NCBI GenBank assembly: GCA_963792585.1
Contig: CAWBWI010000001.1
Location: 1,536,001-1,600,000, forward strand
DNA length: 64,000 bases
From: Candidatus Eiseniibacteriota bacterium
GTDB taxonomy: Bacteria; Eisenbacteria; RBG-16-71-46; CAIMUX01; VGJL01
Direction of reading: 5' to 3'
Positions 1 to 64,000 of the stretch are shown in pieces (positions within the stretch are counted from its first letter, which is position 1; every line of letters starts with the position of its first letter). The notes below the pieces were generated by a model. It was given only the letters and a program-made list of their open reading frames with translations. It was not told where the DNA came from and made no database searches. The position numbers were made by a program, and so were the translations under genes.

Positions 1-72
1 GAGGAGATGCTCGGGGCGACCTCGGAGATCGCCGTCGCAATGCCGCGTCGAGAACTCTCGAAGAGGGCCGGC

Positions 73-1395
73 TCAGCCGTTCAGGAACTGCACTCGGAAT
101 CCGCCCTGTCGCAGACGGTCGATTTCTGCGCGCGGCAGGGCATATTCCGCGTAGACCGTCGCATCGGCGAACGACTCGCTCAGGGTGCACCCCCGGCGCG
201 CGATTTCCCGCGCCTCGGCCAACCGCTCGGTTGGGAAGTTGACCCGCACCCGGATTTGCGATGTGGCCAGCTCTCGCGCCAGTCGCTCCCGGAATCGCTC
301 CACGTCGCCGTCGACGACGGCCGAGAGAATCTCCGCGTCGGGATGGCGGAGCTTCAGCGCATACCCGGTCACCTCGTCCTGGAACAGGTCGGCTTTGTTG
401 AGGATCACCAGGCGGGCGATCTCTCCGGGGAGAATCTCTCCGAGCACCTCTTCGACCGTCCGCATCTGCTCTTCATGGGCAGGGTGGCTTGCGTCGACGA
501 CATGGATGATAAGGTCCGCCTCGCGCACCTCGAGCAGGGTCGCCCGAAAGGAGGCAACCAGGTGGTGCGGGAGTTTGCGGATGAATCCGACCGTATCGGA
601 GAGCAGCATCTGCTGGTTGCCGGGGAGCACGATCTGCCGCGTGGTCGTGTCCAGGGTGGCGAAGAGCTTGTCCTCGGCCAGCACCCCCGCCCGCGTGAGC
701 GCGTTGAACCAGGTCGACTTCCCGGCGTTCGTGTAGCCCACCAGCGCCGCGCGGAAGAAGGGGGTGCGGCGCTTCCGCTGCGTCTCGCGTTCCCGTTCGA
801 CTCCCTCGAGCTTCTCCTTGAGCATCGTGATTCGGTGGTGCACGCGCCGGCGGTCGACCTCGAGCTGCGTTTCTCCGGGTCCCCGCGTTCCGATCCCTCC
901 GCCCAACCGTCCGAAGTGCTCCCACATCCTGGTCAGCCTGGGAAGGATGTACTCCAGTTGCGCCAGCTCCACCTGGAGCATCGCCTCGCGGGTGCGCGCA
1001 CGACGGGCGAAGATGTCGAGGATCAACTCGGTGCGGTCGACGACGCGCACCTTCAGGTCCTTCTCAAGATTGCGGGCCTGCGCGGGGCTGAGATCCTGGT
1101 CGAAGATCAGGAGCTCGGCCTCGTGCTGCAACAACAGGTCGCGAACCTGCTCGCGCTTGCCCTTGCTCAGGAAAGACGATGAATCGATGGAGGCGCGGCG
1201 CTGCACCGCGCTTCCGGCGACGACTGCACCCGCCGTGTCCGCCAGGAGAGTCAACTCGGCGAGGGAGTCCTCGCTACCGCTCGTGTCGAGACCGACGAGA
1301 ATCGCCTTCTCGACCTTGACTGCAGTGCTCTGTGGAATCTTGGGGATCTTCTTCTCTCCTTCCGTTCGGAGGCGGCCTCGCCCGAAGTCTAGCAT
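73..1395 (-). CDS. hflX: Ribosome-splitting GTPase HflX (start uncertain: ATG 1395 or ATC 1347)
   Basis: Motifs LILDIFARRA, GGGIGTRGPGETQLEVDRR, G1 GYTNAGKST, DKLFATLDTT, SDTVGFIRKLPH, NKAD. Confidence 0.95.
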   Translation of the reverse strand: MLDFGRGRLRTEGEKKIPKIPQSTAVKVEKAILVGLDTSGSEDSLAELTLLADTAGAVVAGSAVQRRASIDSSSFLSKGKREQVRDLLLQHEAELLIFDQDLSPAQARNLEKDLKVRVVDRTELILDIFARRARTREAMLQVELAQLEYILPRLTRMWEHFGRLGGGIGTRGPGETQLEVDRRRVHHRITMLKEKLEGVERERETQRKRRTPFFRAALVGYTNAGKSTWFNALTRAGVLAEDKLFATLDTTTRQIVLPGNQQMLLSDTVGFIRKLPHHLVASFRATLLEVREADLIIHVVDASHPAHEEQMRTVEEVLGEILPGEIARLVILNKADLFQDEVTGYALKLRHPDAEILSAVVDGDVERFRERLARELATSQIRVRVNFPTERLAEAREIARRGCTLSESFADATVYAEYALPRAEIDRLRQGGFRVQFLNG

Positions 1396-1412
1396 CCGAT
1401 CCGATGGGCGGC

Positions 1413-1452
1413 GCAAAGGAAACGGACCGGACGGAGGCGCCGCCCGGTCCGC
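1413..1452 (-). terminator. Intrinsic terminator after groEL
   Basis: Minus strand CGGACCGGGCGG-cgcct-CCGTCCGGTCCG followed by TTTCCTTT, about 25 nt after the groEL stop. Confidence 0.7.
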
Positions 1453-1477
1453 TTCGCGGAGATTTACCGGCTACGGA

Positions 1478-3117
<1,640 letters not shown>

Positions 3118-3172
3118 TCAGAGCCTCCCTTCGGGCATATCACATTGACAGGGACACGCGCATGGGCGGCCC

Positions 3173-3469
3173 TTAGTTCTGGATGATCCCGAGGACATCG
3201 TCCTCACGAAGGATCAGATAGTCCTTGCCGTCGATCTTGACCTCGGTGCCGGCGTACTTGCTCATCAGGATCCGGTCGCCGGTCTTGACCTCGAGCTTCT
3301 GGATCTTGCCGTCATCGAGGGTACGGCCGGGCCCGCAAGCGATCACCTCGCCCTGCATGGGCTTCTCCTTCGCCGTGTCAGGGATGATGATGCCGCCGCG
3401 GGTTTCCTCGGCTTCCTCCATCCTCTTGACGAGGAGCCGGTCGCCCAGGGGGCGAATCTTCGTCGTCAT
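3173..3469 (-). CDS. groES: Co-chaperonin GroES
   Basis: [15 protein letters not shown]...[13 protein letters not shown]...[14 protein letters not shown] upstream of ATG. Confidence 0.97.
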
Positions 3470-3586
3470 CGAAGCCTCCTTCTTCCATGGACGGGACGTG
3501 CGTCCCACTGCTTTGAACCTTTGGATTGATTCCTGGGCACCTGCCGCATGTCAGGGCTGCACCCAATAGAAGTCAGTGGGGATAAT

Positions 3587-3912
3587 TACCAGACTCGTGC
3601 CCGCGCGCCACGCAAGATGGAACTCATTTACCTACAAGCAGTTAGGCGCTGCGCGTCGATCTGGAGCGCCCACCAAACGCGCATGAAGGCCGACTCTGTG
3701 TCAAAGCGGCGCATCCACCCGGACCCCCGCAATCGTTCGTCAACCCTTTGTGAGACAAGGAACTAGGATTGCCGAGCTGATCGCGGGACCGTTCCAAGTT
3801 GAAACTCGATGCCAATTTGGCATAAGTGTAGACGACCCAAAGCCCTGCGAGACACCGTTTCGAACGCTAACTGACTGCAATGTATAGAGTACTGATGTGC
3901 CAAAATGGCACA
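3587..3912 (-). promoter_or_regulatory. Putative enhancer-type groESL promoter region: degenerate -24/-12, IHF-like core and palindromes
   Basis: Minus GGGCACGAGTCTGGTA (3587-3602); CAA-N4-TTA at 3635-3644; TGTGCCA-AAA-TGGCACA (3896-3912); ATGCCA-ATT-TGGCAT (3809-3823); weaker copy at 3697-3713. Confidence 0.45.
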
Positions 3913-3962
3913 ACCTGGCATCGCCCGACCCGGCTCAACGCCGGGGCAGGCTCCGCGGGACC

Positions 3963-5342
3963 TCATGTCCCCCGCCGATAGCCTACAAGCCGCCTCTGCA
4001 GGGTACGGAGACCGATACCGAGGACTCGTGCGGCGGCCTTCCGATCGCCGCCGGTTCGCGCAAGAGTGGCCTCGATCACGCGCCGCTCGATTTCCGCCAT
4101 CGAGAGGCCCGCGGGGAGGCGGATTTCCTCTCCTTCAACCGACCCACTCCCCTCGCGGATCTCCTCGGGGAGGTCCCCGACGTCGAGCGGCCCGTCCCCC
4201 ACGCTGGTGAGCACCATGGCGCGCACGACGCTCTTCAGTTCGCGCACGTTCCCCGGCCACGGATAGCGGACCAGACGATCCATCGCGGCCGGTTTGATGC
4301 CGGCGATCGGTCTGCCCGTTTCCTCGCGCGCCTCCCCCAGCAGATGGTCGACGAGCAGAGGGATGTCCCGTTTCCGGTGGCGGAGGGCGGGCATCACGAT
4401 CGTCGCGGTGCGGAGTGTGTCGTAGAGATCGGCCCGAATCCGCCCCTCGTCCACGCGCTCACGTAGAGCCAGAGAGCCGATCGCAACGAGGCGCGTGTCG
4501 GCGCGCAGGGTCTTCGTTCCGCCCACCCGCTCGTACTCGTGATCGCGCAAGAGGCGAAGCAGGCGCGCCTGCACGTTCATCGGCAGGTCGTCGACGCCGT
4601 CGAGGACGAGCGTCCCCCCTTCGGCCAGTTCGATTCGACCCGCGCGCGGTTTCGTGGAAGCCTGCTCGGCGCCGCACAGGTCCGCCTCGAGGAATCCCGG
4701 CTCGAGCCCCTCGCAGTCGAGCCGCACGAGGGGGCCCGTGCGCCGCGCGCTGTTGTGATGGATCGCCGCGGCCACGAGTTCCCGCCCGGTGCCCGACTCC
4801 CCCGTCACCAGGACCGGCATATCCGTACCGCACACCTGCAGGATCCGATTGTAGACGCGAACGATGGGGGCCGAGTTGCCGACCAGGTTTCGAAATCCGA
4901 ACTTCCGGTCGAGCCGGCGAGCCATCTGGTGCATCTCTCCCACGAGCCGCTGCACGTTGAGCCCGCGACGGATGACGGCGAGAAGCTTCTCGAGATTCAG
5001 CGGCCGCGTCTGGAAATCGTGCGCGCCCTCGTCGAGAGCACGGGTGGCCAGGTCGAGATCCGCAGGAGACGCCAGCAGGATCGCGCAGACGTCGGGATTG
5101 CGCATGCGGGCCACGCGGAGAAGGCGCATGCCGCCGATCCGAGCATCACGCGTCTCGGTGATCAGGGCATCGACCTGCTCGGCGTCGAGGATATTGTAGC
5201 CGGCGGCTTCATCGCCGACGCGGACCACCTCCATCCCGTTCTGTTCGAGGAAGAGGGCGATCCGGCGCGCTTCGGTCGGCTCCCGAAGGACGATGAGTAC
5301 GCGCGGCGCATTGGCGCCGGGAAGTGTCGCCGGTTGCTCCAT
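3963..5342 (-). CDS. NtrC-family receiver-AAA+-Fis HTH regulator with degenerate motifs
   Basis: Receiver, GESGTGRE, YPWPGNVRELK and HTH AARVLGIGLRTLQRRL present; GAFTGA absent. Confidence 0.9.
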   Translation of the reverse strand: MEQPATLPGANAPRVLIVLREPTEARRIALFLEQNGMEVVRVGDEAAGYNILDAEQVDALITETRDARIGGMRLLRVARMRNPDVCAILLASPADLDLATRALDEGAHDFQTRPLNLEKLLAVIRRGLNVQRLVGEMHQMARRLDRKFGFRNLVGNSAPIVRVYNRILQVCGTDMPVLVTGESGTGRELVAAAIHHNSARRTGPLVRLDCEGLEPGFLEADLCGAEQASTKPRAGRIELAEGGTLVLDGVDDLPMNVQARLLRLLRDHEYERVGGTKTLRADTRLVAIGSLALRERVDEGRIRADLYDTLRTATIVMPALRHRKRDIPLLVDHLLGEAREETGRPIAGIKPAAMDRLVRYPWPGNVRELKSVVRAMVLTSVGDGPLDVGDLPEEIREGSGSVEGEEIRLPAGLSMAEIERRVIEATLARTGGDRKAAARVLGIGLRTLQRRLVGYRRGT

Positions 5343-5372
5343 CCATCCGCTCCGGGACCCACTCTAGGAAGC

Positions 5373-5388
5373 TGGCACGTCCCTTGCA
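5373..5388 (+). promoter_or_regulatory. Sigma54 (-24/-12) promoter
   Basis: TGGCACGTCCCTTGCA, a perfect TGGCACG-N4-TTGC match in a divergent intergenic region. Confidence 0.8.
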
Positions 5389-5621
5389 ACTTCCCGCGGC
5401 CAACAGGCGCCCCGGCGGCAGCGCCGGGGGAACCCCGCCCGCGAATTGACGCCTAAGCCTTGGGGAATCCGCGATTCCAAGGCGCGCGCCGCCGCCCGAG
5501 GGCGACGCGGGGTCGAGACTGACCGGGCGCCCTCCAGGATCGACATTGCAGGACGCCAAAGCGACTCTCATTCTTCACGATCTTCCGGACCCCGCGGGAG
5601 TTCGTCCTGGAGGACCGCATC

Positions 5622-6137
5622 ATGCAAACGGAGAGCCGACTGGCCGGGTCGCGATTCCTCGAGAACCTGGCGTACATCGTGCCGGGCTATCAGGGGTACA
5701 AGGATCCCGCCAACAGGCGGGAAGAGGACTCGCGCCTGCGCGCTCGCGTCCTCCAGAGACTCGCCGCGGTCCATGCGAGTCTCAGCGCCCTGATCTCCGC
5801 CGCGGTCGGGCTCGACGCGGCTCCGAATCTCACGGAACCCTTCGCTGAGCGAATCCACCGGCTCGATGGAATCGCGGAGGCCGTTCGCTATGCTCCCTAC
5901 GGCTTCAGCGGCTTCTTCGACGCACTCGACGTTCGCGAGGATTCCCTGGAGCGGATCCTGGAGGCGGATCTCCTTCTGTTCCAGGATCTGGATGCCCTCG
6001 AAGAAGTCGCCGACAGGCCGAGCCTGCCGGTCCGGTCCGGGGCGCGACGAACCGCCTTCCTCCGACAGCTCGACGAGGCGACCGATGCCCTCGAGCGACA
6101 TCTGATTCTGCGCGACAAGATCCTCGGGGATTGCTAG
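5622..6137 (+). CDS. Helical hypothetical protein (VPGYQGY...RREED...YGFSGFFD)
   Basis: GGAGG RBS, 171-aa ORF with protein-like composition. Confidence 0.8.
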   Translation: MQTESRLAGSRFLENLAYIVPGYQGYKDPANRREEDSRLRARVLQRLAAVHASLSALISAAVGLDAAPNLTEPFAERIHRLDGIAEAVRYAPYGFSGFFDALDVREDSLERILEADLLLFQDLDALEEVADRPSLPVRSGARRTAFLRQLDEATDALERHLILRDKILGDC

Positions 6138-6195
6138 CGCGGATTCCGTTATCATGGTTTGTCACCTTCGGTCCCCCAACTCGAGGGATGCAGCC

Positions 6196-7767
6196 ATGAG
6201 ACGATCCTCATTCCTACGCTTCGCGATCCTGCTCCTGTGTCATGCCGGCGCCGCCGGGGCGTGGACGAACGTCCAGGTCAACACGCGCGCCAACAACCCG
6301 GAGGAGACGTCGATCGCGATCAATCCGGTCGACCCCTCCAACGTGATCGGCGTCGCCCAGAATGCGGATTGCTGCTACTACGCAACGACCGACGGCGGCG
6401 GGACGTGGTCGGACGGCAGCCTCTTAGACCCCTTCTGCCTGGGGGATCCTTCGATCACATTCGACCGGCGCGGCTATGCCTACTACTGCTACATCGGCGA
6501 CTGGAACCACTCCGGGATCTTCATCAACCGGTCCACGGATGGTGGCCGCACGTGGATGCCGGCGGGTGTTGCGGTCATCGAGCACGAAGGACGCGTCCCG
6601 TTCGAGGACAAATCATACCCGGTCGCCGACTGGACCGAATCGCCGCACCGCAACAATCTGTACGTGGGCTGGACCCAGTTCGATCACTACGGCAGCGACG
6701 CTCCCACCGACAGCAGCCGGATCCTGTTCGCCCGTTCGATCGACGCGGGGCTGAGCTTCTCGGTTCCGATCAAGATCAGCGATCGAGGCGGGAACGCGAT
6801 CGACTCCGATGAGACGGTCGAGGGAGCGGTGCCGGCCGTCGGCCCCGACGGCGAGGTCTACATCGCGTGGTCCGGCCCGCGGGGGATCGAGTTCGACAGG
6901 TCCCTGGATGGGGGCCTCACGTTCGGGCGCGATATCTTCGTCACCTCGCAGCCCGGCGGATGGGACTTCGCGGTGCCCGGTTTCTACAGGGCCAACGGCC
7001 TGCCGGTCACGAAGGCCGACATCAGCGGCGGCCCGCATCGTGGTCGCGTCTACGTCAACTGGTCCGACCAGCGGACCGGCGACACCGACGTCTATGTCAT
7101 CTGGTCGGACGATCGCGGCGACTCGTGGGGACCGGTCGTGCGCGTGAACGACGATCTGCTCGGCAACGGACGGGACCAGTTCTTCACATGGATGGACGTC
7201 GACCCGATCACTGGGTTCATCTACGTCGTCTTCTACGATCGCCGGGAGCACGCCGAGAACCGAATCACCGACGTCTACCTCGCCTCCTCGACCGACGGCG
7301 GCGCCCACTTCCTCAACCAGAAGATCAGCACCGCCCCGTTCACTCCGAACCCGAACGTCTTCTTCGGCGACTACACGGGCATCACGGCGTTCGCGGGCCG
7401 GATCCGCCCGCTCTGGATGCGCATGGACTCTACCTGGGATCTTTCGGCGTGGACGGCGCTGATCGATCTGCCCAACGCCGATGTTCTCGAGCCGACGGTC
7501 GCCGCGCCCCAGCTCGTCGTCTATCCGAATCCCGTGCGGACCTGGGCGCAGATCGTCTGTGCGTCGAGCGTGGAGGGTCCGATCCGCCTCGATATCCACG
7601 ATCTCGGCGGACGCCTCGTGCGGCGGCTCGGCTCCGACTTTCCCGAGAAGGGCACGCGGGTGATCTGGTGGGACGGGCGCACCGAGGATCGCCGCGAGGC
7701 GGCCGCGGGGCTCTACTTCGTCTCGGGAGAGGGAATCGCGCCGGCGAGGATCGTGGTCATCCGCTAA
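6196..7767 (+). CDS. Secreted BNR/Asp-box (sialidase-like) beta-propeller protein with FlgD-Ig/T9SS-like C-terminal domain
   Basis: Signal peptide; repeated STDGGxTW Asp-boxes; FFGDY; tail YPNP...DLGGRLVR...WDGR...GLYFV. Confidence 0.85.
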   Translation: MRRSSFLRFAILLLCHAGAAGAWTNVQVNTRANNPEETSIAINPVDPSNVIGVAQNADCCYYATTDGGGTWSDGSLLDPFCLGDPSITFDRRGYAYYCYIGDWNHSGIFINRSTDGGRTWMPAGVAVIEHEGRVPFEDKSYPVADWTESPHRNNLYVGWTQFDHYGSDAPTDSSRILFARSIDAGLSFSVPIKISDRGGNAIDSDETVEGAVPAVGPDGEVYIAWSGPRGIEFDRSLDGGLTFGRDIFVTSQPGGWDFAVPGFYRANGLPVTKADISGGPHRGRVYVNWSDQRTGDTDVYVIWSDDRGDSWGPVVRVNDDLLGNGRDQFFTWMDVDPITGFIYVVFYDRREHAENRITDVYLASSTDGGAHFLNQKISTAPFTPNPNVFFGDYTGITAFAGRIRPLWMRMDSTWDLSAWTALIDLPNADVLEPTVAAPQLVVYPNPVRTWAQIVCASSVEGPIRLDIHDLGGRLVRRLGSDFPEKGTRVIWWDGRTEDRREAAAGLYFVSGEGIAPARIVVIR

Positions 7768-8984
7768 GCGGGCGTCGAGCGCCGAGCCGCGTCACCACGA
7801 CCCGGAAGCCAGATCCGGAACGTCGTCCCCTTCCCGGGCAGGGAGGAGCAGGTCACCGTTCCGCCGTGCTCCTCGACGATCTGGCGGACGACCGCGAGGC
7901 CGAGTCCCGTACCGTCCTGCTTCGTCGTGAAGAACGGCTCGAAGATCCGCGGAAGGACGTCGGGCGGAATGCCGGGGCCATTGTCGTCCACCTCGATCCG
8001 CGCTCCGTTGCGTTCCCCGACGCTCACCACCATCACCTGACCCGATTGCGCGGGGACGACATCCATCGCGTTCCGGATCAGGTTCAAGATCACCTGGCGC
8101 AACAGCCGGCTGTCGCAGGCCACGAGGGGCCTGCGGTCGTCGAGGTTGAGCACGAGACGGATCCCGCTGCGCCTCAGCTCCGGCCGAAGGAAGTCGGCGA
8201 GTTCGAGCAGGACGACGTTGAGATCCTCCTCGCGGCCGGTCGGCTGGGGCATCCGGGAGAACTGGAGATACTCCTCGGTGATCTGCGTGAGCCGGCGCGT
8301 CTCCCTCTTGATCGTCTGGAGGATCTCGCGCGCCTCCCGCTCCTCGGGCGATTCGCCGGCGCCCAGGTTGTCGATCAGGAGATCGCAATTGAGATTGATC
8401 GAACCCAGGGGATTGCGGATCTCGTGGACGACCTTCGACGCGATCTTGCCCACTGCGGCCATCTTCTCGGCGTGAATCAACTCGCGCTCGAGTTCGTGCT
8501 GGCTCGAGATGTCACGGAGAATCTCGACGAACCCGGCCTCCCGTCCCTCCGGCACCCGGATCCGCGAACGGGTGATCGAGACCGCGATCTGCGTGCCGTC
8601 CTTTCGTCGCCGACTCGTCCGGAGATCTCGCACCGTCCCCACCTCCACGAAGTCCCGCGTCAGCGCCGGCTCGAGCTCGGCTCCTCCAGGAAGGAGGATC
8701 GAGTACGGCTTTCCGACCGCCTCGGAAGTCGCGTATCCAAACGTGTCGCTTGCCCCGCGGTTCCAGATCCGGATCTCCCCGTCCGGATCGAGGACGAGGA
8801 TCGCATCGGCCGCGTCCTCGAACGCCCCCTCGAGCATCCGCCGGGTTCGACTCAGCGCGTCGACGGCCTCGCGGGAGGACTGCCGCCGGGCGCGGCGCAG
8901 GACGGCATAGGCGATAGCGAGAAACGTCGCCCCAAGAACGAAGAGGACGACACCCCCGACATCCATCGCGCTGGATATGGGCAT
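7764..8984 (-). CDS. Membrane PAS-domain histidine kinase
   Basis: N-terminal TM helix, PAS, H-box VHEIRNPL, N-box NLIRNA, DNGPGI, FEPFFTTK, GTGLGL. Confidence 0.92.
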   Translation of the reverse strand: MPISSAMDVGGVVLFVLGATFLAIAYAVLRRARRQSSREAVDALSRTRRMLEGAFEDAADAILVLDPDGEIRIWNRGASDTFGYATSEAVGKPYSILLPGGAELEPALTRDFVEVGTVRDLRTSRRRKDGTQIAVSITRSRIRVPEGREAGFVEILRDISSQHELERELIHAEKMAAVGKIASKVVHEIRNPLGSINLNCDLLIDNLGAGESPEEREAREILQTIKRETRRLTQITEEYLQFSRMPQPTGREEDLNVVLLELADFLRPELRRSGIRLVLNLDDRRPLVACDSRLLRQVILNLIRNAMDVVPAQSGQVMVVSVGERNGARIEVDDNGPGIPPDVLPRIFEPFFTTKQDGTGLGLAVVRQIVEEHGGTVTCSSLPGKGTTFRIWLPGRGDAARRSTPA

Positions 8985-8986
8985 CG

Positions 8987-10348
8987 TCAGTCCATGTACT
9001 CCGTGAGACCGTACTCGCGGATCTTGCGATACAAACGCGTCCGCGAAATGCGCAGAAGGACGGCAGCGCGCGACTTGTTGCCGTCGCTCGCCCGCAGGGC
9101 GCGCTCGACCGCCTGGCGTTCCGCATCGGAGAGCGCCCGGGGGACCTCTCCATCTTCCGCCGCCATCGGTTCCTCGGCCCGGACCGCCTCGGGAAGGTCG
9201 TCGGTCGTGAGGGTCCCGTCGACCCCCATCGCAAAGATCGACTCGATCATGTTCTCCAGCTGCCGCACGTTCCCCGGCCACCTGTAGCGCTGCAGCAGCT
9301 CGAGGGCGCGGGGCTCGACGCCGGTGATCCGGTTCGGGAAGAGCCGGCCGAACTTCTCGATGAAGTGCTGCGTCAGGAACGGGATGTCGTCGGCACGGGC
9401 CCGCAGGGGTGGAATGTCGATGCGGATCACCGCGAGGCGGTAGTAGAGATCCTGCCGAAGGACCCCCTCGGCGACCGCCTCGTCGACATAGCGGTTCGTC
9501 GCGGCGATGAAGCGCACGTCGACTTTGAGTTCACCGACGTCGCCGACCGGCCGCACGGTTCGCTCCTGGATCACGCGCAGGAGCTTCGCTTGCGTCTCGC
9601 CCGGCATCTCCGCGATCTCGTCGAGGAAGAGTGTGCCGCCGTCCGAAGAGCGAACGAGACCCAGGGTCGTCGCGCTCGCCCCGGTGAAGGCGCCCCGCCT
9701 GTGGCCGAACAGCTCGCTCTCGATCAGCTCGCGCGGGATCGCGCTGCAGTTGACCGGCACGAACGGCTTGCCGGCCCGCGTCCCGCTGTAGTGGATCGCG
9801 CGGGCGACGACCTCTTTGCCGGTCCCGCTCTCGCCGAAGATCAGGACCGAGCTATCGTTGCGCGCCGCCGCCTGTATGAGCGAGAAGACGCGCTGCATCC
9901 CCGCCCCTCCCCCCACGAGCTTCGGAAAGGGCGAAGTCTCGGTCAACTCTCCCCGGAGGCGGGTGATCTCCCCCTTCATCCGGCGCGCTTCGAAGATCTG
10001 GTTGACGGCTTTGAGCAGCTCGTCCTTATCGAACGGCTTGGTGATGTAGTCGGTCGCGCCCACCTTCATCGCCTGGATCGCGTTCTGGATCGTCCCGTAG
10101 CCGGTCATCATGATGACGTCCGTCTGCGGGTGCTCCTTCTTGATCCGCTGGAGCAGCTCGGTGCCGTCCATCCGCGGCATGCGCAGATCGGTCAGTACCA
10201 GCGAATAGGACGGGTCGCGAGCAAGCGCATCGAGAGCCTGCTGGGCTCCATAGACCGCGTCCGAGTCGATTCCCGCCTTGCGGAAGATCCGGCGGCACGC
10301 CTCGGCCATGTCGACGTCGTCATCGACGATCAGGATCCGTTCGTCCAC
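8987..10348 (-). CDS. Sigma54-dependent response regulator (NtrC/AtoC family), motifs intact
   Basis: VDDD, TDLRMP, KPF receiver; GESGTGKE; ELFGHRRGAFTGA; LFLDEI; WPGNVRQL; Fis HTH. Confidence 0.95.
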   Translation of the reverse strand: MDERILIVDDDVDMAEACRRIFRKAGIDSDAVYGAQQALDALARDPSYSLVLTDLRMPRMDGTELLQRIKKEHPQTDVIMMTGYGTIQNAIQAMKVGATDYITKPFDKDELLKAVNQIFEARRMKGEITRLRGELTETSPFPKLVGGGAGMQRVFSLIQAAARNDSSVLIFGESGTGKEVVARAIHYSGTRAGKPFVPVNCSAIPRELIESELFGHRRGAFTGASATTLGLVRSSDGGTLFLDEIAEMPGETQAKLLRVIQERTVRPVGDVGELKVDVRFIAATNRYVDEAVAEGVLRQDLYYRLAVIRIDIPPLRARADDIPFLTQHFIEKFGRLFPNRITGVEPRALELLQRYRWPGNVRQLENMIESIFAMGVDGTLTTDDLPEAVRAEEPMAAEDGEVPRALSDAERQAVERALRASDGNKSRAAVLLRISRTRLYRKIREYGLTEYMD

Positions 10349-10465
10349 CCTGGCGCCGGCCCTCCCTTCACCCTCGGTACGCCCATCGGCCCATAGTAGC
10401 GCGCACCGCGCTCCCCGGCTAGCCGGGCGAACGCGGTGCGCTGGACCGACGGCGTGCGCGTGGGT

Positions 10466-11886
<1,421 letters not shown>

Positions 11887-11894
<8 letters not shown>

Positions 11895-12950
11895 GGGCGC
11901 ACCTCCAGCTTCGCGGATCTGATCCACGAGCTCGCTCGGCGGTCGGGACATTCCCCCCCGTGCGGCCGTAGAGGCCGACCGGGCTTCTTCCCGTTCACGG
12001 CGAGGCGCACGTCGTCGACCATCTGCCCGTCGAGAGCTCGACGACGAGGAAGCTGCTGGACCTGGTCGGCCAGCTCGGCGAGCTTCACCTTCGGGAACGG
12101 CCAGAGCGTGATCGGCCGGAGCAGACCGACCTTGATGCCGCCATCCCGCGCCATGTCGACCGCGGTCTTCAGCACCGCGACGACGATGCCGTAGCCGACG
12201 ACGACGAACTCGGCGTCGTCGAGTCGGTACGTCTCGCAGGCGGACCTCGTCTGCTCGATCCCCTTGTACTTCGCCGTCGAGCTTGTTGACGTGCCCCTCG
12301 AGGTCGTCCGGCTCGAGGTAGATCGAGCTGATGAGGTTGTCCTTGCTCGTGCCGTCGGCGTCGCACCGCCCACGGCTTGGCAGGGAAGCTGGTCCGGGCC
12401 TGCGGGAAGTCGCACGGGCTCCATCATCTGTCCGATGAAGCCGTCGGCCAGGACGATAGACCGGGTTGCGGTACTTGTCGGCGAGGTCGAAGGCGAGGAC
12501 GGTCAGGTCGCACATCTCCTGCGCGGAGTTCGGCGCCAGGACGATGCACTGGTAGCTGCCGTGGCCGCCGCCCTTGACGATCTGGTTGTAGTCGCCCTGC
12601 TCCGGCGCGATGTTGCCGAGGCCCGGGCCGCCGCGCATGATGTCGACGATGACGCAGGGCAGCTCGGCGCCGGCCAGGTAGGAGATCCCTTCCTGCTTCA
12701 GGCTGATTCCGGGGCCGGAGGAGGCGGTCATGCAGCGTATCCCGGCCGAGGCGGCGCCGTAGACCATGTTGATCGCGGCGACCTCGCTCTCCGCCTGGAG
12801 AAACGTCCCGCCGACCCGCGGGAAGTAGAGGGCCGCGGCCTCGGCGATCTCGCTGGCCGGCGTGATCGGGTAGCCGTAGTAGGCGCGGCAACCCGCGAGG
12901 ATCGCCCCCTTGACGATCGCTTCGTTGCCCTTCAAGAGCATCTTGGCCAT
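11887..12950 (-). CDS. 2-oxoacid:ferredoxin oxidoreductase alpha subunit (VorB-like); apparent frameshifts, 3' end approximate
   Basis: [52 protein letters not shown]. Confidence 0.88.
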
Positions 12951-12961
12951 CGTGTGCCTCC

Positions 12962-13213
12962 TCAGTCCCCCGCAGCGAGTTTGTAGACCGCGATCGCGCC
13001 CGGTTCGGGGCACGCGTAGAAGCAGATTCCGCAGCCCGTGCAGCCCTCACCGAGGTACTCCGAGTAGTGGTAGCCCATCCGGTTCAGACCCACGGCGATC
13101 CTGAGGACCTTCTGCGGACACTCCTGCACGCAGTAGCTGCAGCCTTTGCACTCGTCCTCGCGGATCTCGATCCGCCCTCGGGGCTTCGCCCGTTCCTTCC
13201 TGACTTCGTTCAT
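12962..13213 (-). CDS. 2x[4Fe-4S] ferredoxin-type delta subunit of the oxidoreductase
   Basis: [12 protein letters not shown] and [14 protein letters not shown]. Confidence 0.92.
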
Positions 13214-13270
13214 GTCCGCATTCCTCCGACCTGGAGATGATCCCCTATCTCCGGAGGCGGGTTGGGGTCC

Positions 13271-13936
13271 TTACCGGACCGCGCCCACCTTGCCCTTGAA
13301 CCAGGAAACCCACCGCTCGCGTCCTTCGCCGGTCGTGCACGACAGCTCCATGCGCTCGGCTGTCCGGTTCACCCGACCCACCGCCGCCCAGAACGCTCCC
13401 CGCTCGAAGGGAACGTAGGGAAGCAGATCGATCTTGTTCAACACGATCACGTCGGCCTTCTCGAACATGAATGGGTACTTCTCCGGCTTGTCCTCGCCCT
13501 CCGTCACACTGGCCAGAACGACCCTCGCCGACTCTCCCAGATCGAAGCTGCTCGGACAGACCAGGTTCCCGACGTTTTCGATGATGATAGCGTCGAGATC
13601 TTCGAGGGCGACTCCCTCGATCGCCGAGACGATCATTCGCGACTCGAGGTGGCAGGTGCCGTTGGTGACGATCTGGACCGCGCGCGCCCCGCTTGCCGCG
13701 ATCCGCTCGGCGTCGCGCGCCGTCTTGAGATCTCCCTCGATGACGAGACACCGCCCGCCGATGAGCGGGAGCGTCGTCTCGAGAAGGCTCGTCTTGCCCG
13801 ATCCGGGCGCCGAGAGCATGTTGACGACGAAGATCCCGGCAGTCTCGAAACGCGCGCGCAGTCCACGGGCGATCTCGTCGTTCTTGGCAACGACATTGCG
13901 CTGCAGATCGATTACCCGCACCTCGCGTGCGCTCAT
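13271..13936 (-). CDS. hypB: Hydrogenase nickel-insertion GTPase HypB
   Basis: SAPGSGKTSLLE, IEGD, CHL, ENVGNLVCPSSFDLGE, EGEDKPEKYP, NKIDLL. Confidence 0.95.
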   Translation of the reverse strand: MSAREVRVIDLQRNVVAKNDEIARGLRARFETAGIFVVNMLSAPGSGKTSLLETTLPLIGGRCLVIEGDLKTARDAERIAASGARAVQIVTNGTCHLESRMIVSAIEGVALEDLDAIIIENVGNLVCPSSFDLGESARVVLASVTEGEDKPEKYPFMFEKADVIVLNKIDLLPYVPFERGAFWAAVGRVNRTAERMELSCTTGEGRERWVSWFKGKVGAVR

Positions 13937-14304
13937 TCCGCCACCCCCGCCGGCTCCCAGACGATCCTCGCCACCGTCAGTTCACGCCCTTCCACGAACC
14001 GGAAGGGGGCCGGACCGCAACCGTCGCACTCCCCCCTGCCATCGTCGAGGAGGAACCCCCCACCACACTGATTGCACTCGGCGCGCGCAGGAACGACCTC
14101 GATCTCGAGTTCCGCCTCGCTGCAGGCCGTCTGCGCCCGAGCGACCTCCCAGGCAAAGGCGAGGGCCTCGGGCTCGACGCTGCTCAATTGCCCCACGCGG
14201 ACCTTCACCTTCTCGACCCGGCCGCGGGGCCCGTCGCCGCATCGCCCCGCGATCTCCTGCTCCACGATCTCCAGGATCGAGCAGGCTATTCCCAACTCGT
14301 GCAC
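13933..14304 (-). CDS. hypA: Hydrogenase nickel chaperone HypA
   Basis: GTG start, MHELGI, CNQC...CDGC, GREL. Confidence 0.93.
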   Translation of the reverse strand: MHELGIACSILEIVEQEIAGRCGDGPRGRVEKVKVRVGQLSSVEPEALAFAWEVARAQTACSEAELEIEVVPARAECNQCGGGFLLDDGRGECDGCGPAPFRFVEGRELTVARIVWEPAGVAE

Positions 14305-14332
14305 GTCGCCCCCGGCCGGGTGCTCCTAGCGC

Positions 14333-14803
14333 TCAAACCCAGCCACCCTTCCCATCCGTCGCCGAAGCGCCCGGCCGGGGGCGTGGACGCGCACCGCGAT
14401 GAAGACTCTGTCGGACCACACCCGCCAAGTCGGTCACGCGGCCGCGGTCACCGTAGTAGAGGACCCCCGCCTGGCGCGCCTCGCGCTCCCAGTCATCGTG
14501 CGGGACGTCGACGGCGAAGACGATCATCAGGTCGGGACGGATCTGCCGCAGGAGGGACAGGATCTGGTTCGCGGGCTTGTCCTTGATCGCCCCATCGAGA
14601 ATGACCAGCCTGACCCTCGGATCCTCGATCACACCCAGGCACTCGCGAGCGCTGCCGGCCAGGACCAGTGCGGCGTCCAGCTCGGGCACCTGCTGCCGGA
14701 TGGCGACCCAGAACTTGGGGTCCTCGGAGGCGACAACGACCCGCTCCCGGACCGCGGATGTCCGCGCCTGGATGCGCACCTCGTATGGTCGACGAAATAG
14801 CAT
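14333..14803 (-). CDS. Atypical single-domain receiver (CheY-like) protein
   Basis: VVVASED, LVILD, EREARQAGVLYY; the conserved Lys-Pro is missing. Confidence 0.7.
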   Translation of the reverse strand: MLFRRPYEVRIQARTSAVRERVVVASEDPKFWVAIRQQVPELDAALVLAGSARECLGVIEDPRVRLVILDGAIKDKPANQILSLLRQIRPDLMIVFAVDVPHDDWEREARQAGVLYYGDRGRVTDLAGVVRQSLHRGARPRPRPGASATDGKGGWV

Positions 14804-14824
14804 ATTGGTCTCAGCGTTGATCTC

Positions 14825-14840
14825 TGCAAGCAGGGTGCCA
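14825..14840 (-). promoter_or_regulatory. Sigma54 (-24/-12) promoter of the receiver-hypAB-vor operon
   Basis: Minus strand TGGCACCCTGCTTGCA, about 22 nt upstream of ATG 14803. Confidence 0.8.
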
Positions 14841-14943
14841 GAGGGGCCCCGTGCCGCGGCTCTATCCTCTTGTTTCCCAAGGGGTTCAAAATGGCAGACG
14901 ACCGGCTCGAGAGGTCGAGAGGGGATTCACGCCTCGACCCGCC

Positions 14944-14972
14944 TCGATTCGCTACAATCTGTAGCGAATCGA
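14944..14972. promoter_or_regulatory. Perfect 13-bp inverted repeat; candidate enhancer (UAS) or hypF 3' hairpin
   Basis: TCGATTCGCTACA-ATC-TGTAGCGAATCGA; no U-tract. Confidence 0.6.
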
Positions 14973-14995
14973 TCCATTCCAGCAGGGTTGAGACG

Positions 14996-17350
14996 TCACC
15001 CCTTCCGGCTCAGGGCCATCGCTGCCGCGGCAAGCTGGCCGTAGGAGATGCTGCCGTCGTTGGCCGGCAGATCGCGGGGCAAGAGGGGCGTGAGACGTCG
15101 TCCAATGAGTCCATCGACGACCATCGCAAGCAGCAACTGGTTCTGGAAGACGCCGCCCCCGAGGGCGACGTCGGAAATCGACTCAAACTCCGCCAGCCCG
15201 GCCGCTCCCTCGACGATCGCGGCCGCCATGGTGCGGTGGAAGCGATGTGCGAGTTCGTCCTCGTCCGCGCCCATCCGGCGCTCCCGCACCATCTCCGAGA
15301 AGGCTTCGCGAAGGGAGATCCGGAAACGGGTCGGCCACGCCGGCTCGCCGGCCGAAGGCGGCGCCGGTTCCACGGGCGCGTCGATTCTTTCGATCGGCCA
15401 CGGCGTGAGCCCCGTGGAATTCACCCGGGACGCGGCCATCTCCAGCTCCATCGGCGCCTGCCCTTCGTACAGGCTGCGCGCGCGTCGCAAGAGGATCGCC
15501 GCGGCCGCGTCGAAGTAGCGGCCCGCTCCGGACGTCCATGGGCAGTTCAGCCGTCGCTCGAGCATCCGCCGCACGAGGTCGGCCGTGCGCGCCGGCACCT
15601 GAGACGTGAGCCACGGCAGGTGGACGAGCGGGTCTTCGCCGGGATCGATGCCCTGCACGATCGTGTAGGCGGTGCGCCACGGTTCTCGGATCGCCGCCTC
15701 GCCCCCCGCGAGCAGGATCGGCTCGAGAGACCCCGCGCGCTCGAAGGCGCCGTCGCGGACCACGAAGTACTCGCCCCCCCAGAGCGTCCGGTCGTGCCCG
15801 AAGCCGGTGCCGTCGAACGCGATCCCGATCGCGGGCCCCGCGTGCCGGTGCTCGCTCAGCACCGCGGCGATGTGGGCCTCATGGTGTTGGACGCCGATCC
15901 TGCGGGAGACGGGCATCTCCTGGGCGAAGCGGGTCGAGAGATAGTCGGGATGGAGGTCGTGAACCACCACGTTCGGCTCGTGATCGAAGAGACGGCAGAA
16001 GTGGACGATCCCCTCGCCGAGCGATAGGTAGGTTTCGAGGTTCTCGAGGTCGCCGATGTGGGGACCGACGATCGCGTCCCCGTCGCGACCGAGCGCAAAG
16101 GTGTTCTTCAACATGCCGCCGACCGCCAGGAGCGGTTCCGGCGTCGAGGGGAAGAGCGACACCGTCCGCGGCACGAATCCTCGCGCGCGACGGATCATCT
16201 GAGGGCGCCCTCTGAAGACGCGCGTGACCGAATCGTCGCATCGCAAGTGGATCTCGCGATCGTGGGTCAGGAAGTAGTCGGCAATCTCCTGCAGCCGCTC
16301 GCGGGCCTCGAGATCCTGATAGGCGATCGGCTCGTCGCTCCGGTTGCCGCTGGTCATGACGAGAACCGGCGGACAGGCTTCATCTCCGGGCGCCGGGTGG
16401 AAGAGGAGATGGTGCAGCGGGGTGTAGGGAAGCATGAACCCGAGATATCCCTGCCGCGGGGCGATCCCTTCCGGAAGCAGGCAATCCTCTCGCTTTCGCA
16501 GCAGCACGATCGGCCGTTCCCGCGACGTGAGGAGCGCGCGCTCCTCGGCGTCGACCACGCAGTGCCTCTCGATCTCCGTGACATCGAGCGCCATGCAGGC
16601 GAACGGCTTCTCTTCGCGCACCTTTCGCTCCCGCAGCGTGCGTACGGCGATCTCGTTCCTCGCATCGCAGGCGAGATGGTAGCCGCCAAGTCCCTTGATC
16701 GCCGCGATGAACCCCTGGATGAGGAGGCGGCGGATTTCCGCGAGTGGATCGTGGCAGGGCATCGGCAGCCCGATCGCATCGATGAGCCGCAGTCGGGGGC
16801 CGCACTCGGGACATGCGTTCGGCTGGGCGTGGAAGCGCCGATCGGTCGGACTCTCGTACTCGCCGCGGCACTCGTCGCACATCTCGAACGCCTTCATCGT
16901 CGTTCGCAGCCGGTCATACGGGATGTCGAGGACGATCGTCAACCGCGGCCCGCAATGGGTGCAGTTGGTGAACGGGTAGCGATACCGCCGGTTTGCGGGA
17001 TCGAGGATGTCCGCCAGGCAATCGGGGCAGGTCGCGGCATCCGGGGAGATCGGGACGCGTCGTCTCCGGGCGCGCGGGCTCTCGCGGATCTCGAAACCGT
17101 CGTGCCCCGCGGCGGGCAGGCGCGTCACGCGGATCGAGTCGATGCGGGAGAGGGGCGGGGCTTCGTCGCGGATGGACTGTTCCAGGCCGGCGAGTGCGCG
17201 CGTATCTCCTTCGACCTCGAGGAGCACTCCTTCGTCATCGTTCAGCACGAATCCGTTGAGGCCCCGCCCGAGCGCGATCCGGTAGAGGAAGGGGCGGAAT
17301 CCAACCCCCTGCACGATTCCCTTGATCCGCAGGATCTCGCGTCGCCTCAT
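14996..17350 (-). CDS. hypF: Carbamoyltransferase HypF
   Basis: GIVQGVGFRPF acylphosphatase domain; zinc fingers CPDC, CTHCGPR, CDEC, CPECGP; QHHEAH; FDGTGFG; PANDG. Confidence 0.96.
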   Translation of the reverse strand: MRRREILRIKGIVQGVGFRPFLYRIALGRGLNGFVLNDDEGVLLEVEGDTRALAGLEQSIRDEAPPLSRIDSIRVTRLPAAGHDGFEIRESPRARRRRVPISPDAATCPDCLADILDPANRRYRYPFTNCTHCGPRLTIVLDIPYDRLRTTMKAFEMCDECRGEYESPTDRRFHAQPNACPECGPRLRLIDAIGLPMPCHDPLAEIRRLLIQGFIAAIKGLGGYHLACDARNEIAVRTLRERKVREEKPFACMALDVTEIERHCVVDAEERALLTSRERPIVLLRKREDCLLPEGIAPRQGYLGFMLPYTPLHHLLFHPAPGDEACPPVLVMTSGNRSDEPIAYQDLEARERLQEIADYFLTHDREIHLRCDDSVTRVFRGRPQMIRRARGFVPRTVSLFPSTPEPLLAVGGMLKNTFALGRDGDAIVGPHIGDLENLETYLSLGEGIVHFCRLFDHEPNVVVHDLHPDYLSTRFAQEMPVSRRIGVQHHEAHIAAVLSEHRHAGPAIGIAFDGTGFGHDRTLWGGEYFVVRDGAFERAGSLEPILLAGGEAAIREPWRTAYTIVQGIDPGEDPLVHLPWLTSQVPARTADLVRRMLERRLNCPWTSGAGRYFDAAAAILLRRARSLYEGQAPMELEMAASRVNSTGLTPWPIERIDAPVEPAPPSAGEPAWPTRFRISLREAFSEMVRERRMGADEDELAHRFHRTMAAAIVEGAAGLAEFESISDVALGGGVFQNQLLLAMVVDGLIGRRLTPLLPRDLPANDGSISYGQLAAAAMALSRKG

Positions 17351-17414
17351 CCGGCTCCGTCGCCTCCACTCGTCGGCCGATTTCCCCGATCGTCTCGCCC
17401 GGCGCCCGCCGCCG

Positions 17415-18005
17415 CTACCCTGCGGCGCCCTCCTCGGCCAGGAGCGCATGCACGCGCTCCAACGCCTGCGCCACGCCCTCGCGTGCCTGCGGAGAGAGAT
17501 CGGTAGACCAGCCTATCGAATGGGGTACGAAGCCGACAACGTCGATCTCGGGCAAAGGTAGATCGAGGACTTCGGCCAGGCGAAGCAGACCACCGAGGGA
17601 ACAACCGTGCAGGGACAGATCGGGATCGGGGTTCGTCAGCACCACCCTGTTCAGCCGGAACACCACCACACCACCTGGAACCAGATCCCTTGGGCCCGCG
17701 CCCTCGGTGATCGGCCCCCCCAACGCTGCCGAACCCCGATCCCGGTCCGTCTCCGCGATCCCGTCCGAGGGGCGGACGAGGTCGATCAGGATCACCCTCT
17801 CGAAGGAGGCCATTCGATCGAGGAGATCCACACCACCCGTGCCGCCGTCCTCGACGGTCACCCACTCGGGAAGGTCCTCGGCGGCGAGTGCGCGGACCGC
17901 GTGGATCCCGAACCCCTCGTCTCCGAGCAGGAGATTGCCGACGCCCAGCACGAGTGTCCGGCGCGGCCCCTTCCGATCGTCCGAGGCCCCGCCGGACGCC
18001 CTCAC
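17415..18005 (-). CDS. [NiFe]-hydrogenase maturation protease (HybD/HyaD type)
   Basis: VLGVGNLLLGDEGFG, DGGTGG, LSLHG. Confidence 0.9.
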   Translation of the reverse strand: MRASGGASDDRKGPRRTLVLGVGNLLLGDEGFGIHAVRALAAEDLPEWVTVEDGGTGGVDLLDRMASFERVILIDLVRPSDGIAETDRDRGSAALGGPITEGAGPRDLVPGGVVVFRLNRVVLTNPDPDLSLHGCSLGGLLRLAEVLDLPLPEIDVVGFVPHSIGWSTDLSPQAREGVAQALERVHALLAEEGAAG

Positions 18006-18009
18006 CTCA

Positions 18010-19296
18010 TCAGACGAAGCGCACCTCGAGGAAGTGCGTCGCGCAGGAAATGCACGGATCATACGCGCGGACGAGCATCTCGAGCTTGTGCTGGATCTCG
18101 GCCGGTTCGCCCCCCGCCATCTTGCCGACGAGGGCATACATGTCGGCTTCGATGTTGGCGAGGTTCTGACCGGTCGGGATGATGCAGTTGGCGTCCTCGA
18201 TCCGACCCTCCGCGTTGATCGTGTAGTCGTGGAAGAGGACACCCCGCGGGACCTCGGTCGCGCCGGCGCCCCGCCCGTGCTTCGTCGGCTCCTTCATCCG
18301 GTGGACGTAGCCCTTCAGCGAGAGAAGCTCGTCGGCGACGGCGAGCGCGTCTTCGTAGCAGTGCAGCGTCTCGATGAGCTGTGCGGTGTTGTTGTGGAAG
18401 GGATTCGTCACGGGAGGCTTCAGCCCGAGCGCATCCGCCACGCTCTTCGCCCACGGCCTCAAGGAAGCATGGTTGATGTTGTACCGGGCCAGGGCGCCCA
18501 CGGCGTAGGTCTCCGCCTCGGCCTTCACGTGCTTCGCGGCGGAGTGCGGCGCGACCCGTTCGTGGATCCGGTCGAGATAGTCCTGCACGGGGCTCACCTT
18601 CCCCATCGACGAAGCAATGTCCCCGTTGTAGAAGGCGTATTCCTTCTTGGAAGTCAGCGCGACGTACTCGGTCGGCCGATCCAGCTCCGGCATCTTGACG
18701 GTCTTGAAGAGCTCGACCGTGGCATCGAGATCCGGCTTGGCGGCCAGCAGGATGGCCTTGCAGCGGGCGATCTCCTGAGTCGACGGCCACCGGGCGAATC
18801 CTCCGGGCAGCACCCCGATCGGATGGACCTTGCGACCGACCAGGATCTCGCTCACCTCGTTGCCGACCTTCTTCAGGCGAAGCGCCATCTTCACGATTTC
18901 GGGATGGCTCGTCGCGAGGGGAACGACGCTCCCCACTCCGAATACGTCGGGCGCCACGAGGAAGTAGAGGTGCAGGATGTGGCTCTGGATCGTCTCGGCA
19001 TGCAGCAGGAACTTTCGCATGAGGACCGTTTCCTCGTCGGGAACGATCCCGAGGGCGTCCTCGGACGCCTGGACCGAGGCGAGCGTGTGGCCCATCGAAC
19101 AGATTCCGCAGATTCGCATCGTGATCGCCGCGGCCTCCTGCCACTGACGCCCCTCGAGCATCGCCTCGAAGAAACGGGGCGACTCGACGATCTCGAGACG
19201 CAGATCCTCGATCTTGCCGTCCTTGACGTTGACGACCACGTTCCCGTGGCCCTCGACGCGGGTGATGTGATGGACGTTGATCTCGTAACCCTTCAT
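18010..19296 (-). CDS. hydA: Group 3b [NiFe] hydrogenase (sulfhydrogenase) alpha (large) subunit
   Basis: TRVEGHG, RICGICSMGH (L1), YDPCISCATH (L2) plus short cleavable tail FLEVRFV. Confidence 0.93.
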   Translation of the reverse strand: MKGYEINVHHITRVEGHGNVVVNVKDGKIEDLRLEIVESPRFFEAMLEGRQWQEAAAITMRICGICSMGHTLASVQASEDALGIVPDEETVLMRKFLLHAETIQSHILHLYFLVAPDVFGVGSVVPLATSHPEIVKMALRLKKVGNEVSEILVGRKVHPIGVLPGGFARWPSTQEIARCKAILLAAKPDLDATVELFKTVKMPELDRPTEYVALTSKKEYAFYNGDIASSMGKVSPVQDYLDRIHERVAPHSAAKHVKAEAETYAVGALARYNINHASLRPWAKSVADALGLKPPVTNPFHNNTAQLIETLHCYEDALAVADELLSLKGYVHRMKEPTKHGRGAGATEVPRGVLFHDYTINAEGRIEDANCIIPTGQNLANIEADMYALVGKMAGGEPAEIQHKLEMLVRAYDPCISCATHFLEVRFV

Positions 19297-19315
19297 CGCC
19301 GCCTCCTAGCGCGCC

Positions 19316-20170
19316 TCAGGCATTCGGCATTTCGGGACCGGGGTCGGCTTGGTTCACCCGGATTCGTCCCCCAGCAGGCTTCCCGCCGTCGACCCCGATC
19401 CGGAACCGATTCGTCAAATTCACGAAGTAGGGACTCAGGTCGACCGGGGTCAAGGTGTTGTAGTGCGTCAGCCGATCCTCGACCTCGCGCTGCGACATCC
19501 CCTTCGATTTCATGATCTCGATCATCGAGGCCAGGTTGGGTTGCGTCAGGAAACCGCGGCACCCCTCACAAGCCTCCCCGAACGTCGGGCAGATCGCGCC
19601 GCAACCGGCCCGGACGATGGGGCCGACGCAACTGATCCCCCGTTCGTACAAGCATACGTTCGCGCGCTGCTTGCACTCGGTGCAGAGCGCGTGCTCCGAC
19701 GGCTTCGGAATCTGGCCGAGGAGGAGCGACTTCGTGACGCGCACGAACTCCTTCTTGTCGATCGGGCAGCCGTTCATTTCGTATTCGACCTTGACGACGT
19801 CGCGCACGCGTTTGGTCGCCTCGGTCGGAAAGTGTCGCGCGCCGTCCCCGTATACCTTGTGCCGCACCTTGGTCAGGTCGTGCTGGTTCTTCAGCCCGTT
19901 GACGCCACCGGTGCATGCGCACGCACCGATCGCGACCACGATCTTCGCCCGCTCCCGGATCGTCTTGATCTCCTCGACTTCCTCGGGCGTCGTGATCGAG
20001 CCTTCCACGAACGCGACGTCGTAGTCGTGACGGCGATCGTCGATCGCCTCGCGGAAGTTGACGAGTTCGATCGCAGAGAGCAGATCGAGCATTTCGTCCT
20101 CGAGGTTCAGGATCGTCAGCTGGCAACCTTCGCAGCTCGTAAAGCTGAAGACGCCCACTTTTGCTTTCAT
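19316..20170 (-). CDS. hydD: Group 3b hydrogenase delta (small) subunit
   Basis: FTSCEGCQL, VEGS, GACACTGG, GCP, CTECK, GCGAICP, CEGCRG. Confidence 0.92.
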   Translation of the reverse strand: MKAKVGVFSFTSCEGCQLTILNLEDEMLDLLSAIELVNFREAIDDRRHDYDVAFVEGSITTPEEVEEIKTIRERAKIVVAIGACACTGGVNGLKNQHDLTKVRHKVYGDGARHFPTEATKRVRDVVKVEYEMNGCPIDKKEFVRVTKSLLLGQIPKPSEHALCTECKQRANVCLYERGISCVGPIVRAGCGAICPTFGEACEGCRGFLTQPNLASMIEIMKSKGMSQREVEDRLTHYNTLTPVDLSPYFVNLTNRFRIGVDGGKPAGGRIRVNQADPGPEMPNA

Positions 20171-21009
20171 CAGAGCGCCTCCCTCACCTTCTTGACCTCG
20201 CTGTAACAGAAGACCGGGCCCTCTTGGCAGACATAGATGCCGTTCATCTGGCAGTGACCACACTTGCCCAGGCCGCAGCGCATCCGCCGCTCGAGCGACA
20301 TGTAGATCCGGCTCTCCATGATCCCCCGCTGCAGCAGTTCGAGGACCGCGAACTTGTACATGACCGGCGGACCGACCACGACCGCCACGGTGTCGAGCGG
20401 GTCGACGTCGATCTTCTTGAACAGGGTCGTGATGACCCCGGAGTTTCCCTTCCAGGTCGCGTCGGGCGCATCGACCGTCTCGTGAAGCGTCATCCGGTCG
20501 TCGTCGGCCCACTGGGCGAGTTCCTTCGCATAGAGTCGGGAAGGGGGATTCTTGGTGCCATAGAGCGTGATCAGACTACGGAAGCTGGAGCGATTCTCCA
20601 GGCAATAGAGGATCAGCGACCGCAGCGGCGCGAGCCCGAGGCCGGCGCAAACGAAGACCACGTTCTTGCCCATGATCTTCTCGACGGGGAATCCGTTTCC
20701 GTAAGGACCGCGGATCCCCAGGACGTCGCCGGGCTTCATCTGGTGCATCACGCCCGTGAGCGATCCGACCTGACGCACGCATAGCTGGAAGGTGTTCTCG
20801 GGCGTCGGTGCGGAGGTGATGCTGATCGGCGCCTCACCGATCCCGGCGATGGAAACCTCGACGAACTGGCAGGGCTTGTGTCCAAGCGAGCGGTTCTCGA
20901 GGGCGATGTCGAACAGCTTCTCGTTCGCGGTGAGCTGCTCGACCTTCATGATCCGTCCCGGCTCCGGGACGAAGAGCGACTTGCGAGTTGCCGGAAGAGT
21001 CTCGATCAC
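20170..21009 (-). CDS. hydG: Group 3b hydrogenase gamma subunit (FAD/NAD(P), [2Fe-2S])
   Basis: GEAPISI, RGPYGNGFP, GLGLAPLRS, VGPPVM, LERRMRCGLGKCGHCQ...CQEGPVF. Confidence 0.92.
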   Translation of the reverse strand: MIETLPATRKSLFVPEPGRIMKVEQLTANEKLFDIALENRSLGHKPCQFVEVSIAGIGEAPISITSAPTPENTFQLCVRQVGSLTGVMHQMKPGDVLGIRGPYGNGFPVEKIMGKNVVFVCAGLGLAPLRSLILYCLENRSSFRSLITLYGTKNPPSRLYAKELAQWADDDRMTLHETVDAPDATWKGNSGVITTLFKKIDVDPLDTVAVVVGPPVMYKFAVLELLQRGIMESRIYMSLERRMRCGLGKCGHCQMNGIYVCQEGPVFCYSEVKKVREAL

Positions 21010-21013
21010 GGCC

Positions 21014-22039
21014 TCACCCTCCCAACACCTGGTTGTACATATCCGTCAGGTGGATCGACGCGACGCACTGCGCCGAGCAGCGTCCGCAACCGACGCAGGC
21101 GCTGCGCCCGTACTTCTCGAACTGGAAGACCTCTTTCTTGAAGAGCCGATGCCGTTGCCGGTGGGCCGGCTTCCCGCGGAAGTTCTCTCCCCCCGCGACG
21201 ACGGCGAATTCCGGGCTCTGGCAACTGTCCCAGAGTCTGCAGCGATGCCCTTCGTTCAGATCGAAGGAGACCTCGTCCGTCGTGTCGAAGCAGTAGCAGG
21301 TCGGACAGACCATCGTGCAGGTCTCGCATGAAAGACAGCGGCGTCCGATCGCTTCCCAGAGCAGGTCGTCGTATGCTTCCTTGAGCGCACTCGGGAGGCG
21401 GTTGACCGGCCCTGTGAGACGCGGCTTGAAGCTCGCGGCCTGCATCTCGCGCATCTTGCCCAGGGCTTCCCGATCGGCAGGAGTCGCCGGCTTGAGACAG
21501 CCGAGGCCCTCGATCATCGCCTCCCCCGCCGCGGTGCGCGTGAAGATGAAGTAGCGGTCGCCCAGATCGACCAGCAGCAGGTCATAGCCCCACTCGACGC
21601 GGTAGGTCCCCTTGTCGAAGCAGAGGTTGTACGCCCCGCAAGGCCGGGCGCACTCCAGGGCGATGATCCGGGCGCCGGCCCGCCGTGCGAGGTAATTCGC
21701 ATCCTGCGGGCTGTCGGAGAAGATCTCGTCGAGGATGTTGATCCCCTGCACGTCGCACGGGTGTACGCCCAGAAGCACGAGCGGCTGGGCCTCCACGACC
21801 TCTTGCGTCGCCTTCACGTCGTCCCGCCGGAAGCGCACGAGGGCTTCGTGGTGAGGGAAGAGCTGGCGGGCGGGGGGCAGAACCGTTGTCGGATACTCGA
21901 GGGCGAGTTCCTCCGGATCGCGAATCTCGTCGAAGACATGCTGGGTGTCCTTGCGCTTGGGTCCGATCACGCGGCTCGTTTTCTGGAGCTCGCGGACGAG
22001 CGCAGGCAGATCCAGCTTGGAAAGCACGAGGGTCTTCAT
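21014..22039 (-). CDS. hydB: Group 3b hydrogenase beta subunit (AsrA-like Fe-S protein)
   Basis: GVHPCD, CLSCETCTMVCPTCYCF, WDSC, CVGCGRCSAQC. Confidence 0.92.
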   Translation of the reverse strand: MKTLVLSKLDLPALVRELQKTSRVIGPKRKDTQHVFDEIRDPEELALEYPTTVLPPARQLFPHHEALVRFRRDDVKATQEVVEAQPLVLLGVHPCDVQGINILDEIFSDSPQDANYLARRAGARIIALECARPCGAYNLCFDKGTYRVEWGYDLLLVDLGDRYFIFTRTAAGEAMIEGLGCLKPATPADREALGKMREMQAASFKPRLTGPVNRLPSALKEAYDDLLWEAIGRRCLSCETCTMVCPTCYCFDTTDEVSFDLNEGHRCRLWDSCQSPEFAVVAGGENFRGKPAHRQRHRLFKKEVFQFEKYGRSACVGCGRCSAQCVASIHLTDMYNQVLGG

Positions 22040-22067
22040 GATTGCGAACGCCCCCCTTTCAAAGGCC

Positions 22068-22100
22068 GTGGCCCGCCAGAGGTTTCCTCCAGCGGGCCAC
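22068..22100 (-). promoter_or_regulatory. Strong hairpin in the 5' leader just upstream of the hydB RBS
   Basis: GTGGCCCGCTGGAGG-AAA-CCTCTGGCGGGCCAC, 15-bp stem with two G-U pairs. Confidence 0.6.
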
Positions 22101-22360
22101 CCTCGGCTACCCCACCCCTCCCGATCCGGCCGCAAATCTTCCCGCGTCCTTATCGGATCTTGGGTTCGTTCCGGGAGAGCCCGCTCGGGGGACGGTGACC
22201 GACCGTCTCACCAACCACACACCACCCATCCAACGGCCGGACACTGTCCCCCGAGTTCTTGGCCCCCTGTGCGGACTCTCATCCACTCCACCGCCGCACC
22301 ACCCGAGTCCACAACTCCACCCATGCCCACCGGGCTCACCCAGAACCGTCTTCCTTGATT

Positions 22361-22376
22361 GGCAAGGCTCATGCCA
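22361..22376 (-). promoter_or_regulatory. Sigma54 promoter of the group 3b operon
   Basis: Minus strand TGGCATGAGCCTTGCC with AT-rich DNA upstream. Confidence 0.72.
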
Positions 22377-22636
22377 AAGTGAACAACTTCACGAAATGAC
22401 TCTAAGCCAATATAATACCGCCTGTTACGCCTCTCATCGATGTCGGTGAAACTACCCGATTGGACGCATCATTGTAACGTTCCGCTGCAACTGTACCGGA
22501 CCGAAACAAGCGACTCCGTCCGGGTGTAAAAGTTCGACTTTTCCCGCCCCAATAGGCGTCAGGAGGGGACTTCACCGATCCGGCAGGGGATAGGGGTCGT
22601 TCGGAGCGGGAAAGTGCGGTGAAATTGCAGAAGATC

Positions 22637-22702
22637 TTGACACAGGTGGGGTCCCGCGCGCAGACTAGTGGCGCTCTTATAGCATCTATTGCGCTGTATA
22701 AG
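22637..22702 (+). promoter_or_regulatory. Promoter region of the group 4 operon (candidate sigma70 and sigma54 elements plus inverted repeat)
   Basis: TTGACA (22637)-N18-CAGACT; TGGCGCTCTTATAGCA (22669-22684, GG-N10-GC); CTTATA-N15-TATAAG (22676-22702). Confidence 0.45.
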
Positions 22703-22747
22703 CAAAAATTCAGGATTCCGGACCTGGGACAGATTGCGGGGTCAGGA

Positions 22748-24604
22748 ATGGACGCGACGGCCGCTGCGTACGTGATCTGCGGTTCCTGTGGGTGTGGGTG
22801 CGGTTTCCATCTCGAGGGTGGGCGTGACGGACCGTCCGGCGTCGTTCCCAGCCCTGGCCACCCGGCCAGCTTCGGCAGGCTCTGCCGCCGGGGCTGGAAC
22901 TCCCTCCAGCCGTTGCGCGACCCGGCGCGGATTCGCGGGCCGCTCACGCGCGGGAAGGCCGGTCCCCAGTCCGCCTCATGGGCGACGGCGATCGCAGCGG
23001 TCGCGAGCGGCCTGCGCGACCGAAGTCCTCAGGAAACGGGGCTGATTCTCTCCCCCACCTCGTCCAACGAGGCCCTCTTCCTGGCATCGAAATTCGCCCG
23101 AACGATCCTCCGGACACCGAACATCGATTTTCCCGGCCGGCACGCCACGGCTCCCGTCCGCGTGCTCTCCTCGCGTCTCGGCGAAACACTCTGCACCTTG
23201 GAGGAGATCGAAGGCGCCGATCTGATCCTGGCCATCGGTCTGGGCGATGGAAGCCGAAGTCCCCAGGTGGTTCCCGTGATCTGGCGCGCGATCCGCCGAG
23301 GCATTCCCGTCATCGCGATCGACGGCTGGCAAACCGACCTCTTTTCCGAGGCCGCGGAAACCCTGACCCCCCGTCCACATACCGACTATGAATGGATCGA
23401 GGCGGTGGGAAGCGTCCTCACCCCGCATTTCGCGGGAGGCCGTAGCCCTGCGGACGCGGCCCGCGGCGCCGACATGCGACCCGAGTCGATCACGGCGATC
23501 GCGAATCGGATCGAGAAGGCAACGAGGATCGCCTTCGTAATCGACACAACCTCGCACGGGAGGCTGCAAGACGGCCGCAGCGTGCAGTCCTTCGCGGCCC
23601 TCCTCGTGCTTCTGCGGGGGTCGAAGGACTGGATCGGACTCCTGCCGATCTTCGAGAGATGCAATACGCTCGGCGCGCTCGATATGGGCGCGGCGCCCGG
23701 GGCGGGAACCGGCAAGGGACCGCGCGTCGGCTCGGGTCCGGGACTCGCGGATATGATCGAGTCGGCGGAGAAGGGCGACTTGAAGTCGATGCTCCTCGTC
23801 GGGGACCTCGATTCGTGGGGACTCATCGGCTCCGGTCGCATCCAGGCGGCCCTCGGGCGTCTCGAGTTTCTCGCGGTCGCGAGCGGCTTCCCGACGTGGG
23901 CGACCGAGATCGCCCATGTGGTGTTGCCGCGACCGATCGCCGGCGAGGTCGAGGGCAGCTACACGAGCACGGAGGGACGCGTGCAGGTCACTGCGCCGTA
24001 CGTGGCATCCTCCGCACCCCAGGAGTGGAGGATCTTCGCGGATCTCACGCGGGCGCTCGGCGGAGAAGGGTCCTACGGGTCGATCGCCGACGTGCGTGAG
24101 GAGATTGCGCGCACGATTCCCGAGTACGCTCCCCTGGCCGCGGGCGAATCGAGCTTCCTGCGGACATTCTGGGAGATCATCCCGGTTCCACTCGACGCCG
24201 CGATCGAGCCGGTCCCCGCCCTCCCGGTCGACGCGGACCATCCGTTCCTGCTGGCCGTGGAGCGGACCTATCTGCCATTCGCGAAGGACACGACCTTGCT
24301 GCACTCGCCGATCCTCCGGCGCGAGATGGCGATCCTCCCCGCGGAACCTCACGTCTTCATCCACCCCGAGGATGCCAAGGGCGCGGCGCTGCGGGAAGGC
24401 CACCGCGCGGTCCTGGAGTCGTCCCGGGGGCGGTGGAGCGCACGGGTTCTCCTTCGGGAGGATGTTCCGCTCCACAGGGTCATTCTCCCGGAGACATTTC
24501 ACGAGGATGCCGCCGGAGTGCTCGGCGTGCGTCCGCGGGATGCGCTGACGGGGGCGCCGCTCTATCCGGCCGTACCGATCTCCCTCGTCGCGGAACGCCG
24601 CTAG
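22748..24604 (+). CDS. FdhF/NuoG-like molybdopterin-oxidoreductase-fold protein with N-terminal [4Fe-4S], lacking Mo ligand residues
   Basis: CGSCGCGC...LCRRG; SNEALFLASKFARTILRTPNID; NTLGALDMG; TEIAHVVLP; EGSYTSTEGRVQ; IHPEDA C-terminal domain. Confidence 0.85.
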   Translation: MDATAAAYVICGSCGCGCGFHLEGGRDGPSGVVPSPGHPASFGRLCRRGWNSLQPLRDPARIRGPLTRGKAGPQSASWATAIAAVASGLRDRSPQETGLILSPTSSNEALFLASKFARTILRTPNIDFPGRHATAPVRVLSSRLGETLCTLEEIEGADLILAIGLGDGSRSPQVVPVIWRAIRRGIPVIAIDGWQTDLFSEAAETLTPRPHTDYEWIEAVGSVLTPHFAGGRSPADAARGADMRPESITAIANRIEKATRIAFVIDTTSHGRLQDGRSVQSFAALLVLLRGSKDWIGLLPIFERCNTLGALDMGAAPGAGTGKGPRVGSGPGLADMIESAEKGDLKSMLLVGDLDSWGLIGSGRIQAALGRLEFLAVASGFPTWATEIAHVVLPRPIAGEVEGSYTSTEGRVQVTAPYVASSAPQEWRIFADLTRALGGEGSYGSIADVREEIARTIPEYAPLAAGESSFLRTFWEIIPVPLDAAIEPVPALPVDADHPFLLAVERTYLPFAKDTTLLHSPILRREMAILPAEPHVFIHPEDAKGAALREGHRAVLESSRGRWSARVLLREDVPLHRVILPETFHEDAAGVLGVRPRDALTGAPLYPAVPISLVAERR

Positions 24605-24611
24605 GGAAGGG

Positions 24612-25667
24612 GTGCCGACGATGCCAAATCACCCTGCCTGGAGACTGGACAAGAGCCGGATACCCGACTTCCTGGATCGGCTCGCCGTGCCGGTGGCGCT
24701 CCCGGTCGACATCGGCGGAGGGGAGATCAGCTATCGGATCCGCGCGGACGGGGCAGGGCCGGTCGAGGGCTACCGTAACAGCGCCATCTCCCCCGTCCGT
24801 CACGCCTATCCGCAGTCGCAGGTCCTGTGGCGGTACCGGCTCAAGCCCGAGCCCGAAGTGCAAAGCCCGCCGGCTCCCTTCGAGATGGCGATCTTTGGGG
24901 TCCGGTCATGCGACGTGAAGGCATTTCGGTATCTCGAGTCGTTCTTCGGGAGACCGCCGGCCGACACGCCGTTCGTCGAGGCCGCGTCCCGAATCCTGCT
25001 GGTAAGCGTCGCCTGCCACGAGCCGGGCGAGAACTGCTTCTGCGTCTGCTGCGACGCGGGTCCGTCGCTCGATGAATCTTTCGACATTCAGCTGACCGAC
25101 CTGGGCTCGTTCTATCGCATGGAGGCGGCGAGTCCGAAGGGAGCCGCCGCCGCGGAGCGCGTCGCATCCGCCCTGGAGCCTTCCCCGGTGGCCGATCGCG
25201 AAGAGGCGCGGGCACTGCGTGAGGCGACACTGGCCAAGTTCTCGATCACCTCGCACATGGCCACCGGCGTCCGCAAGACGACATCGCGCAAGGCGCCCGA
25301 GGAGATCTGGCGGCGGCTTGCCGCGCGCTGCATCGAGTGCGGCGGATGCGCCCTGGTCTGCCCGATGTGCACCTGCTTCGATGTCGCCGACCTGCGCGAG
25401 TCTCCCACGGAAGGCCGCAGGGAACGCACGCGGGACTGCTGCCAGTATTCCGGCTACTCACGGGAGGCGTCGGGTTTCAACCCGCGGCCCGACAAGGTTG
25501 CGCGATTCAAGAGACGCTTCAGCCACAAGCTCAGCTATTTCACCATGCTCGCCGAAGGGAGCCACGGCTGTGTCGGGTGCGGTCGCTGTGTCACCGCCTG
25601 TTTCGGCGGGGTCGACATGCCCGCGGTCGTCAATGCCTTGAGGACGGAGACGATTGTGACGGGCTGA
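24612..25667 (+). CDS. AsrA/HydB/FlxB-like Fe-S subunit
   Basis: FGVRSCD, CHEPGENCFCVCC, CIECGGCALVCPMCTCF, RDCC, CVGCGRCVTAC. Confidence 0.9.
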   Translation: MPTMPNHPAWRLDKSRIPDFLDRLAVPVALPVDIGGGEISYRIRADGAGPVEGYRNSAISPVRHAYPQSQVLWRYRLKPEPEVQSPPAPFEMAIFGVRSCDVKAFRYLESFFGRPPADTPFVEAASRILLVSVACHEPGENCFCVCCDAGPSLDESFDIQLTDLGSFYRMEAASPKGAAAAERVASALEPSPVADREEARALREATLAKFSITSHMATGVRKTTSRKAPEEIWRRLAARCIECGGCALVCPMCTCFDVADLRESPTEGRRERTRDCCQYSGYSREASGFNPRPDKVARFKRRFSHKLSYFTMLAEGSHGCVGCGRCVTACFGGVDMPAVVNALRTETIVTG

Positions 25668-25699
25668 CGGAAGTTGCATTTCGACGGGGGGAAAGAAGG

Positions 25700-26545
25700 A
25701 TGGCCGCAGACCTCTACGTCCCCGAACCGGCAAGAATCCTCGACGTCGTTGATGAGACCTCCGACGTCAAGACCTTCGCGCTCGACCTCGACGGGAACGG
25801 CGGAGGGGGGAGATTCCGGGCGCTTCCGGGTCAGTTCGTCGAGGTCTCCGTCGCCGGGTTCGGCGAGGTGCCGATCGGGATCGCCTCGTCCTACGATCGC
25901 GATGGCCGCTTCGACATCACCGTCCGCAAGGTGGGATGCGTCACCTCGGAGCTTCACCGGGCTCATCCGGGAGAAGTGATCGGGATCCGTGGTCCGCTCG
26001 GCAACTTCTTCCCATACTCCCTGGCCGAGGACCGGGAACCGATCTTCGTTGCGGGCGGCATCGGCCTTCCTCCCTTGCGATCCTTGATCCACTACATGCT
26101 CGCCCGGCCCAAGGAGTACCCGAAGATCACGATCCTCTACGGCGCGCGCACGCCGGCCGATCTCGTCTACAAAGAGGAGATCAAGCGCTGGCAGGCCGAC
26201 CCCAGGATCGATTTCCACGTGACGGTCGACATCGGGGACGATGCGTGGAGCGGCAAGGTCGGGCTGGTGACCGAGCTGTTCAACGGGATTCACCCCGACT
26301 ACCGGAATGCGATCGCCTTCGTCTGCGGTCCGCCGATCATGATCCACTACGTGATCCTGACCCTCCTGGACCTCGGCATGCCGCAGGAGATGATCATCTC
26401 GACGCTGGAGCGTCACATGAAGTGCGGCGTTGGAAAATGCGGCCATTGCGCGGTCGGTCACAAGTATGTCTGCACCGACGGGCCGGTGTTTTCCTACACC
26501 CAGATCAAGGAGCTTGAGTGGCAGAGCGGGGAGAATCCGACATGA
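25700..26545 (+). CDS. AsrB/HydG/FlxA-like FAD/NAD(P)-binding [2Fe-2S] subunit
   Basis: PGQFVEV, GEVPIGI, RGPLGN, AGGIGLPPLRS, CGPPIM, LERHMKCGVGKCGHC...CTDGPVF. Confidence 0.92.
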   Translation: MAADLYVPEPARILDVVDETSDVKTFALDLDGNGGGGRFRALPGQFVEVSVAGFGEVPIGIASSYDRDGRFDITVRKVGCVTSELHRAHPGEVIGIRGPLGNFFPYSLAEDREPIFVAGGIGLPPLRSLIHYMLARPKEYPKITILYGARTPADLVYKEEIKRWQADPRIDFHVTVDIGDDAWSGKVGLVTELFNGIHPDYRNAIAFVCGPPIMIHYVILTLLDLGMPQEMIISTLERHMKCGVGKCGHCAVGHKYVCTDGPVFSYTQIKELEWQSGENPT

Positions 26546-27012
26546 GTCGCGGTGTCGTAGTCGGGATCGGCAACGATCTGAGGTGCGACGACGGCGCCGG
26601 ACTGATCGCGGCCCGTGACCTCGCCGCCACCACAGGATCTCCCTTGATCCTCGCGGGCGAGGTCCCGGAGAACTATCTCGACGTGATTCGCGGGCATGCC
26701 CCGGAGTGGGTGCTGTTGGTCGATGCAACGGACTTCGGCGCGGACCCCGGCGAGACGGTGATCCTGCGGTTCGACGGAGGCAAGGCATCCGTCGCGGGGG
26801 CGCGATCTCCATCCACCCATCAACCCTCGTTGTCCATCCTGCGCCGTTACATCACGGAGGAGATGGGGGCGGAGGTCTGGCTCCTGGGGATCCAGCCACG
26901 GTGCGTCGACTTGGGTGCGCCGATGAGCGAGGAGGTGCGCGAGGCGATCCCGCGCGCCGTCCGAATCGGTTGCGACTGGATGCAATGGCGGTCGCTCATG
27001 ACGGAGGTGTGA
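26542..27012 (+). CDS. hycI: Hydrogenase maturation endopeptidase, HycI type
   Basis: GIGNDLRCDDGAG, GEVPENY, VDATDFG, PSTH, LGIQP. Confidence 0.88.
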   Translation: MSRGVVVGIGNDLRCDDGAGLIAARDLAATTGSPLILAGEVPENYLDVIRGHAPEWVLLVDATDFGADPGETVILRFDGGKASVAGARSPSTHQPSLSILRRYITEEMGAEVWLLGIQPRCVDLGAPMSEEVREAIPRAVRIGCDWMQWRSLMTEV

Positions 27013-27016
27013 GGTC

Positions 27017-28489
27017 GTGGAAAACTCGACGACGGCCCTCTTCATCATCCCTCCCCTGCTCTGCGCGATCGGCGCGCTGCTCATCCCCTTCATGCGACGC
27101 GGAGCCCGTTGGCTTGCGACGGCGGCAGTCGGCGCGGCCGCCCTGGTCGGAATCGGACTGATTGCGTCCGTCTTTCCCCGGTCATCGTCCGTCGAGTGGA
27201 CGGCGATCCCGTGGCTTCCGGTCCCGGCCACGGTCGGCGTGCGGATCGATCCCCTGAGCACCCTGGTGCTCTTCATCGTCCTCCTGGTCGGCTTCCTCGT
27301 CGTTCTCTTTTCGACCGCATATGTGAGCCCGAAGAACCACGACCACCCGACGAAGCGCGGGCAGCGACGTTACTACTTCTGGCTGCTGCTCTTCATCGCG
27401 TCGATGATCGGAGTCGTGATCTCACCGAACCTCTTCCAGATGTTCATCTTCTGGGAGATGACGACCATCTGCTCATGGGCGCTGATCTCGTTCTACGACA
27501 CTCCGAAGTCCCTCGCCGCCGGATACAAGGCGCTCTTGATGACCCACATCGGGGGCCTCTTCCTGATGACCGGGATCGTGCTGCTGTACGTACGGACCCA
27601 CTCGTTCGCGTTCGAGGCGTTGAACGCACTCGCGCACCCCGCGCTCACATGGTTCTTCATCCTCGTCCTGGTGGGCGCCTGGGCGAAGGCCGCGCAGGGA
27701 CCCTTCTACACGTGGCTTCCCGACGCAATGGAGGCGCCGACCCCGGTGAGCGCCTACCTCCATGCCGCGGCGATGGTGAAGGCGGGCGTCTACCTGGTCG
27801 CCAGGCTGGTTCTCTCCTGCACCCCGGAAACGAGGCAGAGCCTCGCGCAGCACGGCGTGCCGACCCTGATGGCGATCGTCGCGCTGGCGACGATGTTCAT
27901 GGGGGTCTACCTCTTCTTCTTCCAGGACGAGTTGAAGAAGCTCCTGGCCCTATCGACGATCACCCACCTTTCCTACATGCTCGCGGGGAGCGCGCTGGGA
28001 CTCTGGGGGGCGTGGGGAAGTTTCCAGGGCGGGGTCCTCCACATCGCGGCGCACGCGGCCGGCAAGGCCCTCCTCTTCCTCTCGGTCGGCGCGCTGGCGT
28101 TCTTCTCCGGCAGCAAGAGAATTTCCGAGCTCTCGGGGGTCGGCGTCAAACTTCCCCTCGTTGCGATCGGTTTCTTCGTGGGGGCCTTCACGGTGACCGG
28201 TTTGCCGCCCTTCGGCGGGTTCTTCAGCAAGCTGCTGATCATCGGGGGGGCCTTCTCGCTGGGCGGCTTCGGCGCCGTGATCGGCGCGCTGCTCTTGATC
28301 GAGAGCGTCATCGCCTTCGCCTGGTTCCTCTGGGTAGGGCAGAAGGTCTTCTTCGGCCGTCTATCCCCCGTCGCGGCCACGATCGGCACCTCTTCCACCC
28401 CGATGGGGATCGCCCTGACCGTCCTGATCATCCTCTGCCTGATCGTGACGTTGATCGGCATGCCGATGGTCCAGCAACTCCGGCCCTAG
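27017..28489 (+). CDS. hyfD: Antiporter-like membrane subunit, HyfD-like (NuoL/MrpA family)
   Basis: Multi-TM; FWEMTTICSWALI; WLPDAMEAPTPVSAYLHAAAMVKAG. Confidence 0.8.
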   Translation: MENSTTALFIIPPLLCAIGALLIPFMRRGARWLATAAVGAAALVGIGLIASVFPRSSSVEWTAIPWLPVPATVGVRIDPLSTLVLFIVLLVGFLVVLFSTAYVSPKNHDHPTKRGQRRYYFWLLLFIASMIGVVISPNLFQMFIFWEMTTICSWALISFYDTPKSLAAGYKALLMTHIGGLFLMTGIVLLYVRTHSFAFEALNALAHPALTWFFILVLVGAWAKAAQGPFYTWLPDAMEAPTPVSAYLHAAAMVKAGVYLVARLVLSCTPETRQSLAQHGVPTLMAIVALATMFMGVYLFFFQDELKKLLALSTITHLSYMLAGSALGLWGAWGSFQGGVLHIAAHAAGKALLFLSVGALAFFSGSKRISELSGVGVKLPLVAIGFFVGAFTVTGLPPFGGFFSKLLIIGGAFSLGGFGAVIGALLLIESVIAFAWFLWVGQKVFFGRLSPVAATIGTSSTPMGIALTVLIILCLIVTLIGMPMVQQLRP

Positions 28490-28504
28490 GGAGGCGCGAG
28501 AACG

Positions 28505-30562
28505 ATGGACATGACCGGCGGAATCATGGGCGTGCTGTTCCTGCTCCTCCTGGGGGCGATCGTCTCGACGCTCCTCGCGCCGCGGCGAAGAGCGTGCGCG
28601 TGGGTTTCGTTCGTATGGATCGGCGCGGCAGCCCTCTGGATCGCCGGAATCGCGATCCGGGCCCTCACGGGTCAAGGGGGAGAGCCCGGTCCGGCGCTCT
28701 TCCGGATCCCGGTGCTCAATACCTCACTCGTCTTCGGCGTCGATCCGCTATCGGCCATCTTCCTGCTCGTGATCGCCCTGCTGGCGGTCGTCTCGTCCCT
28801 CTACTCGGTCGGCTACATCACGCACCCCCACTATGGGAGGGAAAGCCTGACGCGGTATTATCCCTTCCTGTTCATCTTCCTGATGGGGATGATCGGCGTG
28901 GTCGTTTCCTGGGATCTCTTCCTGTTCCTCGTCTTCTGGGAGGTGATGACGCTCACCTCCTATTTCCTGGTCGTCTTCGAGACGGACAATCCGACGAGCC
29001 TCAAGGCCGGCTTCAAGTACTTCGTGATGACGCACATCGCGACCGCCTGCTTGATCGCGGCGTTCCTCGTGTTGCGCCTGCGAGGCGGGAGCTTCGGATT
29101 CGAAGCGGGGCGCGTCGCGCTCCTCTCCCTGGAGGGGACCAGGCCCCTTCTCCTGCACGGCGTGCTCGCGATGATGTTCATCGGTTTCGGTACCAAGGCG
29201 GCCATCTTCCCGCTCGGCGACTGGCTCCCCGACGCGCACCCTGCCGCGCCCTCGCCGATCAGTTGCCTCCTGTCGGGTGTGATGATCAAACTCGGCGTCT
29301 ACGGCCTCTTGCGGATCTTCTTCTGGATGGCCCCCTCAGCGCACACCTACACGGTCTGGGGCGGGATCATCGCGTTCTTCGGCGCGCTCTCCCTCTTCGT
29401 CGGAACGATGGAGGCCCTCGCGCAACACGACTCGAAGCGGCTGCTCGCGTTCCACAGCATGGGGCAGATGGGGTACATCTTCCTCGGGATCGGCATCGGA
29501 ATCGCTTTCCTGCGCGTCTCCCCCGCCCTCTCGGCGGCCGGCTTCATCGGGGGCCTCTACCATCTGGTCAACCACGCCTGCTTCAAGGGGCTCCTGTTCC
29601 TGAATGCGGGTTCCGCGCTGATCCGGGGAGGATCCCGGGAAATCGATCGACTCGGCGGCCTCGCGAAATACATGCCGCTGACGGCCGCGACGGCGATCAT
29701 CGCCTCCTTCGCCATCGCCGGCGTGCCGCCCCTGAACGGCTTCGGGAGCAAGTGGCTGATCTACCAGGCCACCCTCTTCTCGGGGCTTCAGTCGCCCGTC
29801 TACCTGCTCTACGGCGTGGCCGCCCTCTTCATCTCCGCGGTCACGCTCGCCTCCTTCGTCAAGTTCCTGGGAGCGATCTTCTACGGGCAACCATCTGCGA
29901 ACGTGACGCGCAGGGCCGGCGAAGGGCTCGCCGAAGTGCCCGGCACGATGGGCACGGCGCAGGTCATCCTCGCTGTTGCGTGCGTCGTCTTCGGCCTCTT
30001 CCCCTGGCTCGTCGTCGGGGCATCCCACCGCGCCATCGCGGCTGCGCGCCCCGAGTTCTTCCCGCCCTTCGCTGCGCTCTTCTCGGGGCGCCCGATGGGA
30101 ATCAACATCAACATCGGCGAGGGAGTGACCGGGAGCTGGAACGCGGTCCCGATCCTGCTGGCCTTCGCGGCCTGCTTCCTCATCCCTCTGTTCATCTACC
30201 GCAGCGCAAGGTCGAAGGTCCGCACCGTCGCGACGTGGAACTGCGGCGAGGAGCACAGACCGGATGAAATCCGCCACCTCGCCGGCGGTTACTACGGGAC
30301 CTTCCGCTCGCTGACGGCCCCTGTCGTGGGACGGATGCGCGCGTCCGGCTTCTATCCCAAGTGGCCGCGCCTGCGCGCCCGCGGCCTCGGCGCGATCCGT
30401 CCGGTGTTCGACTTCGACTTCGTCTATCGCAGCGTCGTGGGCGCCCTGATGAAGGCGTTCGGTTGGTTCAGCCACGTCCAGGTCGGCTATCCCCAGGTCT
30501 ACGTCCTCTGGATGGCCGCAGGGCTGGTCGTCGCGATGGTTCTGCTCTTCACTCTGCCCTGA
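28505..30562 (+). CDS. hyfB: Antiporter-like membrane subunit, HyfB/HycC-like
   Basis: FWEVMTLTSYFLV; WLPDAHPAAPSPISCLLSGVMIK; PPLNGFGSKW; WNCG near C-terminus. Confidence 0.82.
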   Translation: MDMTGGIMGVLFLLLLGAIVSTLLAPRRRACAWVSFVWIGAAALWIAGIAIRALTGQGGEPGPALFRIPVLNTSLVFGVDPLSAIFLLVIALLAVVSSLYSVGYITHPHYGRESLTRYYPFLFIFLMGMIGVVVSWDLFLFLVFWEVMTLTSYFLVVFETDNPTSLKAGFKYFVMTHIATACLIAAFLVLRLRGGSFGFEAGRVALLSLEGTRPLLLHGVLAMMFIGFGTKAAIFPLGDWLPDAHPAAPSPISCLLSGVMIKLGVYGLLRIFFWMAPSAHTYTVWGGIIAFFGALSLFVGTMEALAQHDSKRLLAFHSMGQMGYIFLGIGIGIAFLRVSPALSAAGFIGGLYHLVNHACFKGLLFLNAGSALIRGGSREIDRLGGLAKYMPLTAATAIIASFAIAGVPPLNGFGSKWLIYQATLFSGLQSPVYLLYGVAALFISAVTLASFVKFLGAIFYGQPSANVTRRAGEGLAEVPGTMGTAQVILAVACVVFGLFPWLVVGASHRAIAAARPEFFPPFAALFSGRPMGININIGEGVTGSWNAVPILLAFAACFLIPLFIYRSARSKVRTVATWNCGEEHRPDEIRHLAGGYYGTFRSLTAPVVGRMRASGFYPKWPRLRARGLGAIRPVFDFDFVYRSVVGALMKAFGWFSHVQVGYPQVYVLWMAAGLVVAMVLLFTLP

Positions 30563-30589
30563 CCCAACGGGCGGTAGGAGGTCCGAGCG

Positions 30590-32308
30590 GTGAACGGACA
30601 GCAACTGGCAGAGAAGGTTCGGGCAGGCCTCGGGGAGATCCTCCGTGACCTTCAGGAGCCCCGTCCCGGGCAGATCTACCTCACCGTGGCTCCGCGCGAC
30701 GTGCCGATTGCGGCGCGATGGGTCCACGAGTCTCTCGGCGCGCGCTTCCTGGTCACGATCGGCGCCGACACGAGAAAGATGGATGCCCCGCTGGCAGGCA
30801 GCGCCGGCATGGGTACGGTGCAGTCGTTCGTCGCCTCCCACGTCTTCTCCCTCGACGACGATCACCTCTTCCTGACCGTGCGCGCGGTCCTCGACCGCGA
30901 CAATCCGGAGATCCCGACGATCACCGATCTGATTCCGGGAGCGAAGTGGGCCGAGAACGAGATCCAGGATCTGCTCGGCGTCAAGGTCGCCGGCCACCCC
31001 GATCCGCGGCGACTCGTGCTTCCCGACGACTGGCCCGCCGGGATCTTCCCGCTCCGCAAGGAGGTGCCCTACAACCTGCGTCCGGATCCCGATCCGTCGA
31101 TGCGCCCCAAGATGAAGGAGCCGCCGGAGGGGACGACCGTCCTGCCGATCGGGCCGTTCTATCCCGTGCTGGAAGAGCCGGCCTACTTCCGCCTGTTCGT
31201 GCAGGGTGAGATCGTCGTGGATTGCGATTACCGGGGCTTCTACAACCATCGGGGGATCGAAAAGCTCGGCGACAGCACGCTGTCCTACAACCAGGTCCCC
31301 TTCCTGGCCGAGAGGATCTGCGGAATCTGCGGCTTCATCCACTCGACCTGCTACGTCGAGGCGACGGAGACGGCGATCGGGATCCGCGCTCCCCGCCGCG
31401 CCCGCGTCATCCGGACCCTCCTGCTCGAGATCGAGCGGATTCACAGCCACCTTCTCTGGCTCGGGATCGCCGGTCACATCATCGGCTTCGACACGGTGCT
31501 CATGCAGAGCTGGCGCATTCGCGAGCCGGTCATGTGGCTCTGCGAGACGATCACGGGTCACCGGAAGACGTACGGGATGAACCTGGTCGGCGGGGTGCGC
31601 AAGGACGTCCCCCGCGAGATGTACCAGGAGATCCTCGACGTGGTGGCAAAGATCGAGAAAGAATCGGTGGCGGTCGTGAAGGCGGTCGGCGGCGACTCAT
31701 CGCTCGCCGCGCGCCTGAAGAACGTCGGCACGCTCACGAACGAGGATGCCCGCGCGATCTGCGTCGTCGGCCCGACGGCCCGCGGGAGCGGGGTCGCCAT
31801 CGACGCCCGCGTCGACCATCCATACTCCGCATACGACGAGATCGTCCCGCTCAAAATGGTCCATCCCGAGGGAGACATCTGGGCCCGCACTATGGTCCGC
31901 TTGGACGAGCTCCTCGACTCGATCCGCCTGGTGCGCGAGTCGATCCGGATGCTCGCCGAGATGCCGCCCGGCGAGATCCGGCTCGAGATCGGAAATATCC
32001 CCGCCGGCCTGGAGGGGATGTGCGTGGTCGAGGCGCCCCGCGGCGAGGCGATCCACTACGTTCTCACCGGCGCCGACAACAGGCTCGAGCGCTGGCGCGT
32101 GCGGGCGCCGACCTATCCGAACCTGCAGGCGGTCCCCGTGATGATCAAGGGAGCGACGATCGCCGACGTTCCGATTTCGATCGGCAGCTACGACCCCTGC
32201 TTCTCGTGCACCGAGAGGATGGAGGTCGTGGACCTGACATCCGGAGCGGTCACGGTCTTCACCTCCGACGAACTCACGCGGCGCTCCAGAGGGGAGGCCC
32301 GATCATGA
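30590..32308 (+). CDS. hycE: Group 4 [NiFe] hydrogenase large subunit (HycE/HyfG, NuoCD-like fusion)
   Basis: GHPDPRRLVLPDDWP, YNHRGIEK, ERICGICGFIHS (L1), VEAPRGE, DPCFSCTER (L2) plus C-terminal extension. Confidence 0.92.
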   Translation: MNGQQLAEKVRAGLGEILRDLQEPRPGQIYLTVAPRDVPIAARWVHESLGARFLVTIGADTRKMDAPLAGSAGMGTVQSFVASHVFSLDDDHLFLTVRAVLDRDNPEIPTITDLIPGAKWAENEIQDLLGVKVAGHPDPRRLVLPDDWPAGIFPLRKEVPYNLRPDPDPSMRPKMKEPPEGTTVLPIGPFYPVLEEPAYFRLFVQGEIVVDCDYRGFYNHRGIEKLGDSTLSYNQVPFLAERICGICGFIHSTCYVEATETAIGIRAPRRARVIRTLLLEIERIHSHLLWLGIAGHIIGFDTVLMQSWRIREPVMWLCETITGHRKTYGMNLVGGVRKDVPREMYQEILDVVAKIEKESVAVVKAVGGDSSLAARLKNVGTLTNEDARAICVVGPTARGSGVAIDARVDHPYSAYDEIVPLKMVHPEGDIWARTMVRLDELLDSIRLVRESIRMLAEMPPGEIRLEIGNIPAGLEGMCVVEAPRGEAIHYVLTGADNRLERWRVRAPTYPNLQAVPVMIKGATIADVPISIGSYDPCFSCTERMEVVDLTSGAVTVFTSDELTRRSRGEARS

Positions 32309-33222
32309 TCGCCTCCACGATTCTATTCGGCATCCTGAACGTCCTGCTCTGCCTGATCTGCGGTCCGCTCTTCGAGGGGGTATCCCGAAAGTACGTGAAG
32401 GCGAACATCGCCCACGGGCGCAAGGGGCCTCTGACGGGGGCGATGCAACCTTTCTGGGACATCGCGAAGCTGCTCGGGAAGGAAGACCTGGAGACCGGGG
32501 GGACGCTCCAGCGGCTGGCACCGATCCTCTGCATGGCATCGGTCCTGACCGCCGCCCTTCTGACACCCGTCGGCGGACGGCCGCCCTTCGAGTTCGCCGG
32601 GGACTTCATCGTCCTGCTCTATTTCCTGAGCCTGGCTTCCGTCGCCATCATGCTGGGCGCGATGGCGGGGGGCTCGTCGTACACCATGACCGGTGGGCTA
32701 CGGGAGATCATGAGCCTACTGCTCGTCGATCTCGTCGTCGCCGTCTCCTTTCTCACTGTCATGATCAACACCCGCACGCTCCGGATCGGCGACTGGCTCG
32801 CCTGGCAGGGATCGATGGGGCCGAGCTTCTCGATGATCCTGGCCATGATCCCGATCCTGCTCATCCTGCCGGCGCAGTTCGGGAAGATCCCGTTCGATGC
32901 CCCCGAGGCCGAGCAGGAGTTGATGGGCGGACCCTTCTCTGAGATGTCGGGACGCAAGCTGGCGATCTTCAAGTGGGCGCTGTACGCGAAGCAGTTCGTC
33001 GTGAGCGCCCTCTTCGTGCAGGTATTCGTCCCATGGCCGGTCACCGGCCTCCCGGCAGTTGACATCATCCTGACCCTGGTCAAGATCCTGATCGTCTTCA
33101 TCCTCGTCGGCGTCGTCGAGGTGCTGATGCCGAGGCTCAAGATCAATCAGGCATTGCAGTACTACGCCTCCGTCTTCGTGATCGGCGCGATGGCCATCGT
33201 CATGGCGTACCTGGGCGCGTGA
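32305..33222 (+). CDS. hycD: Membrane subunit HycD/HyfC (NuoH-like)
   Basis: GRKGP...QPFWDIAKLLGKE; GKIPFDAPEAEQELMGGPFSEMSG. Confidence 0.9.
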   Translation: MIASTILFGILNVLLCLICGPLFEGVSRKYVKANIAHGRKGPLTGAMQPFWDIAKLLGKEDLETGGTLQRLAPILCMASVLTAALLTPVGGRPPFEFAGDFIVLLYFLSLASVAIMLGAMAGGSSYTMTGGLREIMSLLLVDLVVAVSFLTVMINTRTLRIGDWLAWQGSMGPSFSMILAMIPILLILPAQFGKIPFDAPEAEQELMGGPFSEMSGRKLAIFKWALYAKQFVVSALFVQVFVPWPVTGLPAVDIILTLVKILIVFILVGVVEVLMPRLKINQALQYYASVFVIGAMAIVMAYLGA

Positions 33223-33241
33223 GACCGGAAGAGGTGACGCG

Positions 33242-33679
33242 ATGATCGAGAGCAAGTTTCGGGAGCTGATGATCGCCCTGAGGGGCGGCGTGGTGACGAT
33301 GGATTATCCATTGGGACCGGCGCCGCCTCTGCCGGAGCGGTTCCGGGGAAAGCTCGAACTCGAACTCGGCCGCTGCATCGGCTGCGGCGGCTGCGCCGCC
33401 GTCTGCCCCGCCCGGTTGATCGTCCCCCGCGATCCGGATCCCGCCTGGCGCACGATCGACATCTATCGCGAGCGGTGCACTTATTGCGGCCGGTGCGAGG
33501 ACGTATGTCAGGAGGGGGCGATCCGACTCACCCACGAGTTCGAACTGGCCACGAATGACAAGGCGGATTTGACCGATCACCTGCAGGTCTTCATGGCGAC
33601 GTGCGGGCGTTGCGGGCGCTGTTTCAAGCCCGAGGAACCCCTGGACCGGATCCGGACGACCGGCCGGATCACGGTTTAG
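33242..33679 (+). CDS. hycF: 2x[4Fe-4S] subunit HycF/HyfH (NuoI-like)
   Basis: RFRGK, CIGCGGCAAVCP, CTYCGRCEDVC, extra CGRCGRC. Confidence 0.9.
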   Translation: MIESKFRELMIALRGGVVTMDYPLGPAPPLPERFRGKLELELGRCIGCGGCAAVCPARLIVPRDPDPAWRTIDIYRERCTYCGRCEDVCQEGAIRLTHEFELATNDKADLTDHLQVFMATCGRCGRCFKPEEPLDRIRTTGRITV

Positions 33680-33692
33680 GAAGGAGGAGTCG

Positions 33693-34367
33693 ATGGGCCT
33701 GGCGACGGGCGCAAGCGGGTTGGTGGTCACCCTCATGGTGATCCACCTCCTGGCCTCGATGATCGTGGCCGAGATGAAGAACCTGCGGAGTGCGGTCTAT
33801 GCCCTGGTTCTTCAGTCGCTCACCCTCTGCTTCGTGATCCTCCTCCTGGGCTGGGGCAACGGGTGGATGATCGCGTGGTTCTTCTGGGCGGTGGCGACCA
33901 AGGTCTTCTTCCTTCCCTGGCTCTTCCTCAGAACGATGCGGGTTCTCCCCCAGCGTGAAGAGGCGCCGATCACGGGCGGTTGGGTCTCGTTTGCGGTGGT
34001 TGCGGCATCGGTCCTGGTGATCTACCAGCTGCTGCACACCTACCTCGCGACCCTGGTTCCCACGATGGCGACGGCGGCCGAACCCACCCGTTCGAGCCTC
34101 GCGATGGCATTCACGATTTTCGTCCTCGGCATCTACGTTTGCGTGGCGCGGCGGGACCTGGTGAAGGTGATCATCGGCGTGGTGCTCCTGGAAAACGGAG
34201 CCCACCTGGCGCTCATCTCGCTCGTCCCAGGGCGCGCCGAGACGGCGATCCTCGGGATCGCGACGAACGTCGCCCTCTCGGCCTGGCTGCTCCTCTACTT
34301 CGGGCAGGTCATGTACAGGGTGCTCGGGACCACCGATACCCTCAAACTCTCCGAGCTGAAAAGGTAG
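33693..34367 (+). CDS. hyfE: Membrane subunit HyfE
   Basis: Multi-TM; LVLQS, ATKVFFLP, IIGVVLLENGAHL. Confidence 0.85.
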   Translation: MGLATGASGLVVTLMVIHLLASMIVAEMKNLRSAVYALVLQSLTLCFVILLLGWGNGWMIAWFFWAVATKVFFLPWLFLRTMRVLPQREEAPITGGWVSFAVVAASVLVIYQLLHTYLATLVPTMATAAEPTRSSLAMAFTIFVLGIYVCVARRDLVKVIIGVVLLENGAHLALISLVPGRAETAILGIATNVALSAWLLLYFGQVMYRVLGTTDTLKLSELKR

Positions 34368-34374
34368 GTGCGAC

Positions 34375-35904
34375 GTGGCCGCGTCCAACCTGGAAGTCTC
34401 GTTTCTCCCCCTCCTGGTGGTTGCGATCCCGTTGCTCTTCGGCTGCTTGTTGCTCCTGATGCGCCGCAGCGGCGGCAGGTATCACGGCCCGATCGCGTTG
34501 ATCGGCTTGAGCCTGACGTCCGTCGTGGCCCTGGGGATCGTGATCGAGGTCGGCAGGGGGCGCATCCTGACTTTGTGGGGGCAGAACTTCTACGTCGACG
34601 GACTGAGCGCCCTCATGCTGGTTCTCTCTTCGGGAATCGGGCTCGCGGTAGCCGTCTACTCGATCCCGTTCATTCCGACACGGCTTCTCGAGGCAGGCGA
34701 CACGGGCCGCAGGCTGTCGACGTACTACGGGCAGCTCCTGATCTTCCTGGCGATGATGAACTGGACATGCAGCACGAACAACATCGTGATGCTCTACGTG
34801 TCGCTGGAGCTCACGACTCTGGCGACCGCATTCCTTGTCATCTTCTACGGGAAACGCTCGAGTATCGAGGCCGGGTACAAGTACCTGATGCTGGTCACCG
34901 TGGGGATCCTGTGCGCCCTGATGGGCGTCGCGCTCATCTATTCCGCCGCGGCCGGGCTTCCCGGGGCGGAGACCCAGGGTCTTCACCTGCTCTGGATCTC
35001 GGACCTCGCCAAGGTGGCGCCGAAGATGGCCCCGAGCCTGGTCTTGCTCGCGAACGCGTTCCTGATCGCCGGATTCGGCACGAAGGCGGGGCTCGTCCCC
35101 TTCCATGCGTGGCTGCCCGACGCCCACGCCGAGGCCCCCGAACCGATCAGTGCGCTTCTCTCCGGGATCGTGATCAAGGTCGGCGCCTACGCGCTCGCCC
35201 GCACCATCACGATCTTCTCCCCGTCGTTCAACGCAATCGTGATCTTCGTGGCGATCATCGCCTCGGCAAGCATGATCTTCGGGATCCTGATGGCCCTGGT
35301 TCAGGACGACCTGAAGCGGATGCTCGCCTACTCGAGCGTGAGCCAGATCGGCTACATCGTGGAGGGACTCGGCCTCGGAACCTACCTCGGCCTCTACGGA
35401 GGACTCTTCCACCTCGTCAACCACACGCTGATCAAGGCGGAGATCTTCCTCGCCACCGGCGCGATCGTCTACGTCGCCGGAACGCGGAAAATCTCTCAGC
35501 TTGGCGGACTCGGGAGGAGGGCGCCGATCACCGGCGCGTGCTTCCTCGTCGGCGCGCTGGCGATCGGCGGGTTGCCGCCGTTCGGGGCGTTCATGAGCAA
35601 GTTCACGCTCTTCATCGCCGCGGCGGAACGGGGACTGATGTGGGCGGCCGTGATCGCGGTCTTCACGGGGCTCCTGACCGTCGCCTGTTTCGTGCGCGCG
35701 GCCTACAAGATCTTCTGGGGCGAGATCGCCCCGAACAGCGAGATGATCGTCGACGAGGTGGGCGAGGTTCCGCCTCTGATGTGGGGTGCGATGGCCGCGA
35801 TCGCGGTCGTGATCCTCACGCTCGGCGTCTACCCGCGGGTCGCCTATCCACTGCTCGACAATGCGACGCGCTGTATCCTGCGCGTGCTCGGCGGCACGGC
35901 GTAA
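34375..35904 (+). CDS. hyfF: Antiporter-like membrane subunit HyfF
   Basis: LELTTLATAFLV, EAGYKYL, GFGTKAGLVPFHAWLPDAHAEAP, KRMLAYSS. Confidence 0.85.
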   Translation: MAASNLEVSFLPLLVVAIPLLFGCLLLLMRRSGGRYHGPIALIGLSLTSVVALGIVIEVGRGRILTLWGQNFYVDGLSALMLVLSSGIGLAVAVYSIPFIPTRLLEAGDTGRRLSTYYGQLLIFLAMMNWTCSTNNIVMLYVSLELTTLATAFLVIFYGKRSSIEAGYKYLMLVTVGILCALMGVALIYSAAAGLPGAETQGLHLLWISDLAKVAPKMAPSLVLLANAFLIAGFGTKAGLVPFHAWLPDAHAEAPEPISALLSGIVIKVGAYALARTITIFSPSFNAIVIFVAIIASASMIFGILMALVQDDLKRMLAYSSVSQIGYIVEGLGLGTYLGLYGGLFHLVNHTLIKAEIFLATGAIVYVAGTRKISQLGGLGRRAPITGACFLVGALAIGGLPPFGAFMSKFTLFIAAAERGLMWAAVIAVFTGLLTVACFVRAAYKIFWGEIAPNSEMIVDEVGEVPPLMWGAMAAIAVVILTLGVYPRVAYPLLDNATRCILRVLGGTA

Positions 35905-35915
35905 GGAGGTGTGCT

Positions 35916-36419
35916 TTGTTCCGGATGCTCTATCAGAAGGCGTTCCCCAAGGCGTTGTGGGCATTCCACGCGAACTGCGGAGCCTGCAACGGATGCGACA
36001 TCGAGGTGATCAACGTGCTCACCCCGTACTATGACGCGGAGCGTTTCGGCATCAAGTTGGTCGCATCTCCCCGTCACGCCGACGTGATCGTCGTCAGTGG
36101 TCCGGTGACCCGGCAGGTCGCCCCCGCCCTGCGCAGGCTCTACGAGGCGACGCCGGATCCGAAGATCGTCCTGGCGGTAGGTTCCTGCGCAGTCGGAGGC
36201 GGGATGTGGTTCGACACCTACGCGACCCTCGGGGGAGTCGACCAGGTGCTCCCCGTCGACTACCACATCCCCGGTTGCCCGCCCCGTCCGGAGGCGATCC
36301 TGCACGGAGTCGCGGTGGCGCTCGGCCTCGCCCCCAAGAAGGTCTCGGGAAAGACGGAGAAGCAGGAACTGATGCCCGATCCGCCCGCGGAGAAGGCGCA
36401 TGGGGGGGCGTCGCGATGA
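35916..36419 (+). CDS. hycG: Group 4 hydrogenase small subunit HycG/HyfI (NuoB-like), TTG start
   Basis: AGGAGG 6 nt before TTG; CGACNGCDIE, SPRHAD, GSCA, IPGCPPRP. Confidence 0.92.
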   Translation: MFRMLYQKAFPKALWAFHANCGACNGCDIEVINVLTPYYDAERFGIKLVASPRHADVIVVSGPVTRQVAPALRRLYEATPDPKIVLAVGSCAVGGGMWFDTYATLGGVDQVLPVDYHIPGCPPRPEAILHGVAVALGLAPKKVSGKTEKQELMPDPPAEKAHGGASR

Positions 36420-37288
36420 GACCACGGATTCCGTGGGTGGTCATGATGGCGATCCCCGGCCTCTTCGGGATCGCCGGTCTGCTCGCGGGCGCCGGGTGCG
36501 GCCACCAGACGTCGTCCCCTCGACCGATCACGGTCAAGGTGATGGTCCTCCCCGACTACTCGCTCAATGTCATGGCCGCGCGGGTCGCGCCGCTCATCGC
36601 GCACCTGCAGAAATCCCTCGGCCCCCGTTACCGGGTCGAGTGGATCTCCTGCCCGTCGCCGGAGGCCTTCATGGCGACAGTGGAAAGGGAACGTCCCGAC
36701 GTGAGCCTGCAGGACGCTTTCCAGACCGCCTGGCTCATCCGCCTGCAGCAGGCCGAACCGATCCTGGGCGTGTTGATGCCCGACGGTGAGGGACGAACCC
36801 GAGGTCTGGTGATCACGGCAGCCGACGGAGACGTGCGCACGCTCGCGGACCTCGCCGGGAAGCGCGTCGCCATTGCCTCGCGGCGATCCTATCTGGGTTA
36901 CATCGCCCAGGCATCCATGATGGAGGCAACCGCGAACGTCCACGCCGGGTCGATCCACTTCGTGCCGGTTCGCTGGTCGGACCGGGTCGGGACCTGCATG
37001 GAACAGGGACGGGTCGAGGCGGGGTTCGTTTCCGAAGCGGACCTGGTCCCCCGCGCGCGCGTCCTGGCGCGGACCGAGCCGGTCCCCGCGTCCTGCGTCG
37101 CCACCTTTCCTCACACATCCGGGGAAGTCGCCGACGGCGTGAGACGGGCGCTGCAGGAGTTGGGCACGGGAGGGGTGGAGAACATCTCCGTCCTGCGGGG
37201 GCTCGGCATCCGAGGGTTCACGCCGATCGATGCTCAAGAGCGCGCGACGATCGTCCGTCTCGCCGAGAACGCGTCCGTTCCCTACTGA
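36416..37288 (+). CDS. PhnD/SsuA-like solute-binding lipoprotein
   Basis: Lipobox-like LLAGAGC; TLADLAGKRVAIAS..SYLGY; VLARTEPVP. Confidence 0.75.
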   Translation: MRPRIPWVVMMAIPGLFGIAGLLAGAGCGHQTSSPRPITVKVMVLPDYSLNVMAARVAPLIAHLQKSLGPRYRVEWISCPSPEAFMATVERERPDVSLQDAFQTAWLIRLQQAEPILGVLMPDGEGRTRGLVITAADGDVRTLADLAGKRVAIASRRSYLGYIAQASMMEATANVHAGSIHFVPVRWSDRVGTCMEQGRVEAGFVSEADLVPRARVLARTEPVPASCVATFPHTSGEVADGVRRALQELGTGGVENISVLRGLGIRGFTPIDAQERATIVRLAENASVPY

Positions 37289-37310
37289 GGACGGACGGGA
37301 GGATACCGTC

Positions 37311-37721
37311 ATGGCCGAAGGAGCGAAGATCCTGGTGATCGAGGATGACCCCGACTACCGCGCGGTGCTCGAGGAGATCCTCACGTCGGGCGGATATCGC
37401 GTCGTGACCGCATCCTCGGGAGAGGAAGGACTCCGGCGCGTCATGGAAGAGCGCCCCGACCTGATCATTCTCGACGTCATGATGGAGCGGACGATCAGCG
37501 GTTTCGAGGTGGCCAAGAAGATCAAGAACCTCTCGCCCGGCTCGCCGTATGCGGAGTTCGCACGCGTGCCGATCCTGATCCTGACCGCGATCCACCAGTC
37601 GACGATCTTCCGATTCCAGCCCGATGACGACTTCCTCCCCGTCGAGGCCTTCATGGAAAAGCCCCCCATCCGCGGCGAGGTCCTGAAGCAGGTGCGCGCC
37701 CTGCTGGCCGCTCCCCGATAG
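37311..37721 (+). CDS. Single-domain response regulator
   Basis: ILVIEDD, PDLIILDVMM, ILILTA, MEKP. Confidence 0.92.
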   Translation: MAEGAKILVIEDDPDYRAVLEEILTSGGYRVVTASSGEEGLRRVMEERPDLIILDVMMERTISGFEVAKKIKNLSPGSPYAEFARVPILILTAIHQSTIFRFQPDDDFLPVEAFMEKPPIRGEVLKQVRALLAAPR

Positions 37722-37729
37722 AGGGAACG

Positions 37730-39091
37730 ATGCACCGCATTCTCCCGGTCGAGCAGGCGCTCCTGGACCGGGCACGATGGCTGATTCGATTGCGCTGGAT
37801 CGCGGCCATCGGCGCGGCCGCGATGATCTACATCTGCGTCGCCGTGTTTCATCTTCAACTTCCACGCGTCCCGCTCACCCTCACCGTCCTGTGGATCACC
37901 GCATACAATACGTTCTTCGCACTCCAGCATCGTCGCGACGGGCCTCCACCGCTGGAGTACCTCTCCCCCTATCGATCGATCCTCCGCTCGTTCAATGCGC
38001 AAATCGCCCTAGACTGGACCGCCCTCGCGCTCCTCCTGCACTATTCGGGAGGCCTCGAGAACCCCTTCATCCTGTACTTCATCTTCCACGCGATCCTGGC
38101 CAGCATGCTCCTCCCCCGCCGCGCCTGCTTCGTGCACGCCACGCTCGCGATCCTCCTCGTGAGCGCGATGGGGATCGCCGAGTTCTACGGCAGCATCCCT
38201 CATGTGTCCCTGTTCAACGGCCCGGTCATCGGCACGCCGCTTCTGCTCTATGGGGAGCTCTTCGCCTTCGCAACGACCATCATGATCGCCGTATTCCTGA
38301 CCTCGGAGATCTCCTCGCTCCTGCGCAAGCGCGAGGAGGAGATGGCGATGCTCGAAGAGTCGCTTCGACAGGCGAATGAGGCCCTGATGGACAACGATCG
38401 GATTCGATCGGAGTACGTCCTTCGCGTGTCCCATGACCTTCAGTCTCCACTCGCGGCGTCGTACAGCATGCTTGATCTCGTCCTGACGACGATGTCGGAG
38501 ACGATGTCCGAGAAGGCGCGCGACTTCATCGGGCGGAGCCTCGAACGCCTCCAGGCCCTCCTTCGCTTCGCGCGCGGGATCCACGAGATCTCCCGGATCC
38601 GCGCCGCACGTTCGCTCGCCAGTGAGCCGCTCGGGCTGCGATCGGTCGTACAGGCCGCCACGGAGGAGGTGCTGTCGCAGCCGCGCGATCGGAAGGTCGA
38701 CCTGACGATCGATGTTCCCCCGACCGTCTCGTTCGTCCTCGGTGACCGGAACCACCTGCGGACGGCGCTCGTGGAATTGATTGCCAACGCCGCCCAGTAC
38801 GCGGCGGTGGCCGTGCGGATCACGGTTCGGGCCCGGGTGGTCGACGGTTCTGTGGAGGTCGAGGTCGAGGACACGGGAATCGGCATTCCCGCCGAGGAGA
38901 TTCCACGGATCTTCGAGGAATTCTATCGGGGCAATCTGGCGAAGGAACTGCAGCCCCGCGGCTGGGGGCTCGGGCTTACATTGGTCAAGCTGATCGTCGA
39001 CCGCCACAACGGGACGATCCGCGTGGCGAGCGAACCGGGGCAGGGTACGCGCGTCTCATTCACCCTGCCCGCGTTTCGAAACGGCGGCTGA
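37730..39091 (+). CDS. Multi-TM sensor histidine kinase
   Basis: LIRLRW, SGGLENPF membrane domain; SHDLQSPL; NAAQY; DTGIGI; GLGL. Confidence 0.9.
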   Translation: MHRILPVEQALLDRARWLIRLRWIAAIGAAAMIYICVAVFHLQLPRVPLTLTVLWITAYNTFFALQHRRDGPPPLEYLSPYRSILRSFNAQIALDWTALALLLHYSGGLENPFILYFIFHAILASMLLPRRACFVHATLAILLVSAMGIAEFYGSIPHVSLFNGPVIGTPLLLYGELFAFATTIMIAVFLTSEISSLLRKREEEMAMLEESLRQANEALMDNDRIRSEYVLRVSHDLQSPLAASYSMLDLVLTTMSETMSEKARDFIGRSLERLQALLRFARGIHEISRIRAARSLASEPLGLRSVVQAATEEVLSQPRDRKVDLTIDVPPTVSFVLGDRNHLRTALVELIANAAQYAAVAVRITVRARVVDGSVEVEVEDTGIGIPAEEIPRIFEEFYRGNLAKELQPRGWGLGLTLVKLIVDRHNGTIRVASEPGQGTRVSFTLPAFRNGG

Positions 39092-39100
39092 ACCGAATCC

Positions 39101-40864
39101 CTAGCGGATCTGCAAAACCTTCTCCGCCCCACCGCCTCCCGCAACACGGATCAGATAGAGCCCCGGTGGAACGGAGCGACCTTCCGCGTCGCGCCCGTCC
39201 CATAGCGCGCCCGTCGATCCCGGGCTGAGAGGCAGCGCGCGTACCCGCCTACCGCTCGGATCGATGATCTCGATCGTCGTCGCGCGCGAGACGGGGGCAT
39301 CGAAATCGATCCTGACCTCGCCCGCCGCGGGATTGGGTCGGATCCGAAGCGGGGCGCCGCTCGATACGGGAGGATCCTCCGCCTCCGAAGGTCGCAAGGG
39401 CAGTGTCTCCTGCCGCTGGCAGAAGTGACTGACGCCGATGAACGGATGCTGGAGCACGTCGTTGATCTCCCCGCTGGGATTCCCGATCCAGAGTGTGAAG
39501 ATGAGGCGATCGTCGTCGGCTGTCCCGGCCACGTCGGCCAACCCCGCCGGGTAGCCCGGCGCCTCCGCCGGCAGCGAGGGCAGGGCGAAGCCGCGCAGCC
39601 CGGCCGGAATCGCGATCTTCCAGAGATTCTGCACCTGAACGGTCGTGTCGGTGGGCTCGGTCGGACCTAGCCTGATCGTGGCCAATGCCCATGTCGGGGC
39701 CGGCTCCGTCCCGCCATGGACGGTGTTCCAGGCAAATCGCGCCCCGGACCGGGTCACGACCGGAAGATCGTATAGGTCGCCGATCGTCTTCGTCGCCGGC
39801 AAGGTGATGGGTGTGCGATCGATCTTCCCCGTGCCGAACGCCTGGTAGGCGGACGAGTCCTGCCAGCCGCCCGCGCAGAACGGGACGGCATCGATCATGT
39901 CGCCGGACGGCGCGAGCGAGACCAAGGGAACCGAGTCGGACTCATCGGCGAGCACCCAGTCGATGTCGTAACCCACGACCATCTCGCTGCCATCCTGCAT
40001 GCCCAGGCTGCCCAGGCTCGTGCCGGTGACCCTCGCGCCGTTCGGAGCACCGAGGACGCGCACGGTCAGCCGGTTGGAGAGGCTGTTGAAGTCGGAATTA
40101 ATGTCGAGATCGAGGCCGTTGCCGACCGCGCGGTCGCGCTCGGCGCCGAACTCCCGGACCTGCGCCGCGTGGATCAGATCGCCGCCCGGCGGCGGGTTGA
40201 TCAGGGCGTCGACGGGAACTCGGGCGGTGACGGCATAGAGATCCTGCGTGGTTTGCGCCGGCAAATCGATATTGTAAATGGGTTTCGAGATCGTGACGAA
40301 TTCCTGCTGCGTGGGGATGGAGATGTTGCCCGGAAGCGCGACCCAACCCACGAGGGGTACGTTCATCGAATCCGGAGGCGCGAAGTATGGAACGCTTCCC
40401 CCGCCGAGGAACTGATCCACGGAGACCGATGGCAGAACGATGGCGACATCGAGGTTGCCGTCATTGGGGTCGGTGGAGATGTTGGTGACCCTGCCGGTGA
40501 CACGCGCCGCCGGACCGTAGAGCGTCGTGTCGGGAATGAGCGGATAGAGCGGGACCTGCAGGGAGGCCTCGGCCGTCTCGATCACGGCCGAGTAGCCGTA
40601 GGTCGAAGCGCCTGCCGTGACCGTCTGCGGGCCGACGATCGCCGGGTGTTGAAAGACGATGGTTCCTGTCGGCGGGGTGATCCCCGTGTTGCCCGGGAAC
40701 GGGATTCCCTTTCCCGGACCGACCATGACGAACGCGCCGGAAATCGGCTGCCGGCTCCGTGCGTCGATCACGGTCACCTGGATGGTGCCCGAATGGACGG
40801 CCGAAGTGACGGACGCCAGCAGCAGGAGCGACAACGCGACGCGGCGAATCGTCCGGTGGGTCAT
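39101..40864 (-). CDS. Secreted Ig-like-domain protein with FlgD-Ig/T9SS-like C-terminal domain
   Basis: GGAGG RBS, signal peptide; tail RPNP...DPSGRRVR...WDGRDAEGRSVPPGLYLIR. Confidence 0.8.
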   Translation of the reverse strand: MTHRTIRRVALSLLLLASVTSAVHSGTIQVTVIDARSRQPISGAFVMVGPGKGIPFPGNTGITPPTGTIVFQHPAIVGPQTVTAGASTYGYSAVIETAEASLQVPLYPLIPDTTLYGPAARVTGRVTNISTDPNDGNLDVAIVLPSVSVDQFLGGGSVPYFAPPDSMNVPLVGWVALPGNISIPTQQEFVTISKPIYNIDLPAQTTQDLYAVTARVPVDALINPPPGGDLIHAAQVREFGAERDRAVGNGLDLDINSDFNSLSNRLTVRVLGAPNGARVTGTSLGSLGMQDGSEMVVGYDIDWVLADESDSVPLVSLAPSGDMIDAVPFCAGGWQDSSAYQAFGTGKIDRTPITLPATKTIGDLYDLPVVTRSGARFAWNTVHGGTEPAPTWALATIRLGPTEPTDTTVQVQNLWKIAIPAGLRGFALPSLPAEAPGYPAGLADVAGTADDDRLIFTLWIGNPSGEINDVLQHPFIGVSHFCQRQETLPLRPSEAEDPPVSSGAPLRIRPNPAAGEVRIDFDAPVSRATTIEIIDPSGRRVRALPLSPGSTGALWDGRDAEGRSVPPGLYLIRVAGGGGAEKVLQIR

Positions 40865-40988
40865 GATGGGTATCCTCCAGGCCCGGGCGGGCCGATGCAT
40901 GCGGACGGTGGGGGCGTCGGTCCCCCGGTCACTCGGCACACGGTATTCTACGGGGCGCTCGGCTGTGGAGGCCAGTCGATTTCCGGAC

Positions 40989-41639
40989 TCAGCGGGCCTG
41001 GGGCCGACGCGCGATCAGATTCGCGAAGGAGACGTACTGCGCCCGTCGGGGGCTGTAGACGATCGACTCCCCGTATTCGAGCAGCGTCCACTCGCGGTAG
41101 AGGTGCTTCAGCTCCCGGTGGTCGAGGCAGTAGACATCCTGATCCCGCCTCCAGTCGACTTCCTCGCGCGTGAACATCCCGATCACGTTCCATCCGCCGG
41201 GGCGCGTGTGGGATCGGATCTCCCCCAGCACCCGACGAGCGTCGTCGCCCACGAATTGAACCGAGTTGTTCGCAAAGACGACGTCGTACTCGCCGTTCCA
41301 GTCGAAGCGTCCGAGATCCCCTTCCGCAACCTTCGCGGAGAGGCCGGCCTGATCGATCGCGCGGCGGGTCCGCTCGACGCCCATTGGCGAGCCGTCGATC
41401 GCCTCGACCTCGAAACCGAGGCCGGCGAAGAAGGCGACATCCCGCCCTTCTCCGCATCCGAGATCGAGCAGTCTGCCTACGGTCGGGATCTCCATCAGAC
41501 GGAAGAAGTGCAGCAGCCGGCGGGCGAGGGTGCTCGGCTCGTCTCCGAAGAACCAACCCGGCTCGTGCTCACGGAAGCTCTCCTCCCAGAAGCGGGCGCC
41601 CTTCGGAATCGAGCCGGCATCACGCGGCGCGTCCATCAA
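40989..41639 (-). CDS. Class I SAM-dependent methyltransferase (TehB-like)
   Basis: LLDLGCGEGRD, AIDGS, YDVVF, TRPGG. Confidence 0.88.
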   Translation of the reverse strand: MMDAPRDAGSIPKGARFWEESFREHEPGWFFGDEPSTLARRLLHFFRLMEIPTVGRLLDLGCGEGRDVAFFAGLGFEVEAIDGSPMGVERTRRAIDQAGLSAKVAEGDLGRFDWNGEYDVVFANNSVQFVGDDARRVLGEIRSHTRPGGWNVIGMFTREEVDWRRDQDVYCLDHRELKHLYREWTLLEYGESIVYSPRRAQYVSFANLIARRPQAR

Positions 41640-42710
41640 GGATGGGCCTCGATCCAGGCTTGCCGGCCGAGCTTCGGTGAGCCATCGAGCCGCCGCATGG
41701 CGATCGACGAGAGACGGGCGGCGTATGCCTCCTGCCCCGCCGGATCATTGGGGAACCTGCGAAGCGCGAGCGCGGCCGCGATGTGCGCGGCGGGATCATG
41801 GATCCCAGCCCAGCAAAACAGTTCCAGATTCGAAGAGCGATCGAACAGCCAGGCACCCGTCCGCTCGAGGAAGTCCGCCTGAGCGGCTTCCGAGGAACCG
41901 AGTGAGGAGTCCGATGGGTACCCGGCCTCCAGGATCGCGAACCGGCCCCCCAGCCAGGGGCTGATGGCGGTCTCCATCGCACGGAGGGCCGCCTCCGGCG
42001 TCGGGGTCGCGGCGCCGGCCCCCTCCGTCGCGAGAGAGAGGCCAATTCGATTCCAGCGATCCGAGGACCTCTCGGATGAGCGACTCCTTGCCGTCCTCGC
42101 CGAGGAGCCGGGGGGAGATCATCGTCCCGATCGCCGCGTTCGGGAACGCCGCGCGTGCCGAGTCGGCGATCGCCGCATAGAAGGCCGCGATCTGCGCGTC
42201 GTTGCCCGCATAGAGCGCTGCGTGCCGGTCGAGCCCCTCGCCCAGCCAGAGGTAGGCGATCATCCCATCCGCCCGGAACGCGAGTTCCCGCAGGAACGCG
42301 GCGAGGCCCGATCGCAAGGTCGGGTCGTCCCAATCCGGGAAAACGGGCCAGCGCCACGCGGGCGCCTCCCCCTCCTCGCCGTGGACGAACTCGAGGACGA
42401 TCGACAGCTTCATGCCGTGGCGGCGGGCTTGTTCCACGTGGGGATCGAACATCGACCAGTTCCGCGTGATCAGGCCTTGCTCGACCTCCGCCCAGGATAG
42501 GGCGAAGTGGCCGATCTGATTCCCGTCTACGTCCAGCGCCTGATAGGCGTCCACCAGAAGGGGATCCACCTGTTCGGAGACGCGTGGTACGACCTGGGCG
42601 CCGTAGAGAGGGGGGTCCGTCGGCTTCGGCTTGGTCGGGCCCGACTTCTGGGTACACCCGATCGCCAGGAGTGCGATTCCGATCCCGCAGATCGTTCGAA
42701 TCCGTGACAT
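41636..42710 (-). CDS. Lipoprotein, possibly glycoside-hydrolase-like TIM barrel; one apparent frameshift near 42050
   Basis: Lipobox LAIGC; removing one base joins ORFs 41796-42752 and 41636-41977 (...SLDRIGLSLATEG...ILEAGYPS...QADF). Confidence 0.65.
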
Positions 42711-42777
42711 GAAGCGCTCCATCCCCCGGGCAGGCATCGTTTGCAATTTCATGGCCTGATCCGGAGAATGTCAAGGA

Positions 42778-44709
42778 ATGTCCAAGCGCTTCGCGGTCAT
42801 GGCCATCTGCGGAGTCTGCCTGTTGACGCGGGCGGCGGCGGCCCAGATCCCTGCGCCGCTCGGTCCACCTTCGGCGCCGATGACGATTCCTCTCCCGGAG
42901 CCGCTCTTTTGGGATCCGATCAACTCCACAGGCGACTACGCCGTCGTCGAGCAGAAGGCGGGGCTCTATCTGCTCCGGCCGGGCACGGGGCGCGTCATCG
43001 CGAAGCTGGTGGCCCGCAGCCTGGAAGCATCCCAACCGCTCGGGGCAAACCGCTCGGAGCACAGACCGCCGGGACCCGAAGTCCTTCCAGCTCCCCCCGG
43101 CTGGCCGTTCCAGACGAGCGACGCGATTCCGGCGACCCCGCTCGTCGACGATGTCGATCGGGATGGTTCACCGGATCTCGTCTGCGTCACGCGGGAGGGG
43201 TGGGTGTGGGTTGTGGGCGCCGATGCGCTTCCGCCGGCGGGATGGCCTGTCCGCCTCGGTGTCGGCTGCCAGGCGGCTCCCGGGCTGGCCGATCTGGATG
43301 GCGATGGCCTGCCCGAGATCCTCGTCGGGGACCTCCAGGGAAGCGTGCATGCGCTTCGCCGCGACGGGACCTATGTGCGCGGATGGCCGGCCAGAATTCC
43401 AGGGCGGGCGGGAATGCCCGCGATATTCGGGGCCGTGGTCGCGGCCGATCTCGATCGGGACGGGACGATCGAGGTGATCGTGACCCAAGCGTCAGGACGC
43501 GTGTGCGTCTTTAGGGCGGACGGCCGCGTCGTGCCCGGATGGCCGGTCGCCACGACGCCCGCGGTGGATCCGCCGAACGCAGGGGCGATCTTCGGCCGCC
43601 CAGCGGTTGGGGATATCGACGGCGATGGCCGGCTGGAGGTGATCGCCGCGGCGAACAACTATGGTGTCTACGCGTGGAAGGCAAATGGGGGGATCGCGCG
43701 GGGCTGGCCCCGCCTGCTCGACAATCGGGGCCGCGCCGGCTACGGCGATCCGGTCCTCGTCGATATCGCCGGCGACGGGAAGCCGGAGATCCTCGTCACC
43801 ACCGATCAAGGATTCAGCGGTCCCCCGCGCGTCTACGCATTCGACGGGGCCGGCCGGCCGGTCAAGGGATGGCCCGCCATACTTCCGGAGCGGTGCAACG
43901 CGGGCGTGGCCGCCGGGGATCTCGACGGCGATGGATCCACGGAGATCGTCGCCGCGACGGTCGGCGCCGACGCTTGGATTTGCGTCTGGGGCGCCGACGG
44001 GCGGCCGCGGAGGGGATTCCCCGTCGGGCTGGCCGGGATGTCCGCCAACTCGGCACCGATTCTCGCCGACGTGAGCGGAGACGAGCTGCCGGACATCATC
44101 GTGGCGGCGACCCGAGCCCACTTCGATCCGGCGGCGGCCCTGATCGCTTTCGATCGCCATGGGAATCTGATCGAACCATTCCCCGTCCGCATCGAGGGGG
44201 CCGAAATCGTCTGCGGTGGCCCGTGCGCCCATGATCTGAACGGCGACGGACGTCTCGAACTCGTGCTCGGCACCGAGGTGCAGGGAAAGCTCTACGCGTG
44301 GGAGACCATGGGAAGCTCTGTCGCGACGGCCTCTCCGTGGCCCCGCGCCGGCTTCGACGCGGCGAACACCGGCCATTACGTCTCTCCGAACTCCCGGCCC
44401 GCCCCTGCACCACCCCACATCGCGGGATCGCCGGCGCAACCCGCGATCGAGCCGCCCCCGGCAGCCTTCTCCCCACTCCAGTCGGTCTCCTTCATCCTAG
44501 GCCGCGAGGGTCACGTCCGGCTGTGCGTGTCCAACGTCCAGGGGGTCGCCGTGCGCACCCTGCTCGATTCATCCCTCCCGACGGGAGCCTATGCCATCGC
44601 ATGGAACGGGCTGGATGATTACGGCCACGCCGCGCCTCCAGGGGTGTACTTCTACGATCTCTCCACGCCGGAGCGGCAGGCACACGGGCAGCTACTGCTG
44701 CTTCGCTGA
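42778..44709 (+). CDS. Secreted FG-GAP/VCBS repeat protein with FlgD-Ig-like C-terminal domain
   Basis: Repeats DLDGDGxxEI with GWP; tail VRTLLD...WNGLDDYG...PGVYFY. Confidence 0.88.
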   Translation: MSKRFAVMAICGVCLLTRAAAAQIPAPLGPPSAPMTIPLPEPLFWDPINSTGDYAVVEQKAGLYLLRPGTGRVIAKLVARSLEASQPLGANRSEHRPPGPEVLPAPPGWPFQTSDAIPATPLVDDVDRDGSPDLVCVTREGWVWVVGADALPPAGWPVRLGVGCQAAPGLADLDGDGLPEILVGDLQGSVHALRRDGTYVRGWPARIPGRAGMPAIFGAVVAADLDRDGTIEVIVTQASGRVCVFRADGRVVPGWPVATTPAVDPPNAGAIFGRPAVGDIDGDGRLEVIAAANNYGVYAWKANGGIARGWPRLLDNRGRAGYGDPVLVDIAGDGKPEILVTTDQGFSGPPRVYAFDGAGRPVKGWPAILPERCNAGVAAGDLDGDGSTEIVAATVGADAWICVWGADGRPRRGFPVGLAGMSANSAPILADVSGDELPDIIVAATRAHFDPAAALIAFDRHGNLIEPFPVRIEGAEIVCGGPCAHDLNGDGRLELVLGTEVQGKLYAWETMGSSVATASPWPRAGFDAANTGHYVSPNSRPAPAPPHIAGSPAQPAIEPPPAAFSPLQSVSFILGREGHVRLCVSNVQGVAVRTLLDSSLPTGAYAIAWNGLDDYGHAAPPGVYFYDLSTPERQAHGQLLLLR

Positions 44710-44872
44710 CTCTTTCCCGAACAGCCCCGAATTCGATGGCGTCGCCGCGCGGGCGCGGCGATTTCGCGGCCGGCGTCTCGGGGTGTAAGATCCATCCGGC
44801 ATCGTGAATCTGGACCGCAGGGGAGAGGCCCGGCGGCGGCCGGGTTCGGAGTGGGTGGAAGGGAGGAGAATC

Positions 44873-46321
44873 ATGGTGGATCCGGCCGGTGCGCGACCCC
44901 AGAGTGACCCTGTGGAGAAGCTGCTCGCCCTCGCGCGCGAGAAGCACATTGAAACGATCGACCTGAAGTTCGTCAGCCTTCTCGGCCGCTGGCACCACCT
45001 GAGCATCCCCGCGGAACGGCTGGACACGGAGCTCATCCGATACGGCGTCGGCTTCGACGGCTCGAGTGTCCCGGGCTACAGCCGGATCGCGTCGAGCGAC
45101 ATGACGCTGATCCCCGATCCCGAAACGGCGATTCTCGATCCATTCTGGGATCGACCGACGCTGAGCCTGGTCTGCGACATCTATCGGGGCGATGGGAAAC
45201 CCTATCGCAGGGATCCCCGGGGCGTGGCGCGAAGGGCCGAGGCGTTCATGCTCTCGACCGGGATCGCGGACGCGGCGATGATGAGCCCCGAGTTCGAGTT
45301 CTACATCTTCGATTCCGTGCGCCACCGTTGTGACGTACAGACGACCTTCTACTCGATCGACTCGGTCGAGGCCGAGTGGAATTCCGACAGCACCGAGGGA
45401 GGCGGCTCCCGAATCCCCCCCGGCGGCGGCTACCATGCGCTTCCGCCGCAGGACCGCCTCTACCGGCTCCGCGAGCAGATGTCGCGACTCGTGAACGACG
45501 CGGGGATCCCGGTCAAGTACCACCACCACGAGGGAGGCGGCCCCGGCCAGTCGGAGATCGAGATTCTCTTCCATCCCCTCCTGCACGCCGGGGATGTGAC
45601 GATGACCGTCAAGTATCTCGTGCGGATGGCCGCCGATCGCGACGGACGCGTCGCGACCTTCATGCCAAAGCCGCTCTGGGACGTCGCGGGGAGCGGGATG
45701 CACATCCACCAGCACCTGTTCAAGGAGGGTCGACCCCTCTTCTGGCAGGACGGCGCCTGGGCCGATCTGAGTGAGCTGGCCCACTACTATATCGGCGGTC
45801 TCCTCCACCACGGGCGCGCCCTGCTCGCGCTCACGAACCCGAGCACGAACTCCTACAAGCGGCTCGTTCCCGGATTCGAGGCGCCCGTCAACCTGATCTA
45901 CGGACTCGCCAACCGCAGCGCGGCCGTGCGGATCCCGGAAGCGGGGCGCACGCCCGAGACGAAGCGAATCGAGTTCCGTCCGCCCGATGCGACCTGCAAC
46001 ATCTATCTTGCGATGTCCGGCATGCTGCTCGCCGGGCTCGACGGCATCCGAAAGAAAATCGATCCGCGGGCGCTGGGGTACGGTCCGTTCGACCAGAACA
46101 TCATGAAGCTCTCCGAGGAGCAACGGCGGATGCTCGGGACGCTCCCGCTCTCGCTCGATGAAGCGTTGCGCGCGCTGGACGAGGATCACGAGTTCCTGAT
46201 GGAAGGGGATGTATTCGACGAGGACATCCTCCAGGCATGGACGGAGCTCAAGCGCAGAGATGCCCTCGACGTGCGTAACCGCCCGCACCCGAGAGAAATC
46301 GCGCTCTACTTCGACGTCTAG
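44873..46321 (+). CDS. glnA: Type I glutamine synthetase
   Basis: GFDGSS, PEFEFY, HHHE, ATFMPKP, GSGMHIH, NSYKRLVPGFEAP, NRSAAVRIP, RIEFRPPD; GGAGGAG RBS. Confidence 0.96.
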   Translation: MVDPAGARPQSDPVEKLLALAREKHIETIDLKFVSLLGRWHHLSIPAERLDTELIRYGVGFDGSSVPGYSRIASSDMTLIPDPETAILDPFWDRPTLSLVCDIYRGDGKPYRRDPRGVARRAEAFMLSTGIADAAMMSPEFEFYIFDSVRHRCDVQTTFYSIDSVEAEWNSDSTEGGGSRIPPGGGYHALPPQDRLYRLREQMSRLVNDAGIPVKYHHHEGGGPGQSEIEILFHPLLHAGDVTMTVKYLVRMAADRDGRVATFMPKPLWDVAGSGMHIHQHLFKEGRPLFWQDGAWADLSELAHYYIGGLLHHGRALLALTNPSTNSYKRLVPGFEAPVNLIYGLANRSAAVRIPEAGRTPETKRIEFRPPDATCNIYLAMSGMLLAGLDGIRKKIDPRALGYGPFDQNIMKLSEEQRRMLGTLPLSLDEALRALDEDHEFLMEGDVFDEDILQAWTELKRRDALDVRNRPHPREIALYFDV

Positions 46322-46340
46322 TGCCGCCGGCGACTTCGCC

Positions 46341-46377
46341 CCGACCCGCCCCCCGGTTGTTCCGACGGGCGGGTCGG
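46341..46377 (+). terminator. Hairpin after glnA
   Basis: CCGACCCGCCC...GGGCGGGTCGG with only a weak T-tail. Confidence 0.5.
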
Positions 46378-46427
46378 TCTATACTCGGCAGGCGTCCGCC
46401 GACTCGCGTCTGCAACAGGAGGGACCC

Positions 46428-48098
46428 ATGCGCCATCCCGGTATCGATCGCCACCGGAGGATCCGGCCGTTGCTGCCGGCTGTTCTCCTACTGCTTCCCC
46501 TCAGCGCCCACGCACAGATGCAGATCAATGTCACTCCAGACGGGCATGAGACCGCGATCGCGGTCTGCAGGCCCGCCGCGCCCGAGGAGGCTCGAGATCC
46601 GCGGGTGAACCCCGATGGGTGGGTCCAGGATGGACCCCGCGAATCGTTCACCCGGGGGACGGTTCCTCTTCCCCTCGTCCCGAACTGGGTCGGCACGCGC
46701 ATCCGGGCGACCGGGGTTCTGCTCTGGGGAGACGCGGATGGCGACAGCGATCCGGACCTCTTCGTCGGAACCTACTGGGCGAGTCAGTGGCCGCCGCTGG
46801 TGGACTACTACAACTTCCTCTACCTGAACAACGGCGGGATGCTCGAGGCCAATCCGAGCTGGATCTCGTCGGACGAGAAGCACACATCCGACGCGGGCTG
46901 GGCGCGCATTAACAGCGATGCCTACCCGGACCTCTTCTGCGCGAACGGGGGCTCCTCCCTCCAGCCGAGCCAGATCTTCTACGGACGCGACGGTCTCCTA
47001 CCGATCACGGCGGGATGGCAGAATGCCGGCGGCACCTGGACGACCGGCTCTTCGCTGGCCGACTTCGATCTGGACGGCGACGTAGATGTCGCGACCTCGA
47101 ATCAGGGCATCTCCCCCAATCCCTACCGGCCGACCTATGTCTACAGGAACACGGGCGCCGGGCTCGAGACGAGTCCATGGTGGCAGTCCAGCCAGGTCGG
47201 AATCACCAGCGACTGCGATTGGGGCGACATGAATGGCGACGGCCGGCCCGACCTTGCCGTCTCCGGATGGGTCGGATGGGAGACGGGCGTCTTCCGGAAT
47301 CTCGGGACCACGCTCGATCCCAGCTTCGTCTGGACCACGGGCCACCCCGAGCGGACGGACAAAGGGGTGGGATGGGCGCGCGCGGACCAAGACACCATGC
47401 CCGACCTCGCGGTCGGCGGCAACGGGGGCCCTGACTGGCTGTTCCACAACGAGGGAACAGTGCTCGGCGCGAACCCCGTTTGGGCATCCAGCGAAGCCTA
47501 CACGGGCTGCCAGGACCTGACCTGGGTCGACATCGACCGTGACGGCGATCAGGATCTCGCCATGATTCACTTCTCGACCGGCCATGCCCGGATCTACCTG
47601 AACAACGATGGGGCCCTCTCGACGACAGCCGACTGGCAATACGATGCGGCATCGAGCGGGACCGCCATCGCGTTCGGTGACGTCAACGGCGACGGCTGGC
47701 CGGACCTCGCGATCGGCATGGCCAACGGGCCGATCGAGTTGTTTCTGAACCAGCAGTTGCCGGCGGGCGTCGAGCAGTCCGCCGCGGATCTGCCCTCCGG
47801 GGGTGCGGTCTCGATTCTGACGGGCCCGAATCCCTTCTCGGACCGACTCACCGTCACGTTGGAATCGGGTTCCCCGATCGGGGTGAGGTCGGTTGCGCTC
47901 TATGATGTCTCCGGCCGATGGGTGGCGGATCTGAAGGCTCCATCCTCCTTGCCTACCTACGCCAGGATGACCACGTGGAGCGTGACGGACCTCGCTAAGA
48001 GCATGCGCCCGGGCGTCTACGTGGTCCGCACCTCGCTCGTCGACCCCGACGGCGTGACGAAAAGCGTCAGCGCGAAGGTCGTGCACTTCGGACGTTGA
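46428..48098 (+). CDS. Secreted FG-GAP/VCBS repeat protein with T9SS-like C-terminal domain
   Basis: WGDxDGDxxxDL repeats; tail GPNPFS...YDVSGR...PGVYVVR. Confidence 0.88.
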   Translation: MRHPGIDRHRRIRPLLPAVLLLLPLSAHAQMQINVTPDGHETAIAVCRPAAPEEARDPRVNPDGWVQDGPRESFTRGTVPLPLVPNWVGTRIRATGVLLWGDADGDSDPDLFVGTYWASQWPPLVDYYNFLYLNNGGMLEANPSWISSDEKHTSDAGWARINSDAYPDLFCANGGSSLQPSQIFYGRDGLLPITAGWQNAGGTWTTGSSLADFDLDGDVDVATSNQGISPNPYRPTYVYRNTGAGLETSPWWQSSQVGITSDCDWGDMNGDGRPDLAVSGWVGWETGVFRNLGTTLDPSFVWTTGHPERTDKGVGWARADQDTMPDLAVGGNGGPDWLFHNEGTVLGANPVWASSEAYTGCQDLTWVDIDRDGDQDLAMIHFSTGHARIYLNNDGALSTTADWQYDAASSGTAIAFGDVNGDGWPDLAIGMANGPIELFLNQQLPAGVEQSAADLPSGGAVSILTGPNPFSDRLTVTLESGSPIGVRSVALYDVSGRWVADLKAPSSLPTYARMTTWSVTDLAKSMRPGVYVVRTSLVDPDGVTKSVSAKVVHFGR

Positions 48099-48299
48099 TG
48101 CGTTGCTGGGGTGGGCCCGCGTCCTATCGGCCGGCGTCGCGCGGTTTGTCCCCGACCGGACCGGCGCGACGCCGCTACCGCGGTCCGTGGAGATGGTGTA
48201 TCCTCCTCGCGATTGCCGAGCGGGAAGCGTCCGTCGACCGCGCCCGCTTCCAGGTCCTCCGCCGGACGCGGGGGTTGGGATGTGAGGAGGGGCTAACGC

Positions 48300-49208
48300 A
48301 TGCCGGTCGGGGAATCCATGAATGATCCGAGGTCCGATCTCTCCGATTGCCGCATCCGGTCCGTCGCGATCGCGGTGACGTTTTCGGTTGCTCTCGGGGC
48401 GCTCGTCTGTGGTGCAGGCTGCATGACCCGCTCGGGCACTCCCGTCTGGGGAGCCGACTCCACCCTCGTCTATCCGTCGAAAATGGCAACTGACGTCAAC
48501 GCGACGATCCGCTTCCAATTGAAGGAAAGCGCCGCCCGCGACGCCGTCAGGAAGGCGGACAAGGACCGTCGGCGGGAGATCTCGAAGCTCCGCCGTCAGC
48601 GCGACAACATCCTGGCCCTCGAGGAGGAACGCGAGCGAAAGGCCAAGGCGGACGCCAAGCGCAAGGCCAGCGCGGAGAAGAAGGCGAAGGGAAAGAAAAA
48701 GAAGAAGAACGCCGTGGATCCGGTCCCCAATGCGGTCGAATCGATGGCCCTGCGCCCCAACCCCGCCATCCGCGACAGTCTCGCCTCGATCGAGTCCAGA
48801 CTCGTCGTTCTCGCGGCCGAGGATTCCGTCTCCGCGCTGATCCCGTGGAAGCTCAAACGTGAGGACGGTTCGGCCGGCGAGGAGCATTCGTTCGAGATCG
48901 AAGAGGGAGCCCGCGTCCAGGCCACGGTTCGATTCGAGAACGTGTATGCGCGCGGCAAGCGCCCCCTGATGATTCACTTCGTCTGGACCAACCCGGCGCA
49001 GAAACGCGTATTCAAGCGCATGGTCGAGTACACGCCGAACGACTCGACCCAGTCCCTGACGAGCGGCCTTTCGATCACCCCGACCAAGAGGTCCGCGGGA
49101 CACTATTCCCTCCAGGTATTCCTCTTCCGCGAGCAAATCGCCGAGAAGTCATTCGAGCTGACCGGCAAGGGAATGGAGGAGAACGAGAAGGGCGACGACG
49201 CGATGTAG
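48300..49208 (+). CDS. Putative lipoprotein with Lys/Arg-rich coiled segment and C-terminal beta-sandwich
   Basis: AGGAGG RBS; hydrophobic stretch ending VCGAGC; KKAKGKKKKKN; YSLQVFLFREQIAEKSFEL. Confidence 0.7.
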   Translation: MPVGESMNDPRSDLSDCRIRSVAIAVTFSVALGALVCGAGCMTRSGTPVWGADSTLVYPSKMATDVNATIRFQLKESAARDAVRKADKDRRREISKLRRQRDNILALEEERERKAKADAKRKASAEKKAKGKKKKKNAVDPVPNAVESMALRPNPAIRDSLASIESRLVVLAAEDSVSALIPWKLKREDGSAGEEHSFEIEEGARVQATVRFENVYARGKRPLMIHFVWTNPAQKRVFKRMVEYTPNDSTQSLTSGLSITPTKRSAGHYSLQVFLFREQIAEKSFELTGKGMEENEKGDDAM

Positions 49209-49270
49209 GGACGCGGCGTGAATGCGCACGGCGTCGGCCCGACAGGGGGCCATGCGCGACCCCGATACAA

Positions 49271-49307
49271 ACCCCGCCCGAGCTGACCGACGGCTCTCGG
49301 GCGGGGT
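49271..49307. terminator. Hairpin between convergent genes
   Basis: ACCCCGCCCGAG...CTCGGGCGGGGT. Confidence 0.55.
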
Positions 49308-49340
49308 CTTCAATTCGCGGGACCGTGCCCGGGCGGGCGA

Positions 49341-50516
49341 TCAGATCATCTGGAGAATCTTGTTCTTGTGCTTCAGCTTGAGATTCCAGAACCAGAGGCT
49401 GAGCGGGTACATGACCAGGAGTAGAGCGACCCAGCCGACGAAGGACGCTGTCACCGCCCCCTGGCGATAGTAGACCCCGAATCGGTTCGCCACGATTCCG
49501 AGCAATGTGAGGTGCATGCAGTAGAAGAAGAACGGCACGCGTCCGACCCCTCCCAACCAGCGGACGCCGGGCATCGCGAACTGGCCGATGAAGTGCATCG
49601 TCCCCACCATGAAGCTCACTGCGCCGAAGAACCAGAGGTTGTGGAATAGGTTCGGCGGGTACTTCGAATCGAGGAAGAACGAAATCTGCGGGAAGGCATA
49701 CCAATCCGTCGAGTTGCCCCACCCGCGACCGAAGCGAACGATCATCGCGACGGCGATCGCGGCGAGGCCGATCCCCCAGCTCATCAGGACGCGTCGCTTC
49801 ACGGTCTTCCAGCCGCCGAACCAACCAACCGCCATCACCGAACCCAAGGTTCCCAACCCGAACCACGGAAGGACCGGGTACTTGTTCCAATCCCCCGCGT
49901 CCACGAAGGTCTGCATGAGAATCCGCTGCCAGAGGACGCCCTCGCTGTAGGGAATCCTGATGAGGAACGTGTGGGCTACGAAGGCGGCGAGGCCGACGGC
50001 AAGGCGAGTCTGCCAGCGCGTGTGAAGGATCAGAGCCAGCATGCACATCGAAATCCCGATGGTGGAAATGATTCCGATGTGGTCGATCCTGTATTTGTCG
50101 AGGCGGAAGGCGACCCAGGCCAGGTTGACCCATGTGATCTGCATCAGGATCAGGAAGAGGCCGCGCTGGATCAGGTGCCATTTCGCCTGCCAGTCGGTGG
50201 CCCCCGACGCGCGACGGCGCGAATAGGAGAACCAGCTCACCGCGCCGTTCATCATGAGGAAGCCCGGAGCGCAAAGATACCCCATGTAGCGCAGTCCAAA
50301 TTGTCCGGCACTGTTGAAGAGCGGGTCGAACATGTCGAGGGTCTTCCAGGCGCCGTTGAAATACCCCGAGCTGTGACCCAAGGCCATCATGACCCCGATG
50401 AGCCCTCGAAACTGATCGATGAAGGGAAAGCGATCCCTGCCGGTCGACTTCTTCTTCGGTGGGGCGCTCTCGACCGCCGGAATGGTGGCGATCTTCTCCG
50501 TCGGACCCCCGCCCAT
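49341..50516 (-). CDS. DUF1624/HGSNAT-like membrane acyltransferase
   Basis: RFPFIDQFRGL..MALGH, LCAPGF, QRGLFL, YPVLPW, KYPP. Confidence 0.82.
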   Translation of the reverse strand: MGGGPTEKIATIPAVESAPPKKKSTGRDRFPFIDQFRGLIGVMMALGHSSGYFNGAWKTLDMFDPLFNSAGQFGLRYMGYLCAPGFLMMNGAVSWFSYSRRRASGATDWQAKWHLIQRGLFLILMQITWVNLAWVAFRLDKYRIDHIGIISTIGISMCMLALILHTRWQTRLAVGLAAFVAHTFLIRIPYSEGVLWQRILMQTFVDAGDWNKYPVLPWFGLGTLGSVMAVGWFGGWKTVKRRVLMSWGIGLAAIAVAMIVRFGRGWGNSTDWYAFPQISFFLDSKYPPNLFHNLWFFGAVSFMVGTMHFIGQFAMPGVRWLGGVGRVPFFFYCMHLTLLGIVANRFGVYYRQGAVTASFVGWVALLLVMYPLSLWFWNLKLKHKNKILQMI

Positions 50517-50809
50517 GCCTCATCCTCCCCGCTACTCGGTCCGTTCTGGCTCGCGGAAGGCGGCTCTCGAGCGTCTGCCTCCCCCGCTTGGATGCAACCG
50601 CGCCTGATTCTGACACGCCGCGCGGCGGGGAAACAAGGCCGGATTGGCGCCGTCCCCGGCTTCCGCTCCGTGCGAAGATACCGCGCCGGCGTCGAGCTCC
50701 GCGGCTCACGGGCGAGCGGGAGGTGGGTGCCGGAAGGAGCTGCGCTATGCGCCGACTGGAGGCACCCGCCGAACGCGAGCCTGCACCCCGGCGTTTCCCA
50801 ACCTTCCGG

Positions 50810-53006
50810 CTATCGGCGCGCGCCGCCCCCACGCCGCGACGCGAGCGCTTCCAGCGCCTGGAGGTTCTGGATCGCCATCGGATCGCCCGGCCGCAGAGCA
50901 AGCGCGCGTTCGATGTGCCGCCGCCCCTCGTCGATGCGCCCGGATTCCGCCAGCACGACCCCGAGCTGGACATGGACCATCGCATCTCCCGGACTCAGCG
51001 AAGCCGCCTTCTCGAGCAGGCTCAGGGCCGCATCGGGATGGCCGTCGCTCCGTTCCAGCATGGCCAACTGGGAGATCGCTTCGACATCTTCCGGGGCGCG
51101 CGCGAGGACCGTGGCGAACTCGCGTCGGGCAGCACCGATGGAATCGGCCCGCGCCAGCGTCCCTGCGAGGAATCGGCGAAGCGGCACGGACTCGGGATCG
51201 AGCCGAAGCGCCCGGCGCGCATGGACCGTCGCCTCTCCGCTGCGGCCGACCCGATCGAGGATCTGTCCGGCGAGGAGCGAGGGAGCGATCTCCTCCGGGG
51301 CGATCCTGTGCATCGCGTCCAGCGCGGCAAGCGCCGACGTGATCTCCCCACTTCCCGCCCGCGCCGTGAACGCACCGATGAAATCCTCGTGCCGGGCGCT
51401 CGGATCGAAGGGAATCGCGTACCGGCGCAGGATCCCCTCGTTCGCAGGCCCGCGACGCGCATAGACAAGCGTGTAATCGCCCGCCAGCACACAAGTCCAA
51501 TCGGGATCGTTGCGCAGGCGCGCGCGTAGACCCCGGTCTCGCTCCGGATACGGCACGTGGTTGACCACGGCAATGGTGATGCCATACCGATCGACGACGT
51601 CATCCCATCCCTCGCCCGTCTCGAGCATCCGGCTGTATGCCTTCAGGAAGCCGGGAGGAAAGACGTCGAGCCTGCCCGTCGATGTAGACCTTCACCTGCG
51701 GCCCGAGTTCGTTGATCAAGTAGCCGCCGTACGAAAGCAGGTTGAAGATGTTCCCGGTGGGTCGTTCCTCGCGGAGGAAGCGCGCCGCGGCCACCGGACG
51801 GCTCCCGGGCTCCATCGTGAGGCCGATCTTCTGGACGGATCCTCCACCCATGGGCATGCCGCGCACGAGCGCCACGGCGCCGCCGGCAACCGCCAAGAGG
51901 ATCACCCCAACGCAGGCGACCGCCCCCAACCGACGCCTCCGGCCCAATCCCGTCGCATGCGCCGCGAGCGTCGCCGGCAGTACGACGGAGAACTCGGAAA
52001 GCCCCCGCACCGAGGCGACGGCGAGCAGCGCGAAGAAGGAAGCCGGAAGGAGAAGAGCCCAGCTTGGTCGCTTTCGCGAGTCGTAGATCAGGAGAAGACC
52101 GACGATCGCCGCGGCAATCAGCCCCTTCAGGAAGAAGGCGCCTCGGTAGGCGGGATGCAGAAGGCTGCGAAGTTCGACGATTCCGCCGCGAACTTCTTCG
52201 CTTGCAACAAGGTGGAACGGATAGAGGTGCGCGCGAAGCACGTGAGGATTGATGAGACTCGCCGCCAGGCAGAGACCGAGCGCCAGTGCGCGGTCCCTCC
52301 ACGCGGGCGCAACCGCGGGTTTCTCCCCGCCGATCTTTCCCGAGATCGCCTCCCCTGCCCAGTAGAGGACCAAGAGCGCGAACCCGAGGACGAATCCGGA
52401 ATGGATGTTCGCCCAGACGAGGAAGAGGGGCGCGAGGAGGAAGCGCCAGATCCGCTTGCCCGAATCGGATTCGAGGCGGAGCAGGAGGAGGAGCGCTCCG
52501 AGGAAGAGCGCCGTCAGCATGTGCGGACGCACGAAGGCGCGCGGGGCGATCAGGGGAGCCGCGAGGAGCGCACCGATCGCCGCCCCCGCAACGCGCTCGC
52601 GGGCGCTGCGTCCGACCGTGCCGGCCCATGCGCTCAGCCCCACGGCAAGCCCTGCGAGGAGGGCCTTGAGGATGACGAGCAGGCGGATACCGCCCATGCG
52701 ATCCAGCAGGACGAACAGGACTTCGCTCAACCACTCATGAGTGACCCACTGTCGGCCGAGGGCGGTGTATGTGAACGGATCGGCCTTTGGAATGCCCGCG
52801 CCGGAGAGAATCCGCTTGCCGGTGGCCAGATGCCACCAGATATCGTTGTCCAGCTCCGGCGTGAAGGAGAGGAGACCGGCGAGGGTTACCGCAGCGATCA
52901 GCGCCGCGATCCCCAACGGCGGAACCACACGGATTCCATGCGTGCGATACGACCGGGACGGCGCTCCGTTCTCCGCCTTCTCGCCCGACGCGTCACGCTT
53001 GCGCAT
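50810..53006 (-). CDS. GT-C-like polytopic membrane protein with C-terminal TPRs; one apparent frameshift near 51675
   Basis: DIWWHLATG, DPFTYT, WVTHEWL, RPH, WANIHSGF, INP, GGYLI, YIDGR(LDVF); TPR part in ORF 50810-51628. Confidence 0.75.
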
Positions 53007-53115
53007 GATCGACTCCTCCCCACATCCCGGCGTGTCGCACGGGGCGATTCGAGCATAGCCCACACTGTCATCGGGGTCGAGGCGCCCGACTCCGCACTCG
53101 GGCGCGGCGCCTGTT

Positions 53116-53144
53116 TTGACATCCCACCGTGCGGTGACTAGAGT
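53116..53144 (+). promoter_or_regulatory. Sigma70-type promoter
   Basis: TTGACA-N17-TAGAGT. Confidence 0.65.
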
Positions 53145-53236
53145 TCGCGAGGTTCCTCGCCGCGAGGAGCCGATTCCGTCGCGACGGACTCGCTCCCGAT
53201 CACCGGGACGCCTGCGACCGGGCACGTCCGGATGGG

Positions 53237-54332
53237 GTGACGCCGACGATGATGAACGTACGGGCCAAGGGCCCTATCGCAATCGTTCTGGGGAGCATCC
53301 TCATCTGTGCCGGATCCCTCCTGGCCCTCGAAGGAGCGGGACGGCTTCTGATGCACGCCAAGTACGGTGTGCCCGGAAAGCGGTATGGGCGCTGGCGCTC
53401 CGACCCGGTCCTGGGCGCGCGGATGGCCGAGAACGTCTACGACCACCGCTGGAGCACCAACGACCGGGGGTTCCGCAACGACGAGGACCTGATCGATCCC
53501 AAGCCGTCGGGCGCCATGCGGGTCGTCTGCTACGGCGGGTCGACGACGTTGTGCTGGAATCTCCCCACCCGTGAGACGTGGCCCGCGCGGCTCGAAGAGC
53601 GCATCCGCGACGCGTCCGGGAATCGCTCGCATCAGGTCCTGAACGCGGGCGACATCCTCTGGTCGATCGGCCCGATCCTCGCGCGCGCGCGGACGGAGCT
53701 TCCAGCGCTGAAGCCCGACTACGTGGTTCTCTATACCGGCGTCAACGAGGAAGCCAATGCAGCGCTTCTCGCCGCGTCCGGCATGAAGATGGAGACGCTG
53801 GTGAAGGCCGGGCGCTTTGGCGTCTTCTCGAAGAATCTGCCGCAGAACTCATGGCTCGCCCGGAACAGCCTCCTCTACAAGGTCGCGAACAAATGGGTGA
53901 TCGTCCCACTGGTCCGTAGGTGGAAACACTGGAGCCACGACCGCTGGTCCGAGCTGCTCCTGACGGAGAGCGGCCCTGAGCACCCTCCGGTTCCGCCCGA
54001 TCCCTATGCAATGGAGAACTACCTCCACGTGCTCCGGGACCTGATCACCCTGTGCCGGGACAATGGCGCGACCCCCGATCTTCGTGATCGAAGCCAGGGG
54101 TCTCGCGACGGTCGGGCTGGAGACGTTCACAACCTATTCGCGCGCGGGAGGGCTGCTCGCGCAGGAATTGGGGGTGGAGGTCGTCGACGCGCAGGCGATG
54201 GTGGAAGCATACCCCGGCGAACGGATGGACCTCTTCTACGCCTCGGGAATCCACTTCTCGGCGCAAGGGGCCGCCCTCCTCGCCGATCGGATCTTCGAGC
54301 AGATCTATCTGCCGGTGATCCAAGATCCCTGA
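53237..54332 (+). CDS. Membrane-anchored SGNH/GDSL hydrolase-family protein; apparent frameshift in the C-run near 54072
   Basis: TNDRGFR, CYGGSTT (block I), [19 protein letters not shown] in second frame. Confidence 0.8.
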
Positions 54333-54359
54333 GCCAGGAATGCCCCACAGGAATGGAGC

Positions 54360-54387
54360 GGCCGCCCGGGATCGCTCCCGGGCGGCC
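54360..54387. terminator. Perfect hairpin between the convergent SGNH gene and asnA
   Basis: GGCCGCCCGGGA-TCGC-TCCCGGGCGGCC. Confidence 0.55.
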
Positions 54388-54412
54388 GGTGGATCATCCG
54401 GGCGTCGCTCGA

Positions 54413-55551
54413 CTACTCGAGCACGTGGATGTTCTTCTTCGCGCAGATCTCCTTGAGCTCCTTCGGCCACACGGTGACGCTGACCTCGCCGAGGTGCGCC
54501 TTGCGCAGCAGCAGCATCGTCGGTCCGCGACTGGCCGATGCCGCCGCCGATCGAGAGCGGGATCTGGTCGTTCAGGATCGCCTGGTGGTACGGCAGCTTC
54601 AGGAAGTCGATCTGCCCGATGATCTCGAGCTGCTGCTTCAGCGTCTCCTTCGTGACGCGGATCCCCATCGAGGTCAGCTCGTGGCGGCGCTTCGTGACCG
54701 GGTTCCAGACCAGGATGTCGCCGTTCAGTCCGTGCATCGTGCTTGCCCGTGTCCGACTGCGCGGTCGGCGTGACCCAGTCGTCGTAGTCGGCGGCGCGCA
54801 TCTCGTGCGGGTAGCCGTCCTTCAGCACCCAGCCGATCCCGATGATGAAGATCGCCGGGTACTTCTCGGAGACGATCTTCGTCTCGCGCTGCTTGCGCGG
54901 CAGGTCCGGGTACATCTCGAGGATCTCCTCGGCGTGCAGGAACGTCAGCTCGTCGGGAAGCTCGGGATAGCGCGGGTCCTTGAGCTTCGGGAACTCCTTC
55001 AGGACCATCGTCTCGGCGCCCTTGATCACCTTCCAGATCTTCCGGACGGTGTCCTTCAGGGAGTCGAGGTTGCGCATGTCGGCGGTGATCACCTTCTCCC
55101 AGTCCCACTGGTCGACGTACGAGCTGTGGTCGTGGTCGAGGAAGTAGTCCTTGCGGACCGCGCGCATGTCGGTGTTGATGCCCTCGCCGACGTCGCAGTC
55201 GAACTGCTTGAGCGCCATCCGCTTCCACTTGGTCGCCGCCTGCACGACCTGCGCCTCGATGCGCTTGTCGAGGCCGAGCCCGCACGGGAAGTCGATCGGC
55301 GTGCGCGAGCCGTCGCGGTCGAGGTAGTCGTTGACGCCGCTGTCCTTCGTCACGATCAGCGGCACCTCGACGGGGAAGAGGTTCAGCTCCTTGTTGAGAC
55401 CCTGTCCTCGATGTAGCGCTTGACTGCGTAGGTCGCCTTCGCGGTCTCCTTCGTGTCGAGCAGCGACCGGTAGTCGCGTGGGGAGGATCTTCTCGACCTC
55501 CTGGTAGGTGCTGATGCCCGGACCGGCGAGGTCGGCCTTCTTGTCCGCCAT
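54413..55551 (-). CDS. asnA: Aspartate-ammonia ligase (asparagine synthetase A); several apparent frameshifts
   Basis: [66 protein letters not shown]. Confidence 0.93.
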
Positions 55552-55738
55552 GATTCCTCCTCCCAATGAGCCCATCCATGGAGTCCGTCGACAGCGCGAC
55601 TCCGGTCCAACACTCACGGCGATTGGGGGTTCCGATCGAACAACGAGGTAAGACGGATCCAGCCCCAAACCGCAGCCACCACCACGTCCCGGTCCGGTGG
55701 GCCTTCCACGGGCCCCGGACCGCCCTTGGGCCGAGTGA

Positions 55739-55767
55739 AAGGTACCCCGGGCGGCCGGGGAATTCAA
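55739..55767 (-). promoter_or_regulatory. Sigma70-type asnA promoter with palindromic spacer
   Basis: TTGAAT-N17-TACCTT; spacer contains CCCCGG-N4-CCGGGG. Confidence 0.6.
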
Positions 55768-55836
55768 CACCGGCCTGCCCCCTGCGCCCCGCCCCCGGCT
55801 CCCCCGATCGCTCGGCAGCCGTGCTATCCTCCGGCC

Positions 55837-56361
55837 ATGGAAAGCCACAGGCACATCGCGATTCTCTCGACCGGCGGCACGATCGAGAAGACCTACAACG
55901 AGTCGGACGGGACGCTGGCCAACCAGCGCAGTGTCCTGGAAATCATGCTCGCCTCCCTGATCCTCCATGGGGTCAAGGTCAGCCGGGTACCGGTGATGAA
56001 CGTCGACTCTGTCGATATGACTGATGCCGACCACGAACGGATCGTCAAGGTGGCCGGGGCCTATGCGGAGTCGCACGACGGTCTGCTCATCACCCATGGA
56101 ACCGACCGCCTGTCGATTACGGGCGAACTGCTCGTCCAGCGGCTCGGGGAAAATCCGCCGATTCCGATCGTCTTGACCGGGGCGATGCGCCCCTACGAGC
56201 TCAGGAATACCGATGCGGTCCAGAATCTGACCGAGGCGCTCCTGGCGGTTCAGATCCTACCCCCCGGGATCTATGCGGTTCTCCATAACGTCGCCCTGAG
56301 GTTCCCGGGGGTCGTGAAGGACCACAAGCGGATGACCTTCCGGCGGGTCACGGGCAGCTAG
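55837..56361 (+). CDS. Short single-domain L-asparaginase
   Basis: STGGTIEK, DSVDMTD, THGTD, VLTGAMRP, DAVQN; 174 aa. Confidence 0.88.
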   Translation: MESHRHIAILSTGGTIEKTYNESDGTLANQRSVLEIMLASLILHGVKVSRVPVMNVDSVDMTDADHERIVKVAGAYAESHDGLLITHGTDRLSITGELLVQRLGENPPIPIVLTGAMRPYELRNTDAVQNLTEALLAVQILPPGIYAVLHNVALRFPGVVKDHKRMTFRRVTGS

Positions 56362-56428
56362 GCGGTTCGCAGCCTCCAGACGGGGAAATTGCGCGGGAAA
56401 GCTCGGGAAAACCCGGGAAAACTACCTG

Positions 56429-56457
56429 TTGCATCACCCCCCTCCCGAGTGTAAGAT
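56429..56457 (+). promoter_or_regulatory. Sigma70-type promoter preceded by phased CGGGAAA repeats
   Basis: TTGCAT-N17-TAAGAT. Confidence 0.65.
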
Positions 56458-56521
56458 GATTTACGCCCTCGCATTGGGGGCTTCCGGCGTGACCGTGCAC
56501 GAACTCGGGAGGATTCAACTT

Positions 56522-57085
56522 ATGAAGAAACTGGTAATGCTGTCTGTCTTGCTTCTGATCTCGACAAGCGCTCTGGCAGTCGAGTACACAGAGACGTGGG
56601 ATGATCCGCTTGGTGACTGGCGCACTCGTTGGGTCGCCCTGAACACCAACATGCAGAACTACTATGTCTGCACCGGTGGTGGGGACGAGAACCAGCGCGG
56701 CAACAATCCCTGCGGTATTTGGATCTGTGACGGCGCGCCCGACACGCAGTCCATCATCAACTTCGATCCGACATTCGGTGCGAGCATCACGGTTTTCGAG
56801 ATTGGTATCCAAGCTTTCACCGATGCGACGCTCAACGTCTATGACCCGTCGAACAACCTGATCGGCTCCGATGTCCTGGTCATGGACTTCAGCAGCCCTT
56901 ACGGTTGCTACTGCACACTCCACACGTTCAACACCCCCAACGGTGTTGGTCGCTTCGAGATCGTGCCGAACGCCGGAGGCCAGGTCGAAGGGAACATGGC
57001 GGTCGACAACATGCGGGTCGTGGCCGGAGAGCCGGTTGCGACCACGCAGACAACCTGGGGAGTCGTCAAGGCCCTCTATCGGTAG
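56522..57085 (+). CDS. Small secreted protein with C-terminal PVATTQTTWGVVKALYR motif
   Basis: GGAGG RBS, MKK signal peptide, own promoter and terminator. Confidence 0.85.
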   Translation: MKKLVMLSVLLLISTSALAVEYTETWDDPLGDWRTRWVALNTNMQNYYVCTGGGDENQRGNNPCGIWICDGAPDTQSIINFDPTFGASITVFEIGIQAFTDATLNVYDPSNNLIGSDVLVMDFSSPYGCYCTLHTFNTPNGVGRFEIVPNAGGQVEGNMAVDNMRVVAGEPVATTQTTWGVVKALYR

Positions 57086-57113
57086 CCTGCATCGCAAAGC
57101 GATCGAGCAAGTT

Positions 57114-57153
57114 GAGAAGGGGTTGGGTCCGATACCCAACCCCTTTCTCTTTC
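57114..57153 (+). terminator. Intrinsic terminator, possibly bidirectional
   Basis: AAGGGGTTGGGT-CCGAT-ACCCAACCCCTT followed by TCTCTTTC. Confidence 0.8.
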
Positions 57154-57196
57154 GTCCGCGGAGCCTACCGGGAGCCGAAACCGGACCCGGTCCCGT

Positions 57197-60100
57197 CTAG
57201 CTCGTGGCTGTTCCCGACGTTCTGCGGGTCTCCAGCCAGTAGTAGACCACCGGCAGGACGATCAGCGTCAGCAGGGTCGAGGTCACCAGCCCGCCCATCA
57301 CCACGACGGCCAGCGGCTTCTGGATGTCCGCGCCCGATCCGGTCGCGTAGAGCATCGGGAGATGCCCGATGAAGCTCACGAGCGCGGTCATGAAGAGGGG
57401 CTTGAAGCGAAGGCGGCACCCCTCGATCACGGTCTCCCGAGCGCCTCGCACCCTCGCTCCTTGAGCTGCCGGAAGAACGCAAGGAGCACGACGCCGTTCT
57501 GCACGGCGATCCCGAGCAGCACGATGAAGGCCACGGCCGCCGATACGGAGAGATGCATGCGGAATGCGACCGCCGCGATCAGCCCCCCGACGAGCGCGAA
57601 GGGGAGGTTGAGGATGACGAGGGCCGAGTTGCGGACCGAACCCAGGGCCGAGTAGAGAAGCAGCGCGATGAGCAGCAGCACGATCGGGACCACGATCGCG
57701 AGCTGCCGCATCGCCCGCTGCTGGTTCTCGAACTGCCCCCCGTAGCGCACGAAGTAGCCGGGCGGAAGGGACGCCTGCGATCTCCTGCATGCTCCCCTGC
57801 ACCTCGGAGACGAATCCACCCAGGTCGCGCCCGCGGACGTTCGCCTCCACGACCACACGGCGCATCCCGTTCTCGCGGCTCACCTGCGCTGGTCCGTCTC
57901 GCTGGACGATCCGGCTGATCTGAGCCAGCGGAACCCGTTCGCCGCCCGGGTGCGGATACCAGGAGTCCTTGAAGGGCCACCACCTCGTGCCGGGCCCCCT
58001 CCTCGAAACGGACGGTGATCGGGAAGCGCTGCTGCCCCTCGATGAAGGTGCTGACCGCCCGCCCGGCGACTCCGGTCTCGAGCAGCTCGTTGACCTCGGA
58101 GGTGTTCAGGCCGTAGCGCGCCATGGCCGCTCGGTCCAGCTCCACCGTCTCCTGCGTCATTCCCGAGATCTGCTCCACCTTGACGTCGCGGGCCCCGGGC
58201 ACGTCGTTCAGAACGGCCGCCGCAGCGTCCGCGTACTCCTTCAGCAGATCCAGGTCGGGACCGAAGATCTTGACCGCGAGGTCGCTCTTGACCCCCGAGA
58301 TCAGCTCGTTGACGCGAAGGGCGATCGGCTGCGAGAAGGACAGGCGCAGATCCCGGGATCGCCGAGAGCTCGCCGTTGATCGCCTCGATCAGTTCCTGCT
58401 TGTCGCGGCCGGTCTTCCAGTGCTTCCGGGGCTTCAGCATGATGAAGACGTCGCTCTGTTCGGGTCCCATCGGATCCTCGGAAATCTCCGCCCGCCCGGT
58501 CTTGGTGACCACGGTCGCGACTTCCGGGAAGCGCATGACCCGTTTCTCGATCTCTTGCGCGATCACGACGGAACCGTCGAGGGAGGCGTTCGGCAATCGC
58601 ACGACGTTGATCGCGATCGCCCCCTCGTCGAGGGTCGGGAATGAACTCCATCCCGAGAAACGGCAGGAATCCCACGGACAGCAGGAGCACGAGGAGCGCG
58701 ACCCCCATCGTCCGTTTCGGGCGCCGCATCGCCCGCTCCGAGGAAGCGAAGGTAGCCGTGGTGGAAGCGCCGGACGAATCCGAACTCCCGCTCCCGGCTG
58801 GTTCGCAGGACCCACTCGGAGAGCGGGGGTATGATCGTCATCGCCACCACGAGCGATGTGAGCAGGGCGAGCAGCAGCGTCATCGCCAGGGGCCAGAACA
58901 TCTTCCCCTCGACCCCCTGAAGCGTGAAGAGCGGCACGAGGACGAGAGCGATGATCAGCACCGAGAACGCGACCGGCCGCGCCACCTCCGCGAGGGCCGA
59001 CAGGACGATCGCCCTCCTCTTCTCCGTCGATGCCGCGCTCGGCCAGGTGCCGGCGGATGTTCTCCACGATCACGATCGAAGCATCTACGACCATCCCCAC
59101 GGAGAAGGCGAGGCCTCCGAGGCTCATCAGGTTCGCGGAGATGTTCATGGGACGCATGAGCAGGAAGGTGAAGAGGAAGGTGATCGGGAGCGATAGCACC
59201 ACGATGAGGGCCGTCCGCAGCTCGGCGAGGAAGAGGAAGAGAACGAGAATGACAAGCACGGCTCCCATGAGGAGGGCGTCCATGACCGTCTTGATGCAGG
59301 CTTCGATCAACTCGGTGCGGTCGTAGAAGACGTCGATGCGCGTCCCCTTGGGCAGCCCGCCCTGGATGCGATGGACCGCCTCCTTGACCCGTTCCACGAC
59401 GGTCTTGGAGTTTTCCCCGCGCAGCATGATCGCCATGCCGGCGACCGTCTCTCCCTTTCCGTCGCGCGACACGGCCCCTTGGCGGGTCACGGCGCCGATC
59501 CCCACCTCGGCCACGTCCCGCAGGAAGACCGGCGTGCCGTCGCTCGCCTTCAGCACGACCGTTTCGATGTCCTCCATGGACTGAAGATGCCGCGGCCGAC
59601 GACGTAGAACTGCTCCCACCCCTTCACGATGTAGCCCGCGCCGGCGTTGGCGTTGTTCGCCTCCACCGCCTCGATCACGTCGCGCAGGGAGAGGCCGTAC
59701 TTGACGAGCCTCTCCGGGTGGACGCGGATCTCGTACTGCTTGGCGAATCCGCCGAAGCTGTTCACTTCCGTCACCCCGGGAACGCTGCGAAGCTGGGGTG
59801 CGATGAGCCAGTCCTGAATGCGTCCTACGTTCCATCGCCGAGAGGCTGTCGCCCTCGATCGTGTACTGAAAGATCTCCCCGAGACCCGTGCTCAAGGGGG
59901 CCATCTCCGGCTCGATCCCTTCGGGGAGCGCGTCTCGGGCCTCCTGGAGCCGCTCGAAGACGACCTGGCGCGCGAAGTAGGGATCGACCGAATCCTCGAA
60001 GACGATGATGACCTGCGAGAGCCCCGCGCGAGAGAGGGAGCGGACGAGCCGGACTCGAGGCAGCCCTCCCATCTGCTGTTCGATCGGATAGGTGATCCGC

Positions 60101-60286
60101 TGTTCGCATTCTTCGGTGGAGAGCCCCGGCGCCTTGCTCAGGACCATCACCTGGATATTCGTCACATCCGGGAACGCGTCGATCGGAAGCCGCGTCCAGG
60201 CCACCGACGCCGAGCACGGCGAGGAGGAGCCCGGCGCCAAGAACCGACCACCTGCGCCGCAGGAGAGCGCTGAAGAATCTGACCAT
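57197..60286 (-). CDS. czcA: CzcA/CusA heavy-metal efflux RND permease; multiple apparent frameshifts
   Basis: LPIDAFPDVTNIQV, STGLGEIFQY, NLMSLGGLA, GMVVDASIVIVEN, GVEGKMF, DEGA, GGQFENQQRA, GIAVQNG, QKPLAVVVMGGL. Confidence 0.88.
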
Positions 60287-60309
60287 TCGTTAGCTCCTCA
60301 TCCGGCGGT

Positions 60310-61697
60310 TCAGTCCGCGCATCCTGCACCCATCTTCGAGCGCAGCACGTCCGACTTCAGCGCGAAGGCGCCCCTGCTCACGACGACGTCCCCGTCGGCC
60401 AGCCCCTGGGTCACCTCCACCCACTCGTCCCAGGCACGGCCGGTCAGCACCGGGCGCCGAACGAAGTACGGGGGCTCGGCCGGAACGAAGACGAAGGCGC
60501 GACCCTCGTCCTCGAGGACCGCCTCCGCCGGCACCGTCAGCGCCTGCTCGGACCCGTTCTCGTGAAGATGCACGCGGGCGAACATACCGGACCGCAGGAG
60601 CCCTTCCGGATTCTCCACGACGACCCGCACCCGGGTCGTACGGGTCGCTTCGTCCACGATCCCGCTCACCCGCTCGACGCGCCCGGAGAAGATCCCGCCC
60701 GGGATAGGCAGGCACCTCGACATGCGCGAGAACCGTCCCGTTCGCCTGTTCCCGCAGAAGTCCGGCCAACTCCCGCTCGTACAGACTCGTCCAGACCCAC
60801 ATTTCGGAGGTGTCCCCGAGAAGGAGAAGCTGCTGCCCCGGCTCGACGAGCGCGCCCATGCTGAGGTTCCGCTCGAGGACCGTCCCGTCGAAGGGCGCCT
60901 CTCACGGGGAGGGCGCCCGCCATGGCGCCATCGGTGGTCAGATCCATGATCTCCCGCGCCGTCAGGCCGCAGGCGAGGAGTCGTTCCCGCGGCTGCCTGG
61001 CTCGTCGCCGCGGCTCCGTCTCTGGCCGCCTCGGCCTCCAGCAGGTCCTTGCGCGGGCAGATCTTCTTTTCGTAGAGATCGCGCTCCCGCTCCGCGTACC
61101 CTCCGCGAGCTTCAGTGAAGCGCGCGCGATCAGGTAGGCGGATCTCGCTTCGCCGAACTCGGGGCTATCCACCGTGAAGAGGACCTGGCCACGGCGGACG
61201 TGCGCACCCAGGTCGACGAGGATCGAGCGCACCGTTCCCGTCATCCGGGGACTCAGGTACGCGGCGCGCTCTTCGTTCAGGCGGACCTCGCCGTTGTGCG
61301 CTACCGACTCTTCCGTCGTCCTGCGGACGGCGCGAGCCGTCTGCAACGGTCCGTCCTCATCCAGAAGATCGGGCGCTACCTTGACGATCCCGACTTCGTA
61401 GCGGCACTCGTCGCACTGGTAGGTAAAGGTCCCGTGCTCGCAACGATCCCCCAGCAGATCATCGATCGGTCGGTCGAGGTCGGAGACCCCTTCTTCCTCA
61501 CCCTCGACGTGGCCCTCTCCCTCCGCTCCGTGTTCGTGATCCGCGGCGTGTGGGATTTCATTCGAGGCAGTGGCCGCGGCGGCGCCGGCGACCTCGCCCC
61601 GATCCTTGATGCAGCCGGCCCCCATGATGGAGCCGACGGTGAGGACGAGAATGATCGTCATCAGCATCCTGATGGAGGAACTCTGGATGGTGTTCAT
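60310..61697 (-). CDS. czcB: CzcB/CusB-type membrane fusion protein with His/Cys-rich N-terminus; apparent frameshifts
   Basis: HAADHEHG, CEHG..CDEC, G..VRRGQVL, DEATRT, LLRSGMF, C-terminal GAGCAD. Confidence 0.82.
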
Positions 61698-63025
61698 CGG
61701 GACTCTCCTTCACGGTGACTCGAACCTTGGCCGACCAGTCGAGCGAGGTCCGCGCGCGCGGTCCAGACAGACCGCCAGCGCGTCGATGTACTCCAACCGG
61801 GCTTGCAGGAGCGAACCGTCGGGCATCGATCAGATCGAGGAGACCGAACTTCCCCCGTCGATATCCTTCATGCACGGACTCGTGGACCGCATGCGCGCGC
61901 GGAAGGCTCTCTTCTCGGAGGCTGCGCGACGTCTCGAGCGCGAGCGCCAGCGCGTCGTACGCGGTCGCGCGGGCAAGTACGATCCTGCTCTGGGCCGCTG
62001 CCCGCCCGGCGCGCGCCTGCTGGAGCCGGGCACGGGTCTCATCGAGGGCGCCGCCCTTGCGGTCAAACACGGGCAGGCTGAGACCGATGCCGGCCACGAA
62101 GCTCCGCTCGTTGGACGCGCGAAGCTGCCGAAGCCCGCCCCGGATCGCAACTTCCGGCAGACGCCCTCGTCCCGCGAGCCTCACATCCGCTTCGGCACGG
62201 TGTACTTCCGCGTCCGCAAGCCGGAGGTCGGGAAGTTCGGCGACGGCTGCGGCGAGCGAGTCCCGATCCGGCAGGCGGGGCGCGATCTCGAGCGATCCTC
62301 GAACCCCGGTGAAATCCGCCTCGCGACTCCCCCATAGCTGCGCCAGAGAACGAAGCGCACGCGCGTGATCGAATCGGGCGGCGAGCAGACGGGTCGTGAC
62401 CAAGACGCGCTCCGCCTCCGCTCGATCGACCTCGATCGGGGACACCTCCCCCGCCTCGACAAGCGCGCGTCACGGCACGAACGGTCTCGATCGCGAGGCT
62501 GTCATTCGCATCCAGCGCCTCGATACGCGATTGCGCGACGAGGACGTCCGCGAACCGTCGGTCGACCTCCGCCAGCAGATCGAGTTGGACGGCATCGGCC
62601 GACCAGAGCGCCGCATCATGGGCATGCTGCGCGGCCGAGGCTCGTGCGCCTCTCGTCCCGAAGATCTCGAGACGCTGCGCAACGGTCCAGGTGACCTCCG
62701 CCTCATCCCAACCCGGCCGATCTCCCCCGACTTCCTCTGCGTCGACCTCGATCTCCGGATTCGCCCAGGCTCGTGCCTGGCGGAGGCCTCCTCCCGCCGC
62801 GGCGGCCGCGCTTCGGGCAGCTTCCAGTTCCGGGCTCGATCCGAGCGCGCGTGCCCTGGCATCCGGAAGCGAAAGCAGGGGGCCTTCGACCCACGCGCGG
62901 GGACGGGGCGCCTCACCCGCGGATACGGCGACCGCAGTCGCATCGAGCGCACAAACGCGCGTCGCCAGGGGAAGCGGACTTGTGACGAGCGCCACAAGAA
63001 ACAGAAACTTGAGTCGTTGAATCAT
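61694..63025 (-). CDS. czcC: CzcC/TolC-type outer-membrane channel; apparent frameshifts
   Basis: SPEL, ANPEIE, SLPVFDR, GYRRGKFGLLDLIDA; stop overlaps czcB ATG. Confidence 0.82.
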
Positions 63026-63120
63026 TGTGCCCCCGGGAATACCCGAATCTGTCATACGTGGGCTGAATGCACCGGAAGGTGCAGCCACACGCCTGGGTGT
63101 TCAGCGAATCCGAGGGGAAA

Positions 63121-63552
63121 TCAGATGAGGAGGGTCGTCGAACGCAGTCGGAAGAGAATCGACTCCGAGCAGATCGATGAGGGGACTCCGCGATTGGTAT
63201 GGCTGACAACGGTGGGATAGGAAACCGTGATCGGCTGCCCCAGAGCACCGGCCGCGAAGTCTCGTGGATGCGCCGTCGGAGCTCCCTGCAGCAGAGGCGT
63301 ATCGTCGCAAACCGGCTCCCCGCCGGCCGGAGATAGAACGGGCATCGTATTCCACTCGAGGTGGCCACTACCGTCAATTGAAGGACCATCCGGCGCCACG
63401 GATCGGCAGCAGCAGCTGACTCGGGTGCCGAGGCCAAGATGTCCGTCGGTCCCCCGACAGATCGCAACATCGAATGCGCCCAGGCTGAGCAGGGTCAGAA
63501 TGAGGACCAGGGCCACGCAGGCACGGGGTCTCTGTAGGTCCAGCGGGTTCAT
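63121..63552 (-). CDS. Small exported Cys/His-containing protein upstream of czcCBA
   Basis: Hydrophobic N-terminus, ICRGTDGH, SCCC, CDDTP, ends LRSTTLLI. Confidence 0.65.
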   Translation of the reverse strand: MNPLDLQRPRACVALVLILTLLSLGAFDVAICRGTDGHLGLGTRVSCCCRSVAPDGPSIDGSGHLEWNTMPVLSPAGGEPVCDDTPLLQGAPTAHPRDFAAGALGQPITVSYPTVVSHTNRGVPSSICSESILFRLRSTTLLI

Positions 63553-63631
63553 GGTGATGATCGTACCATACATCTCTGCGCGTCGGAAGTTCCGCCCCGA
63601 CAGAGCTCCACCCCGACATGCGGGACGGAGC

Positions 63632-63661
63632 GACGGTCCGCGGGGCACCCCGCGGACCGTC
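63632..63661. terminator. Perfect GC-rich hairpin after the upstream gene
   Basis: GACGGTCCGCGGGG-CA-CCCCGCGGACCGTC. Confidence 0.55.
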
Positions 63662-63688
63662 ACGGATGGCGTCCCCCGCGTTTGACCC

Positions 63689-64000
63689 CTAGTCGCGGAC
63701 GTGCACCACCCGACGCACGAGATTCCCCTGGGGCGAGGAGAGGCGCACGAAGTACACGCCCCCGGGGGTGAGCGTTCTCTTCTCGTTGCGACCATCCCAG
63801 TGGACGAAACCGGGCGCCAGGAGTCCGTCCTCGAGGAGGGTCCGTACCTTGCGGCCCATCACATCGAAGACGTCGATGCGAGCCCGGACATCCCGCGAAT
63901 TCTCTCCGCCGAAGTACCGAACGGTCACGCCGTCCCCCGAGAAGAGACTGGGAGCTACGTCGAGCCGGAGTCCCGAAGGACGCGCATCGGGGTAGACCGC
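63689..64000 (-). CDS. 3' end of a protein with FlgD-Ig C-terminal domain (runs off the window)
   Basis: VFDVMGRKVRTLL...WDGRNEK...GGVYFVRL. Confidence 0.8.
   Translation of the reverse strand, partial: AVYPDARPSGLRLDVAPSLFSGDGVTVRYFGGENSRDVRARIDVFDVMGRKVRTLLEDGLLAPGFVHWDGRNEKRTLTPGGVYFVRLSSPQGNLVRRVVHVRD

Follow-up and report, generated by a model that had tools for sequence, protein, structure and literature searches.

A group 4 [NiFe] hydrogenase operon with a predicted dead FdhF-like subunit and an AsrAB-type module: a candidate NAD(H)-linked complex of a known, uncharacterised kind

Which electron donor serves a membrane hydrogenase whose formate dehydrogenase-like partner appears to have lost its active site? 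To our knowledge, every characterised group 4 hydrogenase takes its electrons from formate, CO or ferredoxin, as also listed in the HydDB table. The locus discussed here lies within the window, the whole 64,000-nucleotide stretch of Candidatus Eiseniibacteriota DNA that was analysed, and comprises the following features.

22388..22416, + strand: sigma70-like promoter TTCACG-17-TATAAT upstream of the operon, a consensus match only
22748..24604, + strand: FdhF-like subunit, 618 aa, FDH fold; N-terminal CxxCxCxC...C [4Fe-4S] motif kept, Mo-ligand/Moco-binding residues lost
23126..23149, + strand: degenerate active-site segment DFPGRHAT, with Ala133 at the Cys/Sec position
24612..25667, + strand: AsrA / SHI-beta / FlxB-like Fe-S subunit with ligands for three clusters and a spare Cys
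25047..25049, + strand: AsrA Cys146, candidate fourth ligand of an inter-subunit site; invariant in group-4-linked AsrA, rare elsewhere
25700..26545, + strand: AsrB / SHI-gamma / FlxA-like FNR-family subunit (FAD, NAD(P), [2Fe-2S]); Asp177 as in NADH-type relatives
26542..27012, + strand: HycI maturation protease (family match)
27017..28489, + strand: HyfD antiporter-like subunit (family match over cut-off)
28505..30562, + strand: HyfB/HycC antiporter-like subunit (family match)
30590..32308, + strand: HycE large subunit, a NuoC-NuoD fusion, with RICGIC, DPCFSC and a 29-aa tail
32305..33222, + strand: HycD/HyfC (NuoH-like) membrane subunit (family match)
33242..33679, + strand: HycF 2x[4Fe-4S] subunit with a shortened C-terminus (family match)
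33602..33622, + strand: HycF C121-x-R-C124-G-R-C127 motif, replacing the CxxC...CxxC metal site of HycB-type HycF
33693..34367, + strand: HyfE membrane subunit (family match)
34375..35904, + strand: HyfF antiporter-like subunit (family match)
35916..36419, + strand: HycG small subunit, starting at TTG 35916 or ATG 35925; four Cys kept

An ORF and translation check of positions 22748..36419 found all 12 frames open on the + strand, free of internal stops and separated by gaps of -4 to 32 nt. This confirms the single tight, frameshift-free operon described in an earlier sequence-only reading, in the order fdhF-like, asrA-like, asrB-like, hycI, hyfD, hyfB, hycE, hycD, hycF, hyfE, hyfF, hycG. Consensus matching alone found two sigma70-like sites upstream (shuffle mean 0.1), the second of which overlaps the first on the opposite strand and faces a group 3b hydrogenase operon, complete with hydBGDA, a protease gene and hypF. 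This operon begins some 700 nt upstream and runs on the opposite strand; it had been overlooked, as had a PhnD-like binding-protein gene that overlaps the hycG stop. RNA-library contigs from a strain about 95% similar (four runs) give even coverage of the region that extends through the intergenic stretch; they may reflect carried-over DNA and do not establish transcription.

By its genes, the operon is an intact group 4 membrane [NiFe] hydrogenase, with predicted activity. HycE matches a family combining NuoC, NuoD and NiFe domains, and all four Ni-ligand Cys are present (RICGIC at 242-247, DPCFSC at 535-540), which supports the earlier view of a real [NiFe] enzyme rather than an Ehr complex. 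After DPCFSC, TER is followed by a 29-residue tail; with hycI in the operon, the proposed cleavable tail and cognate protease are both present. Other maturation genes are hypF in the window and hypD, which lies in two pieces on contig C2. The set is completed by the small subunit, the 2x[4Fe-4S] subunit, the NuoH-like subunit and the antiporter-like subunits. As had been claimed, there are three of these (HyfD, HyfB and HyfF), and their charged Glu/Lys residues are intact, consistent with predicted ion translocation. In ten relative loci the HycE frame is split by a TGA-encoded Sec (RICGIU), which rules out frameshifts as the cause; the window's hydrogenase is of the Cys type.

The FdhF-like subunit differs markedly from a working formate dehydrogenase. 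Its match to the FdhF/Molybdopterin family reaches 175 bits against a cut-off of 666, and DFPGRHAT and PIFER stand in place of the formate dehydrogenase motifs DHCARL(C/U)H and PLRGQ. Loss of the Mo-ligand Cys/Sec, the His and the Arg fits the prediction of a catalytically dead FdhF and separates the protein from the catalytic FdhF of FHL. Nevertheless, it keeps 69 of the 166 columns conserved in 22 intact FDHs, together with all four N-terminal Fe-S Cys, and structure comparison gave a TM of 0.80 to E. coli FdhF and 0.72 to NuoG. The pattern extends to relatives: all nine HycB-linked proteins have Cys/Sec, His and Arg together, and the 40 FdhF-like proteins of AsrAB loci all lack this combination. 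The Fe-S cluster is kept in 33/40 homologues; one is truncated, and in six the fourth Cys has become Ser or Phe, a loss that favours a scaffold over a third active site. An apparent absence of the whole motif in Fervidibacter-type FdhF, suggested by a regular expression, was not upheld, as alignment shows three Cys kept and only the fourth changed.

Judging from its motifs, the dead subunit probably derives from soluble FDH-AsrA-AsrB enzymes. The trio of FdhF-like, AsrA and AsrB genes occurs with an intact FDH in soluble operons at 10 loci, and the CxxCxCxC variant is shared by 10/10 of these soluble enzymes and 27/40 dead ones, compared with 0/12 other FDHs. In locus L020, the FdhF-like protein keeps the Cys-His pair and the genes run asrB-fdhF-asrA, as in soluble operons. 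A FastTree phylogeny of FdhF gave long-branch warnings and was left out of this argument. Intact soluble FDH-AsrAB, then L020, then the shrunken relics form a series that would be a natural parallel to complex I gaining its cofactor-less FDH domain.

The two genes that follow match the AsrA/HydB and AsrB/HydG families, AsrB with FAD, NAD and DHODB Fe-S domains. Compared with the solved SHI structure (PDB 9NEZ), AsrA aligns with the beta subunit (E 2e-29) and AsrB with the gamma subunit (E 5e-50). Full FAD/NAD domains and the [2Fe-2S] Cys are retained in 43/43 AsrB proteins. Asp177, also in 43/43, matches NADH-type PyrK/NfnA in the alignment, whereas NADPH-type SHI gamma has Thr-Arg there; since almost every AsrB relative of the Flx, 3b and soluble-FDH kinds shares the Asp motif, it argues only weakly for NADH. 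Duplication of AsrAB from the adjacent 3b operon was ruled out (27% and 42% identity to the 3b genes). The sequence-only reading held that no HycB/HyfA four-cluster ferredoxin is encoded; none is present in the operon, and the best genome-wide matches to HycB reach about 30-32% over most of its length. Its placement of an AsrAB/FNR-type module in HycB's position is likewise supported, and the module would dock onto the hydrogenase.

Among 80 loci with relatives of HycE, 43 carry AsrA/AsrB, 15 carry HycB instead and none carries both: AsrAB and HycB are mutually exclusive beside related HycE. A reverse check starting from AsrA classed 15 loci in the 80 as group-4-linked. Of the 20 best AsrA loci (L096-L115), 18 have an FdhF-like gene whose motif is either degenerate or unread; the other two (L104, L107) are cut upstream. 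The gene order is conserved across relative loci, which supports this part of the sequence-only reading. No isolate name was found among the AsrAB-type records, and the type is spread over many uncultured phyla, where its genes are likely annotated as 'formate dehydrogenase' and 'sulfite reductase'.

How would such a module be wired to the hydrogenase? The HycF of the operon carries CxxCxxC, and the distal pair of FHL's C-terminal CxxC...CxxC metal site is absent. The same CxxCxxC is found in 45/45 AsrAB-type and 0/15 HycB-type loci, so that the HycF C-terminus follows module type in 60/60. AsrA shows a matching pattern, with Cys146 in 54/54 group-4-linked proteins compared with 2/43 others. 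HycF C127 and AsrA C146 are the only class-specific invariant Cys in HycE, HycG, HycF, AsrB and AsrA, and HycF C121/C124/C127 plus AsrA C146 give a 3+1 ligand count. This suggests a candidate metal site shared between the two subunits. Only two independent swaps underlie the co-variation (p 0.5 in a sign test), and the AsrA proteins linked to group 4 may form a single clade. Prediction of an AsrA-HycF complex, from 34-row alignments only, gave a median of 0.25 (runs 0.41, 0.10 and 0.25) against a mark of 0.32 and carries no weight in either direction. One locus, L023, has a CxxCxxC HycF with no AsrAB within 10 kb, in an incomplete operon. Cys16 of the FdhF-like protein is disfavoured as HycF's fourth ligand, being missing in 12/39 homologues and present in soluble enzymes without HycF. 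The HycF CxxCxxC and AsrA CFCxC motifs provide a simple marker for the AsrAB-linked type.

Together, these features point to an intact group 4 hydrogenase with a dead FdhF that would act as a proton-coupled NAD(H):H2 oxidoreductase, AsrB and AsrA replacing HycB as the wire; we give this reading an even chance of being right, its assembly, nucleotide choice, coupling and direction being predicted from conserved genes and motifs. Electrons from NADH would pass through FAD and [2Fe-2S] in AsrB to the three [4Fe-4S] clusters of AsrA, then through the putative shared site (HycF C121/C124/C127 with the spare AsrA Cys) to the two HycF clusters, HycG and Ni-Fe. The FdhF-like protein would be a cofactor-less scaffold inherited from the soluble FDH-AsrA-AsrB enzyme, its cluster lying off the path like N7 of complex I NuoG. 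If wired to NAD(H), the complex would link NADH, H2 and the proton gradient directly.

In Ech and MBH, H2 evolution is coupled to proton export. If the coupling here has this polarity, H2 oxidation would reduce NAD+, pushed by proton influx, and could work at a few Pa H2 or less. The sequence-only reading had proposed an ion-translocating NAD(P)H:H+ oxidoreductase that either evolves H2 or runs in reverse. Thermodynamic calculation makes the first direction implausible with pumping, as pumping one H+ per 2 electrons while NADH drives H2 evolution requires H2 below 0.2 Pa; the likely direction is therefore from H2 to NAD+ with proton influx, unless the enzyme confurcates, and the reverse option fits better. 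Several observations are counterpoints to the preferred reading. The FdhF-like cluster is kept more often than a pure relic might need, and the three-way Fe-S branch of the published model (PMC13582414) is reported to end at the Fdh-like protein. Proton-consuming H2 uptake would be unexpected where the host has complex I and oxidases, and an intact FDH occurs elsewhere in the genome in 3/10 carriers. On the supporting side, neither FdhD nor an intact FDH was found in genomes G000 (84% complete) and G004 (99%). The idea that the complex replaces Rnf was ruled out by the presence of Rnf/Nqr in 8/10 carriers.

A possible though rather unlikely alternative, close to the proposal in PMC13582414, is an ion-pumping confurcating hydrogenase, in which NADH at AsrB and a low-potential donor such as ferredoxin at the FdhF-like [4Fe-4S] cluster would together yield H2 and proton export. 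The published model has a three-branch Fe-S network (PMC13582414). Of the NADH-based cases, confurcation is the one in which H2 could be evolved with pumping, at pressures as high as about 66 Pa when one H+ is moved per 2 electrons; the FdhF-like cluster and adjacent Lys/Arg are kept in most homologues, and a 2-oxoacid:ferredoxin oxidoreductase-like cluster lies in the same 64-kb window. However, the operon holds no known bifurcating flavin site, and family matches found no HdrA, NfnB, EtfB or HydB-type bifurcating subunits in it. In known systems, FNR-type FAD subunits (NfnA, FlxA, HydG) are non-bifurcating NAD(P) ends. The losses of the fourth Cys from the putative entry cluster also occur in homologues whose operons are otherwise intact. 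More tentatively, the build may be new: the HycF(3 Cys)-AsrA(1 Cys) cluster would hard-wire the FNR-type NADH module to the group 4 core, and the dead FdhF cluster would serve as a ferredoxin port, so that NADH together with reduced ferredoxin would drive H2 formation and build a proton gradient, none of the known bifurcating flavins taking part. If true, a complex-I-like N-module would have been assembled around a dead formate dehydrogenase a second time, independently, and living intermediates would exist.

More doubtful again is a fermentative H2 vent, either linked to NADPH or loosely coupled, that would evolve H2 from NAD(P)H and pump little if at all (like E. coli FHL-1), or would pump about one proton with NADPH at low H2. 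The energetics would allow it: with NADPH at a ratio of 50, one H+ can be moved per 2 electrons until H2 reaches about 10 Pa, and without coupling NADH suffices up to 7-66 Pa. The HycE-relative loci differ in antiporter number, which ranges from one to three, and SHI-gamma is the closest solved relative of AsrB. Yet Asp177 stands where SHI has Thr-Arg, the neighbouring group 3b operon already provides an uncoupled NAD(P)-linked enzyme, and the three antiporter subunits keep their charged residues. It is improbable that the trio forms a separate soluble diaphorase or ferredoxin-input adaptor (as proposed for HunAB) beside an ordinary ferredoxin-linked Ech-like pump. The soluble operons with intact FDH and the reading of AsrAB as ferredoxin input in the Hun paper (bioRxiv 10.1101/536078) fit this, but HycF changes exactly with module type, AsrA gains its Cys only when group-4-linked and AsrB keeps its complete nucleotide-binding equipment. 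Least probable, despite an intact fold, MoaC in 9/10 carriers and the existence of some DMSO-reductase-family enzymes lacking a protein ligand, is an FdhF-like protein that binds a Mo/W cofactor without such a ligand and oxidises some other substrate: PLRGQ and the domain IV GR..H/Y..G.MT are lost differently in different lineages, and homologues keep 46-141/166 FDH columns, shrink to about 520 aa and show no new shared catalytic motif when aligned with the FDH columns.

The architecture is not new, and the sequence-only reading had itself counted published precedent among the findings that would refute it. A group 4b [NiFe]/[NiFeSe] cluster with Cys/Sec-less Fdh and SHI-beta/gamma has been described in silico, with an AlphaFold model reported to assemble a complex of the same type, a three-way Fe-S branch ending at the Fdh-like protein and a proposal of NADP(H) bifurcation with an unknown substrate (PMC13582414, 2026). 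Its 4b clusters have the same subunit set and dead Fdh as the window, with nothing essential different; the window encodes the Cys/Sec-less Fdh, SHI-beta/SHI-gamma homologues, HyfE, HyfC and several antiporters. L020 and L090, whose HycE share 56% and 53% identity with the window's in the same tree, are classed as 4b in its Table S1; five other contig prefixes looked up there are absent. Its main text makes no mention of HycF or an inter-subunit site. The operon is thus a member of a known, uncharacterised kind. The literature search found no experimental test of this layout, all published descriptions being in silico, so the earlier remark that no characterised complex has this composition stands within the literature searched; the accessible part of PMC8578096 gave no Moorella-type precedent.

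A related AsrAB type is represented by the Hun complex (group 4g), with AsrAB beside a group 4 hydrogenase (bioRxiv 10.1101/536078), and the 'enigmatic' Saganbacteria RX5A hydrogenase, with AsrA/AsrB-like genes beside a group 4 hydrogenase with antiporters (PMC6349859). Both share with the window AsrA- and AsrB-like genes, antiporters and sometimes an unclassifiable molybdopterin-domain protein, but each has a separate subunit layout: RX5A retains a CooF/HycB-like ferredoxin, and Hun has HunC as an additional Fe-S subunit. Hun is defined by CGIC-CYCC motifs, HunC and an Mrp Na+ module, whereas the window has DPCFSC and no HunC/HycB or Mnh set in the operon. L139 resembles the Hun/RX5A type, and its AsrA lacks Cys146.

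E. coli FHL-1/FHL-2 (PDB 7Z0T; PMC9474812) shares the HycE/G/F/D core, HycI, the HyfB/D/F/E membrane set and an FdhF-fold subunit. The window differs in lacking HycB and the FdhF Sec, His and Arg, in its added NAD(P)-binding module, and in CxxCxxC replacing the four-Cys HycF metal site CxxC-x34-CPxC. Group 3b SHI (PDB 9NEZ) and the Flx/Asr modules share homologous AsrA/AsrB (SHI beta/gamma), set here on a membrane group 4 core with the extra Cys146. Finally, the likeness to the complex I N-module (NuoEFG) would lie in NADH input to a HycE/F/G-like core and in a cofactor-less FDH-fold domain with an N7/A1-type cluster; here an FNR-type FAD module stands for NuoF/FMN and a Ni-Fe site for the quinone site, a resemblance that probably arose independently.

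The operon at 22748-36419 (+) is real, intact and widespread. Its 12 co-oriented, open genes are spaced by at most 32 nt, and family searches matched them in the order proposed by the sequence-only reading. The operon and its neighbours in the window are:

22748-36419, +, families in gene order: FdhF, AsrA/HydB, AsrB/HydG, HycI, HyfD, HyfB, HycE, HycD, HycF, HyfE, HyfF, HycG
14996-22042, -, complete group 3b hydrogenase operon hydBGDA with protease and hypF
36416-39091, +, PhnD-like periplasmic binding protein (overlapping the hycG stop), receiver protein and membrane histidine kinase
10466-13013, -, 2-oxoacid:ferredoxin oxidoreductase-like genes with apparent frameshifts

As claimed earlier, HycE has both Ni-binding motifs and a tail (29 residues after CTER) that resembles the processed tail of E. 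coli HycE. All three antiporter subunits have charged transmembrane residues (motif search; HyfD was missed by one of five patterns). The closest HycE relative (L016, 75%) is from Ca. Eisenbacteria.

The group 3b operon with hypF and the group 4 operon diverge from one common intergenic region, a back-to-back layout also present in L016; 3b genes flank two further loci, L018 and L025. Should the two use different nucleotides, such adjoining uncoupled and coupled NAD(P)-H2 enzymes could together act as a transhydrogenase that cycles H2. At 15 of 80 HycE loci, a PhnD-like gene is present within or behind the operon. The groEL gene (1478-2986) appears frameshifted, like the oxidoreductase genes, suggesting long-read assembly errors elsewhere in the genome. 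Further energy-related loci of the host, at 1.14, 1.26, 1.48 and 1.62 Mb of contig C1 and at 0.42 Mb among others, comprise a complete complex I, another Nuo cluster, one Ehr-like cluster, Hdr-Flx, a frameshifted NuoEF/GltD-fused cluster (C1, 1.62 Mb), a third NiFe large subunit (contig C3) and three heme-copper oxidase-family loci; Rnf was not found in it.

A HycE scan found 84 relatives, of which 80 were retained. AsrA and/or AsrB occur at 43 of these loci, a HycB-type ferredoxin at 15, both at none and neither at 22; 21 of the last group have <5 kb of upstream DNA, and the other (L023, 10 kb) has an incomplete operon. With at least 10 loci holding the full 12-gene set, the synteny of the FdhF-like-AsrA-AsrB trio with the group 4 core is conserved. 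AsrAB-type loci come from, among others, Eisenbacteria, Acidobacteriota, Gemmatimonadota, Armatimonadota, Fervidibacterota, Spirochaetota, Aminicenantes and Edwardsbacteria. In the window's phylum, AsrAB-type HycF occurs in 10 of 206 genomes, and the trio is present at all four loci examined that had enough upstream DNA. In a reverse scan with AsrA, the best 80 of 565 loci comprised 15 linked to group 4 genes, 9 with a dead FDH and no further classified gene, 11 with an intact FDH, 26 of Flx type, 6 of group 3b and 13 without assignment; group-4 and dead-FDH loci held the top ranks among these 80.

The FdhF-like subunit is predicted to adopt a formate-dehydrogenase fold (pLDDT 82.5), with TM scores of 0.80 against E. 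coli FdhF and 0.72 against NuoG. In the alignment, Ala, Thr and Phe replace the catalytic Cys/Sec, His and Arg, so the protein is predicted to be catalytically dead, as first read. Among 62 near-full-length homologues (fragments <500-560 aa and NuoG-like L006-L013 excluded), the triad is present in 22/22 FDHs treated as intact (9 HycB-linked, 10 soluble AsrAB-linked, 3 others) and in 0/40 from AsrAB-type loci; because identity partly decided how 10 'soluble' and 5 'dead' metagenome entries were assigned, the unbiased contrast is that of 26 AsrAB and 9 HycB HycE-anchored loci. Partial triads persist as Cys-His in L020, Arg only in three proteins and a lone Cys in L024. Dead homologues keep from 141 (L020) down to 46 of 166 FDH columns, the window protein 69. 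The best-retained feature is the Fe-S motif, its fourth Cys being replaced by Ser or Phe in 6/40. The frameshifted NuoEF/GltD-fused cluster aside, a search of the whole genome (84% complete) yielded no intact FDH, FdhD or close HycB, upholding the reported absence of the four-cluster ferredoxin. Across 10 carriers in the phylum, FdhD is absent in 6, an intact-looking FDH lies elsewhere in 3 and MoaC is present in 9.

Intact FDH accompanies AsrA, and mostly AsrB, at ten loci, with no group 4 genes seen in the DNA examined. An extra Cys (CxxCxCxC) is shared by 10/10 soluble FDH-AsrAB proteins and 27/40 dead ones, and occurs in 0/12 other FDHs. L020 is intermediate, with the asrB-fdhF-asrA order of soluble operons, AsrAB, a CxxCxxC HycF and a near-intact FdhF that has lost the Arg. 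A soluble NAD(P)-linked FDH likely docked on a 4b core, after which its Mo site would have decayed; the FdhF tree itself is unreliable. Operons in which an intact (often Sec) FdhF with the extra Cys accompanies AsrA/AsrB-type subunits (L116, L120-L122, L125-L128, L147, L156) likely encode NAD(P)-linked FDHs in which an FNR-type module replaces NuoEF.

HycF differs between locus types. HycB-locus HycF carries CxxC-x30-CxxC, and the corresponding cysteines in E. coli FHL form a single-metal site near FdhF and HycB (PMC9474812). AsrAB-locus HycF has CxRCxRC without the distal pair (C127 in 45/45 versus 0/15 HycB-type). In AsrA of group-4 loci, the region of the N-terminal cluster contains a fifth cysteine, C146 (54/54), shared by only 2/43 Flx, 3b and soluble-FDH relatives; one of these two is the window's HydB, which lacks C144. 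HycE, HycG and AsrB showed no further class-specific invariant Cys. Together, three HycF cysteines and one from AsrA suggest a shared [4Fe-4S] or single-metal clasp. In a quick HycE tree (83 rows), the module types interleave and HycF type tracks the module in 60/60 scored loci, amounting to only 2 changes and 2 independent pairs (p 0.5).

AsrB retains features for FAD, NAD and [2Fe-2S]. Its Asp177 (43/43) matches an Asp found at the same alignment position in the NADH-type PyrK and NfnA, and differs from SHI gamma. NADH is no more than the likely nucleotide, since Asp177 is widespread in the family. At a gradient of 150 mV and with assumed potentials, NADH-driven H2 evolution exporting one H+ requires H2 <0.02-0.2 Pa. 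The proposed pumping is therefore implausible for NADH, and the reverse run is favoured: if the polarity is that of Ech, an enzyme linked simply to NADH would oxidise H2 and reduce NAD+ with proton influx, a reading with about even chances. The host's ATP synthase c subunit lacks the Na+ motif. Confurcation of NADH and ferredoxin to H2 would tolerate ~66 Pa under the same assumptions, and is unlikely. With NADPH as the donor, export of one H+ would be feasible up to ~10 Pa; an uncoupled or NADPH-linked H2 vent is somewhat less likely than confurcation.

Variant loci were also seen. Edwardsbacteria/UBP2 operons (L075-L077, L082, L083, L087, L089, L092) are widely spaced, and the gaps in the two read (L075, L089) contain small inserted genes. 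These resemble four-helix-bundle, nucleotidyltransferase/HEPN and cNMP-binding proteins. L139 and L168 have a second architecture of asrA, asrB and a very degenerate Mo-domain protein, followed in L139 by cooF/hycB, nuoH, nuoB and nuoC. AsrA of L139, which retains HycB/CooF, lacks C146, one locus that fits the HycF-AsrA link. HycE with RICGIU (TGA selenocysteine) occurs at L025, L031, L034, L044-L047, L049, L052 and L053, a variant reported in PMC13582414.

The L139/L168 architecture is similar to Hun and Saganbacteria RX5A. AsrAB-linked complexes with an extra ferredoxin appear in the available portions of PMC6349859 (Supplementary Note 5) and bioRxiv 10.1101/536078. The literature searched, which leaves out most subscription journals, held no experiment on this complex and no mention of the HycF motif, in keeping with the view that none of this composition has been characterised. 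The suggested novelty of the architecture does not stand: in the part available, PMC13582414 (2026) describes group 4b clusters in which about half of the Fdh lack Cys/Sec and co-occur with SHI-beta/gamma homologues, with an AlphaFold model and a bifurcation proposal, and L020 and L090 are entries of its Table S1. Its main text has no match for 'HycF' or 'intersubunit', and its model figure may show the site. New here are the predicted HycF-AsrA link, the FdhF decay series and the thermodynamic limit; the architecture is of a kind already known, from genome surveys only.
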